Source of the DNA: a virus
DNA: 64,000 nt
Strand: one strand, 5' to 3'
IMG/VR virus record: IMGVR_UViG_3300045256_000058
Coordinates: 82,348-146,347 of that record
In this document: piece after piece, positions 1 to 64,000 of the stretch
Numbering within the stretch: position 1 is the first letter of the stretch
How the letters are laid out: each line of letters begins with the position of its first letter
The notes under the pieces: model-generated
Told to the model about the DNA's origin: nothing
Database searches by the model: none
The model's input: only the letters and a program-made list of their open reading frames with translations
Made by a program: the position numbers and the translations under genes

Positions 1-292
1 TAATAGAAGCAGTAGTTGATTTACTACTACGTGGAGGAATATTAATGATTAGTCTTCGTATGTTTCTATTGAGTGCAGCTTGTATATGTTCGCATAAGCA
101 TTCAATGTGCCAGTTATTTACAAGAGGTTGAGGGTCAAAGGTATTCCAAAAATTAATGAAGAATTGATATAGACTTCTTTCTGATTTTTCATACATTTCT
201 TCTTGAAGTAACTCTTCAAGCATAAAGAGTTCTTCATCAAACTTCTCATCATAAAAGCCAGGGTCATCAGGTGTAAGTATTTTCTTAGGCAT
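1..292 (-). CDS. terL: Terminase large subunit, N-terminal part (runs off the window)
   Basis: Manual translation from ATG at 292: MPKKILTPDDPGFYDEKF...SLYQFFINFWNTFDPQPLVNNWHIECLCEHIQAALNRNIRRLIINIPPRSSKSTTASI. 'NWHI..LCEH' and 'RLIINIPPRxxKS' are typical TerL ATPase adenine-binding/Walker A motifs. Confidence 0.9.
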   Translation of the reverse strand, partial: MPKKILTPDDPGFYDEKFDEELFMLEELLQEEMYEKSERSLYQFFINFWNTFDPQPLVNNWHIECLCEHIQAALNRNIRRLIINIPPRSSKSTTASI

Positions 293-363
293 AGTCAATG
301 TTCATAGGTTGTAGTATATCTTATAATATTACTATGAATTTACTTTTAGAGACAGAATAGACT

Positions 364-957
364 ATGGTATTACCTCTTTCTTTACCTTTCATGAGTCTTG
401 GCTGGGCAAATCGAGCAAGACTTGTAAAAGAAAACAAAGCATTACAACAACAGCTAATGCATAATGCAAAAAGCTTACAAGATATTTCCAATCCATTTTC
501 TAACCTACTTCCTAAGTTAGGAGTTGCTGGTGTAGGATTAGCTGGAGCAAAGGTAGCATCAGATACTATCTCTTCTCCTAAACAAAGACAACAAATGGCT
601 AGTATGGCAGAAGACTTACCTACTGGTTACATACCTAGATATAACTATGCAGCTAATCGAAGCACTGACTTCTCATTTGCGGCATCAGGTAATGGAGTTA
701 CTGCTAACTTCTTTGACCCTCTCACTATGCTTATGGGATTAGAGAATGGTGCAGCATCTTTGCATTGGAATCTAAAGAATGGTAAGTTACGAAATACTAA
801 TAAGATGCTAGAACAAGAGTTACTTCGTAAAAGAGCAAATAGTAACAAAACATTAGGTGCAATTGGTATAGGAACTGCGGCACTTGCTACTCCTGCGTTA
901 GCATATATGAATGGCAGAAAACCAAGCAATAGTAATCAGTATTCATCTGCGATGTAA
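364..957 (+). CDS. Hypothetical protein, possibly virion-associated, with two similar internal halves
   Basis: 197-aa ORF. Two modules each have a W-N..K.NK.L.Q.L segment followed by a Gly/Ala hydrophobic helix. Confidence 0.65.
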   Translation: MVLPLSLPFMSLGWANRARLVKENKALQQQLMHNAKSLQDISNPFSNLLPKLGVAGVGLAGAKVASDTISSPKQRQQMASMAEDLPTGYIPRYNYAANRSTDFSFAASGNGVTANFFDPLTMLMGLENGAASLHWNLKNGKLRNTNKMLEQELLRKRANSNKTLGAIGIGTAALATPALAYMNGRKPSNSNQYSSAM

Positions 958-985
958 TCAGCAGTATTCATCTGCGATGTAATCA
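937..985 (+). repeat. Tandem duplication of 24 bp (CAGTATTCATCTGCGATGTAATCA x2)
   Basis: Identical copies at 937-960 and 962-985, spanning the stop codon of the 364-957 ORF. Confidence 0.95.
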
Positions 986-1545
986 ATCTTTACCAACTGA
1001 AACTGGATATTAGAGAGTAATGGTGTTAGTATATAGATAGGTAGCAAATGAAGGTGCTAACCTATGGTACTCAGAAATGATACCTAAAGGTCTTAGGTGG
1101 GAAGCACATGAAGCATTCAGTTAGGAATAGTCAAGCTAACAAGAATGATATACCACTTCCTAAATTAGCAAGTCCTATAGAAAGGATAGAAAACAGATAG
1201 CAGCCTAACGCCAGTACATCCTTCACCTCTCTCATGGCATTGAGAAGTAAGAGGTTTACATAAAATTTTACATCCCCTCTTAGTAAGGGGTTAGGGAAAC
1301 CTAGTACCTACGATAGGAAATGATACTATATGCGTACCTGTAGCTATTAGGTTGCTAATGTATTAAGTTGCTTCCGAGGTTACGAGACTACCAGAGAAGG
1401 TAGTTGAGTAAGTGAGAGATAGAATGAATGTTTGAAAGAGCATTAAGGAAATATACACAGATAAGATGGTAAGATGTTTGCGATATTAGCGAACATCTTT
1501 TTAGTAAATGTAGGTTTTTCGGCTTTAGATATTCGAATAGCTAGT

Positions 1546-2121
1546 TCAAATAATAAAGTGTAAGTTAGACGGTATATTCGGAAACTTATTTCTTTGTATT
1601 CTATATAGTCGGTCTAAAGATGATGTAGCTCCAGCAATCATATGATTCTGAGTTGGATTATTATTAGCATGATTTATCATAGTTTCTATCATTCCTTTAG
1701 CTCCGTAATTCTTATATTTAGGATGAGTTACAGTTTCTCCCCACATTTCAAAGCCATCGGTAGAATGAAGTGAGTAAGGAGTAGAGTAATCTCTCATTCC
1801 AGTCATTTTACGTAACCCAATAGTTGTTGGTTTACCTTCTATTGAAGTAGTTAGAGGTATTGTTTGATGTAATACTCCTCCTCCCATACTTAATGTTGGA
1901 GAAACAGGAGAAGTTAGCATACCTTGTGTATACTTTTTAGCTAACTTAGCATTTTCATATCGAGGATTTAGTGGATGGTTAGGTAAATCTATTCCTGGTT
2001 CATTATCACCAAAGTCTCTAAGTATCTCTGTATACTTATTGTCTAATCCTCTAGCATATTTTCTAACTACTCTGTCATTCATTGGAACGAATGCAAAGGT
2101 AGCCATATAATAGTATCTCAT
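1546..2121 (-). CDS. Hypothetical protein (N-terminus MRYYYMATFA)
   Basis: 191-aa ORF. The C-terminal 'THPKYKNYGAKGMI' is weakly GNAT-like. Confidence 0.65.
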   Translation of the reverse strand: MRYYYMATFAFVPMNDRVVRKYARGLDNKYTEILRDFGDNEPGIDLPNHPLNPRYENAKLAKKYTQGMLTSPVSPTLSMGGGVLHQTIPLTTSIEGKPTTIGLRKMTGMRDYSTPYSLHSTDGFEMWGETVTHPKYKNYGAKGMIETMINHANNNPTQNHMIAGATSSLDRLYRIQRNKFPNIPSNLHFII

Positions 2122-2161
2122 TTAGTGTATTTCCTTAGTGTGTAAATAGATGTATATGATA

Positions 2162-3148
2162 TTACATGACTTCTTCAGTCTCTCTTTCTAACTCGTATAC
2201 TACTGGAGCATCTAATACTGCACTCACTTCAATAGTCTCAGGTTCAGATGAAGGTTTAAGGTCACTAGCATTTAGTTTTCTACCTAGCTTTGCTTCGAGT
2301 CTCTTGATAGCTGCTTGTCTTTCTTGAGGAGTTTTGAATTTATGAGACTTAGTTTCTATTTGGAATAGTTCCATATCTTCTTTTGGAGCATTCTCATAGA
2401 TTTGTCTTTGTAGCTTATAGATGTTACTAGCTACAGTAATTGCTTCTTTTACTTCATTTAGAAAGATTGGAGTACCTGTTTTGTTATTTACCATATTCAT
2501 GTACTCTTTTGTTTCTTCTGATAGATAGTTAGGATTATCTAAGTCTTCAGAGGCATCTAGTACCTCTCCAAACTTATGTTCGATATATCTATCTAGAACT
2601 ACACCTAATTTATTACAAGCATTTACAGCAGCTATTTCAGCTTGATAATTCTCTTGTACATATAAACCTAGCTCTTGTCCTATATTTCTTTCATTTACTC
2701 TAGCTAAATAAGCTTTACGAAGATGTTGCCATTTATCTTTATGTACTTTATCTCTTAGTGTGGTAAAGTTTACTTCAAACTTCTCTGCAAATTCTTTGTA
2801 AGTATAATCTTCAGATGCAAATGTACCATCTTCTAACTGAATTCTTTTTCCAAGTACCCAATGTTTACGTAACTCTGTCCAGTTATACTTCTTAGTTGTT
2901 TTACCATAGATATGCTTTAGACGAGGATTTTGTTCAGGAGGTAGAGGTACTTCACTAGAACTCTCATAGTTCATGATTGTATTGAGTTCTTTAATTTCTT
3001 CTAACTCTTTTGCTACTCTTGAAGTATCCGATAGCTTTACTTTCTTTAGAGTAGTATATGGTCTAGCATCTGAATCTTTCTTACGAGGATTTGGTCTAGC
3101 AATTAATGAATACGTTGTACCTGATTCATTGAATATTTTCTTAGGCAT
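2162..3148 (-). CDS. Probable terminase small subunit (HTH)
   Basis: 'KYNWTELRKHW...TYKEFAEKFEVNFTTLRDKVHKDKW' is the HTH pattern of TerS proteins; lies upstream of terL on the same strand. Confidence 0.6.
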   Translation of the reverse strand: MPKKIFNESGTTYSLIARPNPRKKDSDARPYTTLKKVKLSDTSRVAKELEEIKELNTIMNYESSSEVPLPPEQNPRLKHIYGKTTKKYNWTELRKHWVLGKRIQLEDGTFASEDYTYKEFAEKFEVNFTTLRDKVHKDKWQHLRKAYLARVNERNIGQELGLYVQENYQAEIAAVNACNKLGVVLDRYIEHKFGEVLDASEDLDNPNYLSEETKEYMNMVNNKTGTPIFLNEVKEAITVASNIYKLQRQIYENAPKEDMELFQIETKSHKFKTPQERQAAIKRLEAKLGRKLNASDLKPSSEPETIEVSAVLDAPVVYELERETEEVM

Positions 3149-3551
3149 GAGTTTGCAAGTTGTATAGTGTTTCGTTAGATATAAGAGTGTGTGCAGAAGT
3201 AAATATTAGATTGGGTATAGATATTTGACTATATGCACTTGGTAAATTGCGATGCTTAAAGTTGTAGGAGAAGTAGATTATTTCTAACTTAGTTGCATCT
3301 GGATGAAATAGAAAATAGGATTGTATTTGACCTATTGCATGTTTTATAGAGTTAAATTCCTTTACTTCTATTAGTCTTTTTTCATTTCTAAATGTTCTCT
3401 CACTGTTTGAGTAGAGTGGTTCATCTTTATGTATGATTAGGTCAATTAGTCCTACAGGAGTCTTTACTTCTCTAGCAACAGAATACCCTTGGTTAGAAAA
3501 ATATGCTGCTAGAGCTTTTTGAACTGTAGCTTCGGATAGTTTCGTCTTCAT
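3141..3551 (-). CDS. PD-(D/E)XK nuclease-family protein
   Basis: 'REVKTPVGLIDL...IEVKE...HAIGQIQSY' gives the D...ExK...Q..Y signature. Confidence 0.75.
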   Translation of the reverse strand: MKTKLSEATVQKALAAYFSNQGYSVAREVKTPVGLIDLIIHKDEPLYSNSERTFRNEKRLIEVKEFNSIKHAIGQIQSYFLFHPDATKLEIIYFSYNFKHRNLPSAYSQISIPNLIFTSAHTLISNETLYNLQTHA

Positions 3552-3554
3552 GTT

Positions 3555-3974
3555 CTAGATAAGTGGACTCATTTCTGTGTTACTGTTAATGTCTTTGTTT
3601 CTCTTTATTGTTTTGTTTAGAGAGACAGGAAGGACAGGAACTTTCATTTCTTTTCTTCTTGAAATTTGATAATCTTTTTCAAGTTTCTTTTGTTCAAGTT
3701 TATTGTCTTTTCTTACAATTCGATAACGTTTTACTTCCTGCTCACTGTCTACAGGAAGATTTAATGCTGCTGAAACTTTTTGTCTGTCTTCAGGTTTCAT
3801 TGGTTTGATATTATTTCCAACTGTTCCATTATTTCCAGGAGCATTCCCTCTAGGATTTGCAGGAGTAGGTGTGTTGGTTAGAGAAGCTTGGGCTAATAAG
3901 TCTGCTGCTCCGAAGTTAGAAAAAGCTTGTTTAAGAAGTTTCATGTGATTCAAAATTATCCTTGATGTTTTCAA
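3555..3974 (-). CDS. Hypothetical protein
   Basis: 139-aa ORF closely packed with the leftward genes. Confidence 0.55.
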   Translation of the reverse strand: MKTSRIILNHMKLLKQAFSNFGAADLLAQASLTNTPTPANPRGNAPGNNGTVGNNIKPMKPEDRQKVSAALNLPVDSEQEVKRYRIVRKDNKLEQKKLEKDYQISRRKEMKVPVLPVSLNKTIKRNKDINSNTEMSPLI

Positions 3975-4285
3975 TAATCTCTTCGTTTACAGTTTTGTGA
4001 CTGCGTTTACTACAATTAGTTTAGCATTTCGTGCATGAAAAATATGCCGGGATTTCTGTGCTTTTTTTATTCTCTTTATGATTTAGGTGAGTTTGAATTA
4101 TTGGGTTGGAAGCAGCCCCTTAAAAAACATCCTATCACACTCTGAAACCCCTGTCAAATAAGGCTTTCAGCCATTTTACCTCTCAATCCATAAGCTACAC
4201 TTATAGTACAGATGTACGGTTAGGTATAGAGTATTCTCTATAGTAACTATAGAAAACTTTACATAGTAAATAGGTATAAATACTC

Positions 4286-4327
4286 TATACAATCCTGTTG
4301 AAAACTGCGATACTGTTTACAGGTTGG
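4286..4327 (+). promoter_or_regulatory. sigma70-type promoter P1 with GTTTACAGGTTGG downstream motif
   Basis: TATACA-17bp-GATACT with extended TGn, followed by GTTTACAGGTTGG. Confidence 0.5.
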
Positions 4328-4465
4328 ATAAGAGATAAGGAGGTTAAAGGATAAAACACTATGAACAATTAAATATTCTTATGGGATTGCAAGGGCTATT
4401 GCTCTTGACTTTCACAGGATAACTGTGCTTAAAATCCCGGCTAGAAAATTGGGTATTTATGCCTA

Positions 4466-4508
4466 TTGCGTTTTCTATCCGTATCCCCTAAGATGTTTAC
4501 AAGGTTGG
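4466..4508 (+). promoter_or_regulatory. sigma70-type promoter P2 with GTTTACAAGGTTGG downstream motif
   Basis: TTGCGT-17bp-TAAGAT followed by GTTTACAAGGTTGG. Confidence 0.7.
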
Positions 4509-4597
4509 TTATGAGACAACCGACAATCAAACGATAGATTCCAAGCTATCACCCTATCAAAATTTATTCGCAGAGTCAAACTGCAAAAGGAGTACCT

Positions 4598-5080
4598 ATG
4601 GCTAAAGCCAGAAGTGTAGCTCTCCGTAAGACCTTCGCCTATGGTGTATTGGCTGTTACAAAGTCAACCGTATGGAAAGAGAAAGGTAATCCCGAAGCGG
4701 GTACGGAGGTAGTCTACTCAGTTCGCTTTAAGGTAAAGTCAGAAGTCTTAGAGCGTCTTAAAGCTCAAGGTGTGAAAAATCCTCTCAAGGATAATCCATT
4801 CCTTTTGATGCAAGATGGGGCTTCTTTCAAAAGGTTCTTTTCTAATGGTAGTGAGAAAATTACTACCTATATAAAGACTACTGACTATGCTAAAGCTGAG
4901 GAAGTTTTTAAGCGTGTAGTCTCTAGTATGAGTAGGGGTGTTAAGCCTACTAAAAAAGCTGTGATTCAAGATGTGCTGCCATCTGGTATGCGTATTGTTG
5001 AGCGTTCACAGTCTGAGTTTAGTAAAGCTTTGCTTTCTCCCTCCACACCATCTAAAAAACTATCCTTTAGCGTGAGATAA
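4598..5080 (+). CDS. Hypothetical basic early protein
   Basis: 160 aa, strong AAGGAG RBS, first gene after P1/P2. Confidence 0.8.
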   Translation: MAKARSVALRKTFAYGVLAVTKSTVWKEKGNPEAGTEVVYSVRFKVKSEVLERLKAQGVKNPLKDNPFLLMQDGASFKRFFSNGSEKITTYIKTTDYAKAEEVFKRVVSSMSRGVKPTKKAVIQDVLPSGMRIVERSQSEFSKALLSPSTPSKKLSFSVR

Positions 5081-5083
5081 GCC

Positions 5084-5344
5084 ATGAAGTATGCTGTCTT
5101 AAAAACTGGCAATCACTATGCCCGTATGAATTACGCATATCAACCATGCTGTAATACGGGTTTAGTAGAGATTGATGAGTCTATCCCTACGGATGACTAT
5201 GGCAATCCCATTACTGTTGCAGACTATAAGCTAGTTGATGATTTAGCTCTAGCTACAGTTTTCCCTAAGAAGTTGGCTAAACGTTTAGTTAGGGCTGATT
5301 TATTTCTTGAGGTTATGACTGTTCAGCGTGTAATGTTCGTTTAG
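5084..5344 (+). CDS. Hypothetical protein
   Basis: 86-aa ORF directly after the previous gene. Confidence 0.7.
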   Translation: MKYAVLKTGNHYARMNYAYQPCCNTGLVEIDESIPTDDYGNPITVADYKLVDDLALATVFPKKLAKRLVRADLFLEVMTVQRVMFV

Positions 5345-5357
5345 GTATTTCTTCTTA

Positions 5358-5399
5358 TTGACTTCTGCCCATATTGGCTGTATTGTGTTTATAGGTTGG
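5358..5399 (+). promoter_or_regulatory. sigma70-type promoter P3 driving the large non-coding region
   Basis: TTGACT-17bp-TATTGT followed by GTTTATAGGTTGG. Confidence 0.7.
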
Positions 5400-7353
5400 T
5401 TTTCTAACCTGTATTCCATGCTCTAGAGTTCGACTCTCTAGTGGGCACTGGGCTTTACGATGTACTTCGTTTATGCCCTATTAATAGCCTTGCTGTGAGG
5501 TTAAACACAGTGACATACTCTCCTGACAGAGAGGATTGGGCGTTCATAGCGCAAATTTACACTGCTACGGTAGCGGTATTGCTATCTACAGAGTGTTCTA
5601 CAGTGCTTTCAATGTGCTGTAACATTAAATCGGGCTTAATATACCCGTCAAATGTTGACAGTTTGCGATAGCTGTATGATTCACTCGCTTTTGTAGCTAA
5701 ATGAACCGTAGTTTCTATGTGTAATATTTGCCGTATCTTATAACGATAGGATTGAATGCTGTGGTTGGTAGTGGTCTATATGACTAAGTAGCTAACGTGT
5801 TCCTGATGGCATATCACGGGGTATGAATAGGGGTGAGTTACTATGAACCGTAAACTACAAATCTCGATAGCGAGCTAATCGTAACATTCGGTTAGTATAT
5901 GCTTTCATCTGGCGATAGGTGCTAGTGTCCCCATAGGGGTGCTAGTATTCAATAAGCTCGGTAGTACCATGAGGGAACGGGTGTGGAGTGCTGTTAGCCT
6001 AACAGTGCATTGATGCGTCCTAGTATGCTTGGGAATCCTAATGCTCAGACTTTATCCGGGTAGGTGCGGAATGAGTTGCTTCTAAGGATGACTGTATAGA
6101 AAGCTGAGTCTGTAAATGTGAGCTAGAGAGGTTGCGGCTAGGGGTAGAGCTTTATGCTACTACTTTCTACCGACTAAGTGTGCCTGCTTGAAACGGTCTT
6201 AATAAAACCGTCAAAGCGGATAACGGATGTATATCCTAGCTTAGTTATGGGGACTGTAGTGTGTATAAAGTATATGCTGTTAGCCTAGAAGGTGTAGTGA
6301 GACTGGGAACTGATTGAAAGGGTTTGTATGATTCCCTTCCCCATTGGGATGATTCTTATTTGAGTAGGCAGTTGCATCTTTACAGTTTGGACAGTTGGTA
6401 AGTATCGTGTAGCGGAATACACTAGACAATACCCGTATATACAAATATTACTTCCCGTCATAGTACGGGCTTTTCGGGGTACGTCAGTCACTATCCTAGT
6501 CTATGCAATGGAGAATGCGGCAATACAAGCCTTTCCTCGATTCACTATCATAGCCTATACTTACACCAAAGCGTCCCTAAATGTAAAGATAAATTGTATC
6601 CCCGGTATTCCCATATAAACAATATCGTGTTACCGCTTCCTAATGCACAATGATGCTGTGGGGGCTGTTTTGTGCTGTCTGGAAGTATTGCACGGTATTG
6701 GGGATAAGGTAGACTCTACTACTCTTCACTATGAAGAAAAGTAGGCTCTATGGAAGGGCAGTAAGTAAGTATCTAGCTATATGTCCTCTCTTTGGACATG
6801 GCTCCCTACATAAGCGTAGTATAAGGATTATCTCAAGCATAATTCTTCGACTTACCTATGGCTATGGGTTCGAGAATAAGTGTGAAGCGAAGCTAACAAG
6901 GAGTACGGCTATTTACGGAAAGCTGCGTCTGTCATTGCGATAGGCTGCAAACTGACCATAGAGACAAAATGAATCGGAACGCTGAGTGTGTAGTGTTCTA
7001 TTGAGGTATTGCATTCTAGTTCATGTTACTCCTGACTAGCGTGTAAGTTCCATATCGGGTGATGGCTGTCTCAGTAATTATAAATGCGCGAAGTAACATT
7101 CCAATGCGCTATGGAGGGAGGTAGGGTAATGAGAGACAGTCATGGGAGTTCATTATACAGATAGTCCCTCTCTTCCAAAAGGGGCTTCTGTTATCTCTTA
7201 AGTAATCCCAGTGAGAGAGTATATAGTATGAGTTAGCAATAACTCTAGCTAGTTAGAAATAGGTTAATAGCTTGTTTCTACCTAGTGAAAGATACTGTGT
7301 ACTCTCAATATTCTGGTTACGCTTACCTTCTGGTGCAAGTCCAGATAGAGGTA
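5391..7353 (+). ncRNA. Candidate very large structured non-coding RNA (or cluster of RNAs)
   Basis: About 2 kb with no credible CDS in an otherwise gene-dense genome. Many G-U-containing helices, e.g. 5921-5946 (11 bp), 6597-6609/6694-6706 (13 bp), 7062-7072/7133-7143 (11 bp). Has its own promoter. Confidence 0.65.
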
Positions 7354-7431
7354 TGGGTATCGTACCCTATAGAGTCTAGGCTATTACGGCTTAGGCTCAA
7401 TTTGTCATGCAAACTTATTGAGGTCAGTCTC

Positions 7432-10400
7432 ATGTCTCTTTGGCTTGTTGCTCCTACTTCTCTAAATGGAATCTTTGCTCACAAGCAATCCGTTTGGAAG
7501 GAAGACATCTACGAAATTGTAGAAGGAACAATAGAGGATGATGTTACTTTTCTATTGTTCATGGATGGTAAGCCCTATTGTGTGGGTACTGACCTTGATG
7601 AATTAAAAGACTATGCTCTAAACGGCTAGTCTAATTAGTCGAGTAATAGAGATTTATAACCTCTATCACTACTATAAGTAATCAATACAGGATGCTGGTT
7701 GTAGCTACAAGATTTCGTATGCTCCTAGCTCCTAATTTGTGTTGACTGTAGTGTGTTAGTTATGTTCTCTGTTGCTCTCTTCTGTATGACTGTTCACCTT
7801 ATCTAGTCATGCTAGGAGGGGTAATGACTTGTGATGCCTGCTCGTAGTCCACCTTATTTTCTAACCATCATGGTTGTTCAATTTTACAACGGACACAAAA
7901 ACATTCATCTTAATGTTGAACTGGATAGGCTGCATCCTGACTGTAATGTAAGAGCTATTGGAAGAGTGGGTAGAGATAAGTATTCTGAGCTTCCTACTTT
8001 TGAATCCGATAATTTTACTAGCTGTCTGGTAAAAGCTTCTCAATGGTGTGCATTGAATGGATTCTTTCCGGTAGAAAACGGCAAAGTAGTTGAATACGTC
8101 TAGCTAAGGAGAAACATGGAAGGTAAACCCATCGAACTAAATATCTCAAATGAGTTTCCTGCTAACGGGGAAATTGTTATTCGAGTTCGATACGTTGCTA
8201 AAGATGCAAGACGAAAAGCAATGTTGTCTGTGTACGTTAGTGAGAACTGGTTAGCTGAGTGGGGATTGCATTCTACCGCTCGTTTCATGAATCAACGGCT
8301 CCAAAAAGATTGGGGTAATCCTCCTCTAGAGGTAGAAGCCTCCAATAAAGGCTATCGAGTAGCTAGGCAAGCTGTGTTTGGTGATAAAGATAACTCTCCT
8401 TGGTCACACATTCAAATTGCGGCTTTTAGAGAGATGGTAGATATACTCTCTGAGTTTCAAGCTCATACTGCCTATCTAGATGCCCTTCGCAGTTCGGTTC
8501 CTGATGAAATGTTCTTTACTCTGGTGAAGTAATGCGTGTAATCGGTCAAGAATCAAATTCAGCTTTTCAACAAGAAGCTGAACCACTATTAGCGGCAAAC
8601 GGGATTTTAATTGTCCCTACTGTGTTTGATATGTCTAGCACTGGGTCTAAAGGTGTAGCAATTCGAGTCTACATTACGAATCACAGTCTGGATATAATTA
8701 GTCAACGTCAGAGTCTTTCTGAGCCTCCCATTTTGCCTTTACTTGGTTATGTGTCTTCTAGCTGGGGTGAAGCATCTCATGTATTTCCAGAGAGTAGAAA
8801 CATTGCTTTCGAGAAGGATTTTGCTCCTGATGTTCCTGGTCATTTCATTGACCGTTGGATAAAGAATTTCTCTACTCAAGTCTTAGAAGAGTGGAGTTTC
8901 ATTCTTTCTCATGTGCAAAAGAACACATCGGTTACGGTCACTCCTTCTGAGTTCCAAAATGGATTCTTTGGGATTACCTCTGCTTAGTTCGTTCATTACG
9001 TCCACATCATCAAGGTACAAAATTATGACTTCTGCTACACTTGTACGTCCTGCCTATACTCCTGTTCTCAAAGCCGACTTAGAACAAGGGGAAGAAAAGA
9101 TTTCCAAGCTCGTTGATAAGTGGAAAGCTCTAAACCCCGGCAAAAGTGTGAATCTCCGAATTACCTTTGCAATGTTTAACTCTGCTGAGAGCCTTACTCA
9201 AAAGTATGAGGCTGCAAAAACTCGGCTTCAACATTGGTATCAGGATGCAATCATTACTGAGCGTCAAATGAAAGAAGCGCTATCTGAAATCGGTAAACTG
9301 TATCGAACATTCATCGGTATCTCTGCTAACTACGCAAATAAGCGTCAGTACAACGGCAAAACCGAAAACATTGTTTGGATGGAATTCTAGTTTTTGTGTG
9401 GGTTACTTCTCCTTACCCTAATGGGGTTGCTCTTAGCGAGTGACCCCTTTTTTCTTAAGAGAAAGTTCCTTTTTTCATGCAAACCTTTACCTTTTTCTAC
9501 CATCATGGCAAGCACTGGAATTACTGACCTTGAAACCCTTCATTCTTTGAAAGAGGAGTATTTTCCTCACGACACCCCTACTCTTCCTGATTCCGTTATC
9601 TATGCGGAAGATGCTGAACTGCTAATGCGTCTTTCAACACACGACCCTGTGCATGGTTATCGGATTGTAAATGAATGGAAGCCCGTAGCAGCAGATGAAA
9701 CCTACTGTCATGTGCAGGAAGTGAATTTCAAGATGTTCACTGTAACCCCTCGCTTAGATACTTCTGACCGTGCTGCAAGCCACTATCTGACTCCACAAGA
9801 GCGGGATATGTTGTTCCGTACTTGGTTATATCGTGGTTTTTCTCCTGCTGTGTCCATTCATCCGTATCTTCAGCCTGCACAGGATATTCTGTAATGTCAG
9901 AATCAATACCATCTCACTCTATGAAATATCTCCCTCTTTTTCTGGTGTTTTTAACATCTGTAACCATTAGCACGTTCGAGCTATTGGCTATGGGTATTTC
10001 AGGATGGCTACTATATGCTCTCCCATTATGGAAAGCCGCAATTGCAGTAGCTCTAGGGTTGTTATCAACCTACGTCATGATTGATGCTTTCTCCAAGCTT
10101 CAGATTCAGCTCAACAAACACATTACTCGGAAATTACAGAATGATTCTTGACTTCATTGCTGTTGGGTTGGTGGGGATGGTCTTACGTCCCCTATTTGAC
10201 CGTTATGTAGTCAATCCTATTGCTGCATGGATTACGATTTGTCAAATGAATGATTGTGGAGACTAAATGCACTATCACGTTCTTGAGTCTGAAGGTAAGT
10301 TCATTGCACACCCTATGATTCGTGTAATTCACGGTGTGCTGACTTCTGATATTCAAAAGGCACAGGTCTACCCGTTAGAAACTGATGCCATTACCTCAAT

Positions 10401-10994
10401 CGCCTATCTTCAGGAACACTACCCAGAATTAACTGGTAAGCCCTTAGTTCCGAGAGCTATCTCTATTGGATTGGAGGAATGAAATACAACCTTCATCTAT
10501 ACAAACTCGTAGTTGCAAACTACAGCACACAGACTTCTAGAGAGACTTTAATTACCGATAAAGCAGAGTATGACAGAGAGGTACTGTCTTACTTGTCTTT
10601 GCCGTATTCGGTAAGAGTGTCTTTACAGAAGCTTAATCATCTTGCTTTATGGCAAACGATTAAGTCGGTTACGGTCAATCACTTTGATGAAACTTTCTAA
10701 CTTCGGAGGAATCCAATGAGTCTATTTTCTGGTGGATTGCGTACTGCCTTGAAACCAATCAAGGTTCGTATTCTATCCAACGGTTCCAACTTTGCTTTAC
10801 AGCAACAACAAACGTTCTTCGGGTTTCCCTACTGGTCAGTGATGACCCGTTGGGATATTCACCCAATTACCGGACAAGCTTCCAAGCTTCCGGCTAAGTT
10901 CGATACGATTACAGATGCTCAAGAACATCTTGCTGCTCTAAAAGCATCTCGTCAGTCACTTGTCTGGGATGTAACCGATACGGTTGAAATCTAG
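7432..10994 (+). other. Run of about 11 small hypothetical early genes (7432-7629, 7870-8103, 8116-8532, 8532-8987, 9025-9390, 9505-9894, 9894-10151, 10141-10266, 10267-10482, 10479-10700, 10716-10994)
   Basis: Co-directional ORFs, many with GGAG RBS or overlapping stop/start codons; no recognisable domains. Confidence 0.7.
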
Positions 10995-11000
10995 TCAATC

Positions 11001-11037
11001 GGGGTAGTTAGTGTTTGCTGGCTACCCTTTGCTTTTT
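11001..11037 (+). terminator. Intrinsic terminator
   Basis: GGGGTAGTTAG/CTGGCTACCCT hairpin followed by a T-rich tail. Confidence 0.65.
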
Positions 11038-11063
11038 CTATCCACCATTATAAGGAAACAATC

Positions 11064-12119
11064 ATGGCAACTACAACTGCGAAAAAGAAGACTACTTCTC
11101 CTACGAAGACTACTAAATCAACTGCAACTAAAGCTAAGGTGACTAAACCTGCTGAAACTGAAGCACCCCGTGAGCCTGGTAAGCTCCAAGTAAGACTGGA
11201 TGCGCTCACTGCTGATGTAATCAAAGCAATGGAGCAAGGCACTTTTGGTAGCTGGGTAAAGAAATGGTCAGAATCACCATTCTCTATCGGTACAAATTTT
11301 TCTACTCAACATCAGTACACAGGGTCTAATGCCCTGATTACTGCCTGGTACTCTATGGCTCAGTCTAAGCCTAATATTTGGGGTACGATGAATGCTGGTT
11401 ATAGCATGGGATGGAAATTGCGTAAAGGTAGCCAACAAATTCCTTTGCTGCGTCCCAAACAAGTTGTAATCTCAGCAGAAGAATCAAGTACAGGAAAAGA
11501 AGTTCGGTTTACACGGTTTAGTTTATTCGGTGTTTCTAACCTGCTCGACTTCGATGCCAATCCAAATGCAAAGATGTCTCCAGTAGAGTTTCTACAGGAG
11601 TTAGAAAAGGCTACAAAGAGACTCTCTGAAAAACAGAGAATTGCTCATGCTGAGAAGTTTCTAAATGCCGCAATTAAGCAATCAGGTGTCAAGATGCTCG
11701 GCAATGGTAATCCTTCCTATGCTCCTAAGCTTGATGGAATTTGGATGCCTGACTTCAAGACCTTTCATGCTCCTGAGTATTATTACAGCACTCTTGGGCA
11801 CGAACTCATTCACTCAACTGGTGCGGAATCCCGACTAGCCCGTAAGGGAATTACAGAATTTGACCACTTTGGTTCTCCTCAATATGCTCAGGAAGAACTG
11901 ATTGCTGAGTTGGGTAGCTTATTTCTAATGGCGTACCTCGGTCTTGAGTACGATTTAATGCACAAGACTTCATATCTCGCAAGTTGGCTAAACGGATTGA
12001 AGGAAAACCCCCAATATCTGTGGAAGTCAGCAGCAAAAGCTCAAGCGGCTTACAAGTTTGTTCGTGAAATGGGTGGCGACCCTATTCCTGAAAACAAGAA
12101 ACAGGAAAACGAAAAATAG
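11064..12119 (+). CDS. ardC: ArdC-family ssDNA-binding antirestriction protein (DUF1738 + zincin-like domain)
   Basis: 'YTGSNAL', 'GWKLRKGS', 'PSYAPKLDGIWMPD..F...EYYYSTLGHELIHSTG..SRLAR', 'YAQEELIAELGS', 'SYLASWL'. Confidence 0.9.
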   Translation: MATTTAKKKTTSPTKTTKSTATKAKVTKPAETEAPREPGKLQVRLDALTADVIKAMEQGTFGSWVKKWSESPFSIGTNFSTQHQYTGSNALITAWYSMAQSKPNIWGTMNAGYSMGWKLRKGSQQIPLLRPKQVVISAEESSTGKEVRFTRFSLFGVSNLLDFDANPNAKMSPVEFLQELEKATKRLSEKQRIAHAEKFLNAAIKQSGVKMLGNGNPSYAPKLDGIWMPDFKTFHAPEYYYSTLGHELIHSTGAESRLARKGITEFDHFGSPQYAQEELIAELGSLFLMAYLGLEYDLMHKTSYLASWLNGLKENPQYLWKSAAKAQAAYKFVREMGGDPIPENKKQENEK

Positions 12120-12139
12120 ATTTCCTTGGTGGACTAGAT

Positions 12140-12176
12140 GAGAGTGGGTTTTTCTCCTTTTCCCACTCTCTTTTTC
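12140..12176 (+). terminator. Intrinsic terminator
   Basis: GAGAGTGGG/CCCACTCTC hairpin followed by a T run. Confidence 0.75.
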
Positions 12177-12455
12177 TTAACTATGAAACCTTTAACTAAT
12201 CAAAAGCCTTATGTCCTAGTTTGGATACTAGATAACGGTTACATTTACGACATAAAAGTTTCTCGTAGATTTAATTAAAACTACTTATTGGCATCCTCAA
12301 AGACTCTTCATTCCCTTTGGAGGTATGCACTATTACAGTTTTGAAGACTTTGATAGAAAGTATCACAAAGAGTATCCTGCTTTGATTCATGGCATAAAAG
12401 CGGCACTTACTAATGGGATTACCAGAATACAGTTTGATTATCCTGTAGTTGCACT

Positions 12456-12881
12456 ATGAAGTTTTACGAGTTTATTCTAAAAATAAATAACGAGTTAGTT
12501 TTTCCTGCAATACAAAACAAGATAAACATAGACCACTTAGTTGATGACTTTAGATTTGAGTCCGATGCAATTTGGGCACTATATCACTTTATTCCTAGAA
12601 TTATAAAGAGAGTAGTGAACCCAAAATTCAATCTCTCGTATCATCTAAACGGTGAAAGTAACTACTCTAGATGGTTATTCTATCTCGACCATGAGAATTT
12701 CAGTGTTCTAACTCCTGAAACTATGAAAGAGATTAGTTTGCCTAGTATTTATAATACCCCTGAAAAAAGAGAGTGGTTCTACAAGTTGGTAAACGGTACT
12801 CTTAGTGAGACATACTATTTACGAGAGTTTGAAAGAATGAAAGCATATCTCAAGGATAGGTATCATGTCGAGATTTACTAA
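12456..12881 (+). CDS. Hypothetical protein (paralog of 12865-13317)
   Basis: Shares 'H..PRI.+++.P.F' and 'G..S.TYY.R.F..M..Y' with the next ORF. Confidence 0.75.
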   Translation: MKFYEFILKINNELVFPAIQNKINIDHLVDDFRFESDAIWALYHFIPRIIKRVVNPKFNLSYHLNGESNYSRWLFYLDHENFSVLTPETMKEISLPSIYNTPEKREWFYKLVNGTLSETYYLREFERMKAYLKDRYHVEIY

Positions 12882-13317
12882 ACATCTTTTACATTTCATT
12901 GAAAGGTCTAGTCCTATTGTTTTAGTAGGAACTAAAGATGTAACCGATTTTGTTGACTTTTACGATGTTGCTTTTGACGAAACACATTTAGTGTTTCATT
13001 TACATCCTCGAATTATGAGAAAGATAGACCCCTCATTCACAGTGGCAAAGTATGTTAGTCGCTATGAACGTTGGCTAGAAGCATTTGGAAACTATTTTCT
13101 AACAAATTACTTCACTCCTCATCGTATTGAGGAAACGGGATTTGCTATCCCATCTCTTAGGTCGAATATTTACGAAGAATTGTTTGGTCAAATGTCTGAT
13201 ACATACTATCGTCGAAGATTTGACGATATGTTTAAGTACGTCTGCGAGGAATTCGATTGTGCAACTCAGTTGTCAGAAAGTGAGGGAGAGCAATCCCTTA
13301 TCTTGTTTGGTAGGTAA
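12865..13317 (+). CDS. Hypothetical protein (paralog of 12456-12881)
   Basis: 'HLHPRIMRKIDPSF' and 'GQMSDTYYRRRFDDMFKYV'. Confidence 0.75.
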   Translation: MSRFTKHLLHFIERSSPIVLVGTKDVTDFVDFYDVAFDETHLVFHLHPRIMRKIDPSFTVAKYVSRYERWLEAFGNYFLTNYFTPHRIEETGFAIPSLRSNIYEELFGQMSDTYYRRRFDDMFKYVCEEFDCATQLSESEGEQSLILFGR

Positions 13318-13527
13318 GTTAATTTTAGGAATCAAACACAATTTACTTGACTTATATGGTGATGAAAGTACGGTTGTCGATTTCTATGAACTCATCGTAA
13401 AGGATATTCTTTCGGGAATCGTAGAAACGGGTTACATTCTGTCCGGTACTTTCTATAGTAAGGTTTATACCGATAAATCTGAGATAGAAAGTTTGTATCC
13501 AGATTCAAAAATTGTGGAGAAATCATA

Positions 13528-14049
13528 ATGCCAGTTTTGCATCAACTCGCAACTACCTTCCTACAGACAGACGTTTGCACACTGAAAGCACTTCCTAACC
13601 GGGATGTTTTTGTCCTTATCGATGCTCTTAATGATTTGCTTCTAGAACACGATTTGTTCGATGCCGCATTTGAGTGTGTAACTCAAGAGCCATACAACTC
13701 AATCGAAGAGTTAGCGGCAGATTTCGAGGTTACTCGCGTTCTAAAGGTCAAGTATCGTGAAGCAACACTAATTCCCGCAAATGTTTATACATTCTTTCGG
13801 GGTGTTCATGACCTTATTCATCACTACAAGATGGGTTTCACGTTTGAACCTACCGATGAATTTCGTGCTGGAATGCACTTAGCAAGCTTACTTTGGTCGA
13901 AGTCGGAACTAGCTGCGTCGTATGCGTTCTGCGATGTAGCTGGATTCAATGCGGTCTACGAGTTAGACCCTTCTCTCTGGGAACAATTGCATCCTAAATT
14001 GGATGTAAGACTTCTCAATCCGTACACTTGGCAACCCTTAGCGCATTAA
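13528..14049 (+). CDS. Hypothetical protein
   Basis: 173-aa ORF with GGAG RBS. Confidence 0.75.
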   Translation: MPVLHQLATTFLQTDVCTLKALPNRDVFVLIDALNDLLLEHDLFDAAFECVTQEPYNSIEELAADFEVTRVLKVKYREATLIPANVYTFFRGVHDLIHHYKMGFTFEPTDEFRAGMHLASLLWSKSELAASYAFCDVAGFNAVYELDPSLWEQLHPKLDVRLLNPYTWQPLAH

Positions 14050-14056
14050 TAACAAA

Positions 14057-14488
14057 ATGTCTCTTACGCCTTCATCTCAATGGTCGGATAGAACACATGA
14101 TTTTCTGATGTTTGATACAGAGCATGAGCCTGTAGCAGTAACAGAAGTCACTCTTCATGATAATACCCCAGCAACTCTGTTTTCGCTGGCAAATCATCAG
14201 GAGGAACACTTTGAAATGCTTCTAGTGGTCAGTGACCATGAGCCTATTACTCTTGATACTCTTACTTGTCCGATTAAGACAGTGTATCGTCACTTTATTT
14301 ACGGAGAAGTGTTACCGCAATTGACTTTAACCACTATTGAACAAATTGCGGGTATCTTTCCTAAGTATGTAGAAGCTAATTTCCCTGCTTCTTGGAATCT
14401 TGACCGAGAAGAATCAGTTCATGAACATCTGGGTAAAGCAATGCTTGCCAAACTCACTGGCAACTTTGTTCCGATTCATCTCATTTAG
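14057..14488 (+). CDS. Hypothetical protein
   Basis: 143-aa ORF in the same operon. Confidence 0.75.
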   Translation: MSLTPSSQWSDRTHDFLMFDTEHEPVAVTEVTLHDNTPATLFSLANHQEEHFEMLLVVSDHEPITLDTLTCPIKTVYRHFIYGEVLPQLTLTTIEQIAGIFPKYVEANFPASWNLDREESVHEHLGKAMLAKLTGNFVPIHLI

Positions 14489-14536
14489 TTTCGAGTTCAC
14501 TTTTTCTAACTAATCAATTTACGGAGATTCAAATCA

Positions 14537-15715
14537 ATGGTATCTATTCCTTCTCTTCGCAATCGTCTTGCTGGCAGATTCGTTAACTCGCAAGAAGTGG
14601 CTCAAACTATTTCGTTATCGATGGTTTCTAACATCCCCCTGATTCTTAAGGGTAAAGGTGGTTATGGTAAAACCGAAAGCATTTTGGAAGCGATGAAAGT
14701 CGTTGACGGTTGGAAATGGGGTATGCTTGAAGCTACTCCAGAAACAACTGCTTCTGATTTTCTGGGTGGTGCAGTTGCTAAGACTGAGAAATTCGAGAAG
14801 TACGATATTACTCGCGCTTCTTACGATGTTCAACGTTCTTTGCTAACGAAAGATGCGTTCTTCATCGAGGAAATGATGGATGCTTCGTTCAATGCGCTGT
14901 CTGCTCTCAAGGCGATTATCACCAATAAAGGTGCTACCGTCAATGATGAGTGGGTTCCTTCTAATCTGAAATGGCTTGTGGCTGCAACCAACGTTGACCC
15001 TGTTACGTTCTTGCAATCGCTTCCTCCTACTCACCAGAATTCTTACGATGCTCTGCTGCAACGATTTTTGGTGGTCAATCAGGAATGGAAAACTCATACT
15101 GCTAACGATTACAAGCAGTTGATTACTTTCGTTCCTACTGACAGCGAGGATAACTTCAGCCTCGACGATTTGGAAGCTTATCGTCAACTTCGTGAGCAAG
15201 TCATCGTTACGAAAGATGTTGCTGAGTTAATTTCTGAGCTTGCTGCTCGTTCTACCGAGCAAGGTTCGGTTGTCTCTCCACGTTCGTTCATGTGGGCACT
15301 GAATCTCATCAAATCCAGTGCGGTTCTCAACAATCGTGACCGTACTCATCAGGATGACATTCATGTTGTGCAATATGTTACCTCTTTTGACCCCCTGCTT
15401 ATGGATGGTCTTAAAGAAGAGATTGAACGCAAGCGCAAACTGTCGATTGCAATGGACAAACTGGCAGAATACGAAGGCAAACTGTCTCAACTCGAAGAAC
15501 ACCTTCGCAAAAATCCGAAGTCTCTGCATCCTCACTTCCTTGCTCTATCTGTTGCTCAATCTATCGATGCAATGCTCGACAATTTGGGCAAAGAATTGCA
15601 CTATGACGACAGCATGAGTCAGCAAGTCTCGAAGTTCCGTGACAAGGCTTACAATCTGCGTGAAACTTCCGAGATTGAAGCCAAGAAGCACTTCAACGCT
15701 TATCAGCTTATCTAG
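14537..15715 (+). CDS. MoxR/RavA-like AAA+ ATPase
   Basis: Walker A GKGGYGKT, Walker B 'FFIEEM', sensor 'VAATN', arginine finger 'DALLQRF', 'VSPRS'. Confidence 0.85.
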   Translation: MVSIPSLRNRLAGRFVNSQEVAQTISLSMVSNIPLILKGKGGYGKTESILEAMKVVDGWKWGMLEATPETTASDFLGGAVAKTEKFEKYDITRASYDVQRSLLTKDAFFIEEMMDASFNALSALKAIITNKGATVNDEWVPSNLKWLVAATNVDPVTFLQSLPPTHQNSYDALLQRFLVVNQEWKTHTANDYKQLITFVPTDSEDNFSLDDLEAYRQLREQVIVTKDVAELISELAARSTEQGSVVSPRSFMWALNLIKSSAVLNNRDRTHQDDIHVVQYVTSFDPLLMDGLKEEIERKRKLSIAMDKLAEYEGKLSQLEEHLRKNPKSLHPHFLALSVAQSIDAMLDNLGKELHYDDSMSQQVSKFRDKAYNLRETSEIEAKKHFNAYQLI

Positions 15716-15769
15716 TTCAGTAATGGGGGTGCTTAATGTGCCCCCTGCTCTCTTTCTGAGGTTTTTCCA

Positions 15770-17164
15770 ATGGTTCAAAGAACTAAGAATGATACATATC
15801 TTCTCACCGAACGTGAGGTAGTCGAGTTTGGTAAACGTCTGAAGAAAAAGCTGAATTACAGCCCTTCTCTCGCGCTTGATATTGCAAATCTGATTGAAGG
15901 TGGTGAGATTCTTCCCACTCCTGACATCAAATCTCAGATTCGTAAGCAATTAAGCAAACAATTAACTTTGAAAGCCGATGCTTCCGGTCAATATCGTGAT
16001 GTGAAGGGTGAGAAGGTTCCCTCTTATGCAGATGCAATGGATTCGTATGTTGATGAACACTTCAAAGTTCAGAAAAATACGGTAGAATTTCTGCAAGAAC
16101 TGAAATCTGGCGGAGATTTGAACAAAGTTCCTGGTAGAACACCGTTAGAAAAGACGTTTACTCTTCTACGGATGCTCGATAAGAACGATGGCAAATCAAG
16201 CTCTCCCATGCCTACTGGTGGTGGAGGTGGTGGCGAATTCATGCCTACTTTCTCTGGTGGTAATAGTCGAGGTTCTGCTTCTGCACGTAATCTTCATGAC
16301 CAACTTGAGTTTCTAGACAAAATTACTCCTGAGAGTAAGGAACTCATGTCTACTCTGGAGAATGATATGTATGACGATGGCACAGAAGAGGATGAAGATA
16401 CTCAGAATGCCATTAGTATTGCCAGCAATGTTTATCGTGAAATTCTCAAGTCTGCATCGATGCTTGACAGAGTTACGGCTATTCACACTAAGCCGACTTC
16501 TCGATTAATTCCAGATGTAACTGGCGACCGTATCGAACATAGAGCAATTCGTGGCTTTGAAGAGACTGGCAAAATTCATGCTAAAGAGTTCATTCGTCCT
16601 CGTCCAGTAATGCTCTCTCGAATTATTGAGCATCAAACTCAGGTCAAACAAATCTATCGACAAGAACAGTCAATGCCGATTATTGCCCTTCTTATTGATG
16701 ATTCTGGTTCTATGAACGAGAATTACAAACGAGAAAAAGCACTCGGTATTCTTCACAATATGCTTGAGCGTGTAATGAAGAGTGAGACTTGGTTATTATT
16801 CTCTTTCTTTGAGAAACAAGCTCACAAATTCTACACTTTTGAAGCTGGCGATGTCGAAGCTGTCAAGAAGTTCTATCGAGGTGCTGTCAAACATAAATTT
16901 GATACTGGTGGAACTTACGTTGGTGGTGCTGCTCAACGGGCACTTGAAGAACTTGACAAAATCTACGACAAATATACGGAGATTGACTTCTCTCGTCGTG
17001 ACCGTCACTTGATTCTTGTAAATGATGGTCAAGATGATGCGTCTAATCTTACTCTTCAGATGTTAAATGGTGCAAAGCTTCATGCTTTTGTACTTGATTC
17101 CGATAATGAAGAGTTACGAAGATTGGCAATTCAGTCAGGTGGTTCGTATCGGAGCAAATTGTAA
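15770..17164 (+). CDS. vWA-domain protein (ViaA/CoxE-like partner of the MoxR ATPase)
   Basis: MIDAS 'LLIDDSGSM', 'TGGT', 'ILVNDGQD'; adjacent to the AAA+ gene. Confidence 0.85.
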   Translation: MVQRTKNDTYLLTEREVVEFGKRLKKKLNYSPSLALDIANLIEGGEILPTPDIKSQIRKQLSKQLTLKADASGQYRDVKGEKVPSYADAMDSYVDEHFKVQKNTVEFLQELKSGGDLNKVPGRTPLEKTFTLLRMLDKNDGKSSSPMPTGGGGGGEFMPTFSGGNSRGSASARNLHDQLEFLDKITPESKELMSTLENDMYDDGTEEDEDTQNAISIASNVYREILKSASMLDRVTAIHTKPTSRLIPDVTGDRIEHRAIRGFEETGKIHAKEFIRPRPVMLSRIIEHQTQVKQIYRQEQSMPIIALLIDDSGSMNENYKREKALGILHNMLERVMKSETWLLFSFFEKQAHKFYTFEAGDVEAVKKFYRGAVKHKFDTGGTYVGGAAQRALEELDKIYDKYTEIDFSRRDRHLILVNDGQDDASNLTLQMLNGAKLHAFVLDSDNEELRRLAIQSGGSYRSKL

Positions 17165-17971
17165 TGACTCTTGTTGACAGACAGAGAATCCTGACAGTAT
17201 TAGAGAGATTTCTGTATCATCATCCAGAGATACAGAGTCTCCCTCTGTCAGAAAAAATTTCCAAGTTGGTTGAGTTCTTTCCTGCAATGGTGGTAAATGT
17301 CCGAGATTATACCTCGGAGGAGTATTCAAAAATCAAGTATTTACCATTGTACTGCGGAAATGAGCAAGGTGGTTGGGTTGCAGAGGTTTACTCACTTACA
17401 TAAGGAGGCTCTATGACTACGGTAAAGAGAGGCAATTACACTATAACTACTCGTAATTCGGGTACTACATGGTTCGTAAAATGTCTTTTGAATGCTAAGG
17501 TTCGTATCTCCGAACGAGTAAAACAAATGTACGGTTGTTTCAACACAGAGGAAGAGGATGATGAACTTGTCTTCGGCTTTGATGACGGTTCGTGACATTG
17601 TTTCTTCTCTAGCTACAGGGAAGAAACAAAATTGTAGGCATACTGCTTACGTTGACCTATTTGATGGTCATTTACTATACATTTCAACCTTTTCTATTAG
17701 TGATTCTTTCCATGAAACAGCTATTTTTCTAGTTGTAAATGGTAAGGTCACTACTTGGGAAGAAATGTATCGAGAGGATTATTGCAATGCGGATGACGCA
17801 ACAAAGCGACATGAAATAATCGTAGGGCAACTCTCAAACTTAGCTCGTTGGCTAAGACAGAGAAGGGAGCAAGGGGCTATACTACCTACTCCACTTCTTA
17901 CTGCTGTAGAGACAGAGATAAAAATTTTACTCCCTCTGACTCGAAGCAGACATGAATGTAATGAACAGTAA
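17164..17971 (+). other. Three small hypothetical genes (17164-17403, 17413-17595, ~17582-17971)
   Basis: Closely packed co-directional ORFs. Confidence 0.6.
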
Positions 17972-18208
17972 ATAAGAAGCCTGTACAGATTACCGACTGC
18001 TGTATGGGTTAAGTATGAGTCGGAATTATATATTATATGAACGCTTGCTTTCCTCTGTGAGTAGTCAAAGGTAGATTACTCATATTGCTTTTTCTATCCG
18101 TTCGATAAAGGTAATCGAATGATTCAGTTAGAAAAAGTAACAAGTGTATTACCGCTCGATAGAAGTAAAGAGTAGTGTATCGCTGTCAACCATCATCTCG
18201 GAGTCTTT

Positions 18209-18796
18209 ATGACCACGCCAAATCTTTCACTTCTTGTTCACATCTACGACAATCACACCACAGTTCAAACTGCTAAATCTGGCGGAGCTTTCGGTAAACT
18301 CAACACTCTTCCGGTCGGTGCAAATCAACTCTTTCCTTCTGCTCCTGTAGTAGAAGATAACTCAGTCTATTTGATTGAGGGACACGATTTCACAAGTGAC
18401 GCAATTTACTTCGTTGCATACAACGGTGCGAATCGTGAGCTTGCGGTTAGCTGGAAAACTAACACTGAAGCTGTTTACGTCTACGAAAATATCCCTCTGG
18501 AACTATTGACCCGATTTCTTGCTGCTAAAAGCAAGGGTTCATTTGTTTCCAGTCAAATTGTAGGCAAACAAAAGCTGAGTCGAATTACGAATCCTGCTGA
18601 GTTTACTCGCAACAAGCTATTTGAAGCGATTGGAACCAAGACAAAAGCACCCACTTACGTTCGTGAGCCTCGCAATGCTTCAAATCCTGCCTCATCGAAA
18701 GCTAACCCAGGTAACAAGCAAGTTTCGGATGCCCAGCTAGAGCAAATGGCTCAGTATATCTTTGAAACTCTTGGTAGTTTGCCTAAGTTTCGGTAG
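18209..18796 (+). CDS. KTSC-domain protein
   Basis: 'SDAIYFVAYNGANRELAVSW...VYVYENIPLELLTRFLAAKSKGSFVSSQI' matches the KTSC pattern. Confidence 0.8.
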   Translation: MTTPNLSLLVHIYDNHTTVQTAKSGGAFGKLNTLPVGANQLFPSAPVVEDNSVYLIEGHDFTSDAIYFVAYNGANRELAVSWKTNTEAVYVYENIPLELLTRFLAAKSKGSFVSSQIVGKQKLSRITNPAEFTRNKLFEAIGTKTKAPTYVREPRNASNPASSKANPGNKQVSDAQLEQMAQYIFETLGSLPKFR

Positions 18797-18872
18797 AATG
18801 GATATATAAGTTGAACTTATGTTCTCATACTCGATACTTTAAGTCGAGTTATGTCCCCTATTCGGTACTCAA

Positions 18873-19223
18873 ATGTTAGCTACAAAAATTGGCATTCAAG
18901 TTACTCCTCCTTCTGAGAAAGATTCGGTGGATGTAAACATCAATCTGCACAGCACATTACCAGTCGGAACAAGATTGTATCTCGCCTCTGAAATGCGAAA
19001 GCTATTGGAGCATCGTGACAGTGACCGAGTAATTGCATCTTTTGTTTCCGATACAGAGTATGCAAAGCTCTTTCTATCTCTCATGTCTTCTCGTAAAGAG
19101 GCTGAAGACTTCATTCTTAAACTAATGTCCTACAAGTCAAACGTTGATTATGCGAGTCTCAATGCGGTATCAAGCGAGAACGGGCAAACTTCAGAAACCC
19201 AATCGAAAAACAAGTGGGTCTAA
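18873..19223 (+). CDS. Hypothetical protein
   Basis: 116-aa ORF. Confidence 0.6.
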   Translation: MLATKIGIQVTPPSEKDSVDVNINLHSTLPVGTRLYLASEMRKLLEHRDSDRVIASFVSDTEYAKLFLSLMSSRKEAEDFILKLMSYKSNVDYASLNAVSSENGQTSETQSKNKWV

Positions 19224-19300
19224 GGGCAGGTTACGAGCAGTAAAGCAACGAACACAAGCGACTAGGCGAATACTACAACAATTAAGCAGAGAATGGGAAA

Positions 19301-19537
19301 ATGGTTCAACTGATTAACTGGTTCATGTTAGTTACGGGTGTTTCTACCATCTTTCTAGGTGGTATGAGCATTTACGAAAACTCAATCTACACAAACTCAC
19401 CACTACCAAGTGTAGGTATGGAGAGTAAGGTTCAGTCAGAAGCCTATAGTGATACAGGGAAAACAAGTGCAGCCGTTTTTCTAGGTTTATTCCTGCTTCG
19501 TTGGGGACTCATTGATATTCAAAGTGAAAGATACTAA
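19301..19537 (+). CDS. Small two-TM membrane protein
   Basis: Two hydrophobic segments; overlaps the start of the next gene. Confidence 0.6.
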   Translation: MVQLINWFMLVTGVSTIFLGGMSIYENSIYTNSPLPSVGMESKVQSEAYSDTGKTSAAVFLGLFLLRWGLIDIQSERY

Positions 19538-20283
19538 TGAGCATGGAAATTTATTTAACCGGAGGAGCAGTAAGAGACGCTCATATTTATGGTAATTTCA
19601 CTTCCCATAAAGATTGGGATTTTGTAATTATTGCTCCTTCCTTTGAGGACATGGTAGCGCAATTTGAAGCTTCTGGTGGAAAAGTTTACAAATTGCAACC
19701 AGAGTTCGGTAGATTACGTGGTTTCTGGAAAGGTTATAACGGGGATTTCATGGTAGGTCGAATAGACGGTTTCTACCCTGATGGTCGTCATCCCGAAACT
19801 ATTCAGATTGCGGAATCTATCGAACTAGATTTACAACGTAGGGATTTGGCTTTCAATGCAATGGCTGTTCCTGTTGACCCTGAAACTGGTGTTATTTACT
19901 GGAATGAAGTAATCGATTTGTTCGGAGGTCTTGACGACATTAGAAATAAAGTCATTCGTCCAGTGGGTAACATTATTCACCGTGTAACTGAAGATGCTTT
20001 ACGTTTAATGCGTTGGTATCGCTTTCAAGCTCAGTTACCAGGATTTACTCCTGATTTAATGACAGTTGGAATGATAGAAAGTGAAGCGGAGATGTTAGGT
20101 CATGCCCTTTCTAAAATTTCATCTGATAGAAGAAGAGGCGAATTGTATCTAATGTTTCAAGCAGATAGTATTCGCTCCATTCACATCCTATCGAGAATTC
20201 ATATTGCAATTCTAAATGCAATGTTTTCTGGTGGGATTAAGTTATCACCAACCAATCGGATTCTAAAGGAAAAACTACAATGA
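19537..20283 (+). CDS. cca: Class II tRNA nucleotidyltransferase (CCA-adding enzyme), minimal form
   Basis: 'GGAVRD...KDWD', 'DLQRRDLAFNAMA', 'DLFGGLDDI', 'EDALRLMR'. Confidence 0.9.
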   Translation: MSMEIYLTGGAVRDAHIYGNFTSHKDWDFVIIAPSFEDMVAQFEASGGKVYKLQPEFGRLRGFWKGYNGDFMVGRIDGFYPDGRHPETIQIAESIELDLQRRDLAFNAMAVPVDPETGVIYWNEVIDLFGGLDDIRNKVIRPVGNIIHRVTEDALRLMRWYRFQAQLPGFTPDLMTVGMIESEAEMLGHALSKISSDRRRGELYLMFQADSIRSIHILSRIHIAILNAMFSGGIKLSPTNRILKEKLQ

Positions 20284-23200
20284 AGAAACGAGAGGACGCT
20301 CCTGCTGCTCACGCCCCAGTTGCATCAGATGAAGCGCTTTACAACAAGGATGACCCCCGACATGAGGAAGCTGTGCAAATGTATAATCACATCGCTTCTC
20401 AAGCTGAACCAGATGAAGTGTTTATGTACACACTTCTTGAACCAGTAGAAGGTGCTGTTGATATTTCTACATCAAAACAGAAATGAAACGAAGTCATTCA
20501 CGACATTCGTATCCAATAGGTAAGCACATTCCAATTTCGGCAGTTCGTCCTGCTTCAAAACTATCTTGCCGATATGAAAGATTGCTCCCTCAATTTCGGC
20601 ACTCTACGCAAGAGCAACGTAGAGCCATCAAAAGAATGCACACTCGAAAAAACAGATACACCCTTCGTCATGAAACAACAAGCTACGAACCCGCTGATTG
20701 GTAAGCGATTTAAGTTCAATCACAACGGAGTGACGGAAACTGCTGAGATTTTTCAGCATAATATTCGTCCTCAAGGTAATACTTACGGAGTAATCATTCT
20801 TCGTGACCCTGATTTACCTCTTTCTACCTCTAACTCCAAATGGTTTTTCTCGATTCCAGAAGATAGAGCGCAAGAGATTGTAAGTCGATTAGTCGTCCTA
20901 TCGCTATCGCCAAATCAACCTTCTAAAAAGAAAAAGAAAGTCATTACTGTAGGTAGTAGAAAGTGAGCTATATCTATCTTGCAGGTCAACAGGATACTCT
21001 CACATTTGCTCCAAACGTATTCTATGCCTCCTGTGATGAGCAGGAAGTAATGAGTAGGGCAAGAGAGTACCTTGATTCTTTACCTTCTGGCAGCAGAGTG
21101 GTAGTTCATCGTATTGAACTGAACACTCAAAATCCCCAAAAAGCAATGATTTTTCAAGGGTTAAAGTAATGAAACGTGGTAAAAAGATTGAAGCTGCGTT
21201 ACAAAGACGCAAAAAAGCTTGGCAATTAATGCAAACTGATGCCTCTTGGCGTGGGGATGCGTTTCGCAAACACGGTATTGAAGGCTTTCGTGAGCCTGGT
21301 TCTCGTAAATTTCGCGGTTAAGTAAATCTATTGTTGTTGTTGAGGTCAAAATATGTTACGCACTGACAATTATCGAGTTAAGTTTCATCACGTTGAATTT
21401 GCCAAACGTGATAAAAATGTTCCGGGTGAATATCGTGCAAAGCGTGGAACAATTGCAAAAATCTATCCTGCTCCTGCTCCTGGGGTTCAATTAGGTGAGC
21501 CTATCGTAGTAGGTTGGGCAGCTTGTTCACCCAAAGAAAAAACCTTCAATAAGGCAATCGGTCGATTTCTATCACTCTTTCGTGCATTACAAATTCACGG
21601 TTTTGATAGAGCCGCAAAGAAGGAAATCATGAATGCTTTCTGGGAAACCACACCTCCTTCAAAAGTCTTTAACGATTCTGGTCTGTCCGAGTTCGACTAT
21701 TAACTCTCACTGCAAACACTAAATTTACCGGAGATTACTATGCCACTCAATTTGAAAATGTTCAAGCCTGTTCTCGGTGTCAAAAAAGTAACGAAAGAAG
21801 CAGGTGTTCTACCTGAAACTCTTCTTACTGTTGAAGAGGCTGAGAAACTTGCTGAAGGAAATGCGTTTGTTCGAGCTTTTCTGGATGACGATGATGTAGA
21901 TGAAGCCAGCGTAATGTCCATCGCCACTGGTTTCAGCTACCGATTCAGCAAAAAATTCACACCTGAATTTAAGGCAAAACACGCCCATGCAATGCTCGAT
22001 GAACTTCTAAGTCGCATGGAGAAAGAAAGCATGGGTATGAGTCAAGCGCTGGATGCTGTTCAAGATATTGGCGAAGGATTCCGATTCAAGAGCGAATGAG
22101 GTAAACTTATGTTACGCGATTTAGGACTGATGGCTATTTTCTTCCTTCTAGGATGGAAAGCTGGCGACCAAATTGTTGAAAAAATGACTGGCTTTGCTAA
22201 GTCTGTTTCTGACGAAATCAAAAAACAACAAGATTCGTAGGACTAACCGATGAAACCGATTCGAGTTCATGTCAATATCACCAATGAAGACATTAGAACA
22301 GGTGAGATTGCTCATGCTGGTAAGTGTCCGTTAGCTTATGCTTCTGCAAGGGCATTGGCTGAGAATGAAGAGATTCCCGCTTGTGAAGTTCGAGTAATTG
22401 AATCACTTTATTTCTACTATGATTTGGAAACAAAAAGCAAGTGGATTAAGGTGGCTGAGTTACCCCAGCAAGTAAAAGAATGGGTATCTCGATTTGATAG
22501 CAAAAAGCAAGTTGAACCGATTGCGTTTGACATCGATGTTTACTTGCCTACTCAGAATGAATTGGATTCCAAAACGGAATTCATTTATGACCGAAAGTTG
22601 AACTAATCTATGAACGTATTACCTCTCTCAGAACACAATATACAGTTACTTAGCCAGTTTTATGACTATTGGGTAGCTGTTGAAGAAGTAATTTCACATA
22701 ATGCTTCTCTTTACATTAAGTTAAGAGATGATATTGTGTCTGACCTTCCTAAACCTCTGAGAGGGGTAGTTCACGTTCTTAACGGGACATAAAGTTATGA
22801 AAGTTTATACATATAATGAACGCTTTTTTAACGAGTTGGAAAATGTAGACGATAACGTTGTTGAATCACGACTCGTTCCTTTTGGTACGCTTTCGGTTGG
22901 AACTAAATTTATACTTCCTAATACAAAAACTAAAAAGTATCGTGGTAATACTCATTCAATAGATATTAGAACTACTGAGCCAATAGAAACAGTAACAACT
23001 GTGTCATCGGTTTACGGAGCAATAAATACTGCTATTAAATATAAATATGAAACAAAAACTAAGTTTCAACCTTATATTTATGTAAAGATTTCTCCAAGAA
23101 AAAGACCGAATTACGGCTTTGAGTATAACGCTAAGATAGATAGACACTCTTACAATCGAGAATATCTCTCAGGTTTTATTTCTGACGATACTTTAGTTCT

Positions 23201-24302
23201 ACCACTTGACAAGAGGGAATGAAATGTTTAGTATTAGGTTAGGTGATTTCAGGATAACGATTGAAAATGCAAAGCTTCAACCTGACCCCGGTACAGTACT
23301 CCGGTCAAAAGTACACAATCGATGCAGTCCCACTAGGCGCAAAGCGAAATGGCGGAAATCTGTCTCTCGTCTCGGCTCCAAAGGGGTTAGGAAATGGTGA
23401 GTACATTACTCTTGAAACATCGGGTACTGGAAGACCGAAAATCAGCAGAGCTAATTATGACTCAGATTTACCTGTGTCTTGGTTAGCTAAACTATCTGCA
23501 AAGAACAAACAGGCTCTAGGTAAAGGGATTATTTACATTCCTCGCATTGACTTTCATACCGTACAGATTCTTTCCTACGGGGTTGGTTACTATAATCCAA
23601 CTAAATCTGAAGGGTATTTAGAGTTATTGCTTCATGTAAAACCTTCTCCTGGTTATTCGATTCCAATCATTGTTGACGATGGTTGTCCTGTTTGTTATGA
23701 GAGCAATCGAAGAAATATTCGAGGATATGTATTCAGCACTGCGGAAGTTGCAATATTAGATTTCGAGACACTTTACGGACTTACTGATATTAGCTCTCTC
23801 GATACACCAAGCAACTCGTATATAAAGCTGAGTATTGATTCATTACCAGAGGTTCAAAATGCCGCGTAAAACAATGCGACCTTCTCAAGAGGAGATTTTA
23901 GAGCAACAACGTGCAGAGTACGCTCAATTTTATGCAATGCTTCCTTGTTCTATTATTCAATTAATGGGTGAAGCAGAAAGAGTTGGGATTTCAGCCGTTG
24001 TCCATAAGTACGAAAACGGTAAGTTAAGTGTAACTTTTGAATTCGCACAAGTTCAGTTTGAAGTTCCTTTATGGGATATGAGTTCAACAGTGGGTAATCA
24101 ACTTTCTATCGAGGGTGAAACTCATTGGTCACAACGGGACGCTGTACAAGCTGTAATCAATGCAATTGAAGATTACAAATATGAGCTAGAGCAAGAACAT
24201 CAACAAGAGAAACTCTATCACTCTGCTCTTTCCAAATTAACTCCCGAAGAAGCTCATATTCTTCAAGAAAGATTTATGAGACTTGGTAGATGCTTAGTGT
24301 AA
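20280..24302 (+). other. Run of hypothetical genes (20280-20486, 20483-20704, 20670-20966, 20963-21169, 21169-21321, 21353-21703, 21740-22099, 22250-22606, 22610-22792, 22797-23222, 23267-23869, 23859-24302)
   Basis: Closely packed + strand ORFs; no domains recognised. Confidence 0.7.
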
Positions 24303-24760
24303 TTGAAGGAGATATTACCAAATTGAATCACTCGTTTGGTATTATCCACGTTGTTAATGATTCGGGTGTATTTAATGCTGGTGTTGCTAAAGCTATTGCA
24401 CAAGAGTTTCCAGTTGCAAAACAAGCATATCTAGCGAAGACTGAATACACCCTCGGTAATATTCAATGTGTGCCCGTTCTAAACCTCGATGAGGACAAAA
24501 GAATGGGCTTTATTGTAAATATGATTTCTCAACATGGTTACGGTAATCCTAAGAAAACTGGAAAAGTTTACCTAGATTATCAAGCTTTTGAGAAGTGTAT
24601 TTCTAAAGTTGTCTATTGGTGGTCAGGTGTAATGTATAAACCTTTTCCACTGTATGCTCCGTATGGCATGGGAGCAGGATACGCTGGTGGTGATTGGGAA
24701 AAAATACTAGATATACTTGAATATCATTTACCTGAATTAACTTTGGTTAAAAAGATATGA
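24290..24760 (+). CDS. Macrodomain protein (ADP-ribose processing)
   Basis: 'IEGDIT', 'IIHVVND.GVFNAGVAKAIAQEFP', 'PYGMGAGYAGGDW'. Confidence 0.9.
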   Translation: MLSVIEGDITKLNHSFGIIHVVNDSGVFNAGVAKAIAQEFPVAKQAYLAKTEYTLGNIQCVPVLNLDEDKRMGFIVNMISQHGYGNPKKTGKVYLDYQAFEKCISKVVYWWSGVMYKPFPLYAPYGMGAGYAGGDWEKILDILEYHLPELTLVKKI

Positions 24761-25608
24761 AAATTCAGAGTAACTTTAAGGACTATTACGATAATGTACT
24801 TGTATATGGAACGGATGCTGAGTTAATTTACAAAAGATTTACTACAGTAATTCATGAAATTCCATCTGAAGTAATTGAATTTATTAATACTATTCCAAAA
24901 GGAAGCATTCATTATAGTTCTCGTAAAAGTCTAGTGCCTAGAGTATTAGGCTTTGCTGGAAAGTTATATCCTCTCTGGGAGTTTGAAAATGACCCGAAGA
25001 ATATAATAGAGAATGGATGGGAGCATGGAACAGTATTTTATAACTCGGATAGTATTCTTAAGGGACTTTACACTGAATTAGCAGAAGTTGATTCTAAATA
25101 TGCAACTATGCCCGCTATTGGTGCTAGTCACAAGAAGTACCTCAGTTTAGCCATATCTAGTTTTCTAACTATTCCTAGTTATAACTGGAAATCTTTGGAT
25201 GACCCATCTAGCGGGTATCCTAGTTCTCCTCGAAAACACAAGATTGACAAATTTCTAGAATCTAATTTCGGTAAGAAAGTTTCGGATTCAATATTTCAAG
25301 ACTTAGGTGTTCCAGTATTTCTGGTTATTCCTACTTCTAGATACGGAGCTAGAGAAAAAAACCAACTAATTCTAAATCCTAAGTTAGAAAATATTGGAGT
25401 GCCGCAATTTATCGATTCATATACTGCTTACCAAGAGCTAAGTATGTATGTCGGTGGTGTTCTCACAACTGAAAAAGAGATTGTAAAGATTACTGACGAC
25501 AAAATTCTAGCTGCTAAACATGGTTATGATAAACATTCTTTTCGTCAAGTTGCTCCAGGTGAGAAAAAAGCACGACGAAAATTGAATAGGGAGAGAAAGA
25601 AAAAATGA
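24757..25608 (+). CDS. Hypothetical phage protein
   Basis: 283 aa; 'MKIQSNFKDYYD' start and 'LNPKL...DSYTAYQELSMYVG...HGYDKHSFR' end resemble a common large-phage family. Confidence 0.75.
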   Translation: MKIQSNFKDYYDNVLVYGTDAELIYKRFTTVIHEIPSEVIEFINTIPKGSIHYSSRKSLVPRVLGFAGKLYPLWEFENDPKNIIENGWEHGTVFYNSDSILKGLYTELAEVDSKYATMPAIGASHKKYLSLAISSFLTIPSYNWKSLDDPSSGYPSSPRKHKIDKFLESNFGKKVSDSIFQDLGVPVFLVIPTSRYGAREKNQLILNPKLENIGVPQFIDSYTAYQELSMYVGGVLTTEKEIVKITDDKILAAKHGYDKHSFRQVAPGEKKARRKLNRERKKK

Positions 25609-25792
25609 GTTTACCCTTCGTTAGATATAGAATTGATATTGATATTCCTCCTACTTTTACGGAGGCTGAGAAAGATAAGGTAACTGAAATTCTTTCTCAT
25701 TTGGACTTAGAGCATGAATTGGAAAGATTTCTTTACGATAAGATTCTAAAGTACTTTCATGCTGAAATTGACGTTGAAGAGGTTTATAAGTA

Positions 25793-26260
25793 ATGAAAGT
25801 ACAAATTCACTCCAGACAATCTGTGGTAACTTCACTTCCACCAGGAACACAGTATGCGATTATTTCAATTACTGACCCTGAAAGCACCTTTGCATTGACT
25901 CCTACTACTCCATCTAGGGCTGCATTACATCTTAAGTTTCACGATGTAGAAGAAAGTTGGGGTTCAGGATACCGTGTAATTAGCGATGAGCAAGCAGAAG
26001 CAATTGCGGCTTTCGTAAAAGCGGTAAAAGATGATGTCGATTTGTTCGTAATTAACTGTGATGCAGGTATTTCTAGAAGCTCTGCGACTGCTGCTGTTGT
26101 TTCGGAATATTTGGGACTGGATACTTTGTGGATTCTTCAGAATTCTCATTATTTTCCCAATGCAACGGTAATGAGAAAACTTCGTAAGGCTTTTGGTATT
26201 GATTTGCAATCCTACTTAGAGGGACAACAATATGTTAGTGAGCAGTCACAGTCCGAATAG
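25793..26260 (+). CDS. Protein-tyrosine/dual-specificity phosphatase-like protein
   Basis: CX5R loop 'NCDAGISRS', 'IISITDP', 'FHD', 'FPN'. Confidence 0.85.
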   Translation: MKVQIHSRQSVVTSLPPGTQYAIISITDPESTFALTPTTPSRAALHLKFHDVEESWGSGYRVISDEQAEAIAAFVKAVKDDVDLFVINCDAGISRSSATAAVVSEYLGLDTLWILQNSHYFPNATVMRKLRKAFGIDLQSYLEGQQYVSEQSQSE

Positions 26261-27179
26261 ATTAATCGTAAAGAATCTAACCATCGGTGATTTACTTTCT
26301 GAGGTGGAGTTTAGCGAGGATGACTTACCTACTCCAGAATATTATGAATCAGAGATTGCCGCTACTGTTGCTGGATTACTTTACAAATTTCCAACAGGGA
26401 CATTAGTGGGTACTTATCTAGATGAAAGTAACACTAAGTATAATATCAATATTGTTGGATACGATAAGATTAGATTTCTTCATCTATTCGTAAACAAAAA
26501 TATAAAACTTAGTGAAGATTCACATCTAATGCCTCAACACAGACAAAAGACTTTCATGGATTTATCTATGGAAGATAGAAATCTAATTCTTCAAAAAAGA
26601 GTAGATGTCTATTTGATTCCACATGAAGACGACAATGCACATGACTTTTTTGAGTCAGTAATGTACTATCACTTTCAATAGGAGCTAACAATGGAAGAAT
26701 TAGAACTAGAACAGATTCAAACAGATGAATCTCAACCCGTTAATGATGCTGATTTACTAAAGCAATTTGAACACTATTCTGCTGCTCAATTATTGCTCGG
26801 TAGCAAGTTGGCTGAAGCCTTTAAGACTCACCCCAATTCAGCCTCTATCGTTGATTCGATGTCTGCTCGTATCCCTGATGGCGAGGATTTAGATTTCTAC
26901 GATGGTATTGCCGCTGGATTACTTTACGCAGCATTAGTCATTCAATCTAATGAATGGGAAGATGAAATGCTAGGGAATCTGTCGCTAATGCTAACTGCAT
27001 TAAGTGAATATACGGATACCCCTGGTTTGGATTTACTGCATGAGTCTGAAGTATTAGCACTTCTTCGTCAAGTTCCTGATTTGGATGAGAATTACGACGA
27101 AACAATGCAAGAGATTAACGCAATGCTCGATTCAGAAGGTCTGGAACTCGAAACTGAGTTGTTTTCCAACGAAGAATAG
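26232..27179 (+). other. Two hypothetical genes (26232-26681; acidic 26691-27179)
   Basis: Consecutive + strand ORFs. Confidence 0.7.
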
Positions 27180-27216
27180 AGTAGAATGATATAGGGGAGT
27201 TCTTACTTCCCTTTTT

Positions 27217-27290
27217 CCCCTCTTCGTTCAATGGATTCAGGACACGGTGCTTCTAACGCTGGAATAGAGGTTCGACTCCTCTAGAGGGGG
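27217..27290 (+). tRNA. tRNA-Arg(TCT)
   Basis: Acceptor CCCCTCT/AGAGGGG; anticodon arm CGGTG-CTTCTAA-CGCTG; T-arm AGAGG-TTCGACT-CCTCT. Confidence 0.9.
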
Positions 27291-27311
27291 TTTTATATTG
27301 CGGAGAATATT

Positions 27312-27917
27312 ATGGAAAGCGACTTCGATGATAACATTGACGCTCAGTTTTCTGTGAGTGAAAATGGAGATTTGCTTCTTAATGAAAAAGGTGAAACTAA
27401 GTTAAAGGAATTAAAATTACCTTTACAGCCTGCAACTAGAAAAGTATTTTTAAGGTCATTAGGTTTACCTGCTAAAGAATTTCTGGAGTGGAAAGAAAAC
27501 AAAAAACCGGAAATTAATGATTCTTTGGTTTTTAATGGTGCAGAATATTACGAGATAAAAAGACTTCAGTTTCAAATCGAACCTATTATTTATAAGTTCA
27601 TTTGGAATATGTTTAGAATCTCCCATAAAGATGTTCTTATGATTGTTTATTATGACACTTATTTAGATGAAGATGATACAAAAAGATTATCTTTACCTGG
27701 AGTAGAATTAATGAACAGAATGAGAGATATTGTTCCAGATTATTTAGTTAGAAACGGATTTGTAATTCATGTGGATATTAAAGGGCAACGAGGTTTTGAC
27801 CCTGATATGATTACCGATGAGTTACGAATTCATATTCTAAGTGATGGCTCTAAACCCACAGTAGTAAATCATTGGCGTAGAAAAGATAAAGATGACGACT
27901 TCGAGAAGCCTTTCTAG
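27312..27917 (+). CDS. Hypothetical protein with acidic C-terminus DDDFEKPF
   Basis: 201-aa ORF, GGAG RBS. Confidence 0.75.
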   Translation: MESDFDDNIDAQFSVSENGDLLLNEKGETKLKELKLPLQPATRKVFLRSLGLPAKEFLEWKENKKPEINDSLVFNGAEYYEIKRLQFQIEPIIYKFIWNMFRISHKDVLMIVYYDTYLDEDDTKRLSLPGVELMNRMRDIVPDYLVRNGFVIHVDIKGQRGFDPDMITDELRIHILSDGSKPTVVNHWRRKDKDDDFEKPF

Positions 27918-27919
27918 CT

Positions 27920-28252
27920 ATGGAAAACTATACTCCTAAACACACATTCTTTAGTTCGTTTTTTCGTGACATTCCGGTACACATACATACGAAAGCTAGT
28001 ATAGACGCAAAAAAGTATGTTCAAGCTGTATATGCTTACCATAAAGACGACTATATTAGAAAAGTAATTGTTGTTCCGCATAGAAGGAAAGACGGAATAC
28101 TAACTGAGTTAGAGGTAAGAGTTAGCTACCTAGATAAACGTAGTGTTGTCGAAGCAACTAAACAATGTGAAGCAGCAATATACTATGACGTTCTTATAGA
28201 TGAACAAGTGAAGCGTAATGGTGTCCGATATGTAGATTGTTGGGAACTATGA
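27920..28252 (+). CDS. Hypothetical protein
   Basis: 110-aa ORF. Confidence 0.7.
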   Translation: MENYTPKHTFFSSFFRDIPVHIHTKASIDAKKYVQAVYAYHKDDYIRKVIVVPHRRKDGILTELEVRVSYLDKRSVVEATKQCEAAIYYDVLIDEQVKRNGVRYVDCWEL

Positions 28253-28890
28253 ATATATTTCAAACTTGTCAGAGTCCTGTAGTAGCTGCTAATTGGTTGT
28301 GTAAGGAGCATTTACATAAAATGCCCGTAGAGAGTGCCCAATTACTTTCCACAGGACTTCACGAACTCAGCAACGATAGCTACGAGTTCCTAATTAATGA
28401 AGTTGGTATCTATAAACCAGTTCATGTTGGTCATCCCTCTAGACTCTGGATTTCTGAATCTCCGAACAATTTTGCTTGGCTAATTAATCATGCAACTCGG
28501 ATGTTTGGTATTCGTAAATCGATTGGTAGAAAAGAGCATAAAAGCGAAGCAATCATACAGCGAATCTTTCAGTATTTCTCTGAAAATATGATGGAACTTC
28601 GATTCAAAGAATCAGGAGTAACTCCTATTCTATTTGCTTTTGGTGATGGTACTAAACCAGATAAATTTCTAGACATTAAGCAACAGTTTGGAAATATTAT
28701 TCGTCCCGCTACCAAAACTACTCAAGATTTGTATAGAGCTAATTCTTTTGATGAAGGCTATCTAGCTTATCAAGAGTATATTCGTAGAAAACAGTTTGAA
28801 CCTACTACTAAATATGGTAGGGAGCATCACATTCTTCGTAGACCTACGTGGGTAAACGATACGCCTCCTAAATGGTACTATCCAGTATGA
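28249..28890 (+). CDS. Pyrimidine-dimer DNA glycosylase / DenV-like protein
   Basis: 'MNIF...CKEHLHKMPVESAQLLST...YKPVHVGHPSRLW...N..WL..H' and C-terminal 'PPKW'. Confidence 0.8.
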   Translation: MNIFQTCQSPVVAANWLCKEHLHKMPVESAQLLSTGLHELSNDSYEFLINEVGIYKPVHVGHPSRLWISESPNNFAWLINHATRMFGIRKSIGRKEHKSEAIIQRIFQYFSENMMELRFKESGVTPILFAFGDGTKPDKFLDIKQQFGNIIRPATKTTQDLYRANSFDEGYLAYQEYIRRKQFEPTTKYGREHHILRRPTWVNDTPPKWYYPV

Positions 28891-29889
28891 CTGATGAATC
28901 CTGTAAAGTTCTGCTTAAAAAAGTAGCAGCACTTCTTAATAAGATTGACGACATGATGGCTTATCACGAAGCGATAGAGTTACTAGCTAATACTGAAGAA
29001 TATTTAGGGTTAGAAAATCTAGTACATGATATTCTCATGCGGAGAGAGAGTAATGGCGATTCCTAAAGAAGTCGGTCACTATATTTATTCCAGCGGAGTA
29101 CTTATCGACTTAATGAATCAAGGTGCTTTTCCAGGTACTATGACTCTTGATGAGTTAATGGAGCAAGATGAATATGTTTATGCTGTTGTAGCTGGTCAAC
29201 ATCTATTTGAAGTAATTGATGAGATTAAAGACTCCCAATTAAAAGCTGATATTGAAGAATTGAAGGAAAGGATTGTTTATTTCTAACTATGTCTATTAAA
29301 CGTATGTCTATTAAACGAACTCAAGATAATTTTGTTAGAGTCTCTTTCTATGATGAATCTTTATCAGATGCTTTAAGAAATTTAGCAGATTACATAGAAA
29401 GTAATAAATATAATGCTTACTACACAATGACCTCGAACTATAATGTCGAGTTACATAAGTGGGAAGTAATTGTATTCTTCATTCCAAATCCAGTCAAATA
29501 GGAGTAAATATGTCATCTAAATCATTAGTACCGATTCACGCAGCTAAATTGAGACGAATGGCTCAAAATACTCTCGATTCGATACCTCAGTTTCGTGAGC
29601 AAGCATTAAATGACTATCTTCAAGATATTTTGAAATCAAGAAATAAAGACCGTACTGGTAAAGGTATCTTTGGAAGATTTAATAAACCTTATTCTTCAGT
29701 TGAAGATATGCGTGAAAAAGGTGGTATGAGTGACTCTGATGACCTTATCTATCAATGGATGAAAAGCAATTTATTCAAAGATGATGAAAGAATTGCGCGA
29801 CAGTTATTACGTGCAGCAAATACATCTCCTGACAAAGAGATTCTTGTTTCCGTGAGCGATTTAGCATATCTCGTTTCAGATGTCAAGGC

Positions 29890-29919
29890 TTGACTTTCCA
29901 CTTTTTTCCATGCTAAGAT
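29890..29919 (+). promoter_or_regulatory. sigma70-type promoter
   Basis: TTGACT-18bp-TAAGAT with TGn extension. Confidence 0.55.
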
Positions 29920-30335
29920 GCGTTGGGGGACTGGAAAGGAGGCGACGGTTCCTAAACACACTCTTATTCTTAGTATGAAAATTAGGTTTTACAAAGCTCC
30001 ATTTCAAATGTTACCGGACATTATAGAGATAGAAACATATTATGAATCGATTCACTTATGGTTCTTTCCTCTAAGACGTAAAAATTTTACTTGGTTAAGA
30101 ATTTCAGTTTTCAAAGCGAGGAAATAATGTATTTCGATTTCTCTCCTGCTCCTTACAGGTTCCATAAATTCTTACCTGATGTAATAGATGTCAGTATTAA
30201 GAATCTGTACTTCGGTTTTTATTTCTATCCATTTTCACAATGGTTATGGAACGGATTCGGTTATCAAGTTAGAAGTAAAAAGGATTTCACTCTATTTTTT
30301 CCTTCGATGAGCGTAGTAATAAATTGGTGAACACA

Positions 30336-30598
30336 ATGAGAATTCGTCTTTTACCTGCTGTCAAAACACACGAACCCGATGAAATTCATGTTCTGTTCAA
30401 TTCGGTAGAAATAACTCTCAAGCAATTGATTTTGCTTTCTACCCAGTAACAGCTATCACACCACAATTTGAATTTCATTCACTAGGATACGGATACTTTC
30501 ATCTCTATCTTCCATTAACCGATGTTTATATTAGTTTAGGAAGAGAATGGGCAGAAAAGTACATGAGTTTTCTCAATCTTTTCAAATTGGGAAGATAG
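30336..30598 (+). pseudogene. Frameshifted third copy of a small paralog family (with 29974-30127 and 30127-30330)
   Basis: MRIRLLPAVKTHEPDEIHV continues in another frame as SVQFGRNNSQAIDFAFYPV...FHLYLPLTDVYISL, which aligns with the paralog 'PDVIDVSI..FYFYPF...FTLFFPSMSVVINW'. Confidence 0.55.
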
Positions 30599-31038
30599 GA
30601 GAAACATTAATGAGAGATTACTTTGAAAGTTTAGGTTTTCAAGTATATTCTCTTAACAAAAAAGAACAAAAAGAATACCTTTATGATTTACGAATATCTA
30701 AAGGTAATCGAATTTATGGGGTTGAAGTAAAAACCGAGTTGAAAGGTGAGCAAACGGGTAATATCTTTTACGAAACAGAAGTAGATGGTAAACCTGGATG
30801 GACTCAAAAATATTCAGATGATTCTAAAGTTGTAATTGTATGGGTATTACCTATTTCTCTTAAAGCATATATGCTTCCAGCTTCTAAGTTACTCGAAATA
30901 CCTTATGAAGACTATGAAAAGAGAGAAGTATTAAATCCTAGATATTCAGCAATTGGATATAAAGTTCCTCTTTCAATCGTAAAACCACTCTGTAAAGAAA
31001 TCGATTTAAGTAAATTTGCGGAGAATTTAGCGGCATGA
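30547..31038 (+). CDS. PD-(D/E)XK endonuclease-like protein
   Basis: 'GKIGE', 'YDLRI...GVEVKTE...TGNIFYET...PGW'. Confidence 0.75.
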   Translation: MGRKVHEFSQSFQIGKIGETLMRDYFESLGFQVYSLNKKEQKEYLYDLRISKGNRIYGVEVKTELKGEQTGNIFYETEVDGKPGWTQKYSDDSKVVIVWVLPISLKAYMLPASKLLEIPYEDYEKREVLNPRYSAIGYKVPLSIVKPLCKEIDLSKFAENLAA

Positions 31039-31463
31039 GTGATACTATCACGCACAGTGTTTATGAAGACATATATAAACAGTATGCGTCGGATGAAAGT
31101 ACAGACTATGTTCTTGTTAAATATGACGTTACCGTAGGTGATGCGGATTTTGATGTCACAGGTCTTGCATTGATAAAACTTTCAGATTGGCTAGACCTAG
31201 TAGAAAATGTTCGCCAACATTATGCTAACGATGGCAGAGTATTGGCTGACCGTTTTGGTGAATCAGATTTTGTTGAATTCGACACATTTGATGATTGGGT
31301 ATCAAGTTATTCTATTACTTTAGTTCGTAATGGAGATTACGAGGTACTTAGTAAATACATTCGACCAGGATATAACAGTTCATTCTATTATCCAGAGGAT
31401 TTAGAAACTGATGAACACATTAAGTGGATGGAAGAACATGGATACTACAGCAAGCAAGACTAA
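31035..31463 (+). CDS. Acidic hypothetical protein (paralog of the next gene)
   Basis: 'YVLVKYD...D.DV.G...W...HY...EFDTFDDWVSSY...FYYPED'. Confidence 0.75.
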   Translation: MSDTITHSVYEDIYKQYASDESTDYVLVKYDVTVGDADFDVTGLALIKLSDWLDLVENVRQHYANDGRVLADRFGESDFVEFDTFDDWVSSYSITLVRNGDYEVLSKYIRPGYNSSFYYPEDLETDEHIKWMEEHGYYSKQD

Positions 31464-31791
31464 ATACGTTCTTGTTTCCTATGAGGGAGATTGGGCAGAT
31501 GAAGTAACCGTAAAAGGTTTTATGGCTACTACGTTTGATGCTTGGCAAGAAACTATGGAAGAAGTGAAAGAACACTTCGATAAAGGCGGCACTTTAAGTC
31601 ATAGTATTGGTAGTAACGAAGAGATTGAATACGACCAGTATAGGTCTTGGATTAGTGATTACAAAGTTCGACCTTTATCTGAAGAAGAGTTTCAAGCTTT
31701 TCAATTGGTAAAATCTCTTACTAATGATGACTTAGACTATCACTTTTACTATCCTGACATTGACGCTTACTTCGAGGAAGATGACTACTAA
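31438..31791 (+). CDS. Acidic hypothetical protein (paralog of the previous gene)
   Basis: 'YVLVSYE...DEVTVKG...W...HF...EYDQYRSWISDY...FYYPD'. Confidence 0.75.
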   Translation: MDTTASKTKYVLVSYEGDWADEVTVKGFMATTFDAWQETMEEVKEHFDKGGTLSHSIGSNEEIEYDQYRSWISDYKVRPLSEEEFQAFQLVKSLTNDDLDYHFYYPDIDAYFEEDDY

Positions 31792-31797
31792 TACGGA

Positions 31798-31826
31798 TTG
31801 ACATAGAAAACATTCTCCTCTATACT
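31798..31826 (+). promoter_or_regulatory. Near-consensus sigma70 promoter
   Basis: TTGACA-17bp-TATACT. Confidence 0.85.
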
Positions 31827-32876
31827 AAGACTATAGGTACAGTACTTGGAGTCCTAGTGATGAAAAAAAGTGAATTCAAATGTCAGAATGACCTATGGTG
31901 GTATAAACCTCCCGTCAGAAGAAAGATGAAAGCTAACGCTCACAAGAGACTACGAAGAAAAACAAGCTCAATGCTTAGTCAAAACATTAAGTATAAAGAG
32001 CTTGAACGATTTGAGCCTGTAATTTTAGCTACTCGCTAGTAGCCCTGCGGAGGTCGAAATGGAAAACGGAATTGAGTATTTAGAATCTATTCCGGGATAT
32101 GAAGGATTAAAAATACCTAGATGGATAGAACACTTTGATGTTTCTAACCTTGACTGGGTTACAGACATTTTTCTTCTCGGAATGGAAGAATTAGCAGAGA
32201 ATGATGAGTACGTGGATTTATTTGATTGGCTTGGTTCAAAAATATTTCCGTATGTTGAAGAAGAGTCTCATGTTCTGGAAATTGCTTGGGGATTCGGAGT
32301 ACTAAGCTCTGTAGATGCTTCTAAGATGTACTATCAAATGCTAGATGGGGAATTAAGTGATGGAGAATGAAGAAGATTCTAAACCTCTTGTGTTGGAGGA
32401 TGTATTAGAAATAATCGTAAACCATATTGATACGTTAGAAAATTTTAAGAGTAAAGCTTTAGCTGCTGAAATTGAAGATAATGTTAATATCTGGAGTCAA
32501 GTTTACGATTTAGGTTTTCGTCTATATCGTATTGAGATTTCCCCAAGACTTAGGGCATTAGGTATCAGATTTGATTGGTATGACCCTGATACGACAGAGA
32601 AAGAGGATATTCTTGCTCTTATTAATGCACTCTCTGAGTTGAAATCAAAACTAAAGAGGTTAGTATGAGTACGTTACTTGTTCATACAGATACCGACTCT
32701 GATATGAAACTTCTAAAAAGAGTTTTAGATTCATCACATTTTCTAGAATTACTTCAAATCTATACGGATGAAGCTTATAGTAATTCAGGTGATGTAAACC
32801 TTGAGTTCGGTAGTGAAGGTAAATACGATGCACTTCACTTTTATGTTTCTCGAAAGTTAACAGAGGAAGATTTATA

Positions 32877-33533
32877 ATGACGAATCCTAATTATACGCAT
32901 ATTGCTCTTGTTCTTGACCGTAGTGGTTCAATGGGTGCAATTAAAGATGAAACTATCGGAGGAGTAAATCTATTCTTCTCTAAACAACGGGAACTTGTAA
33001 AACCTGGAACAAAGATTACTGTTACATTAAATCAATTCGATACCGAGTTTGACTCTATTTATGATTTTGTAGATATTTCTAAAGTAGAAGATAGAAACTC
33101 TAAGAACTACGAACCTAGAGCATTAACTGCTCTCTATGATGCTATTGCAAAAACAATTATTCAAGTCGGTAAAAAGCTCTCCGAATTACCTGAAACTGAT
33201 AGACCTGGCTCAGTATTAGTAGCCATTGTTACTGATGGTGAAGAAAATTCCTCCAGTGATTATAAAGACTTCAAAAAGATTGCTGAGATGATTAAGCATC
33301 AAACTGATGTCTATAACTGGGAGTTTGTATTTATTGGTTCAGATTTGAAAGGTATGGAGCAAGCTAGAGAATTGAGTGTCTCCAATCGATTGAATTATAA
33401 GGCAACTAAAGAAGGTACTTCTGATGCGTTTGCTAAAGTAGCCAGATATGCTTCTGCTTATACTATGTCAACTAGAGATGGTAGCTACGAAAAAGGTACA
33501 TTCTTTAAGGGCGACGAAGATGAGGATAAGTAA
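32877..33533 (+). CDS. Stand-alone vWA-domain protein
   Basis: 'LVLDRSGSM', 'TALYDAI', 'IVTDGEENSS', 'WEFVFIG'. Confidence 0.9.
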   Translation: MTNPNYTHIALVLDRSGSMGAIKDETIGGVNLFFSKQRELVKPGTKITVTLNQFDTEFDSIYDFVDISKVEDRNSKNYEPRALTALYDAIAKTIIQVGKKLSELPETDRPGSVLVAIVTDGEENSSSDYKDFKKIAEMIKHQTDVYNWEFVFIGSDLKGMEQARELSVSNRLNYKATKEGTSDAFAKVARYASAYTMSTRDGSYEKGTFFKGDEDEDK

Positions 33534-33818
33534 ATGTTACTCGATTATCCTGAAGATGACAAAAACAAAGATGTCATTCCTGAGTATGTAGAAGATACTA
33601 CACCAGCAGCTTTAACTCTCGAACAACAATTTCATTACACTACATTCTGTTCGACTGTAGATAAGATGAGTCGAGAGCAAGCAATTGATATGCTAAAACA
33701 AGTCCATAAGCAAATGCTTCATAAAGAGAACTTATATAAGCATTTTATTAAGTTCAATTGGGGACTTGGTGAAAACTCATTCAAACCTTCTCTTGGTGAT
33801 GCCAATGAAACCACTTAG
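33534..33818 (+). CDS. nblA: Phycobilisome degradation protein NblA
   Basis: 'LTLEQQF...F...VDKMSREQAIDMLKQVHKQMLHKENLYKHFIK' matches the NblA consensus LSLEQQF..F..V..MS.EQA...L...QMM.+EN..K. Confidence 0.9.
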   Translation: MLLDYPEDDKNKDVIPEYVEDTTPAALTLEQQFHYTTFCSTVDKMSREQAIDMLKQVHKQMLHKENLYKHFIKFNWGLGENSFKPSLGDANETT

Positions 33819-34425
33819 ATATTTACTTCCCTTATTTGTAGGGGTAACTCTTGCAGCATGTAATGGGAATCAAGCTGATACGAATGTTCAACCATATCAG
33901 ATTCCTATTTCTTCACCTAGTCCTTCCGAGACACCTTCTCCGTCTCCAAGTCCTAGTGTGTCGCCTTCTCCAGTAGTAGAGAAAACACCTGAGCCTGAAG
34001 CTTCTTCTGAATCTGTAGAAACTCCTACAGCTAAAGAAGCACCAGTAGTAAAACCTGCGACAAAAACTCCGGTAGCAAAAGCTAAACCAGTACCCGCAGT
34101 GAAAGCAAAGCCTACACCTGTTCCTACTCCTGAAATAGTTGTACCTTCTCCTCCTTCAAACGATACACCAGAGACTTCCGGTACTGATGAGGTTGGTGGT
34201 CACGAAGAAGAAGCTCCTACTTATACACCGGAAGCGGAACCCTCTGAGACACCATCTCCAAGTTCAGATGATTTTCCTACCCCAACCGAAAGTCCTCAAA
34301 CTTTTCGTCCAGGTTTTTCTTCTTCGGGTAATCCCGGTATGACTTTAACTCCCGGTAGTCCCGCAATGGGCTTAGAGCTTAAACCAGATGGAACCACAAA
34401 TCTTACGATAATATCTCCTTTTTAG
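33805..34425 (+). CDS. Pro/Ser/Thr-rich lipoprotein
   Basis: Signal peptide with lipobox 'LAAC'; low-complexity (SP)n and PVAK repeats. Confidence 0.8.
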   Translation: MKPLRYLLPLFVGVTLAACNGNQADTNVQPYQIPISSPSPSETPSPSPSPSVSPSPVVEKTPEPEASSESVETPTAKEAPVVKPATKTPVAKAKPVPAVKAKPTPVPTPEIVVPSPPSNDTPETSGTDEVGGHEEEAPTYTPEAEPSETPSPSSDDFPTPTESPQTFRPGFSSSGNPGMTLTPGSPAMGLELKPDGTTNLTIISPF

Positions 34426-34456
34426 TCGATTGGTTCATAGTTTACTCCTGTAGACA

Positions 34457-34485
34457 GGGCTTTCGTAATTGGAAGCCCATTTTTT
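34457..34485 (+). terminator. Intrinsic terminator
   Basis: GGGCTTTC/GGAAGCCC hairpin followed by T6. Confidence 0.65.
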
Positions 34486-34577
34486 GCCCCTGTAGCTCAA
34501 TGGTAGAGCGGGAAGCTTATATCTTCCGTATGCACCCGATTAGTGCGCGGTTGGCGGTTCGAGTCCGTCCAGGGGTA
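34486..34577 (+). tRNA. tRNA-Ile(TAT) with long variable arm
   Basis: GCCCCTG/CAGGGGT; GGAAG-CTTATAT-CTTCC; 25-nt variable region containing GCAC/GTGC; GGCGG-TTCGAGT-CCGTC. Confidence 0.85.
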
Positions 34578-35453
34578 TCTCTAACTACGAGGTAGTAGTA
34601 TGGACATAATGGAATTTATTGTCGAAACAATTCGGCAAGATATGAATGATATTTTAAGTGAAAGACCTACTTACGGTGATACGGAAATAGATGTAGCACA
34701 TTTAAGAGGTAAGCAAGCTGTAGCCGAAGACATTCTAGAGTTTATTAGAAAGTATGTCCCTAACTCAAGTATTAGCTGAACTAGGTTTCAAGTACGAAAA
34801 TATACTTGCAGATAAATTCAGTGATTATATTAGGTGTGTGGAAGAATTTAGATTTGCAGAGGCACTTAGCCTTTTATTTGAGGTCATAAAAAATGAAGCT
34901 AAATTACGGTGAAGTTTGTTATAAACAGACTAATTATAATGATTTACAGAATTTTCTATCTTTTCACATTGGTACTAATGTAGAAATAATGTGGAGAGGA
35001 AATGATACCGATGAAACTTACACAGTAGAAAAAGATAATCAGTTTTGGGATGAGGAAGAGTACAAAGAACTTCTAGCTAGAGAACGTATTCCAGCTAAGA
35101 GTTATGGAACGCTAACCATTCCTGAATCGGTTAACTATGAAGAATATGAAGTAGGTACTCTTCTTGAAGGTCTATGTAGAGAAGGAAAATTAGAAGAAGG
35201 TAGTTATTTAGTTACTGTAAGTTGGTAGGAGAGTACATAATGGGAATTGTTACACATGGATTGGCTCAAATTGAGTTTGAAACTTATGCTTCTCAATTTG
35301 ACCGTAGATTTGATAAGCTTATTGACCGCATTATTGAAGACTTAGTAAACAATGGTATTCCTTTTGCTGATAAAGTTACAATGCGGTCTGTTGCTTTAAG
35401 TCAAAAAGCAAGAAAAGAAAAAGACTATTTGAACACATTACATAGAGCGAGAT

Positions 35454-36080
35454 ATGAAGCTAATCGGATTCGCGGGTAATATTGAAAGTGGTAAGGATAC
35501 TGCTGCTGAATATTTCAATACAAAAGATGTAAACAATATTCATTTGAAGTTTGCAAACGGTATTCGAGATACTGTTGCCGTACTTGCGGGTATTTACAAG
35601 GACGATAAATCACACAGAAAACTATTCGATGACCGCAATTGGAAAGAAACTTATCCTCTTATGGTTATTGATGGTGTTGTGTTTACTCCGAGAGTTTTAA
35701 TGCAAAAAGTCGGCACAGATTGTATGCGTCACGGATTGCATGACAATATTTGGGTAGCAAAAGTACAAGCTGAAATTGATGTGACTCCTAAAGCTCACTT
35801 TGTTTCAGTGTCCGATGTTCGCCATCCAAATGAATACACTTGGTTACAGACCTATGATACAAGTGTTCTTGTTTATATCGATGTACCAATTGCTTCAACT
35901 GATGAACGTACACAACACAGTTCAGAAGCATATCAAGATTTCCTCAAACAGCGGGCACAAATTATTCTAGCTAATGATAAGACATCAGGTTTAGATGCTT
36001 ATGCAGAGAAGTTAGAAAAGCTGTATAAGATTATTGAGTCTGAAGAATATTTAACCACTGAGGACAAAATTTATGTTTGA
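35454..36080 (+). CDS. Deoxynucleoside monophosphate kinase (T4 gp1-like)
   Basis: 'IGFAGNIESGKDT', 'FANGIRD', 'TPRVLMQKVGTD..R', 'SDVRHPNE', 'HSSE'. Confidence 0.9.
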   Translation: MKLIGFAGNIESGKDTAAEYFNTKDVNNIHLKFANGIRDTVAVLAGIYKDDKSHRKLFDDRNWKETYPLMVIDGVVFTPRVLMQKVGTDCMRHGLHDNIWVAKVQAEIDVTPKAHFVSVSDVRHPNEYTWLQTYDTSVLVYIDVPIASTDERTQHSSEAYQDFLKQRAQIILANDKTSGLDAYAEKLEKLYKIIESEEYLTTEDKIYV

Positions 36081-36203
36081 GGTTTTGACTACCTATTTGA
36101 CGCTTCAACCTATTTACTCTGTAGATATTGAAGCAATCGGTTTGATTACACTGGGCATAGCCTGTATAGGTATTGTTCTAGCTCTTATCTTTAGTGATTA
36201 ATT

Positions 36204-36656
36204 ATGACTACTGCGGAACGTCAAAAAAGAGTTCGGATTCCAAAAGAACCAACTCGTCAATTTATTATCGAGGATATTGCACACCCCGTCATTCAGAACT
36301 TTGGTTCAGTTCCCGATGGTTCTTATGTCATTATGTATCGTGAGAAACCTCGTAAAGATGGAATTCTATTTCACGGACAAAATGAATGGGAAACTACTTA
36401 TGACTCTACGGCTCGTAAGTACAATCGTAGACTTTTAGGTTTTGTTCCTTTTATTTATCGAAAGGAAGAAACTAATCGAACAAAGATTTCTGGCATGGCT
36501 ACTAATGCTCGTAGATACTATGGAAGTATGTGGAGAGGTATTGAGAAGCTTCAATTCTACAGTAGAAGTAAGGGTTACATTCCTCCTGATACAGCGGTAA
36601 TTGTTCTCTCACCTGAAATAGTTCAAAAGCATCAGCTCGCTAGATATACATGGTAG
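36204..36656 (+). CDS. Hypothetical protein
   Basis: 150-aa ORF. Confidence 0.7.
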   Translation: MTTAERQKRVRIPKEPTRQFIIEDIAHPVIQNFGSVPDGSYVIMYREKPRKDGILFHGQNEWETTYDSTARKYNRRLLGFVPFIYRKEETNRTKISGMATNARRYYGSMWRGIEKLQFYSRSKGYIPPDTAVIVLSPEIVQKHQLARYTW

Positions 36657-36664
36657 TCTAGATA

Positions 36665-36716
36665 AGAGGGTTTCAGCAATTCAACTGCTTTTTATTGCAA
36701 AGCCAAAAAACCCTCT
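36665..36716 (+). ncRNA. CAGCAA-motif small RNA, copy 1
   Basis: AGAGGGTTT/AAACCCTCT closing helix, CAGCAA at 36674-36679, inner GCTTT/AAAGC hairpin, A-rich 3' linker. Confidence 0.7.
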
Positions 36717-37580
36717 GTAATTCTTTTGAGACATTTTCATGAAGACTAAACAACTCGACTTGGCTAAATCAGTATTCAAGTTTGAGTCATCAGATAAAAC
36801 TTCTCTAGATTATCTGGAGTTATGTTATGCGTTCTATCAAGCAGTAAGAAAACCTTATGCGCTATCGATGGAAGAATTCGCGGAGGCACTAGATTATGCA
36901 GTTCACAGACGAGACTGAAAAACGTGAATACCAACGAACAGTTGAGTTAGAAAACGTATCTACGGAAGAGTTAGTAAGATTAATGGTTAAATATACTATT
37001 GCCTTACTAAGAAACAAGGATTCGATTACTGGTCGTTTTGCTGCTGAATTAACAAATAATAAAGCAGAGCAGACTAGATTAGGTCTAATTACCGATTGCT
37101 GTATTATTCCTTACGGTAATGCAAGCGTATCGGATGTAGTTCGTTCCATGATGTCAGAAATTACTCCAGCAGTAAGTAATGACATTATCTTTCGAGATGC
37201 GATGATAGCTTTAATTATCTGGTATGAGTTGAGGCAAGTCGATGAATAGGGATATAGAATGGCGTAATTTTAGACTTGTTACGATGAAAGGCAAAGTAAA
37301 TCCACTTTATATTCATCTAACTAAATATAAAATTGAGCCAGGTCGTATCGGAATGACTGAGACTATGTTCCCAAATCGTAATGAACGAGAAAGCATAGAT
37401 ATAACGTGGTTTGGATTCAAAAATCTAAAGCATGGTTATTGGAAGTTCATTCGTGAGGGTAAAAAATATTGGCAAGGAAAGTGGGAAAGGTGGGATTGGA
37501 TTACTCCCCTTTTTAGCATCACTTTAACAGTTAGACGGGACTTATGGACAGATGGAACCTATCACTAGATGTTATAGGTA

Positions 37581-37609
37581 TTGACATTAGCTATAAGTTT
37601 CGCTAATAT
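37581..37609 (+). promoter_or_regulatory. sigma70 promoter for CAGCAA RNAs 2-3 and the DUF2828 gene
   Basis: TTGACA-17bp-TAATAT; the predicted start falls at the 5' end of RNA copy 2. Confidence 0.8.
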
Positions 37610-37615
37610 GATATA

Positions 37616-37678
37616 AGAGGAATTCAGCAATCTACTTATCCCTTTGATTCATACTCAAAAACGGAAAAAAATTCCTCT
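37616..37678 (+). ncRNA. CAGCAA-motif small RNA, copy 2
   Basis: AGAGGAATT/AATTCCTCT helix, CAGCAA at 37625-37630, inner TTTGA-TTCATAC-TCAAA anticodon-like hairpin. Confidence 0.75.
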
Positions 37679-37691
37679 GCTTAAAGATTTT

Positions 37692-37747
37692 GGGGATTCA
37701 GCAACTCACTGTATTATTTCGCCAAACTTGGAATAAAAACAATCCCC
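37692..37747 (+). ncRNA. CAGCAA-motif small RNA, copy 3
   Basis: GGGGATT/AATCCCC helix, CAGCAA at 37699-37704, inner TTATTTC/GGAATAA hairpin. Confidence 0.75.
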
Positions 37748-37779
37748 TAGTTAACCTTCATTGATTTTTGGAGTGTATT

Positions 37780-39354
37780 ATGGTCGTGTCAAAATTGAAG
37801 AATCTGAAATATTCACCAGCAGTTCCGTTTACTTACACGGAAAATGGTGCAATTACATACAAAACAACTGGAAGTGCCGTACTTGACTTATTCTCCAGAG
37901 GCGCAGCAATGCGTATGGGAGGTCGGTCTTCTGAGCGTGATATTACGGGCATATTTCGACCAGCGTTTCAAGAGAACGCAGCACTCGCTATGGCTACTCT
38001 TTTTTACATTCGAGATATTCCTCGTAAAGGAAAGGGTGGGCAAGGTGAACGTAATTTCTTTCGTCTTGCATTTACTTGGGTAGCAAATAACTATCCTGAG
38101 CTTGCAAAAGAATTACTAAAGTTTATTCCTGAGTACGGAACTTGGAAGGACGTTCTCTATGCAACTAGAGGTACTCCGGTGTATGAAAATGCACTGAGTT
38201 TAATGGGTTATCAATTAGCTGTAGATGCTCTTGCATTGTCAGAAGGTAAAACAAATATCTCTCTAGCAGCTAAATGGAGTCCAAATGAATCATCAGGAAA
38301 ACTATCTCAAAAGATGGCAGTTGAGCTTGCTACTCATTTAGGTCTTTCAATGAAAGGCTATCGCAACTTAACTAGCCCTCTGAGAAAGCATCTGAAGCTG
38401 GTAGAAACAGCTATGTCTTCTGGTAATTGGCATGAAATCGATTACGAAAAAGTGCCTTCAAGAGCTATGAAGATGTATCGTAAAGCATTTTATAAGAGAG
38501 ATGAATCAAGATTCTCTGCTTATATTGCTGCTGCGGTAATGGGTGCAAAGAAAATTAACTCTACTACTCTGTATCCATACGAAATCATTAAGGATTTAAT
38601 CCCTTATGGTAGACCGATGGCTTACGGGTCATCTACGGATGAAAAAGCTCTGGAAGCAATGTGGAATGCTTTACCTAACTATCTAGAAGGTCAAGCTCTA
38701 AATGCTTTAGTTGTAGTGGATGTGTCCGGTTCAATGGCAGGCGACCCAATGTATGTTTCGACATCATTAGGTCTATACGTCGCAGAACGTAACGAACACC
38801 CTCTATGGAAAAACCACTTCATTACCTTTTCTGCGGAGCCTAAGCTTCAAAAGATTACGGGTAAGAGCTTTAAGGATAGAGTGTCATCATTGTTTAAGAA
38901 TGCTGGTTACAACACAAATTTACAGGCTGTGTTTGACTTAATTCTTGACAAAGCAAAATCAGCCAAGCTATCTCAATCAGACTTGCCGGAAACAGTTTAT
39001 ATTGTTTCGGATATGGAATTCGACCAAATCGAAGATGGGTATGGCGGATATGGCTGGTACTCTTCGTCTTCTGCTGCATCTAAGAAAGCAAAGACTAATC
39101 TCTCTGCAATTAGAGCGAAGTTTAAGAAGGCAGGTTACGAAATGCCTAAGATTGTGTTCTGGAACGTAAGAGCAGCAAATATGCAATCTCCTGCAACCTT
39201 TAACGAGGATGGAGTTGCAATGTTCTCTGGACTGTCTCCAACTATCTTTCAAGCGGCATTGACTGGTAATTTTGACCCACTTTCAGCAATGCTGGAAACG
39301 ATTGCGTCAGAAAGATACCGTCCAATTATCGATACAACTGTGTCGAGCTTGTAG
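37780..39354 (+). CDS. DUF2828-family / Ro60(TROVE)-like protein with C-terminal vWA domain
   Basis: 'TENGA...TTGSAVLDLF', 'FYIRDI...GGQGER..FR', 'PEYGTWKD', 'LAAKW.P', 'IDYEKVPSRAM', 'LYPYEI', MIDAS 'VVDVSGSM', 'YNTNLQAVF', 'SDMEFD', 'IVFWNV'. Confidence 0.85.
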   Translation: MVVSKLKNLKYSPAVPFTYTENGAITYKTTGSAVLDLFSRGAAMRMGGRSSERDITGIFRPAFQENAALAMATLFYIRDIPRKGKGGQGERNFFRLAFTWVANNYPELAKELLKFIPEYGTWKDVLYATRGTPVYENALSLMGYQLAVDALALSEGKTNISLAAKWSPNESSGKLSQKMAVELATHLGLSMKGYRNLTSPLRKHLKLVETAMSSGNWHEIDYEKVPSRAMKMYRKAFYKRDESRFSAYIAAAVMGAKKINSTTLYPYEIIKDLIPYGRPMAYGSSTDEKALEAMWNALPNYLEGQALNALVVVDVSGSMAGDPMYVSTSLGLYVAERNEHPLWKNHFITFSAEPKLQKITGKSFKDRVSSLFKNAGYNTNLQAVFDLILDKAKSAKLSQSDLPETVYIVSDMEFDQIEDGYGGYGWYSSSSAASKKAKTNLSAIRAKFKKAGYEMPKIVFWNVRAANMQSPATFNEDGVAMFSGLSPTIFQAALTGNFDPLSAMLETIASERYRPIIDTTVSSL

Positions 39355-39386
39355 AAAAAACTAGGAGGTGAAAGTCCTCCTCTCAT

Positions 39387-39508
39387 GCGGCGTTGGTGTA
39401 ATGGTAGCATCTAACAGCAAAAACCCCTCTTAGTGTAGAGGTTCAGCAATTTAATTAGCTTATTTTCTTTGAACGAAAAAGGAGAGGGTTCGAGTCCCTC
39501 ACGCCGCT
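39387..39508 (+). ncRNA. tRNA-like RNA with an inserted CAGCAA module (Y RNA/YrlA-like candidate)
   Basis: Acceptor GCGGCGT/ACGCCGC, D-arm GTGT-AATGGTA-GCAT, ~51-nt insert with CAGCAA at 39415 and 39444, arm TTTTC-TTTGAAC-GAAAA, T-arm GAGGG-TTCGAGT-CCCTC. Confidence 0.8.
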
Positions 39509-39531
39509 TACCATTATTAAGGAGGTAATAT

Positions 39532-39945
39532 ATGGGTTATCAAACTAAGTTTTCTATTTCGATAGAACCTATGGATAAGAGTTTGGTTGCATCTCCATCA
39601 AATAAGCCACTATTGTTTGAAGAATACACTAACCCTGCCATTTATATTCCCAATCAAATCTCAGAAGCGATTGCAAAAGAAATGGGAGTGGATGATATTA
39701 GAACATACGATGACCTGCAAGATATGTTCGATAATGATTCTATGAAATGGTACTCTTACAAAAAAGATGTTGTAAAAGTGAGTGCTAAGTTTCCTGGCTG
39801 GTTAATTACAATTAGCGGAGAAGGTGAGCAAACAGAGGATGTGTGGAATACATATTTTCTTGACGGTAAGTATCAGCACGCACAGGCTGTATTTTCTATC
39901 GAACCATTTGATGAATCAAGACTTGTATCCTTGAATCGTATCTAG
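39532..39945 (+). CDS. Conserved phage hypothetical protein
   Basis: Perfect AAGGAGGT RBS; 'MGYQT.F...KWY...S.KFP...ISGEGE..D.W..YF.DGK' pattern. Confidence 0.8.
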   Translation: MGYQTKFSISIEPMDKSLVASPSNKPLLFEEYTNPAIYIPNQISEAIAKEMGVDDIRTYDDLQDMFDNDSMKWYSYKKDVVKVSAKFPGWLITISGEGEQTEDVWNTYFLDGKYQHAQAVFSIEPFDESRLVSLNRI

Positions 39946-40191
39946 TAGTAAAATATTAGATATACTTCAATTAGGTTACTCGATGAAAGTAGAACAAATT
40001 AAACGCATCTGCAAGTCTTTTGGATACAATTCAAGCTTCGTAGTTAATTATTTTCTAACTAAGAAAGACACTGAAGTACCAGTAGTTACTCAAGTATCTG
40101 GGTTAAGAAAGAAACATTGGGAGTATTTTATGAAGAATTATATTACTCCTAAGTACGGTGCAAGTTTGGATGACTAATTAGGAGTACAAAA

Positions 40192-40353
40192 ATGGCAAAT
40201 ACAATGGTAATTTCATGTTCTTGTGACCATGAATTTCAAAACAATGAATACGGAAACGGTAAGAGACTAGCCAATCTAAATGAAAAAGCTGGTAAAGCTA
40301 ACTGTACGGTATGCGGTAAGCAACACATCTACAAAACCCCAAGCACTAAGTAA
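40192..40353 (+). CDS. Small Zn-finger-like protein (53 aa)
   Basis: AGGAG RBS; MANTMVISCSCDHEFQNNEYGNGKRLAN...CTVCGK. Confidence 0.7.
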   Translation: MANTMVISCSCDHEFQNNEYGNGKRLANLNEKAGKANCTVCGKQHIYKTPSTK

Positions 40354-40552
40354 ATATGTATGGAATTGTTCCCCCAGGTCTAGAGCCTAAAGTAGAAAAC
40401 TTTTACAGAGAAGGTACAGATAAAGCTGTACTATTTGATACACTTACTGCCGCAGTAAAGTACATCGAATCTCTTCCTGTAGCTAATAAGTTTCTCTTCA
40501 AGATAGTTTACGTTTCTCTTTCAATCGAAAAAATTATTACGAGGTAATTCAA

Positions 40553-40879
40553 ATGCGTAAGTTCACTCTTCCTGCCGTAGCAGGTGTTCTCGCTCTTTCT
40601 TTGGCTGCATGTGGTCTGTCTGCTCAACAAATTCGTGCAAATGCAATTGCAAATGCTAATGATTTTGCTGGTCGTAGTCAAGGACGTTACAGTGTAGTTG
40701 ATTGTTCTGGTCGTGATTCTGATAAGGAAGGTACTCCTGGTTACGGTTATGTAACTTGTACTCTTTTAGATGCGAAGGATAACGGTAAGTCTGTAAATGC
40801 AGAATGTGGTTATCTTGAACTTGGTATTGGATGTAAGATTAAGGAAGATAAAACTCCTGTAGTCATTCAAAAATCATAG
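40553..40879 (+). CDS. Lipoprotein
   Basis: Lipobox 'LAAC' and four further Cys residues. Confidence 0.8.
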   Translation: MRKFTLPAVAGVLALSLAACGLSAQQIRANAIANANDFAGRSQGRYSVVDCSGRDSDKEGTPGYGYVTCTLLDAKDNGKSVNAECGYLELGIGCKIKEDKTPVVIQKS

Positions 40880-40888
40880 TTCAAACAG

Positions 40889-40917
40889 TTGACAACTTCA
40901 TTCTCAATTGCTAATAT
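40889..40917 (+). promoter_or_regulatory. sigma70 promoter upstream of the main tRNA region
   Basis: TTGACA-17bp-TAATAT with TGn extension. Confidence 0.8.
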
Positions 40918-40994
40918 AGTAATAAGGATGATTTAGTCATCTCCATTTTTGACCTCCGCAACTGGCTCTTAGAATCGACCCTGAGAGCCTTTTT

Positions 40995-41065
40995 ACTTCA
41001 ATGGTGTAGTGGTAGCACAGGAGATTCCAAACCTCTTAGCCTGGGTTCGATTCCTAGTTGTCGTG
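40995..41065 (+). tRNA. tRNA-Trp(CCA), acceptor stem with two mismatches
   Basis: GTGT/GCAC D-stem; GGAGA-TTCCAAA-CCTCT; CTGGG-TTCGATT-CCTAG; acceptor ACTTCAA/TTGTCGT; G73. Confidence 0.7.
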
Positions 41066-41615
41066 TTTTTTTTAAGTTCGGATAATCAATATGAAACTTA
41101 AATTTTGGTTTCATTCTCTATTTTGTGGGATTACATTTCGAGTAGGTAAATATACTTTAGGAATGTTTGGAAGTAACAAAAGAGAATATGAAAGAGGCGG
41201 TAGTACAGATTTTACATTTGATAACGGTACTACTCGTTGGGAATTATATCTTTACAATTACGGCGGTAAGCCTTGTTTAGATACGAACAGTATGCCTAGT
41301 TGGTATCACTAATGTCTAAAGAACAAAACAAAGAAGTAAAAACAACAACCCCTCCTGCTGCCCCTGTGCCCAATGTAACAGTGGTAACTGGTCAAGGACA
41401 ATCTACAAACGAGGATGAAGGTTCAACTAGAACTGTATATTGGAGTTAAAAATGGGTACAAGAGATATTCAGTTAGAAACACTAACTAAGTTGTGGCTTG
41501 AGAGAAAAAATGCGGCACTTAAATTACCGGAAAGTGAAGCAAAAATTACTCTACTTAAGCTAATTGAAGAAGAAAGAGTTTATTTAGGTATTCCAGAAGA
41601 AGCCTAAACAATCTT

Positions 41616-41679
41616 GGAGGGAGTCAGCAATCTAATTATGGATTACAATGTGATGTAAAAAACCAAACAAACTTCCTCC
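41616..41679 (+). ncRNA. CAGCAA-motif small RNA, copy 4
   Basis: GGAGGGAGT/ACTTCCTCC helix, CAGCAA at 41625-41630, inner TTACA/TGTAA hairpin, AAACAA linker. Confidence 0.75.
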
Positions 41680-41684
41680 GTTAT

Positions 41685-41755
41685 TCGGGTATGGTGTAAT
41701 GGTAACATAAGAGTCTTCCAAACTTTTGTTACGAGTTCGAGTCTCGTTACCCGAT
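41685..41755 (+). tRNA. tRNA-Gly(TCC)
   Basis: TCGGGTA/TACCCGA; AGAGT-CTTCCAA-ACTTT; ACGAG-TTCGAGT-CTCGT. Confidence 0.9.
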
Positions 41756-42266
41756 TCGTGAGCCTCTTTCGATGACCTTACGGCAGGTAGAAAGATGTGC
41801 CATGAAAGATGGGTCGCCGTTTTTACATAGGTTATACTACTTATGTAAATACCCATACCAAATCACATTATGTCTGAAACTAGATTGAACTGGTTAAACA
41901 CTAAAAAAGATTATATTCGTTACCTGTTTGCTCAAGCATTTGGTAATGCGGTAGCCGAAGTTGTAGCACAAGAGTTACGCTTCGGCTTTCGTATGGAAGA
42001 CAGATATGAGGATGTAATTAAATCATGCTGGCAAATGGCAGAAACAGCTACACAATTATTAGTTACGGAGGATGACGATGGAGAGTCTAGAGGAAAAGAT
42101 ATTTAACTATATTCGAGACAACCTTGACATTAGCCTGGAAAGAAGCTACGATAGTGATTATGGTAGTTATAATACAGGACTACATCTTACAGTCTTTCTA
42201 ACAAATCCTAAGACTGGACAGCAAGAAAGAATTATTTCTGAATATGTAACTCTAGATTAAGAGTTT

Positions 42267-42339
42267 GCTTCTTGATGCAGCTAGTGAAGCGACTTGTCTT
42301 ACAAACAAGGACTGAGAGGGGCGGAACCTCTAAGAAGCA
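42267..42339 (+). tRNA. tRNA-Val(TAC), atypical T-loop
   Basis: GCTTCTT/AAGAAGC; CTTGT-CTTACAA-ACAAG; AGAGG-GGCGGAA-CCTCT. Confidence 0.75.
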
Positions 42340-42817
42340 TATCGAAACCCTGGTCACAATCGAAATTCATAATGCCCTTGAATAGGAGAGGGAGATAAAG
42401 AATTACCAGATGCAGCGTTGTAGAGAGCCTCTTAAGAACAGGACGATACAACTCTTAGGTGGACGCATAGCTTATGCTGGTTTCGAGAGTATTATTACGG
42501 TGACAATTATGAGAGATGATAGTAAGTTACTTTTACAATACTTTCTTCGTCATGGAGATGTAGTTGAGAAAGCATTGATTGATTCTGTGACAGAGGGTTC
42601 ATCGTGGGATAATGAGCTGTCTGTAAATACTTGGTTATTGTCCACAATATTAATTGATTATTTTTGGACAAGGTTTGTTAAGTTACTTGAGTCTATTCCC
42701 GATGCAGAGGATAGAGACTTATTTATTTCCATTGCAAAGTATGTAGTTGGGAGTAATTTGGGGTTCAAAGAAGTTTCAACTGAGTTTATTAACAGAAAGA
42801 TAGAGCAGACTAAACAT

Positions 42818-42898
42818 GCGAGTATGGCGTAATGGTAGCCGCGTCAGTCTTAGAAACTGATGTCTTCGGGCGTGTAGGTTCGACTCCTATTACTCGCA
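42818..42898 (+). tRNA. tRNA-Leu(TAG)
   Basis: GCGAGTA/TACTCGC; TCAGT-CTTAGAA-ACTGA; variable arm; GTAGG-TTCGACT-CCTAT. Confidence 0.95.
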
Positions 42899-43088
42899 TC
42901 CCCTTCGTAAATTGCAAACACCTTTAACAAGTGAATGTAATTTATCGGGACACATCACCCTATGTGAGACGTGGGTACTACGGATTCCCAATTTTGTGTA
43001 GGTCGTGTAATTCAAAATTGGTGGTTATAACGTACCAAATAGCGCTAAACGTTAGACAGGGAGTGGAGTCATGAATTCACTCTCACTT

Positions 43089-43161
43089 CGAGCAGTAGTG
43101 TAATGGATTAGCACGAAGCGCTACGAACGCTTTAGTTTGGGTTCGAGTCCTGATTGCTCGG
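43089..43161 (+). tRNA. tRNA-Arg(ACG)
   Basis: CGAGCAG/TTGCTCG; AAGCG-CTACGAA-CGCTT; TTGGG-TTCGAGT-CCTGA. Confidence 0.9.
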
Positions 43162-43341
43162 TTGAGCCAGTACCTCTAAGCTGCTTGCTCACCCAACGAC
43201 TGTTGAGGGTTACTAGACAGCAGATATTTGATAATTTTTGCTGAGTAAAATTATACGCAATACTCATAACTTATACGGTTGTTAGAGGGCTATGCAAAGT
43301 TAGGGAGTATGCTTCGACATCTTAAGCACTGTCGAGGCTAT

Positions 43342-43412
43342 GGAGCATAACGCAATGGGTGCGCGGCTTGGCTTTCAACCAAGTGTAAAGGGTTCGAGTC
43401 CCTTATGCTCTT
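43342..43412 (+). tRNA. tRNA-Glu(TTC), atypical D-region
   Basis: GGAGCAT/ATGCTCT; CTTGG-CTTTCAA-CCAAG; AAGGG-TTCGAGT-CCCTT. Confidence 0.8.
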
Positions 43413-43637
43413 TTCGGTTTGCGTTATATAGGAGAAACCAGTATGGGAAAAACTATTCAAGATTTTCTCATGGAATCAGGAGCGAAATATTCGTCATTGT
43501 TAGGTGAATGCTACGAGACTTTCGTTTCAGATGTACTTGAGGGGAATTATGATTTAGCTTTAGAATTATTATTAACTTGCTCTTCTGAAAAAGCAGTAGA
43601 AGCTGAAAAGGTTATCAGTCTACTGTAGAAGTGATAT

Positions 43638-43688
43638 GCGGGGCTTGTGAGGACAGTGTACATTCGGGGTTCGACTCCCCTCCCCGCA
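43638..43688 (+). ncRNA. Miniature tRNA-like element (acceptor + T-arm, no anticodon arm)
   Basis: GCGGGG/CCCCGC-A with GGGG-TTCGACT-CCCC; only ~22 nt lie between the two. Confidence 0.55.
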
Positions 43689-43696
43689 TCTAGTAT

Positions 43697-43768
43697 CTCT
43701 GGGATGCCGAAGTAGATAGGCGAAAGATTGCAACCCTTTTGTAGCAGGCGCAAGTCCTGTCCCAGAGT
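43697..43768 (+). tRNA. tRNA-Cys(GCA), atypical T-loop
   Basis: CTCTGGG/CCCAGAG, U73; AAAGA-TTGCAAC-CCTTT; GCAGG-CGCAAGT-CCTGT. Confidence 0.8.
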
Positions 43769-43775
43769 CTTATAA

Positions 43776-43847
43776 CGCAGTGTAGCTTAATGGTAGAGCA
43801 TGAAATTCATATCTTCAGGGGTGGTAGTTCGACTCTACCCACTGCGA
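43776..43847 (+). tRNA. tRNA-Met(CAT) (elongator Met or Ile2 not resolved)
   Basis: CGCAGTG/CACTGCG; TGAAA-TTCATAT-CTTCA; GGTAG-TTCGACT-CTACC. Confidence 0.85.
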
Positions 43848-43860
43848 TTAGGAGGTAAAT

Positions 43861-44352
43861 ATGTTATTAGATTTGATTCACAAAATTGCGGCATTTTATA
43901 AACGAATAGGTAAATATAAAGTTATTATGGGTCGAGAGAATCCAGATAAGCTTTATTTAGAAAGACATTACTTACTGTTTCCTATGTCCTGGGAAAAGTT
44001 TATGCCTTTCAATGTTTATCTACATCGTTTTCATGAGTCTGATGATGAAGCTTGGAATGTACTTCATGACCATCCCTGGAATTGGATAAGTATTATTCTA
44101 ACGGGTAAGTATATGGAAACTAAAAAGACTGAGAATGGATTTAGTTTTCATGAAAGAAAAGCTGGAAGCATTCGTTTTGGTAAAGCTGATGATGCTCACC
44201 GAGTAGACTTAATTACTGACCCAGAAGTAGAAGAAATTTGGACAATTTTTATTACTGGTAGAAGATTTAGAGACTGGGGTTTTGTTAAAGACGGTCAATG
44301 GACATTCTGGAAAGATTATCTGGGTCTAAATAGACAGCACAAGGAGATTTAA
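43861..44352 (+). CDS. Cupin-fold protein
   Basis: 'VYLHRF..SD...LHDHPW...SIILTG.Y.E...HRV...WTIFITG'. Confidence 0.8.
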   Translation: MLLDLIHKIAAFYKRIGKYKVIMGRENPDKLYLERHYLLFPMSWEKFMPFNVYLHRFHESDDEAWNVLHDHPWNWISIILTGKYMETKKTENGFSFHERKAGSIRFGKADDAHRVDLITDPEVEEIWTIFITGRRFRDWGFVKDGQWTFWKDYLGLNRQHKEI

Positions 44353-45209
44353 TGAAATATGGTTTCGGAGCTAATTACATCCTGCTTACATATTTTGACA
44401 GAGTGGTACTATCTTTCGGTAAATTACTTGCTATCTTTAGCCCAAGACACAACCCTGATGACTACGATTTCGGAGATACTGTTATCTATTGGAACGGTCG
44501 TTTGGTTCTTTATCTTGATTGACGATATAGAGAGTAGAAAGTAATGGTTTACAATCCTTTTGATACGATTTGGAAGTTTTCCGTATTTAGATATGACGGA
44601 ATTTATACTTCTCCTCGCATGAATCTATTTGATATTTATGCGAAGTTACAATCTTGGTACTCACTTGACGAAGTATCTTATACAGTATTTCTAGCTTCCC
44701 TAAAGGATTTACTTCTAAAGGGCGATAGTACAATCAAAGTTGGATACAGTGACTACCATATTTTCATTGATGACAATTCTATTAGCACCAATAGCGCAGA
44801 GCTTGCAGCAGCATGAGCGAAACATTAACTACGACATCTAATGAAGAATTAGATATTGATTCATTATTCGATGAGTTAAATACTCCATTTACATTTCTTC
44901 AATTTCTATCTACTGATGGGGAAATGAAACATCATAGATTTGATTTGGTTAGAAAATTTCCTACTGACCTAGATGTAAATGAAGTTACATATCCCATTAA
45001 ACATGGTGGTTTTACTGGCGTATGCGTAGGAAGAGATGGTGATGGCTACTTTGTTGCCTCGGATAGAGCAAGAAGTTTTAGCTTTCCCACTATTGATAGT
45101 ATTCCAGATGATGTAATACTTCGTCTAGGTCAAACATTTAATCTTCGTCCACTATTCTAGTTGTTATGTTGTATCATATTTTGGAAAAGTGAAGTGCTTT
45201 TCCTTTCTT

Positions 45210-45293
45210 GGGTAGGTATGCAAATTGGCTGAAGCAACCTGTCTGTAAAACAGTCGTCCCTGACCGTTGGGGGTTCGAATCCCTCCCTACCCA
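45210..45293 (+). tRNA. tRNA-Tyr(GTA)
   Basis: GGGTAGG/CCTACCC; CTGT-CTGTAAA-ACAG; variable arm; GGGGG-TTCGAAT-CCCTC. Confidence 0.9.
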
Positions 45294-45912
45294 TTTTCAA
45301 GGTGATAATATGAAATTTTTTGATGTAAAACCTAATTGGAATTGGAAAGAATTCTATTTTGAATTACCCTTTTCAAACGGTAATATTTGGATTGAATGTG
45401 ACTTAGATAATAACGTTTACTATGACATTAGTATTCGTAAAATGTACAATGTTAAACCTAAATTTCAACGACTACTTGGAACTAGAGATTCAATGACTTT
45501 ACTTTCTATTGGATTTTTAATTCCTTTTCGTAAATCTAGTAATGGAGCAATTTAGCATGTCAGACCCTAAAGAAGAAGCAAAGCAATTAATAGCCCAAGA
45601 TTTGTCACCGAATCAATATGTAAGCAGAGAAGGTGATGATAGAAACTCTTATCGTGTTGCTGGGAAAGTTTATTCCGAAGCTAACGATGGAAGTGTAGAC
45701 CAAATTGTTATTGAAGTAGGTAGTGAGGTCAGAACTATGAATGTATCTGATATGAGTCTATGATTGAATTAATATCATTATTCGTGGGATTTCTAAGCAT
45801 TACTGGTGGTGGAGCTAGTTTAGCTCAAGAACTAGACAGTAGTGACCGTAAACCTACTTTTCTCGATGACCAAGAGGCTGGTAGGGTAAAGAGTAGACCA
45901 GCAAAATAACAT

Positions 45913-45997
45913 GGAAGGTTGACAGAGTGGTAATGTGCTGCACTGCTAACGCTAGGCTAGGGTAACACCTACAGGAGTTCGATTCTCTTACCTTCCG
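45913..45997 (+). tRNA. tRNA-Ser(GCT), distorted anticodon stem
   Basis: GGAAGGT/ACCTTCC, G73; loop CTGCTAA; long variable arm; AGGAG-TTCGATT-CTCTT. Confidence 0.8.
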
Positions 45998-46066
45998 CTT
46001 ACAGTTAAGGAGTTATACGAAAACGTCTGATAGTGTGTTTCATAGCCAGTATAGTTAGCAATTTGA

Positions 46067-46096
46067 TTGACATATTTAATATCTGTCGCGTATAAT
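46067..46096 (+). promoter_or_regulatory. Consensus sigma70 promoter
   Basis: TTGACA-18bp-TATAAT. Confidence 0.8.
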
Positions 46097-46137
46097 TATT
46101 GAATGGTGAAAAACCAAATATTGAATGCGGCAGACAT

Positions 46138-46210
46138 GGAATCTTGGTGAAGATGGTTCTCACGTCTGTCTGAAGAACAGAAGAATCCAGTTCGATTCTG
46201 GGAGATTCCA
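46138..46210 (+). tRNA. tRNA-Phe(GAA)
   Basis: GGAATCT/AGATTCC; TCTGT-CTGAAGA-ACAGA; T-loop TTCGATT. Confidence 0.9.
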
Positions 46211-46431
46211 TTAATGGAAATGAACACTAATACGACTTTCGACAACAGATTAGATTTTATCGGACGAAACAGCAGTGCCATAGTTTGTATCTATGTAAAA
46301 ACCTTGCTTGAAGAACTTTCATGTAACGACAAACTAAAGACGGAGTACGAAGAGTGGCTTTCAAAAAGAGCTGAATTACGGCACAAGATATACGAAGCTT
46401 GCTCACAATCAACAGAAATACAGGTGACATT

Positions 46432-47112
46432 ATGAAACTAAGTATTGAAATCAGACCCGGAGAAGGTGGAAAGGATGCTCAATTGTTAGTATCCACAGTA
46501 GCAGATATGTATAGAAGCTATTGTTCTAGAAGTGATATTAAATACTCTGTTATTTCAGACGGGCTTAATTAGCTGACAATCGAAGTAGAGGGAAAGGAAA
46601 AAGTTGTCAAGCCCCTACTTCAAGAAGCTGGAGGACATAGATTTCAACGTATTCCTCCTACAGAGAAAAGTGGAAGAGTTCATACCTCTACAGTTACAGT
46701 AGCGGTAATGGAAATATCTTCAACCTCTTATTCTATTTCTAGAGACGACATTAAAGTTAGAACTACTAAAGACAGTGGTGCTGGTGGTCAACATAGAAAT
46801 AAGACTGAAAGTTGTGTGGTAATGAAACATGAGCCAACAGGAATCACAGTCAAAGCAGCAAAGAAATCCCAACATCAAAACCGAAAGAATGCAAAGAAAG
46901 AACTTGAAGTTCGAGTACAGCATTGGCATCAGAAAAATGAAAAGATTGCTGAAGATGAAACTCGACGCATTCAAGTAGGTAGCGGAATGAGAGGGGATAA
47001 GGTTCGTACCTATCGTGAAAGAGATGATATTGTAATTAATCATATTTCTAACGGTAAGGCACGTTACTCCGATATATTGAGCGGAAGGTTAGAAAAAATA
47101 TGGCAGAGCTAG
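46432..47112 (+). CDS. Class I peptide chain release factor, RF1-type, lacking domain 1, with in-frame UAG at codon 47
   Basis: MKLSIEIRPGEGGKDAQL...DGLN*LTIEVEG...EAGGHRFQRIPPTEKSGRVHTSTVTVAV...GAGGQHRNKTESCV...RGDKVRTY. TAG at 46570-46572; both parts are in the same frame. Confidence 0.9.
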
Positions 47113-47663
47113 GTAAAGTTCTTATTGTAGATATTGAATCTACTTGTTGGGAACAAGGTAAACAACCGAAAGACCAATCTTCTGAGATTATTGAAATCGG
47201 ATTGTCATTAGTTGATACGAAAGACTTAAAAATTATCTTTACCGATTCGTGGTTAATTCAACCAACTGAATCACAAATATCTGGTTTTTGTACTACATTA
47301 ACTGGTATTACTCCAAATATGCCGGGAGCAGGTTATAGAACTTTCTATGACTCTTTAATGTATCTTCGTAATAACTATAACTCTAAGAAAGTTGCTTGGG
47401 GAAGCTGGGGTAATTACGATAGAAAGATGTTTCAAAATCAATGTTCATCGAGAGGTGAGTCGTATCCATTTAGTGACACTCATATTAATGTAAAGAATTT
47501 ATTTGCATTAGGCAGAGGGTTAGAAAGAGAAGTAGGCATGGCTGAAGCTCTTAAGTACGAAGGCATGGATTTGATTGGAAACCACCATCGAGCAGGTGAT
47601 GATTCGTTGAATATTGCTCGACTTTATATCTCTTTACTTAGAGACTTACGCAGAGGTAATTAG
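47100..47663 (+). CDS. DEDDh 3'-5' exonuclease (ERI-1/KapD-like)
   Basis: 'IVDIESTCW', 'EIIEIG', 'FCTTLTGIT', 'SWGNYD', 'HHRAGDDS'. Confidence 0.9.
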   Translation: MAELGKVLIVDIESTCWEQGKQPKDQSSEIIEIGLSLVDTKDLKIIFTDSWLIQPTESQISGFCTTLTGITPNMPGAGYRTFYDSLMYLRNNYNSKKVAWGSWGNYDRKMFQNQCSSRGESYPFSDTHINVKNLFALGRGLEREVGMAEALKYEGMDLIGNHHRAGDDSLNIARLYISLLRDLRRGN

Positions 47664-47960
47664 AATGGCTAAACCGTTAAATGAGATTGAACAACTCAAA
47701 CAAAATATGACTGCTATGTTTGCACTTCAAATGGCAGCTTTTGGCTTACAACTACAACAAGCTGTGGGACTTAGCAACAAGAAGCGTGAAGAAGGAATGA
47801 ATGTTCTTCGTCAAGCATCTGAATTAGTAAATGAAATGCAAGCTAGTATTCGCTACGAAGAAGAAACAGAAAGTGCAACTGAGCAAGTAGAGACTTCTGA
47901 AGATGATTTAGAAGAGGATATTTGGGATGCTATTGAGCGTCGTCTTCTTAAAAGTGTAAT

Positions 47961-48032
47961 GGGGGCTTAGTGGTAATGGCAGCACGTTGCTTTTGCACGG
48001 CAAAGGTAGGAGTTCGATTCTCCTAGCTTCCA
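47961..48032 (+). tRNA. tRNA-Ala(TGC)
   Basis: GGGGGCT/AGCTTCC with G3-U70; TTGCT-TTTGCAC-GGCAA; AGGAG-TTCGATT-CTCCT. Confidence 0.9.
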
Positions 48033-48034
48033 CT

Positions 48035-48108
48035 GTGACTGTAGCATAATGGCTTGAATGCACTGGACTGTGAATCCGGTAATACGAGTTCGATTCTCGT
48101 CAGTCACC
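48035..48108 (+). tRNA. tRNA-His(GTG)
   Basis: GTGACTG/CAGTCAC, C73; CTGGA-CTGTGAA-TCCGG; ACGAG-TTCGATT-CTCGT. Confidence 0.9.
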
Positions 48109-48234
48109 TAAAGATTAGTGATTTGTATCCCGCCTTAAGCCTTTATGGTGACAAAGCTTAGATATGGCGCTAAGACTAATCTTTAGCAGATGAAAACACG
48201 CTAGAACTGCTTTAACAAAAACTAGCGGACTTAT

Positions 48235-48317
48235 GGGAAGAGTATTAAACACCTCAGTTATGAGATGTCCCGCAAATTACTAATGGTAAATGTTGGTTCG
48301 AATCCATCCTCTTCCCC
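48235..48317 (+). ncRNA. tRNA-like element with non-canonical middle
   Basis: GGGAAGAG/CTCTTCCC closing helix and T-loop GG-TTCGAAT-CC; no canonical D or anticodon arm. Confidence 0.5.
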
Positions 48318-48365
48318 TGTACTGAAAATGGTACTATTATATGTGACACTATCTTTGCCACATAT

Positions 48366-49343
48366 ATGTTTGAAATTCCAGAAACATCGAATCTTCTTGA
48401 TACGCTGTATTACAATACTGCACAGGAACACTATTGGTCTACTCCTATTCCATATTCGGGACAGACTTTGGACTTATATAAACTGCTTCACTTAAGAGCA
48501 GATTTATGTAACTTTATTGTAAACGAAGCGTATAATATACTTCATCCTAAGTATCCAGATGTTCCATACGAAGTAATCCGAGTAGAAGTACTATGTACAA
48601 ATATTAATAAGTCGTTTCTAATTACGGCTATTGATGCGAAAGAGATACTTTTAAGTGGCATCATAGATACTGAGTTCATTTCTAAGACTGGTATCATTTC
48701 ACATGACGAATATCACAGTGTAATTAAAGATATTCTAAAGGGAATATTGGAGCGAGATAATCGTTATAATTCTCTAGTAAGCAGAGGACTAATAGATTAT
48801 TTTACTACCTATCATGATATTGCTGGTCATAGACTCGTAAGAGAACTAGCCCCAGATGATGTGATTGATGAGCTTTGTTTCACATCTAGAATGCAAAGAA
48901 ATCAACCCATGAATACGCACTTTATCTTCGGTAAGTTATTAGCTCCGTTATTCAGAGATTGTTGTCAAAAGAACTTTGACCGTAGAACTATCTTTGAAAC
49001 AATGGTATCTAAGCTAGTTCTTTATTTAGAAGGTAAGACATCGTTATGTGACGGGGATGGTAATTGTCATTTTCTAGGTTGCCAAGTAACACAATTAGAG
49101 GCAGACTACGCTACACGCTCACACGCGGGAGAGCCTACAGTTAGTCACTATGCTCCTGTGTTATATACACGGTACAGAGAGGACAATGTATATCAGGGTG
49201 ATTACTTAGATAAGTTTCTATTAAAAGCTGATTTGTATTCCTTTTTAGTAAGACTTAGCCAAAGAACACAACGGTCAATCTATCAAGACTCCTTCTATAT
49301 GAGAGACGAAGTAATTCAAACTGCATTTTCAAAGTTTGCGTAA
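48366..49343 (+). CDS. Hypothetical protein
   Basis: 325-aa ORF. Confidence 0.75.
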   Translation: MFEIPETSNLLDTLYYNTAQEHYWSTPIPYSGQTLDLYKLLHLRADLCNFIVNEAYNILHPKYPDVPYEVIRVEVLCTNINKSFLITAIDAKEILLSGIIDTEFISKTGIISHDEYHSVIKDILKGILERDNRYNSLVSRGLIDYFTTYHDIAGHRLVRELAPDDVIDELCFTSRMQRNQPMNTHFIFGKLLAPLFRDCCQKNFDRRTIFETMVSKLVLYLEGKTSLCDGDGNCHFLGCQVTQLEADYATRSHAGEPTVSHYAPVLYTRYREDNVYQGDYLDKFLLKADLYSFLVRLSQRTQRSIYQDSFYMRDEVIQTAFSKFA

Positions 49344-49505
49344 AAGCAAATGAAACCTACTTTCACAGCTATGGGTGGAAACACATGATTGGTTGCTTGA
49401 AATCCACAGGTCACTTCAATGGTCAAAGAACGGTCAACGAGCATTAGGTTGAGGCGTAGTTGGTATTTTGTAAGGAACTGCAAAATATACGAAGTAGGTT
49501 GTCAT

Positions 49506-49576
49506 CGGGCATTGGTGAATGGGTATCACATCTACCTGTCTAGTAGAATTAACGAGTTCGAGTCTCGTATGCCTGG
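49506..49576 (+). tRNA. tRNA-Asp(GTC)
   Basis: CGGGCAT/ATGCCTG; TCTAC-CTGTCTA-GTAGA; ACGAG-TTCGAGT-CTCGT. Confidence 0.9.
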
Positions 49577-49931
49577 TATTTAGTTTAGGAGTATGTTTAT
49601 GTTACTAGCTCAAATTGTTTTTCAACCATCTTGTACTGCTGCTACTTATGCAGTTCGTATTCCTGGTAGCGGCTTGACATTCGATAAAAAATATACTACA
49701 GTAGAAAGATGCTCCTTCGATACCTCAATGGGTGCTACTGAAGGGTATCAAATTAAATTCACATCTAAGGCTAGTTTGAATAAAGCTTATGCAGAATTAG
49801 CAAAGATGTACAAAAACATCATGCGGGTAGAGAATAGAGTTTCACGATAGGAAAATCTTAGTATTCTAGACTATGCGAACATGAGTACTATGTTGCATGA
49901 AGTAGGTGCAAGTTCTACCACCCGCTCTCTT

Positions 49932-50002
49932 CGGGATATAGTAGATGGGTATAACTGGAAGTTTGGGACTTCCAAAACTGGGTTCGAGTCCTAGTATCCC
50001 GA
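49932..50002 (+). tRNA. tRNA-Pro(TGG)
   Basis: CGGGATA/TATCCCG; GGAAG-TTTGGGA-CTTCC; CTGGG-TTCGAGT-CCTAG. Confidence 0.9.
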
Positions 50003-50155
50003 TATGAAAAAGAAAACGTTACTTGTAAAAGAATCTAATGCAGTCGAAATAATCGAAGCATTTAGAAAATATCCAGAGTATGAAGTCGTTGTTGTAAAAG
50101 ATAACGACTTTTCTTTAGCTCTAAAAATATTATTACAACAGAGGTCAAATGTAAA

Positions 50156-50944
50156 ATGAAACTTGTTACTGGCGGAGGCATGGATGTTATGCACGATGCC
50201 CATAGAGTATTTTTCGCTCGAATAATAGATGCCGCGATTAATGAGTATCAAATAGATAGTATTATCTATATGCTTAAAACTAACGAGCATTTAGTGAAGA
50301 CTAGAAACTCTTATCGTCCTTATTTTGATTATGCTTGGAGATACAGAGATACAGCCAGATTTATTCATTCTAACTACCCTAAGCTTCGTTTCGATATTCT
50401 TCCTTATAATTCTGTATTAGATACTATCTCGGTATTGAATTCTGAAAGTGTAATCGGAGCATCTGAATATTACACAGGATTAGATAGTACAGGATTACCT
50501 ATTATTAGAATACCTGAGATTGGTGGTCATCATAGTTCAGATATTCTAAGCGCATTGAATGCAGCTTCCGCACAATCTCCATGTCACTATGTAAATATCG
50601 GAGCAGTCTTACTTCGGGCAGGAAATATAGTAGCAACTGGATTTAATAATAACGATTGTGATTCATGTCCGAAAACAATTGAATGGAAAGAAAGCGGAAA
50701 GCCTAACTACAATGATATTCAATATAAGAATGCGTGCAATGCTATTCATGCAGAGGATATGGTATTGGAAAACTCTTTACCTGGAGATGATTTGATTCTT
50801 ACTCATTCACCTTGTAGTAAATGTGCAAATTTAATTATTGAGAAACAAATTAGAAGAGTAGTTTATCTGAATGAGTATGTTTCTACAAAAGGTATTGATG
50901 TTCTAAAAAACGCAGGTATTCAAGTTAGAAAAGCGGGATTATAA
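50156..50944 (+). CDS. Cytidylyltransferase-like domain fused to dCMP deaminase
   Basis: N-terminal 'GGGMDVMHDAH' (HxGH-like) and 'HSSDI'; C-terminal 'IGAVL...TGFN...IHAE...THSPCSKC...VVY'. Confidence 0.8.
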   Translation: MKLVTGGGMDVMHDAHRVFFARIIDAAINEYQIDSIIYMLKTNEHLVKTRNSYRPYFDYAWRYRDTARFIHSNYPKLRFDILPYNSVLDTISVLNSESVIGASEYYTGLDSTGLPIIRIPEIGGHHSSDILSALNAASAQSPCHYVNIGAVLLRAGNIVATGFNNNDCDSCPKTIEWKESGKPNYNDIQYKNACNAIHAEDMVLENSLPGDDLILTHSPCSKCANLIIEKQIRRVVYLNEYVSTKGIDVLKNAGIQVRKAGL

Positions 50945-50946
50945 AA

Positions 50947-51468
50947 ATGGAAAATGATATTGTTCAATTACTACATGGAGATACGCTAGTAGATAAAGCT
51001 GACAATTTAAGAATTACTGCTCGACAGCATGGTGATAGCAACCTGTCAGCATTAATGTCTCTACTTGTTTCTGATGCTAGAAAACTAGCTAAGGATGCTA
51101 TTGTCGAAGTAACTGATTCTCACATTACACAAGCTGCGAAGTCTCTTGTTAAGAAAAATAATGAAGCACTTAATATCGTAGCTAACAAAGTTGATTCAGA
51201 AGCAAAACAGCAATACAGTAATCAACTATTACGTGAGAATTTAATTCTACATAATTTTATTCCTCAAGCTCTAAGTGACGATGTAGTAGAAGATATTATC
51301 CGTACTGAACTTAAATTTGATATGACGACTGCGGGATTATCTATAGGTAAGATAAAAGGTACGGTAATTAAAGCTCTGAAAGACTATGTAAACACACATA
51401 GTCTAAATATTGACTTTAGTAAAGTTCCTGCGCTAGTTGACAAAGTTATCTCTTCTTATGTAGAATAG
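50947..51468 (+). CDS. GatB/YqeY-domain protein
   Basis: 'VTDSHITQAAKSLVKK...EN.IL.NFIPQALSDDVVEDII...GKI.G'. Confidence 0.7.
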   Translation: MENDIVQLLHGDTLVDKADNLRITARQHGDSNLSALMSLLVSDARKLAKDAIVEVTDSHITQAAKSLVKKNNEALNIVANKVDSEAKQQYSNQLLRENLILHNFIPQALSDDVVEDIIRTELKFDMTTAGLSIGKIKGTVIKALKDYVNTHSLNIDFSKVPALVDKVISSYVE

Positions 51469-51766
51469 AGTAAGATGATAGACCTTATATCAAAGATATT
51501 CGATAAGCATACTTGGTTCAATTTACTTGTAATCTTGATAATGCTTCTGTCAGTAGTTAGCGGTTTGGTGATACTTACTTACTATTTCCCCGTATCTTTC
51601 CAGTTACAAACTAATGTTATTAGAGATGAGACATACGAAACTCACTATAAGACATATAGAACATGGAGTACGATTGAAAAACAAAATGGGGCTATTGTTC
51701 ATCTTAGTATCACTAACAAAGTAACTGTAAAAAGAGATAACCTTGTAGAAAAACCAGTGACGTAAT

Positions 51767-52201
51767 ATGAAAGGCTATACATTAGTGGAACTCTTAGTTG
51801 TCATTTTTATAATTGGCATACTAACTGCTATAGCCCTTCCAAGTTTCGTCAGTACGTCTTTTCGAGCAAAGGAAACTCAGGGTAGGTTATTCATATCTCA
51901 GATAAATCGTAGGCAACAAACTTACTTTACTGAGCATGGAGTATTCGCAAATAACCTTGAAGATTTAGGTATTGTGAATGAAAAACCTACCTTTTACAGT
52001 TTCTTTTTTAAGTCAAAAACAGGATATACAAAAGATGTCCAAGTAGATGCTACTCAGAATTTTTCTAATCCAAATATGAGAGATTTTAGAGGGTGTGCAT
52101 ACTATGTGCAAAGTACAGACCTTAGTAAAGCTCCCGATGTAGTTACTACTGAATTTTATGAATACTTTCCAAGTAATTCAATTCCTGTGACTTGTCCATA
52201 A
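51767..52201 (+). CDS. Type IV pilin-like protein (cyanobacterial PilA/GspG-H type)
   Basis: 'MKG|YTLVELLVVIFIIGILTAIALPSF...RAKE......I..INR.QQ.YF.E.G.FA..L..LG'. Confidence 0.9.
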   Translation: MKGYTLVELLVVIFIIGILTAIALPSFVSTSFRAKETQGRLFISQINRRQQTYFTEHGVFANNLEDLGIVNEKPTFYSFFFKSKTGYTKDVQVDATQNFSNPNMRDFRGCAYYVQSTDLSKAPDVVTTEFYEYFPSNSIPVTCP

Positions 52202-52204
52202 TGA

Positions 52205-52277
52205 TGCTAGGTAGCGCAAAGGCAGACGCGGCAAGCTGTTAACTTGTAGTATGTAGGTTCGACCCCTATCCTAGCAG
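52205..52277 (+). tRNA. tRNA-Asn(GTT)
   Basis: TGCTAGG/CCTAGCA; GCAAG-CTGTTAA-CTTGT; GTAGG-TTCGACC-CCTAT. Confidence 0.9.
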
Positions 52278-52295
52278 TTGATTTGAGAGTTAGAG

Positions 52296-52925
52296 ATGAT
52301 ACGAGAGTTTTTAAGACATTTATCTTATAAGGTAAAGCAAATATTTACGTCTCCAATAGTTCTTCTGTATTTACTTACGAATAGAAAAGAGACTATAGAT
52401 GCTGACTTAAAAAGATGGAAGTTTGTTAGAAATATGGGTGAAAAAACAAATCGAGGTCTTTTAGTTGTTTTATTTATGGGCAATAAAGAATATCGTAATT
52501 TGTTTTATCATCGAGTTCAGAGAGGGAATACTTTAGCTTGGATACTACTTCCAGTCTTTAAGTTTTTCTATCCACCTGAACCTACTCTAAAACTTTATGC
52601 TGACAATATCGGTGATGGATTGTATATTCAACATGGTATTGCCACTATTGTAAGAGCCGAAAAAATTGGAAAAAACTGCCACATTGGACAGCAAGTAACA
52701 ATAGGTTCAAACTATGGTTTACTTCCTACTATTAAAGACCATGTGTATATTTATGCAGGTTCAATTGTAGTTGGAGATATTGTTCTTGAAGATAATGTAA
52801 AGATAGGTGCTAATTCAGTTGTCATAAGAGATTGTGAAGCTAATAACACTTATGTAGGTAGTCCCGCTGAGAAAGTAGTTAGAAAAAGAGAGAAGTTATC
52901 TGATACTAACTATGTAACAGCTTAA
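52296..52925 (+). CDS. Serine acetyltransferase-like hexapeptide-repeat acyltransferase
   Basis: 'IGDGLYIQHG..T', 'IGKNCHIGQQVTIG', 'IGANSVV', 'VGSPA'. Confidence 0.85.
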   Translation: MIREFLRHLSYKVKQIFTSPIVLLYLLTNRKETIDADLKRWKFVRNMGEKTNRGLLVVLFMGNKEYRNLFYHRVQRGNTLAWILLPVFKFFYPPEPTLKLYADNIGDGLYIQHGIATIVRAEKIGKNCHIGQQVTIGSNYGLLPTIKDHVYIYAGSIVVGDIVLEDNVKIGANSVVIRDCEANNTYVGSPAEKVVRKREKLSDTNYVTA

Positions 52926-53478
52926 GTAATCTCAACCGAGAGGAGTGAGTTCTTTCCGCAAAGATAATAGTTCTACTCACTTAAATAAATTAGATATTGG
53001 TTAGCCATACCTTTATCGTAAAGAACTATATGCCGCTTTTTAACTGTTTATGAAGTTTAGCGAATCCTTGTGCGTAACAAGATAAAAGAAAAACTTCTGA
53101 TTGACGACTTCTTTGGTTAGGTTTATTATCGTCTTAAAATAAATATAGAACCTTTCGGCAGAAAGAAGGGTCTTTTAGACTCATAGCAACTGCCCAAACA
53201 AATGCTTTAAGTCACTGTTCAGTGTGACTCTAAATATAAGATACTGAACAACTAGGTGGTGCTTTACAGAGTTTTGGCACTTTGAAGACGATACCCAGAC
53301 ACTCGCCCTTGACGCGAGACACGGAGTACGGTATCATTCATGCGGCGGAGACACAATTCTGGTGCGATGTGGTATGGTAGTCCAGTCTATGACGTAAGTG
53401 GCGTAATTCCTAATTCCCCTCTATAGCCAGTGGAAACGTACTTATATTGAATAGAGTCTTTAATCAAAACTCTACTTA
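52926..53478 (+). ncRNA. Candidate large ornate RNA (~550 nt; ROOL/GOLLD-like size and setting)
   Basis: ORF-free. Long-range pairings 53004-53011/53371-53378, 53127-53135/53285-53293, 53268-53276/53465-53473; loop pseudoknot 53216-53223/53243-53250; abuts tRNA-Gln. Confidence 0.7.
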
Positions 53479-53479
53479 A

Positions 53480-53551
53480 TGAGGAGAAGACAAATGGCAA
53501 GTCGGCTGGCTTTGAACCAGTATATAGTGGGTTCGATTCCTACCTCCTCAG
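53480..53551 (+). tRNA. tRNA-Gln(TTG)
   Basis: TGAGGAG/CTCCTCA; GCTGG-CTTTGAA-CCAGT; GTGGG-TTCGATT-CCTAC. Confidence 0.9.
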
Positions 53552-53953
53552 TTTATTTTTAGAGTATTTTCGGAGGTTCTCATTATGGTTTACAGAATAC
53601 CTAATTTAGGTAGTTTATTTTTAGGAAGAGATGGTACATTTCTTTTTTCAATGGGTATTCCTTTCACTAAGGGTACTTATGCCATTGAAATAACAAGTTA
53701 TCCGGGTTTTTCTGGTCAGACAAATGGAATGTTCGAGCTTGAAGTATATACTCCGAATCGTGTTTATGATTTGGATATGTTCGTAGACTCCAATACAAAC
53801 AAACCTAAAATTGAATTTAATAGTTGGGAAAAATAATTATGAATACTAATGAATTGGTAGAAAATGCGTCCCGTAAAGTTCGAGCAGGAACTACAAAGGT
53901 TATGAATTATCTTGAACGTCAGGAATGGATTAAGAAGAATTTTCCTGGTATGT

Positions 53954-54337
53954 TTAAGAATGTTGACGAATCTTCAAACAATTAGAGCAAACAACATCAC
54001 ACTTGCTCATTTCAAATAGAATACTTTTTCTTCCTCTACCACTCGAAGCTGATATATCAAAGGACTTAAAATTCCCTTCTTTATAATCGAAATCCATTAC
54101 ATAAGAAGGGAACCTTTGATTACAGTCAGCACAAGGTCTATTTTTGTAGCTAGAAATAATATTCTCTAGATACCTCTTGTAATACTTGTTTCTATCCTTA
54201 TACTCTTGCTGATGAGTAGCATAATGAGTAGAAAGAATACTCTTTTGACAGTTTCTACAATAAGACTGTAAAGACTTACCTCTTTTATTAAATTCTGATT
54301 CTTCTAGCTCTTTATGGCATCTAGTGCATATCTTCAT
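53954..54337 (-). CDS. Zn-finger/HNH endonuclease-like protein, probably inactive
   Basis: 'KICTRC...EF...LQSYCRNC', 'PCADC', 'MDFDY' (usually DFDH), 'KCDVVCSNCL' (usually CANCH). Confidence 0.75.
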   Translation of the reverse strand: MKICTRCHKELEESEFNKRGKSLQSYCRNCQKSILSTHYATHQQEYKDRNKYYKRYLENIISSYKNRPCADCNQRFPSYVMDFDYKEGNFKSFDISASSGRGRKSILFEMSKCDVVCSNCLKIRQHS

Positions 54338-54780
54338 GTTTTGAATCCTAATTAATAATTCTAAACATAATTATACTCTCTTTGAGTGTTAGTATAAGAA
54401 TAGTTAAAGATATAAGAGGTTTTTATGTATATTAAGTCTTTACACACACGTTTTTATTACACATCCCGTTTCCAAGTGGTAGACACTGATGAAATTAAAG
54501 ATGTAATGGAACATGGTCAACCCCACTACTCTATTGATTCTTTCGATAAGCCAGTAGTTACAGGTAAGATTTACTTCATGGGTCTGACTGAGCAAGTAAC
54601 TGAAAATGATGGACAGATTGTTAGAACAGCTCATGTTCTCAGCGCACCAATTGACCACATTGACACTTACATTGAATACGGTTCCGATTACTACAATAGA
54701 TAGGTTTTTTTGTTAGGCAAGTTGATGTTCCGTACTTGCTTTAAGTGCGGAATTTTTTATGAAAAACTTATTCGTTTTAT

Positions 54781-54865
54781 GGAAGATGTCCGGTTGGTCG
54801 AGGAAACTATCTTGAAAATAGCTGAGATGAAATATGCTTCGGGGGTTCGATTCCCTCATCTTCCG
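54781..54865 (+). tRNA. tRNA-Ser(TGA)
   Basis: GGAAGAT/ATCTTCC, G73; CTAT-CTTGAAA-ATAG; variable arm; GGGGG-TTCGATT-CCCTC. Confidence 0.9.
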
Positions 54866-55390
54866 TTATAAGAGGTCATTATGTTTACTACAGAAAAAAT
54901 AGAATCACTTTTGTTTTTCATTAAAAGTGTTGGAATTGTTTGGGGAATACTACTGCTTATTATTGCTGCTATTGCTGGTTTTATAGGTATTACCTTTTGG
55001 TTAATCGCTCTAAATAGTTGGCAAGGATGGTTAGGTTTTACATTATTCCTTAGTTTAATAGTTGCTATTTCTGTCGTTATTCAATATTCCTAATATGTCT
55101 AAAACTCTAACAATAGAATTTAATGATTACATTAGTAAGGCAGTATTTGAGGAATGGTTACGAGATATAAGTAATACTGAGCAACTTAATCATTACTTTG
55201 CTAGAATGTATTCTATGGGAAGTCCCATGCCTAGAGAAGGTGAAACAATAGTAACTGCTTTGCAACGACATGCTAGAGAAACTGCCAGTATAGTAAAGAC
55301 TATGACAGTATTAATTGGTAGAGAGAATAAAGATAAATACGGTGTAGAAGTACACTATGACCCTAAATTCCTAGACCAAGATTAAAATAT

Positions 55391-55461
55391 GCGCCGTAAT
55401 TCAAAAAGTGAGAAGTCCACCTGATTAGTGGAATTAGGAGGGGCAGTACCTTCACGGCGTA
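55391..55461 (+). tRNA. tRNA-Ile(GAT), atypical T-loop
   Basis: GCGCCGT/ACGGCGT; TCCAC-CTGATTA-GTGGA; GGAGG-GGCAGTA-CCTTC. Confidence 0.75.
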
Positions 55462-55490
55462 TCTAAAACTGAATATTATACGGAGGTTAA

Positions 55491-55982
55491 ATGGTGGTGG
55501 AAATGCCTATCACAAATTGGCGTGTATCTGTTAAAGCCCTAGTCAGATACAATGGCAAGTACTTAGCATTTAAGACTATGGCTAAGTATATGAAGGTTCC
55601 TGATTTACCTGGAGGAGGATTAGAAATAAACGAGTCACCTTTTGAGGGTATAAAAAGAGAAATTAAAGAAGAGACTAATTTAGATATTGATACTTTAGAA
55701 TATATTGGTAATTTTCCTTTTATACAGCTTTCTGGTATCATAAATGTCGCAATGTTATTTGTAACTGAGATAGATGATATTTCTGAAATAAAACTAGAGC
55801 CGCATATTTCAGATGTTGAGTGGCTAACATTAGAAGAAATGATGCGACAACTTCCTATTCTAGCTGCTGCTCAATCTATCATTACTAATTCAGCTTGTAA
55901 ATCTAATGGAGCTTGTTATGGAAAGATGCGAAATATGCAAAAGAAGCGTGTGGGAGACGTGCCTATTCCGAGCAAATCCTAA
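55491..55982 (+). CDS. NUDIX hydrolase
   Basis: Nudix box 'LPGGGLEINESPFEGIKREIKEETNL'. Confidence 0.9.
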   Translation: MVVEMPITNWRVSVKALVRYNGKYLAFKTMAKYMKVPDLPGGGLEINESPFEGIKREIKEETNLDIDTLEYIGNFPFIQLSGIINVAMLFVTEIDDISEIKLEPHISDVEWLTLEEMMRQLPILAAAQSIITNSACKSNGACYGKMRNMQKKRVGDVPIPSKS

Positions 55983-56077
55983 AGGTGTTGTACCTGCGAT
56001 ATGGAGATGCAGAGAGCATACTACTACAGAAATAGACCCAGTAGTAGAAGATATTACACGAATTATAGAGGAATCTA

Positions 56078-56437
56078 ATGGAAGTACTAGACCCTGGACA
56101 TAAATATAAATTAAATACTTTAGATGGTGATGATGAACAAATACTTAGGTTTGTAAAACGTAACGACCCACCTCAAAAGTATCCGGGTAACACAGATGCG
56201 TATTCTGGTACTACAACACAAGATGTAATGAGATGCTTAATTGACCGTATGGAGTATGTCGAAAATCAAGCTCATAATCCGGTTAATTTAATGATTGCAA
56301 ATCTATTACGAATGTGTATTTGGTTACTTGAAGCCAGAGCAGCAGAGAAGAAAAACAAAGCACTGAGTATATTTACTCTAGATGGAGTAGAAACATATCC
56401 TACTCATCATGAGGATGGTCATATATTTCCACATTAA
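56078..56437 (+). CDS. Acb2/Tad1-like helical-hairpin protein (candidate immune-signal sponge)
   Basis: 'HKY...ILRFVK...GTTTQDVMRCLIDRMEYV...N......L....WLLEARAA' resembles the Tad1-type G.T..++..LIDR...N...L..A..WL..R pattern. Confidence 0.5.
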   Translation: MEVLDPGHKYKLNTLDGDDEQILRFVKRNDPPQKYPGNTDAYSGTTTQDVMRCLIDRMEYVENQAHNPVNLMIANLLRMCIWLLEARAAEKKNKALSIFTLDGVETYPTHHEDGHIFPH

Positions 56438-56488
56438 CGTAACAAATGATACGATATTAGAAGATAAATAATTCTAATATAGATAATT

Positions 56489-56992
56489 ATGAGTTACAAA
56501 TACATGGCAGATTTTGCTGCTCCTCTTCCTTTTCAAAGTGGCGGAAATTGGTTGTGGAATCGAGTTGCCACTGACGTAGGTTTATTAGCTGGCGGTGCTG
56601 CACATGGTATTGGAGCAGTAGCAAAAGCTGTTAAAAATAATACTCCTCTTGTTAATGACAAGATGCTAGGTAATGTAGCAAATAATATTCGTGATGTTTA
56701 TAAAACTCGCGGAAGAATGTTGGATGAACTAGATGCAGCAGGTAATCTAAAAGGACAGCTAAGACAGCAGGGAAGTAATGCAAGAGTTACTAGCTCAATT
56801 AAAAATCCTAGATTACAGCCTGAGCAGCTAAATGAGTTAAGAGTAGGTTCTCCTATGAAAGACGCTTCAAATCTTCGTAGAGAGGTAGACTATCTACCAG
56901 AACAAGCTGTAGATGGTAGAACAAGATATAACTTTCCAACTAATGAAGTTTCACCGATGGATATGCGAAAGTATAACAATATTCGTCGGTAA
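56489..56992 (+). CDS. Hypothetical protein (N-terminus MSYKYMADFA)
   Basis: 167-aa ORF with a Gly/Ala hydrophobic segment. Confidence 0.7.
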   Translation: MSYKYMADFAAPLPFQSGGNWLWNRVATDVGLLAGGAAHGIGAVAKAVKNNTPLVNDKMLGNVANNIRDVYKTRGRMLDELDAAGNLKGQLRQQGSNARVTSSIKNPRLQPEQLNELRVGSPMKDASNLRREVDYLPEQAVDGRTRYNFPTNEVSPMDMRKYNNIRR

Positions 56993-56997
56993 AGTAT

Positions 56998-57141
56998 CGG
57001 GAGATAGGCAACGTAGTTAGCCGCTGGAATGCAACAAAGTACCTCCGTGTACGCATAGACCGCAAAATCTATGCAGAGGTAGTCAGCAAGTAAAATGCTA
57101 ATAGGAGCCAGTGTATGTAGGTGCAAATCCTACTCTCCCGA
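56998..57141 (+). ncRNA. tRNA-like RNA with the anticodon loop replaced by a CAGCAA module
   Basis: CGGGAGA/TCTCCCG-A; GGC/GCC D-stem; GCTGG/CCAGT stem enclosing TACCTC/GAGGTA and CAGCAA (57084-57089); GTAGG-TGCAAAT-CCTAC. Confidence 0.7.
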
Positions 57142-57149
57142 CTAATTAC

Positions 57150-57218
57150 GGGGATGTAATGGTTTTCGACTGCTGAGTATTACTTGGTAGGACTTGGGTT
57201 CGACTCCCAACATCTCCA
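57150..57218 (+). ncRNA. tmRNA-like RNA consisting only of the tRNA-like domain
   Basis: GGGGATG/CATCTCC-A with G3-U70; stemless D-loop TAATGGTTTTCGAC; short hairpin; GGAC then TTGGG-TTCGACT-CCCAA. Confidence 0.75.
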
Positions 57219-57309
57219 TCGACATATAGTTTCCCGGTCACTTAATACTGGGTTCAGGGAAGGTAATTCTTCCCTTTTTTATTGGGTAAATTCCCTATTG
57301 GAGGTTAAT

Positions 57310-57663
57310 ATGGCTATTCGTAATGCAGACAGACAACGTGCAAACAATCAAATTAAAATGCTTTCTAATGAACAATTAGGTAAAATTGCGGATATTCTTT
57401 GTCATTACTTTATGAAATCGGCTGGTGGATATACCATTCGATATGTAGATGATATTCGTGATGATATGATTGCGCGTGGCTTACCTACCTCTGGTTTAGA
57501 TGGTATGGTACTTATTCTTGACAAACTTGGTTTCGTTACTCGTAAATCTAATTCTGGTCACTACTATGTCGAAATGAAACTTCGTCCTGGTAGAAAAGAT
57601 GAATGGGAGAATATGAGTACTGAATATCAGCTTGGCGAGAAGCTCTGTCTTGTTGGATGTTAA
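57310..57663 (+). CDS. Hypothetical protein, possible winged helix
   Basis: GGAGG RBS before MAIRNADR; 'ILDKLGFVTR...YY' is wHTH-like. Confidence 0.65.
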   Translation: MAIRNADRQRANNQIKMLSNEQLGKIADILCHYFMKSAGGYTIRYVDDIRDDMIARGLPTSGLDGMVLILDKLGFVTRKSNSGHYYVEMKLRPGRKDEWENMSTEYQLGEKLCLVGC

Positions 57664-57679
57664 GTCTTTGTGACACTTA

Positions 57680-57708
57680 TTGATTTGGCACAGACTATGT
57701 GCTATATT
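57680..57708 (+). promoter_or_regulatory. sigma70 promoter for rlpA
   Basis: TTGATT-17bp-TATATT with TGn extension. Confidence 0.6.
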
Positions 57709-57884
57709 AATATTTAAGCGCAAATAACATCGTTGCCTTCGTTAGACAGCCAATCGCTGTAGCCTAACGAACTTAGTTACTTCGGACTGAGCCAAAAACC
57801 GAAGCGTTGAAGAAGATACCGCATCTGAAACTCTCTTCCAAACCTCGATACGATAAGTCGGGGTGTTGCTTTCTAAAAATATAA

Positions 57885-58268
57885 ATGTTAAATAAAATCA
57901 GCAAACATCTACCTACTATACTGAAAACTAGCGCGATAGCTTTAGGAGCTTCGCTTTTTTCATGTCTAAAAGCTAACGCTGAAGTAGGTATAGCGTCAGT
58001 TTATGATGATTGGTATCACGGTAGACAAACTGCTAACGGTGATTATTATAGTATTTATAAAGACACCGCAGCAGCTTGTGGAATCCGATATGGTACTTAT
58101 CTGACAGTAACTAACATTCACAATGGGAAATCAGTTGTAGTCAAGATAAATGATACAGGTGGTTTTTGTCGCTCTACGAATCGAGTTCTTGATTTGTCTA
58201 GAAGCGCTTTTGAGAAACTCGGTGGAGTATATCCCGGTCTTCTAGATGTAGAAACAAGCTCTCATTAA
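57885..58268 (+). CDS. rlpA: RlpA-like double-psi beta-barrel lytic transglycosylase with signal peptide
   Basis: 'GIASVY...HGRQTANG..Y.....TAA....GT.L.VTN..NGKSVVVKINDTG....RVLDLSRSAF..LG'. Confidence 0.9.
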   Translation: MLNKISKHLPTILKTSAIALGASLFSCLKANAEVGIASVYDDWYHGRQTANGDYYSIYKDTAAACGIRYGTYLTVTNIHNGKSVVVKINDTGGFCRSTNRVLDLSRSAFEKLGGVYPGLLDVETSSH

Positions 58269-58480
58269 GCAGTTCCTATAGTAGGGAGTGTAATTACTCT
58301 ACTACTACCATCTGTTCTACCAGTAGGTAAACCTGCACGCTTCTTAGCGACCAGCTCTACTTTCTTGTAACATTTCTTAGTAGGAGGTGGTTGCTTTGCG
58401 TATGCAGATTGAGGTATAATACTAGAAGCGTAGACCACCAATGACCCTACAATAAATAGGGCTTTGAGTTGAGTTCTCAT
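58265..58480 (-). CDS. Small secreted peptide
   Basis: Signal peptide ending 'AYA'; basic mature part. Confidence 0.55.
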   Translation of the reverse strand: MRTQLKALFIVGSLVVYASSIIPQSAYAKQPPPTKKCYKKVELVAKKRAGLPTGRTDGSSRVITLPTIGTA

Positions 58481-58820
58481 AATTAATCAAACATATAACA
58501 TTAATCCTACTGTAACACCAATAGTTTTCGGACATTGGTGTTTTTCTATAGTGATTGTTACACTTGACTAAACCATTAGTATAGGAGTTTTACCTATATG
58601 GTTGAAATAGCTTTAACTATGCCCCATCCACTGTATTCGGAAGGGGATATTTTGGTAGATAATTGCCGAGACTTAATTGTACGAGTAATTAAGTGTCAGT
58701 ATCATAGTACTTCTGTAGAGAAATATCATCAATGGTATGTATATGTTCAACCTCTTACAGAAAATTTAGAAGATGATACTTTCTTTAAGACTAAGTATTG
58801 GATAAGCGAAAAGTGCTTAA

Positions 58821-59879
58821 GTGCCAGAGAAGAATGATATGAAAGAGTTTGTTATCGGTGCTGAAATATTCACAAGATTGACTAGATTGTTTCTAGGTAT
58901 TGGTCATTGGGATTACGATTTAGTTATTTATAGCAACCGATACTATCTTGTTGTTTCTGAGAATAATTACGAATCATACGCATTCTTTGAAATCGATGAG
59001 CTTCAAGTAGAAAACTTTGATTATCCTTTGAAACTCCGTCTGAGTACGCAGTTCATTCAAACCTTTAGTTCTCTTGCAATTAAAAAACTATCGGAGGATA
59101 TTAGATTTGTTCTTAAGGGAAATATTATTGAAGTTATTTATGCCGACGAAGTATATGTTGAAACTTTAGTAATTTCAGCTATTGATGAAAATATAATTCA
59201 TCGTAATCAATACATCGAAGAGATTGAACTTTTAGAGCATATTAATACAATGCTAAAAGCGGCATCTTCATATTTGCAATACATAGACATCTATCAAGAT
59301 TTCATGTTCGGTTATTCCGAAGATAAGAGTATTGCAGTAATGTATGAGGACACTCCTCCGTTAGCTTATATGTATCGAATTACAAATCCTAAGCTCTTTT
59401 ATAGTCTGTACGGTAAACTCCTCACGAAAGATTCAATAATGTTTTTTTCTAACAGTATTTCGTTTACTTTTCCAATTAAACTATCAACTAAAGAGCTAGT
59501 AGTAATTCAAACAGGTTTCTTTTCGATAGAAAGATTATCAACTAGAGATGAGCAGTTTCTATCCTTACTTCGTACAGTAACTACGGATGGTATAAATCTC
59601 GATATTACTAAAGAAAAGGTAGAACATAAGCTTAAATACATTACTTCAAATGTAAAAAATAAAGAGATTAAAGCTAATAGTCTTGTAATGATTACCAATG
59701 ACTGTAAGCTAAACATTCAAGACTTTTCTAGATTGTTTAAGAGTGTTCCAGATATTCTAAGAGCCAAAATTCATAATCGTATCTTCTATCTGAAAACGAA
59801 TACTTTAAGCTATCTAATTTCTCTTTATTTTGAAGTATTAGCAGAAAAGGAAAATGTTCCTAATGGCAATTCAGATTAA
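58821..59879 (+). CDS. Hypothetical protein (size and position compatible with a sliding clamp)
   Basis: 352 aa, beta-rich, upstream of annealase and SSB; no diagnostic motif seen. Confidence 0.55.
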   Translation: MPEKNDMKEFVIGAEIFTRLTRLFLGIGHWDYDLVIYSNRYYLVVSENNYESYAFFEIDELQVENFDYPLKLRLSTQFIQTFSSLAIKKLSEDIRFVLKGNIIEVIYADEVYVETLVISAIDENIIHRNQYIEEIELLEHINTMLKAASSYLQYIDIYQDFMFGYSEDKSIAVMYEDTPPLAYMYRITNPKLFYSLYGKLLTKDSIMFFSNSISFTFPIKLSTKELVVIQTGFFSIERLSTRDEQFLSLLRTVTTDGINLDITKEKVEHKLKYITSNVKNKEIKANSLVMITNDCKLNIQDFSRLFKSVPDILRAKIHNRIFYLKTNTLSYLISLYFEVLAEKENVPNGNSD

Positions 59880-60048
59880 ATATACTCCCATGACTGAAGA
59901 TGAAGTAGAAAAAAGAATATACAAGATTGCGTGTGACATTATGGCGCAGCATGTTCTAACAACTCGACGCTTCGGTTATCTAATGGCATCTTTTGCAGTT
60001 TTACTATTCATCGCATTGTTTGTGCAAGATTTCTTCATACTACACCTA

Positions 60049-60077
60049 TTGCATTCCCAATAAGTTTAGCTTATAAT
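60049..60077 (+). promoter_or_regulatory. sigma70 promoter
   Basis: TTGCAT-17bp-TATAAT. Confidence 0.75.
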
Positions 60078-60119
60078 GATATAAGTGATAGATAAGGAAG
60101 TCTTAATAACACAACGCTT

Positions 60120-61001
60120 ATGGAAGGAAACATTATTGCTACAAACGATGCTCCTTGGAGTCTAGGAGTTTATGCTGGTGGTAGTCAATTGTACAGACCT
60201 CTTACAGTTGACCCAGTTAGATTCATGGAAGCATATAACCTAGATATTGAAGCTTATATTGAAAGAAATAAGTTTAGGGAAAACAATCAAGCTAAAGACG
60301 GTGGAGCTAAGAAAGAGATTTGGTATTTATCTCACTCCCATGCTTTACGTTTACTTAAGACTAAATTTCCTGAGCTTTCTGTTCAACTAATTGAAAACCC
60401 GGAAACTGGCGGCTTTATTTTTAAGGAAATCGACGGTAGAGGTTATTTTCTTAAAGGTTTTCTACATGATGGAGTGCGTAGAACACAAACATACTACTAT
60501 CCAGTACTAAGTAACTCTGGTCAAGCAGTATTACCGGATGATAGATACCCAGATAAGAAAGATAAGGAAACAGGTAAGGTGTATGCTCAAGGTAAATACA
60601 TGGCAGAGACACAACTGTTTTCCAAGTCTATCTGGCGTGGTGAAGTAAGATTTATTGCATTTGCAACTGGTATTGGATTAAAGCTGTGGACAGGAGATGA
60701 TTTGTCCTCAGATGTACAAGATGCAAAGATGGTAGTGATTGATAGAGTCTTTGAACTAGCAGAAGAATATAAAAAGTTATCTGGTGTAGCCTATGTGTTA
60801 CCTGAACTAAATTATATGACTCCGAGTGCTGAAATCAAAAAAGTAGGTACTGAGTTATCTCAAGCTGTCAAAGAACTAAGAAATAAGCCAGCTAATATTG
60901 TGGAAGATGTACCTTTAGTTACTTCTGAGCCTGAAATAGTGGATATTCCAGCAGTTGAAGAACCAACTAAACCATCTCGAAGCAAAAAAGCGGCAGCCTA
61001 A
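60120..61001 (+). CDS. Sak3/DUF1071-like ssDNA annealing protein
   Basis: 'YLSHSHA..LLK..FP', 'YPVL', 'KSIWR..V..IA..TGIGLKLW.G.DL'; directly upstream of SSB. Confidence 0.7.
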   Translation: MEGNIIATNDAPWSLGVYAGGSQLYRPLTVDPVRFMEAYNLDIEAYIERNKFRENNQAKDGGAKKEIWYLSHSHALRLLKTKFPELSVQLIENPETGGFIFKEIDGRGYFLKGFLHDGVRRTQTYYYPVLSNSGQAVLPDDRYPDKKDKETGKVYAQGKYMAETQLFSKSIWRGEVRFIAFATGIGLKLWTGDDLSSDVQDAKMVVIDRVFELAEEYKKLSGVAYVLPELNYMTPSAEIKKVGTELSQAVKELRNKPANIVEDVPLVTSEPEIVDIPAVEEPTKPSRSKKAAA

Positions 61002-61016
61002 TTATGGAGAATTATT

Positions 61017-61466
61017 ATGGCATTTAATTTATACTCCGGCTATGGAAGAATTGTTTCCGTCTCTTCCGGTTCAAGTGGAGAGGGTGACAACGCGAACTAT
61101 TACCTTCGGGTAACAGTGAACGTGTACACAGGTGAACGTAAGAAAGAGGATGACGAATACGCTCCTAGTGTCCTCATGCAGTTTACTTTGTGGAATAAGC
61201 GAGCGCAAGGGCTAGAACCTTATCTAGAACAAGGTAAGAACATTATCTTCTCAGGTAAGCTAGGTGTTCCTAATACCTATCTAACTGAAGATGGAGAACC
61301 AAGAGTATCTCTACGTCTTCATATGGTTGATGATGTAACTCTTACAGACAGAAAAGAAGATAGTGCAAAAGTTGAAGAAGAGGAAAAGCCAGCAGCTAAA
61401 TCAAGCTCGAAGACTTCGACAAAAGCGAAGGCTAAAGCTGACGAAGATGATGACTTTCCCTTTTAG
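61017..61466 (+). CDS. ssb: Single-stranded DNA-binding protein
   Basis: OB-fold 'GRI...LWNKRAQGLEPYLEQGKNIIFSGKL' and acidic tail DEDDDFPF. Confidence 0.9.
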   Translation: MAFNLYSGYGRIVSVSSGSSGEGDNANYYLRVTVNVYTGERKKEDDEYAPSVLMQFTLWNKRAQGLEPYLEQGKNIIFSGKLGVPNTYLTEDGEPRVSLRLHMVDDVTLTDRKEDSAKVEEEEKPAAKSSSKTSTKAKAKADEDDDFPF

Positions 61467-61544
61467 TTCCTACTAAGTGTGTAAAGACAGTGTGATTCGA
61501 ATAGGGGTATGTAATGTGCCCCTATTCTTCTTTAGGAGGTCGAT

Positions 61545-62021
61545 ATGCCAAGAACCAAAGGTAGTAAAAATATTGCAACGCTAATTAAAGAAGCAAAGAC
61601 TGATATAGAAAGAAATGAGCTAATCGAAGCTAATAAACATCTAAAATCAGTACAAAAACTAATAGGTAATATGCAGGTGGCTGTTCCAGTGGAAAGTACA
61701 GAGAAAAAGAAAAGAGGTCGTCCTAAAAAGAACGTAGAAGCGACACCTGTAGTATCCGTAGTATCAGTACCAGCAACTAAAGAAGTACCTGTTTCTACCC
61801 CAGGATTGGAAATCGATTTTGGTGTAAAGAGAGTACTTAGAGATACGAAACCAAATCCTAATCACAGTTATTACCAATATATTCATCCATGTAATTTACA
61901 TCTTAAGAACTATCACTACAAGTTCTATATTGTAAAAGATGGAAAGAATATTGAATCTAAAGCCTATGAGAATATTAAAGATTGTCATGCGGCAGTAAGA
62001 GAGCTAATTGAAGGTGTGTAG
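61545..62021 (+). CDS. AT-hook-containing DNA-binding protein
   Basis: 'MPRTKGSKN' and 'KKKRGRPKK'. Confidence 0.65.
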   Translation: MPRTKGSKNIATLIKEAKTDIERNELIEANKHLKSVQKLIGNMQVAVPVESTEKKKRGRPKKNVEATPVVSVVSVPATKEVPVSTPGLEIDFGVKRVLRDTKPNPNHSYYQYIHPCNLHLKNYHYKFYIVKDGKNIESKAYENIKDCHAAVRELIEGV

Positions 62022-62944
62022 ATGGCAACAATATTAGAAGACCTGACTCTCGATTACAAACCCTATTCGCTGTATCGTTTACCAGCAGAAAAATTAATTA
62101 CGAATACAGCTTTTTCAGATTCTTTTATAAGTTCGTTTACTGGTTCAGAGGAACAAATATCAGTAGTTGTAGACTTAAAAGAAAATGAAGTACAAATGAT
62201 TACACCAGCTACTTTTCTAGGTAGAAGTGCTTTTGCTTTCGATGGTGAGAATATGAAATATCTTAATCCGATTCGAAATAGCAGAGTGGTGGAAAAAGTA
62301 TTACTGTGTGCTAATTTCCAACAGTTTAATGATGATGACACAATTCAGTTAGATGGATTTATTGAATCGGAAGATTTTGATTTCGATGCTCACTTCAAAG
62401 CATTTAGATGTTTAATTAACGGTAATCTAACTAAATACACAAACTTACCTGCTACTATTCAAGACTTGTTTCTACCTTACTCAGGGTATAAACCAATTAA
62501 TACTTCACTTTCTACCAAGAATGAGGTAATAGTTTATATCGATAACGATGTATGTGTAGCTGAGATAGCAGATATAAGCCTATTTAATTTTTAACAATGA
62601 TAGTCCCTATAATTTTGGATGTTGATAACAAGACAACAATCGGTGAGTTACAAATTGGAGACGTATTCTCTCTTGAATCTATCTCTTTTATGCAAGAAGA
62701 TTATCAAGATGTGGCTTCAATGCTTTATGTTGTCTTAGAAAATTATGGTATTTGTACTTATGCTCCTCTAGGTAGAAATAAGTATAAGCAGATAATTTCG
62801 TGTGACGAGTCTCTACCAGTTTATCAAATGAGAATTGCCTCGCTGAATATAGACTCAGCCGCAATTCCATACTCTAGAGACACAGTAAATTTACTAATTA
62901 ATAGAAAGACCTATGACGACCTTACGAGTATTCAAACTGCATAA
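62022..62944 (+). other. Two hypothetical genes (62022-62594, 62597-62944)
   Basis: Consecutive + strand ORFs. Confidence 0.7.
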
Positions 62945-63335
62945 AGACGCAATTATCCCTTCGTATGTATATCCTGATGATTCAGGAATGGACTTATTTA
63001 GCGTAGAAGAAAAGTTTATTCCAATTGGAGGGGTAGAGAGAGTAAAAACGGGTATTAGTGTCGAAGTACCTGAAGGTCATGAAATTCAAGTAAGACCTAA
63101 ATCAGGTTTATCTTCTAAAGGACTAATGACTGTATTAGGCACGGTAGATGAGGGTTATCGAGGTGAGATAGAAGTTGTTCTATATAACTTTGACCTAAAT
63201 GCCGATTATGTAGTACACGTTGGTTCAAAGATTGGACAAATGGTAGTTGTACCCATTACTAGAGTGAATGTAGTTGATATGTCCACTGCTAGAGGTGCAA
63301 AAGGATTTGGTAGCACAGGACTTACGGCAGCATAG
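62913..63335 (+). CDS. dut: Trimeric dUTPase
   Basis: 'SGMDL', 'RPKSGL', 'GTVDEGYRGEI', 'KIGQMV', 'RGAKGFGSTG'. Confidence 0.95.
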   Translation: MTTLRVFKLHKDAIIPSYVYPDDSGMDLFSVEEKFIPIGGVERVKTGISVEVPEGHEIQVRPKSGLSSKGLMTVLGTVDEGYRGEIEVVLYNFDLNADYVVHVGSKIGQMVVVPITRVNVVDMSTARGAKGFGSTGLTAA

Positions 63336-63349
63336 CCAAGGAGATTATT

Positions 63350-63658
63350 ATGGCTACCCTAGAAGCACCCCCAGTTATGACTAAAGTTGGGGGAGTTGGA
63401 TGTAAACATTGCAAGTATTGGCAAGAATATAAGGATGATACGACTACTGAGTTACTTGGTGTAACTGGTAGCTGGGGTAGATGTACTAATCCGGCAGTAA
63501 ATAAAGTCGCAATGACTAAAGGTGAGGCTATTCTTGCTACTCATGAACGTGAAAAGATTCGAGTAATACGAGTACCAGAAATATCGACAATTGTTAGTAC
63601 GGCTGCTACTTGGGCTTGTCCTCACTTTGCAATGAAGAAAGAGGATATGAGAAAATGA
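63350..63658 (+). CDS. Cys-rich hypothetical protein
   Basis: 'CKHCKYW...GRC...CPHF'. Confidence 0.7.
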   Translation: MATLEAPPVMTKVGGVGCKHCKYWQEYKDDTTTELLGVTGSWGRCTNPAVNKVAMTKGEAILATHEREKIRVIRVPEISTIVSTAATWACPHFAMKKEDMRK

Positions 63659-63809
63659 GTCACTTAACTGATAGTCTTCTTCAATTATTTCTATGGGCAA
63701 AGGTACTAGAGATAGCATTTGCATCAGTATTTCTGATTTTGTTTATCTTGTTGTATGTTTACATAGCCATAGAAGAGAATAGACCTAGAAGAAAATAGGC
63801 AAAAATAAT

Positions 63810-64000
63810 ATGAGTAACTTAGTAGTTTGCGGTACAGGTCATAGACCTCAAAGACTAATAGGTGGCTGGAATGCATACTATATGCGAGAGCTAAAAAGAG
63901 TTACCGATTTAGCTATGTCTGCCCTTTTATATATAAAACCGGATATTGTAATTACCGGGATGGCACTAGGATGGGATAGTGGATTAGGATTCGGAGCATC
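63810..64000 (+). CDS. SLOG-superfamily (YspA/DUF1273-like) protein, truncated by the window end
   Basis: MSNLVVCGTGHRPQRLIGGW...VITGMALGWD. Confidence 0.85.
   Translation, partial: MSNLVVCGTGHRPQRLIGGWNAYYMRELKRVTDLAMSALLYIKPDIVITGMALGWDSGLGFGA

Follow-up and report, generated by a model that had tools for sequence, protein, structure and literature searches.

Why does a gene-dense phage genome leave about 2.1 kb free of genes at the very start of what are presumably its early genes, and does this sequence act as RNA? The window analysed here (64,000 nt) covers positions 82348-146347 of an IMG/VR virus record (146,347 bp, with a completeness rating of 100%) from an uncultured, cyanophage-like virus. 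The large terminase gene, terL, lies just left of the window start. According to TerL, the nearest named relatives are the Pseudanabaena phages Pam2 and PA-SR01 (39% identity), and metagenomic relatives reach identities of up to 50-70%; searches with DNA polymerase and with a TerL profile in viral, metagenome, and genome collections returned distant relatives only. Genes left of ~3975 lie on the minus strand and run towards terL, and nearly all of those from 4598 on lie on the plus strand. The gene-free stretch, 5345-7431, forms the head of this rightward arm, which is presumably early, and follows two small ORFs (4598-5080 and 5084-5344). The 17 tRNA genes and a short tmRNA-model match reported by the Rfam scan are all located at 27-57 kb of the window. 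The neighbouring early genes are orphans as well: a flanking 160-aa protein has only identical copies in IMG/VR and among 5.8 billion proteins, and tblastx indicates that relatives share the leftward genes with this phage and none of the early genes.

Our tentative reading, the chances of which we put somewhat short of even, is that the stretch forms a separate immediate-early unit of non-coding transcription on the plus strand, modular and not one ornate fold. The features that bear on this reading and on its alternatives are given in Table 1.

Table 1. Sequence and predicted RNA features in and around the gene-free stretch (window positions)
Feature	Position	Strand	Details
Gene-free stretch, ~2.1 kb	5345-7431	+	Stop of 86-aa ORF (5084-5344) to ATG of 65-aa ORF (7432-7629)
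Promoter module P3	5342-5399	+	TAGGTATTT at 5342-5350; -35 TTGACT at 5358-5363; 17-nt spacer; -10 TATTGT at 5381-5386; GTTTATAGGTTGG at 5387-5399 (promoter scan)
tRNA-like element	5366-5448	+	7-bp acceptor-like stem and T-arm, UUCGACU loop; fold z -3.9
5' hairpin	5390-5413	+	9-10 bp, UUUU loop; predicted transcript 5' end
Two-tier hairpin A	5621-5656	+	6-bp outer stem, 4/3-nt internal loop, 4-bp inner stem, loop CUUAAUAUA
Two-tier hairpin B	6184-6219	+	Geometry as A, loop CUUAAUAAA
Helix enclosing the G-rich box	7062-7143	+	11 bp (7062-7072 with 7133-7143), one G-U pair
G-rich SD-like box	7113-7132	+	GGAGGGAGGTAGGGTAATGA, 20 nt; 19/20 match in the gap of relative L008
Branched long hairpin	7215-7306	+	15-bp closing stem, two inner hairpins, one GCAA tetraloop (7236-7239)
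Two terminal hairpins	7345-7398	+	7345-7370 and 7372-7398

Coding status of the stretch

That the stretch holds no credible CDS, as the earlier note on this DNA had stated, is borne out by reading frames, codon score, Pfam, and homolog search, all of which came out empty. The longest stop-to-stop frame has 87 codons. The stretch is the largest gene-free gap of the 146-kb genome; the other gaps do not exceed 1 kb, and two of them contain tRNA genes. The codon-usage score, trained on 61 long ORFs of this genome, takes values from -0.42 to +0.07 for every ORF of at least 30 aa in the stretch, so that all of these fall inside the range of spurious ORFs located within long genes (-0.16 ± 0.22, vs +0.31 ± 0.08 for the long genes themselves), although the score discriminates short genes poorly, small plus-strand ORFs having +0.12 ± 0.18. 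Public gene callers support this result in three other contigs 99.97-100% identical to the window, where they put nothing in the stretch, bar one 70-aa call on L017. Two further candidates were considered and rejected. Stop-codon recoding, with any one or two of TGA, TAG, and TAA read through, opens no frame in 5345-7431, and pseudogene remnants find no match when Pfam is run on the nine longest stop-to-stop frames.

It is very improbable that the stretch conceals several very small protein genes (<40-76 aa) overlooked by gene finders. Such ORFs would span only a small share of the 2 kb, and a search of 5.8 billion proteins gave no homolog of the 76-aa ORF that directly follows P3. Some short ORFs do score from -0.02 to +0.07, overlapping the low range of real small genes, and SD motifs are not universal in this genome: only ~30% of the long ORFs have a clear one, and the missing SD is therefore weak evidence against genes. 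The G-rich box, too, resembles an SD motif and precedes an ATG; the peptide behind it, however, would be 11 aa long here and 3 aa long in the relative L008.

Promoter, composition, and folding

The earlier note let the stretch begin at an early promoter, P3, and this promoter proves to be real as a repeated module. It is the third of three copies on the plus strand, the same module forming P1 and P2. The motif GTTTAYA(A)GGTTGG has 3 sites in 146 kb, all on the plus strand and within 1.1 kb (at 4315, 4495, and 5387), and each site abuts a -10-like hexamer. The three modules are alignable over ~60 nt, have an upstream T(A/G)GGTAT element and -35-like hexamers in common, and are confined to 4270-5400. 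Sigma-70-like sites as such are not enriched in the region (9 found vs 12.4 expected), and P3 is credible because the module is repeated. In phage T7, the host-type early promoters A1, A2, and A3 are clustered at the leading end, where a non-coding lead of less than 1 kb precedes the genes. The arrangement here is similar in having three similar, strong-looking host-type promoters close together (~1.1 kb) where the early genes begin, but the third of them faces 2 kb without genes. The tRNA-like element overlaps P3 and would thus be whole only in read-through transcripts from P1 and P2; ARAGORN makes no call for it, and no Rfam tRNA model matches it at E<=10.

The stretch is also G-richer than its flanks, as had been noticed before: the GC skew is higher, with values of +0.17 to +0.25 at 5500-6500, and the base counts (T 654, A 549, G 505, and C 379) show it to be rich in G+T. 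During transcription, the non-template strand accumulates G and T. The excess of G over C and of T over A fits transcription of the plus strand and alone does not indicate structure. Considering this bias, the neighbouring genes, all of which are on the plus strand, and the G-U pairs, which work only on that strand, plus is likely the sense strand.

As for the folding itself, all motifs and helices quoted in the earlier note were located in the sequence at the positions given there, and MFE folds were computed for the region. Its description of the stretch as densely base-paired and packed with helices was not sustained, since hairpin counts equal those of dinucleotide shuffles and are similar to those of coding blocks. 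On the plus strand, the numbers of simple hairpins with stems of at least 5, 6, and 7 are 118, 42, and 19, vs 102, 43, and 17 in the shuffles (z 1.6, -0.1, and 0.6, respectively), and coding blocks of equal length have 78-106, 32-53, and 11-22. The minus strand has half as many hairpins as the plus strand, and the shuffles show the same halving; the asymmetry thus reflects G+T richness, not selected G-U helices.

Folding energy compared with shuffled controls, a check that the earlier note had proposed, gives a positive result for the 5' and 3' ~500 nt and a negative one for the middle kilobase. MFE z-scores of the two 1-kb halves are -2.45 and -2.05, vs -1.35 and -0.06 for two coding controls (20 shuffles each). 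The 500-nt ends, 5391-5890 and 6891-7390, have z-scores of -3.1 and -3.9, respectively, each with an ensemble diversity below that of 19 out of 20 shuffles. The middle pieces, 5891-6390 and 6391-6890, reach -1.3 and -1.2, and their ensemble diversity equals that of the shuffles. Structure above chance is limited to the two ends of the stretch, and the middle ~1 kb bears no sign of structural constraint. The strongest structure of the stretch is 7215-7398: the fold of 7140-7440 has a z-score of -6.4, with none of 100 shuffles as good, and the sliding fold z falls to -9.0 at 7201-7400.

The two-tier hairpins A and B are paralogous, lie 563 nt apart, and have a common 9-nt loop, CUUAAUAWA, and the same internal loops. 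Between them, 5 of the 10 pairs differ in both partners in a compensatory manner and all 20 cells pair, whereas slid controls are 25-64% paired. At random genome positions, the two-tier architecture has a frequency of 0.2%. A covariance model detects no third copy in 300 kb, internal duplication beyond the core of the twin hairpins is not significant, and the stretch has no self-similarity elsewhere in the genome. Two-copy early-transcript signals are known from other phages, namely, the lambda nutL/nutR boxB hairpins and the HK022 putL/putR two-stem RNAs. Hairpins A and B resemble them as two related hairpins of a presumed early transcript, with conserved loops and variable stems. Here, however, both copies belong to a single non-coding stretch in which no boxA turned up, and the phage has yielded no N-like protein.

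The last hairpin (7372-7398) consists of 11 bp followed by AAUUUGU, which makes it terminator-like with a weak U tract, and ends 33 nt before the next ATG. The poor U tract of this terminal hairpin is an observation that counts against a stand-alone modular unit. From 7398 to 7432, no promoter can be recognised. Because of this and the poor U tract, the stretch could be only a long 5' leader that serves the early operon downstream. In this case, transcripts from P3 (together with P1 and P2) would read through into the gene at 7432 and beyond, the twin hairpins would be nut/put-type polymerase-modifying signals, and the 3' hairpins would form an attenuator. Both twin hairpins would then be within one early transcript, and long untranslated leaders would be tolerated in cyanobacteria, which are not known to have Rho. 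We nevertheless regard a leader as unlikely. A length of 2 kb is very long for one, and the plus strand of 5345-7431 contains no boxA at up to 2 mismatches from GAACCTTGAAAA, which we take to be the cyanobacterial consensus (window-wide counts are those of chance). In addition, the corresponding gap of L008 is bracketed by a canonical terminator upstream and a U-tract structure downstream, which suggests a separate unit.

The corresponding position in related phages

L008, the TerL of which is 56% identical to that of this phage, has the same order of elements: a divergent region, 2-3 small early genes, a gene-free gap of ~1.8 kb, and more early genes. No early protein is detectably similar between the two phages. 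The L008 gap opens, directly after the canonical terminator, with a 25-nt promoter-like element of which the divergent region of that phage has another copy, and it closes with a folded domain (z -3.0) that has a U tract. The G-rich box recurs in this gap on the minus strand (1685-1666), which is the early-gene strand there, with 1 difference and at a similar distance from the 3' end of the gap. When the L008 gap is dinucleotide-shuffled, the longest runs with at most 1 mismatch reach 13.8 nt on average and 18 nt at most, and none of 300 shuffles gives a 20-nt run.

The other searches gave a narrower picture. According to blastn, the stretch has no homologs in 50,697 phage records, and blastn and nhmmer report none in eight related contigs and records beyond the 20-nt box shared with L008. 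In 301 cyanobacterial genomes, only chance-level matches were obtained. One 27-nt match, at 96%, falls in an IS110-family transposase gene from a Chroococcidiopsis MAG; it was rejected, as it has no protein-level extension and is near chance over the 301 genomes. The G-rich box is absent from IMG/VR, the phage records, Pam2, PA-SR01, the Chroococcidiopsis-MAG contig, and the other contigs searched, and in 401 cyanobacterial genomes it has only 2-mismatch matches, no more than the reversed-pattern control. In IMG/VR, the promoter element has only single chance matches. That the box is common to one relative only, and that the middle kilobase and the hairpin density are what base composition gives, are further observations on the side against a modular unit. 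On the side in favour of it, PA-SR01 and Pam2 have unannotated gaps of 1.8 and 1.4 kb, respectively, at the head of their early arms; these gaps are patchily alike (81-92%, with indels), although they lie beside genes that are 99% identical. Two further relatives have gene-free divergent regions of 1.2 kb.

The conservation in L008 bears on two other explanations. The stretch may be a non-functional remnant, i.e., decayed early genes or a hypervariable spacer that folds by chance or through leftover terminators. It is an orphan sequence, statistically mostly like shuffled sequence, and the orphan state of the neighbouring early genes fits as well. Nonetheless, a remnant is very unlikely: no pseudogene trace was found, the sequence is identical in at least 4 assemblies, and L008, for all the divergence of its TerL, keeps a similar-sized gap in the same place, with the conserved box and its own promoter copy. 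Besides, phages seldom carry 2 kb of useless DNA.

Equally doubtful is an element acting at the DNA level, for example an origin of replication, a spacer connected with packaging or injection, or a region to which proteins bind. No iterons, tandem repeats, or DnaA-box cluster are present in the stretch, which is GC-richer than the genome, not AT-rich, and contains no AT-rich unwinding element. Its position, 5-7 kb from terL and near the point where the two transcription arms diverge, would suit such an element, and the unique 20-nt box, conserved alongside the conserved terminase, could be a recognition site. The minimum of the cumulative GC skew, however, is at terL, ~5 kb off, and tracks gene direction, with no local skew switch, and the G-U pairs of the hairpins function on one strand only, as RNA.

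RNA families and the preferred reading

The Infernal search against Rfam that the earlier note had called for (GOLLD, ROOL, OLE, introns, and RNase P) gave no match, even at E<=10. At gathering scores, Rfam 15 has no match in the stretch. With E<=10 and permissive filters, the only hit in 5200-7700 is PYLIS_2 (E 0.83, 17 bits vs a cut-off of 36), which is noise. The covariance models of GOLLD (RF01998), ROOL (RF03087), OLE, HEARO, raiA, and other large Rfam RNAs are unmatched in the stretch, as are those of group I and group II introns, RNase P, tmRNA, and rRNA fragments, and Rfam reports nothing in the gaps when run on the loci of the relatives. The core of the GOLLD covariance model is the universally conserved 3' domain. 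A likeness of the 3' part to this domain, which the earlier note suggested, finds no support in Rfam, and ~20 kb separate the stretch from the closest tRNA gene.

GOLLD and ROOL are large ornate RNAs of phages and prophages, usually found beside tRNA genes or tRNA islands (PMC12286853). The present locus is similar to theirs in being large, non-coding, and part of a tRNA-rich phage. It does not, however, adjoin the tRNA island, with 27217-27290 as the closest tRNA gene, is 2-3 times longer, and shows no structure signal over most of its length. One giant ornate RNA of ~2 kb, a functional analogue of GOLLD/ROOL of about twice the size, is for these and other reasons quite unlikely. Apart from the failure of every Rfam model at E<=10, the hairpin density and, in the middle 1 kb, both MFE and ensemble diversity are those of shuffles, the covariation signal is confined to the twin hairpins, and beyond 20 nt there is no alignment with L008. 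What speaks for such an RNA is a gene-free stretch with its own promoter, folded ends that include a GNRA loop and a T-loop-like hairpin, and a similar-sized gap kept at the same position in L008.

In the modular transcription unit that we tentatively prefer, host RNA polymerase would initiate at P3 and produce an RNA with its 5' end near 5392, beginning with a protective 10-bp hairpin. The RNA would continue untranslated for ~2.0 kb and end in, or be gated by, the folded 3' domain (7215-7398), with its terminator-like last hairpin just before the next early gene. Its functional content would be a few modules, namely, the 5' ~500 nt with the twin hairpins, the G-rich SD-like box, and the 3' domain, whereas the ~1-kb middle would be a fast-evolving spacer. 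The twin two-tier hairpins may serve as paired protein-binding sites or as tertiary-contact loops. The main action is proposed to be that of an RNA platform or decoy, which would bind a host or phage factor early in infection, and control of read-through into the downstream early genes may be a secondary role. The absence of genes, the promoter repeats, the hairpin covariation, the conservation of the box, and the agreement in position and layout with one distantly related phage are observed; that the stretch is transcribed, where its RNA would begin and end, what this RNA would bind, and what it would do are inferred.

A broader version of this proposal, which we consider rather unlikely as a whole, extends it to the Pam2/PA-SR01-related cyanophages. 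These would have a lineage-specific, separately promoted ncRNA gene of ~1.4-2 kb at the head of the early region, evolving so fast that only position, layout, and a 20-nt G-rich core survive. The present copy would then exceed in size every phage-encoded ncRNA described, and its functional sites would be the twin hairpins and the G-rich box. If transcribed as one unit, the stretch would give an RNA about twice the size of GOLLD, and would indicate that long early ncRNAs can persist by position and layout while nearly all of their sequence turns over, a case invisible to homology-based RNA discovery. If it is only a leader or spacer, it serves as a caution that the composition of G+T-rich non-coding DNA alone yields many G-U helices.

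The stretch is a member of no described RNA family, and a long ORF-less non-coding locus in a lytic phage has precedents, GOLLD and ROOL being looser ones. The Vibrio phage ICP1 makes an abundant non-coding transcript of ~800 nt from an ORF-less space of ~1 kb (PMC7567579). As an ORF-less stretch of at least ~1 kb in a gene-dense lytic phage, 5345-7431 is comparable to this space. Both are found in lytic phages, contain no ORFs, belong to no family, are not beside tRNA genes, and are read as long ncRNAs. The ICP1 transcript, however, was demonstrated by RNA-seq, whereas transcription of the present stretch is only predicted. The two also differ in size and place: the ICP1 transcript is less than half as large and lies beside the lysis cluster, and the present locus stands at the head of the early region.

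Early-promoter modules and gene-free stretches

The early-promoter module of ~60 nt is found in three copies (P1, P2 and P3, with P3 at the start of the gene-free stretch), and the 146-kb genome contains no further ones. Its elements are, in order, T(A/G)GGTAT, hexamers resembling −35 and −10 sequences, and GTTTAYA(A)GGTTGG. Downstream of P1 come a strong AAGGAGG and a mini-ORF of three codons (ATG AAC AAT TAA at 4358). The counterpart of the P1-P3 arrangement in L008, a contig of a distant relative, is a duplicated 25-nt element containing TTGATAT twice, one copy of which forms the start of the 1.8-kb gap, while the other lies in the divergent region.

Among the closest named relatives are PA-SR01 and Pam2, two cultured Pseudanabaena phages, which both have a gene-free stretch at the point where the early genes diverge. 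Similarity between these two stretches is only patchy, whereas the adjoining genes are 99% identical. Regarding base composition, the rightward arm starts with ~18 kb at 38-43% GC (window 4500-24000, or 86-106 kb in the genome) versus 32-37% in most of the genome, and the value for the gene-free stretch is thus typical for its neighbourhood.

Coordinates of the features (window positions unless a sequence is named)
Feature	Sequence	Positions	Strand	Remark
Early-promoter module P1		4270-4345
Early-promoter module P2		4450-4526
Early-promoter module P3		5342-5417
tRNA-like element		5366-5448		overlaps P3
Terminator-like hairpins		6226-6208 and 5647-5631	−
Sigma-70-like match		7077-7104	−	TTGGAA, 16 nt, TATAAT
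Duplicated 25-nt element	L008	3140-3164 and 4969-4993	−
Gene-free stretch, PA-SR01	MT234670.1	136922-137012 plus 1-1695		1.8 kb, unannotated
Gene-free stretch, Pam2	ON014754.1	135637-137027		1.4 kb, unannotated
tmRNA-model match		57150-57221		72 nt

Features within the gene-free stretch

The tRNA-like element (fold z = −3.9) combines a 7-bp acceptor-like stem with a T-arm that has the canonical UUCGACU loop and is followed immediately by the 3' acceptor strand. ARAGORN does not recognise the element as a tRNA, nor does the Rfam tRNA model. Since it is whole only in RNA reading through from P1 or P2, it could act as a signal for processing or be what is left of a tRNA gene.

Of the sigma-70-like matches in 4000-9000, the best one (10/12) is located inside the gene-free stretch in leftward orientation, and terminator-like hairpins occur on the same strand. 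The stretch may also give rise to an antisense transcript.

A 27-nt segment (6663-6689) is 96% identical to positions 1501-1527 of L026, a Chroococcidiopsis MAG sequence; these positions fall in the 5' part of the coding sequence for a transposase of the IS110 family. The same MAG includes a related-phage contig. The similarity does not extend further, and with 301 genomes taken into account it is near chance level.

Observations elsewhere in the genome

The segment matched by the Rfam tmRNA model (62.8 bits) has only 72 nt, yet the match spans model positions 1-374; the segment is probably no more than a tRNA or a tRNA-like domain, rather than a full tmRNA. As for the large terminase (TerL), the protein of this phage has 563 aa and no intein, Hint or LAGLIDADG domain. 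Many relatives (P0007, P0008, P0009, P0011, P0016, P0020, P0027, P0030-P0034 and P0038) encode TerL homologs of 690-974 aa with intein, Hint or LAGLIDADG domains.

Follow-up and report, generated by a model that had tools for sequence, protein, structure and literature searches.

The window analysed here, a 64,000-nt stretch of DNA, is the right-hand 64 kb of a virus record of 146,347 bp, which CheckV rates as complete and which has a G+C content of 36.6%. At 57150-57218 on the plus strand lies a 69-nt tmRNA-like gene, hereafter the mini-tmRNA, which comprises a tRNA-like domain (TLD) only and runs from G1 to the discriminator base A73. As listed in Table 1, it closes a phage tRNA array of roughly 23 genes; ARAGORN in default mode called 21 tRNAs across the whole phage genome. 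The tRNA-Cys(GCA)-like gene immediately upstream combines a perfect acceptor stem and T-arm with a large insertion located within the anticodon arm or next to it, which ARAGORN -i reports as a 50-nt "intron" at position 39. It was missed by default ARAGORN and by Rfam at the gathering threshold, and it would fill the Cys gap left by default ARAGORN in the tRNA set of the phage.

The tRNA-Cys-like gene and the mini-tmRNA are probably co-transcribed, and processing of the RNase P type would free the 5' end of the mini-tmRNA. The terminator-like hairpin downstream is the probable end of this transcription unit, which also includes a tRNA-Ser and several small ORFs, one of them encoding a NUDIX hydrolase. 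The following gene begins at the ATG at 57310, which is preceded by GGAGG, and the listed ORF starting with TTG at 57184 is an artefactual extension of it. Thus, the mini-tmRNA is intergenic and closes its transcription unit.

The phage also encodes a candidate CCA-adding enzyme of the class II nucleotidyltransferase type, which could complete the CCA-less phage tRNAs and the mini-tmRNA, as judged from its sequence. An RF1-like protein devoid of domain 1 may bear on the handling of termination or stalled ribosomes by the phage; its frame is broken by one TAG at 46570-46572. Relatives of the DUF2828 protein are annotated as "Ro-like RNA binding protein" in mycobacteriophages and are widespread in large tRNA-rich phages. 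No SmpB gene was found in the phage genome, and the mini-tmRNA would therefore need the SmpB of the host.

Table 1. Coordinates of the mini-tmRNA, its parts and other features. Positions refer to the window unless stated otherwise; R1 is the covariance model built in this work for the TLD-only family.
Feature	Position	Strand	Evidence or remarks
Mini-tmRNA, whole gene	57150..57218	+	CCA not encoded, next bases TCG; RF00023 62.8 bits, R1 63.8 bits
Acceptor stem, 5' strand GGGGAUG	57150..57156	+	Pairs with 57211-57217, 7 bp including G3:U70
Stemless D-loop analogue (UAAUGGUUUUCGA)	57157..57169	+	tmRNA-typical GG and UUCGA(C); RF00023 consensus alignment; invariant columns in the family alignment
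P2-like hairpin	57170..57190	+	Closing C-G and 8 further pairs (3 of these G-U), AUU triloop
T-arm	57194..57210	+	5-bp stem UUGGG/CCCAA, 7-nt loop UUCGACU
Acceptor stem, 3' strand CAUCUCC, and discriminator A73	57211..57218	+	Sequence
Phage tRNA array	27216..54866	+	17 ARAGORN tRNAs in the window, all on the same strand, none with encoded CCA
tRNA-Cys(GCA)-like gene	56998..57142	+	ARAGORN with introns allowed; ends 8 nt upstream of the mini-tmRNA
Terminator-like hairpin (8 pairs), then TTTTTATT (T-run)	57256..57283	+	38 nt downstream of the mini-tmRNA
Candidate CCA-adding enzyme, 248 aa, PolyA_pol head domain only (class II nucleotidyltransferase)	19537..20283	+	PF01743 66.9-68.4 bits
RF1-like protein without domain 1	46432-47112	+	Matches RF1 models at positions 107-336; GGQ and PPT motifs
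DUF2828 and DUF7788 protein, 528 aa	37768-39354	+	phrog_850 "RNA-binding protein"
tRNA-Ile(TAT), 95 nt, unusually long	34485-34579	+	ARAGORN/Rfam
Extra Rfam tRNA match, not called by ARAGORN	45913-45997	+	Rfam, 41.7 bits
Anti-restriction-like protein	11064-12119	+	phrog_7245
NUDIX hydrolase, in the transcription unit of the mini-tmRNA	55491-55982	+	
DPBB (RlpA-like) lytic-transglycosylase-domain protein, just downstream of the mini-tmRNA	57885-58268	+	
Permuted tmRNA of S-CRM01	1460-1681 (extracted locus)		
Permuted tmRNA of S-CBWM1	1454-1732 (extracted locus)		
Permuted tmRNA of S-CAM1	1455-1723 (extracted locus)		

Anatomy and fold of the mini-tmRNA

The Rfam tmRNA model RF00023 matched the mini-tmRNA at 62.8 bits (gathering score 47, E 3.6e-22, model positions 1-374). 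The tRNA-like domain aligns to the model from end to end, while 3 nt stand for 306 model positions, so that pseudoknots PK1-PK4 are gone. An initial annotation, made from the letters of the DNA, had described a tmRNA-type 5' half and a GGAC-containing 3' half with G3-U70, A73 and a stemless D-loop, joined by a hairpin of about 20 nt. All of these features were found. The gene opens with GGGGATG...GGTTTTCGAC and ends with GGAC-TTGGGTTCGACTCCCAA-CATCTCCA; between them stand the stemless D-loop analogue and the GAC/GGAC junction that opens P2, followed by the 5-bp T-stem with its 7-nt loop. The spacer from CGAC to GGAC measures 19 nt and is used completely by the 9-bp hairpin (3 G-U) with its AUU loop, which occupies the place of the ~300 nt of pseudoknots and tag frame. 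The hairpin is bordered by GA at 57168-57169 and GA at 57191-57192, which Rfam pairs as G.A/A.G. All 21 of the 21 helix pairs are intact, and the acceptor, P2 and T stems contain no mismatch. Since both alanine identity elements (G3:U70 and A73) are present, charging with alanine is predicted.

The canonical fold has a free energy of -22.8 kcal/mol against -24.3 for the minimum free energy (MFE) structure, and is itself the MFE structure when pairing of the D and T loops is forbidden. The default MFE fold, in which the D loop pairs to the T loop, was rejected; the canonical fold lies 1.5 kcal/mol higher but is supported by covariation.

The gene is not a two-piece tmRNA, as the initial annotation had also stated. 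The 3' acceptor piece does not lie upstream of the 5' piece, the order of the halves is not permuted, and the two-piece model RF04321 gave just 14.1 bits (E 9.9) on the mini-tmRNA. The claim that a tag reading frame is missing was borne out as well: the mini-tmRNA has no resume codon, tag reading frame or stop codon, and no tag-like ORF exists in any frame of the 69 nt. Of the two programs which that annotation had named for recognizing the gene, Rfam succeeded, whereas ARAGORN made no call at this locus in either default or tmRNA-only mode. With a lowered threshold ARAGORN returned permuted-tmRNA calls spanning 300 nt, which we judged to be spurious.

Hence, the mini-tmRNA is a phage gene that copies only the tRNA-like, alanine-accepting end of tmRNA, with a likeness far beyond chance. 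Because the defining messenger features are absent, it is a homologue of the tRNA-like domain of tmRNA and not a functional tmRNA.

A recurring family of TLD-only RNAs in phages

By DNA polymerase (48% identity), the nearest isolates are Pseudanabaena phages Pam2 and PA-SR01, and neither genome contains a tmRNA-like gene. Searches for closer relatives returned none, whether by blastn (near and distant) with the mini-tmRNA locus against INPHARED, by tblastn with the 464-aa protein of the neighbouring gene, or in IMG/VR with the DNA polymerase and the two small ORFs flanking the mini-tmRNA. DNA of this phage is present in hot-spring and microbial-mat metagenome runs, possibly including the source sample; no RNA run was among the matches listed. 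In contigs from four runs the sequence was identical, and the one divergent run had no coverage of the gene. When the 3' half of the mini-tmRNA was compared with 401 cyanobacterial genomes, 29 of the 401 matched at 2-3 mismatches and none matched more closely, which is too weak to name a host.

A strict degenerate pattern, in which the halves of the tRNA-like domain are joined by 8-38 nt, was searched in IMG/VR and yielded 76 loci with 52 distinct sequences of 75-80 nt. ARAGORN called only 2 of these 76 loci. Other tRNAs were nearby at just 12 of the 76, several of which lie at the edge of large tRNA arrays like the window copy; the family is thus independent of tRNA arrays. The same pattern gave 8 loci in 185,579 prokaryotic species genomes (one genome per species), and at least 1 of the 8 is a phage contig. 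TLD-only tmRNA-like RNAs are therefore carried by viruses rather than encoded in cellular chromosomes.

When the acceptor stem was not imposed, this relaxed pattern matched at least 119 IMG/VR loci. The matches listed comprised 125 distinct sequences, 113 of them with a clean acceptor stem, and the rest resemble the 3' ends of ordinary tmRNAs. Among these 113 listed sequences, G3:U70 is retained in 112 and A73 in all 113, and CCA is encoded in 35.

A covariance model of the family (R1) was built, with which 59 sequences were realigned. In this alignment 94.1% of the cells form standard pairs, compared with 70.2% in shuffles and at most 59% with slid partners. In the P2 stem, both sides have changed in 6 of the 7 pairs and 96.6% of the cells are paired. 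As P2 lies outside the search pattern, its covariation is independent evidence of a selected RNA structure. The first two pairs of the T-stem also covary. R1 scored the window copy with an E value of ~3e-14, and the true tRNAs of the same phage reached at most 23 bits.

These observations bear on the idea that the gene is an attP-type site, that is, a partial copy of host ssrA through which integration would leave the host with a restored tmRNA gene. Integration at tmRNA genes is indeed common, and prophages contain ssrA fragments (PMC9004378 and PMC4131195). Such a site needs only the 3' part of ssrA, however, whereas the mini-tmRNA comprises both halves, linked through a folded hairpin; moreover, the complete 146-kb genome yielded no tyrosine integrase, and the family covaries as RNA. 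An attP role is thus extremely improbable.

The members of 75-80 nt have in common a conserved A-rich internal loop (UAAA/UAAG); next come a hairpin of 3-4 bp that opens with CC and then A(A)C. The pairs of this inner hairpin are just 75% paired in the model alignment. A tag frame in the longer members was sought by eye from a GCC resembling a resume codon after the UAAA; no conserved in-frame stop was seen and the candidate was dropped. Other mini-tmRNA contigs shared no genes with the window phage in tblastx, and tblastn searches of 174 mini-tmRNA loci with the RF1-like, CCA-enzyme-like, Ro-like and NUDIX proteins of the phage were without hits. An unannotated TLD-only mini-tmRNA is present in Streptomyces phage pSt2308, within its tRNA array (PV588686.1 33356-33436, RF00023 61 bits), and Streptomyces phages LuckySocke and GiJojo gave similar blastn matches, with no tmRNA annotated at the matched sites.

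At 69 nt the window copy is shorter than almost all family members. It lacks the conserved A-rich loop and inner hairpin, and R1 aligns 7 nt in place of 18 model positions. Targeted scans for plain-hairpin forms of 60-72 nt found three contigs in two groups in IMG/VR and nine contigs in about five groups in JGI metagenomes. In one pair of short-form variants, U:A in the hairpin is replaced by C:G, a compensatory change, and the short-form contigs share no detectable genes with the window phage. Because the short forms recur in unrelated contigs (at least 6 other unrelated contig groups), they are a rarer but recurrent minority variant and not a unique deletion, and the window copy belongs with them. 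The initial annotation had proposed to look for the same short form in related phages; it was seen in unrelated contigs, and the nearest isolates, Pam2 and PA-SR01, have no tmRNA-like gene.

The reduced size of the window copy raises the question of decay, in which the gene would be an inactive deletion derivative of a full-length or DS6A-type gene. The loss of the inner hairpin fits this reading, as does the failure to find lineage relatives that could show purifying selection. On the other hand, neither the helix pairs nor the identity elements are damaged, the gene is neatly spaced between the upstream tRNA and the downstream terminator, and the plain-hairpin form recurs elsewhere with a compensatory change. 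We thus regard a decaying remnant as very improbable. The window copy is one of a large, recurring phage RNA family rather than a one-off.

Relation to known tmRNA systems

The gene is of a type that was already known. A "TLD only" tmRNA without coding sequence (CDS) was described for Mycobacterium phage DS6A (JN698994.1 28478-28557, tmRNA Website tmID 11587) by Hudson, Lau & Williams 2014 (PMC4131195); CDS-less tmRNAs are also reported from jakobid mitochondria and, as ~65-bp genes, from Mallomonadaceae plastids (PMC11915505). DS6A is the only phage example of a TLD-only tmRNA named in the literature, while the type is widespread in phage sequence. What the window copy adds is the short variant without the inner hairpin.

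The DS6A RNA resembles the window copy in being phage-borne and unpermuted, with G3:U70, A73, a stemless D-loop analogue, GAC/GGAC and a T-arm, and with neither tag frame nor pseudoknots. Each scores about 64 bits on R1 (64.4 bits for DS6A). As in most of the family, whose members measure 75-80 nt, P2 of the DS6A RNA opens into the conserved A-rich internal loop and inner hairpin (UAAR-NCC...GGN-AC), whereas the window copy forms a single plain hairpin. The hosts also differ: DS6A infects mycobacteria, whereas the window phage is a low-GC phage of a hot-spring mat with cyanophage-like relatives.

The standard one-piece tmRNA (SsrA, RF00023) has the tRNA-like domain in common with the window gene, but the latter lacks the resume codon, tag frame, stop codon, PK1-PK4 and an encoded CCA. 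Having no messenger features, it cannot act as a messenger. The CDS-less organellar tmRNAs are of similar size and show the same reduction to the tRNA-like domain. They are the only tmRNA of their compartment, and the jakobid mitochondrial ones pair with a dedicated nucleus-encoded SmpB; the window gene, in contrast, is viral and would work beside, and probably against, the full-length tmRNA of the host.

Cyanophages S-CRM01, S-CAM1 and S-CBWM1 likewise carry tmRNA-derived genes near tRNAs. The acceptor piece of S-CRM01 is 93.5% identical to the 3' half of the window gene over 31 nt, and the GGGGAUG/CAUCUCC acceptor stem is shared. These cyanophage genes, however, have the full length, a circularly permuted order and a coding piece (RF01851/RF04321 72-128 bits), whereas the window gene is unpermuted and has no coding piece. 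The permuted tmRNA genes are unannotated in the records of S-CRM01 (NC_015569.1, about 88334-88555), S-CBWM1 and S-CAM1, although RF01851 alone scores them at 74-128 bits.

Proposed function

Without resume codon, tag frame or stop codon, the mini-tmRNA cannot perform trans-translation, and we therefore propose that it acts as a competitor. As far as sequence can tell, it would compete with host tmRNA for SmpB and thereby lower ssrA tagging during infection, a reading we consider somewhat probable. The mini-tmRNA would be part of the transcript that covers the end of the tRNA array, from which tRNA-processing enzymes would excise it, and it would receive a CCA end from a phage or host nucleotidyltransferase. 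Host AlaRS would then charge it with alanine through G3:U70 and A73, and host SmpB would bind it. In this form it would compete with host tmRNA for SmpB, and probably also for AlaRS and EF-Tu. Consequently, fewer proteins from truncated messages would be tagged by the ssrA system and degraded during infection.

Competition for SmpB is favoured because the tmRNA of E. coli is strongly inhibited by a TLD-only RNA, chargeable or not, perhaps through titration of SmpB (Mao et al. 2009, as cited in PMC4131195 and PMC11915505). According to PMC3022190, the tRNA-like domain is the SmpB-binding region of tmRNA, crystals of SmpB with TLD fragments show 1:1 binding, and SmpB also promotes alanylation and protects tmRNA. 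Both functions suggested by the initial annotation, a sponge for SmpB and rescue of ribosomes without a tag, appear reasonable by analogy, and the inhibition in E. coli is a published precedent for the sponge. A counterpoint to competition is that the inner hairpin, which is conserved in most family members including DS6A, is missing from the window copy.

The retained identity elements form a further difficulty. As the inhibition reported in PMC4131195 does not need chargeability, a pure sponge for SmpB leaves the near-universal G3:U70 and A73 unexplained. Their retention hints that entry into the ribosome matters, and it keeps a role at the ribosome alive. Where a broken phage or host message has stalled a ribosome, the mini-tmRNA, charged with alanine and accompanied by SmpB and EF-Tu, may thus enter the empty A site and accept the nascent chain. 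The peptidyl-RNA would be freed by drop-off and peptidyl-tRNA hydrolase, or by a hydrolase of the release-factor type; ribosomes would be released, and the protein would gain one alanine and no degradation tag.

Such productive rescue is in line with the alanine identity kept in 112 and 113 of the 113 listed members although it was not imposed, and with the GGQ-bearing RF1-like protein of the phage. In published models (PMC3022190), the unit that enters the A site is the Ala-charged tRNA-like domain with the SmpB body. CDS-less tmRNAs, which in jakobid mitochondria occur together with SmpB and are also present in some plastids, are assumed still to assist with incomplete mRNAs (PMC11915505). 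The sole experiment cited shows inhibition and not rescue. The search of the 174 loci, moreover, found no link between the RF1-like gene and mini-tmRNAs. No mechanism is known by which a complex of peptidyl-TLD could be resolved in the absence of a resume codon. Taken on these points, tag-less rescue is possible, though rather unlikely.

A more elaborate form of this idea is that the mini-tmRNA is the RNA half of a phage strategy of "rescue and keep", which would replace the "rescue and destroy" of the host. On ribosomes halted by a cleaved phage message, the nascent chain would pass to alanyl-mini-tmRNA with host SmpB, and a hydrolase would free the untagged chain, the candidates being the domain-1-less RF1-like GGQ protein of the phage, host ArfB and peptidyl-tRNA hydrolase. 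This strategy is decidedly unlikely; if it were true, the plain-hairpin short form would be the minimal RNA that enters the ribosome with SmpB.

The mini-tmRNA might also serve as a decoy or ligand for a partner other than SmpB, such as host nucleases or toxins that attack the tRNA acceptor or T-arm, RNase R, or phage RNA-binding proteins; the likeness to tmRNA would then reflect evolutionary origin only. The position of the gene among tRNAs and odd tRNA-like genes, beside a tRNA with a large insertion, is consistent with this, as is the Ro-like DUF2828 protein of the phage, and the independence of the family from tRNA arrays is counted on the same side. However, the features conserved in the family (the stemless D-loop analogue, GAC/GGAC and P2) are specific to tmRNA and not to tRNA, which points to the own partners of tmRNA. 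A non-SmpB decoy is thus quite improbable, and competition with host tmRNA for SmpB remains the reading that we prefer.

Bacteria rescue ribosomes and tag proteins mainly through trans-translation. Broken messages, which feed this pathway, arise both from phage infection and from anti-phage RNases. By occupying SmpB, a small phage RNA would counter it in a simple way. The TLD-only class is widespread in phage sequence; ARAGORN missed 74 of the 76 strict-pattern loci, and the pSt2308 copy is unannotated. The interest lies mainly in this class, which is experimentally almost untouched, and less in the window copy itself. The latter shows that a tRNA-rich phage with cyanophage-like relatives has retained a 69-nt bare-hairpin version, and, with a design close to the fragments co-crystallized with SmpB, it is a natural minimal construct for testing the class.
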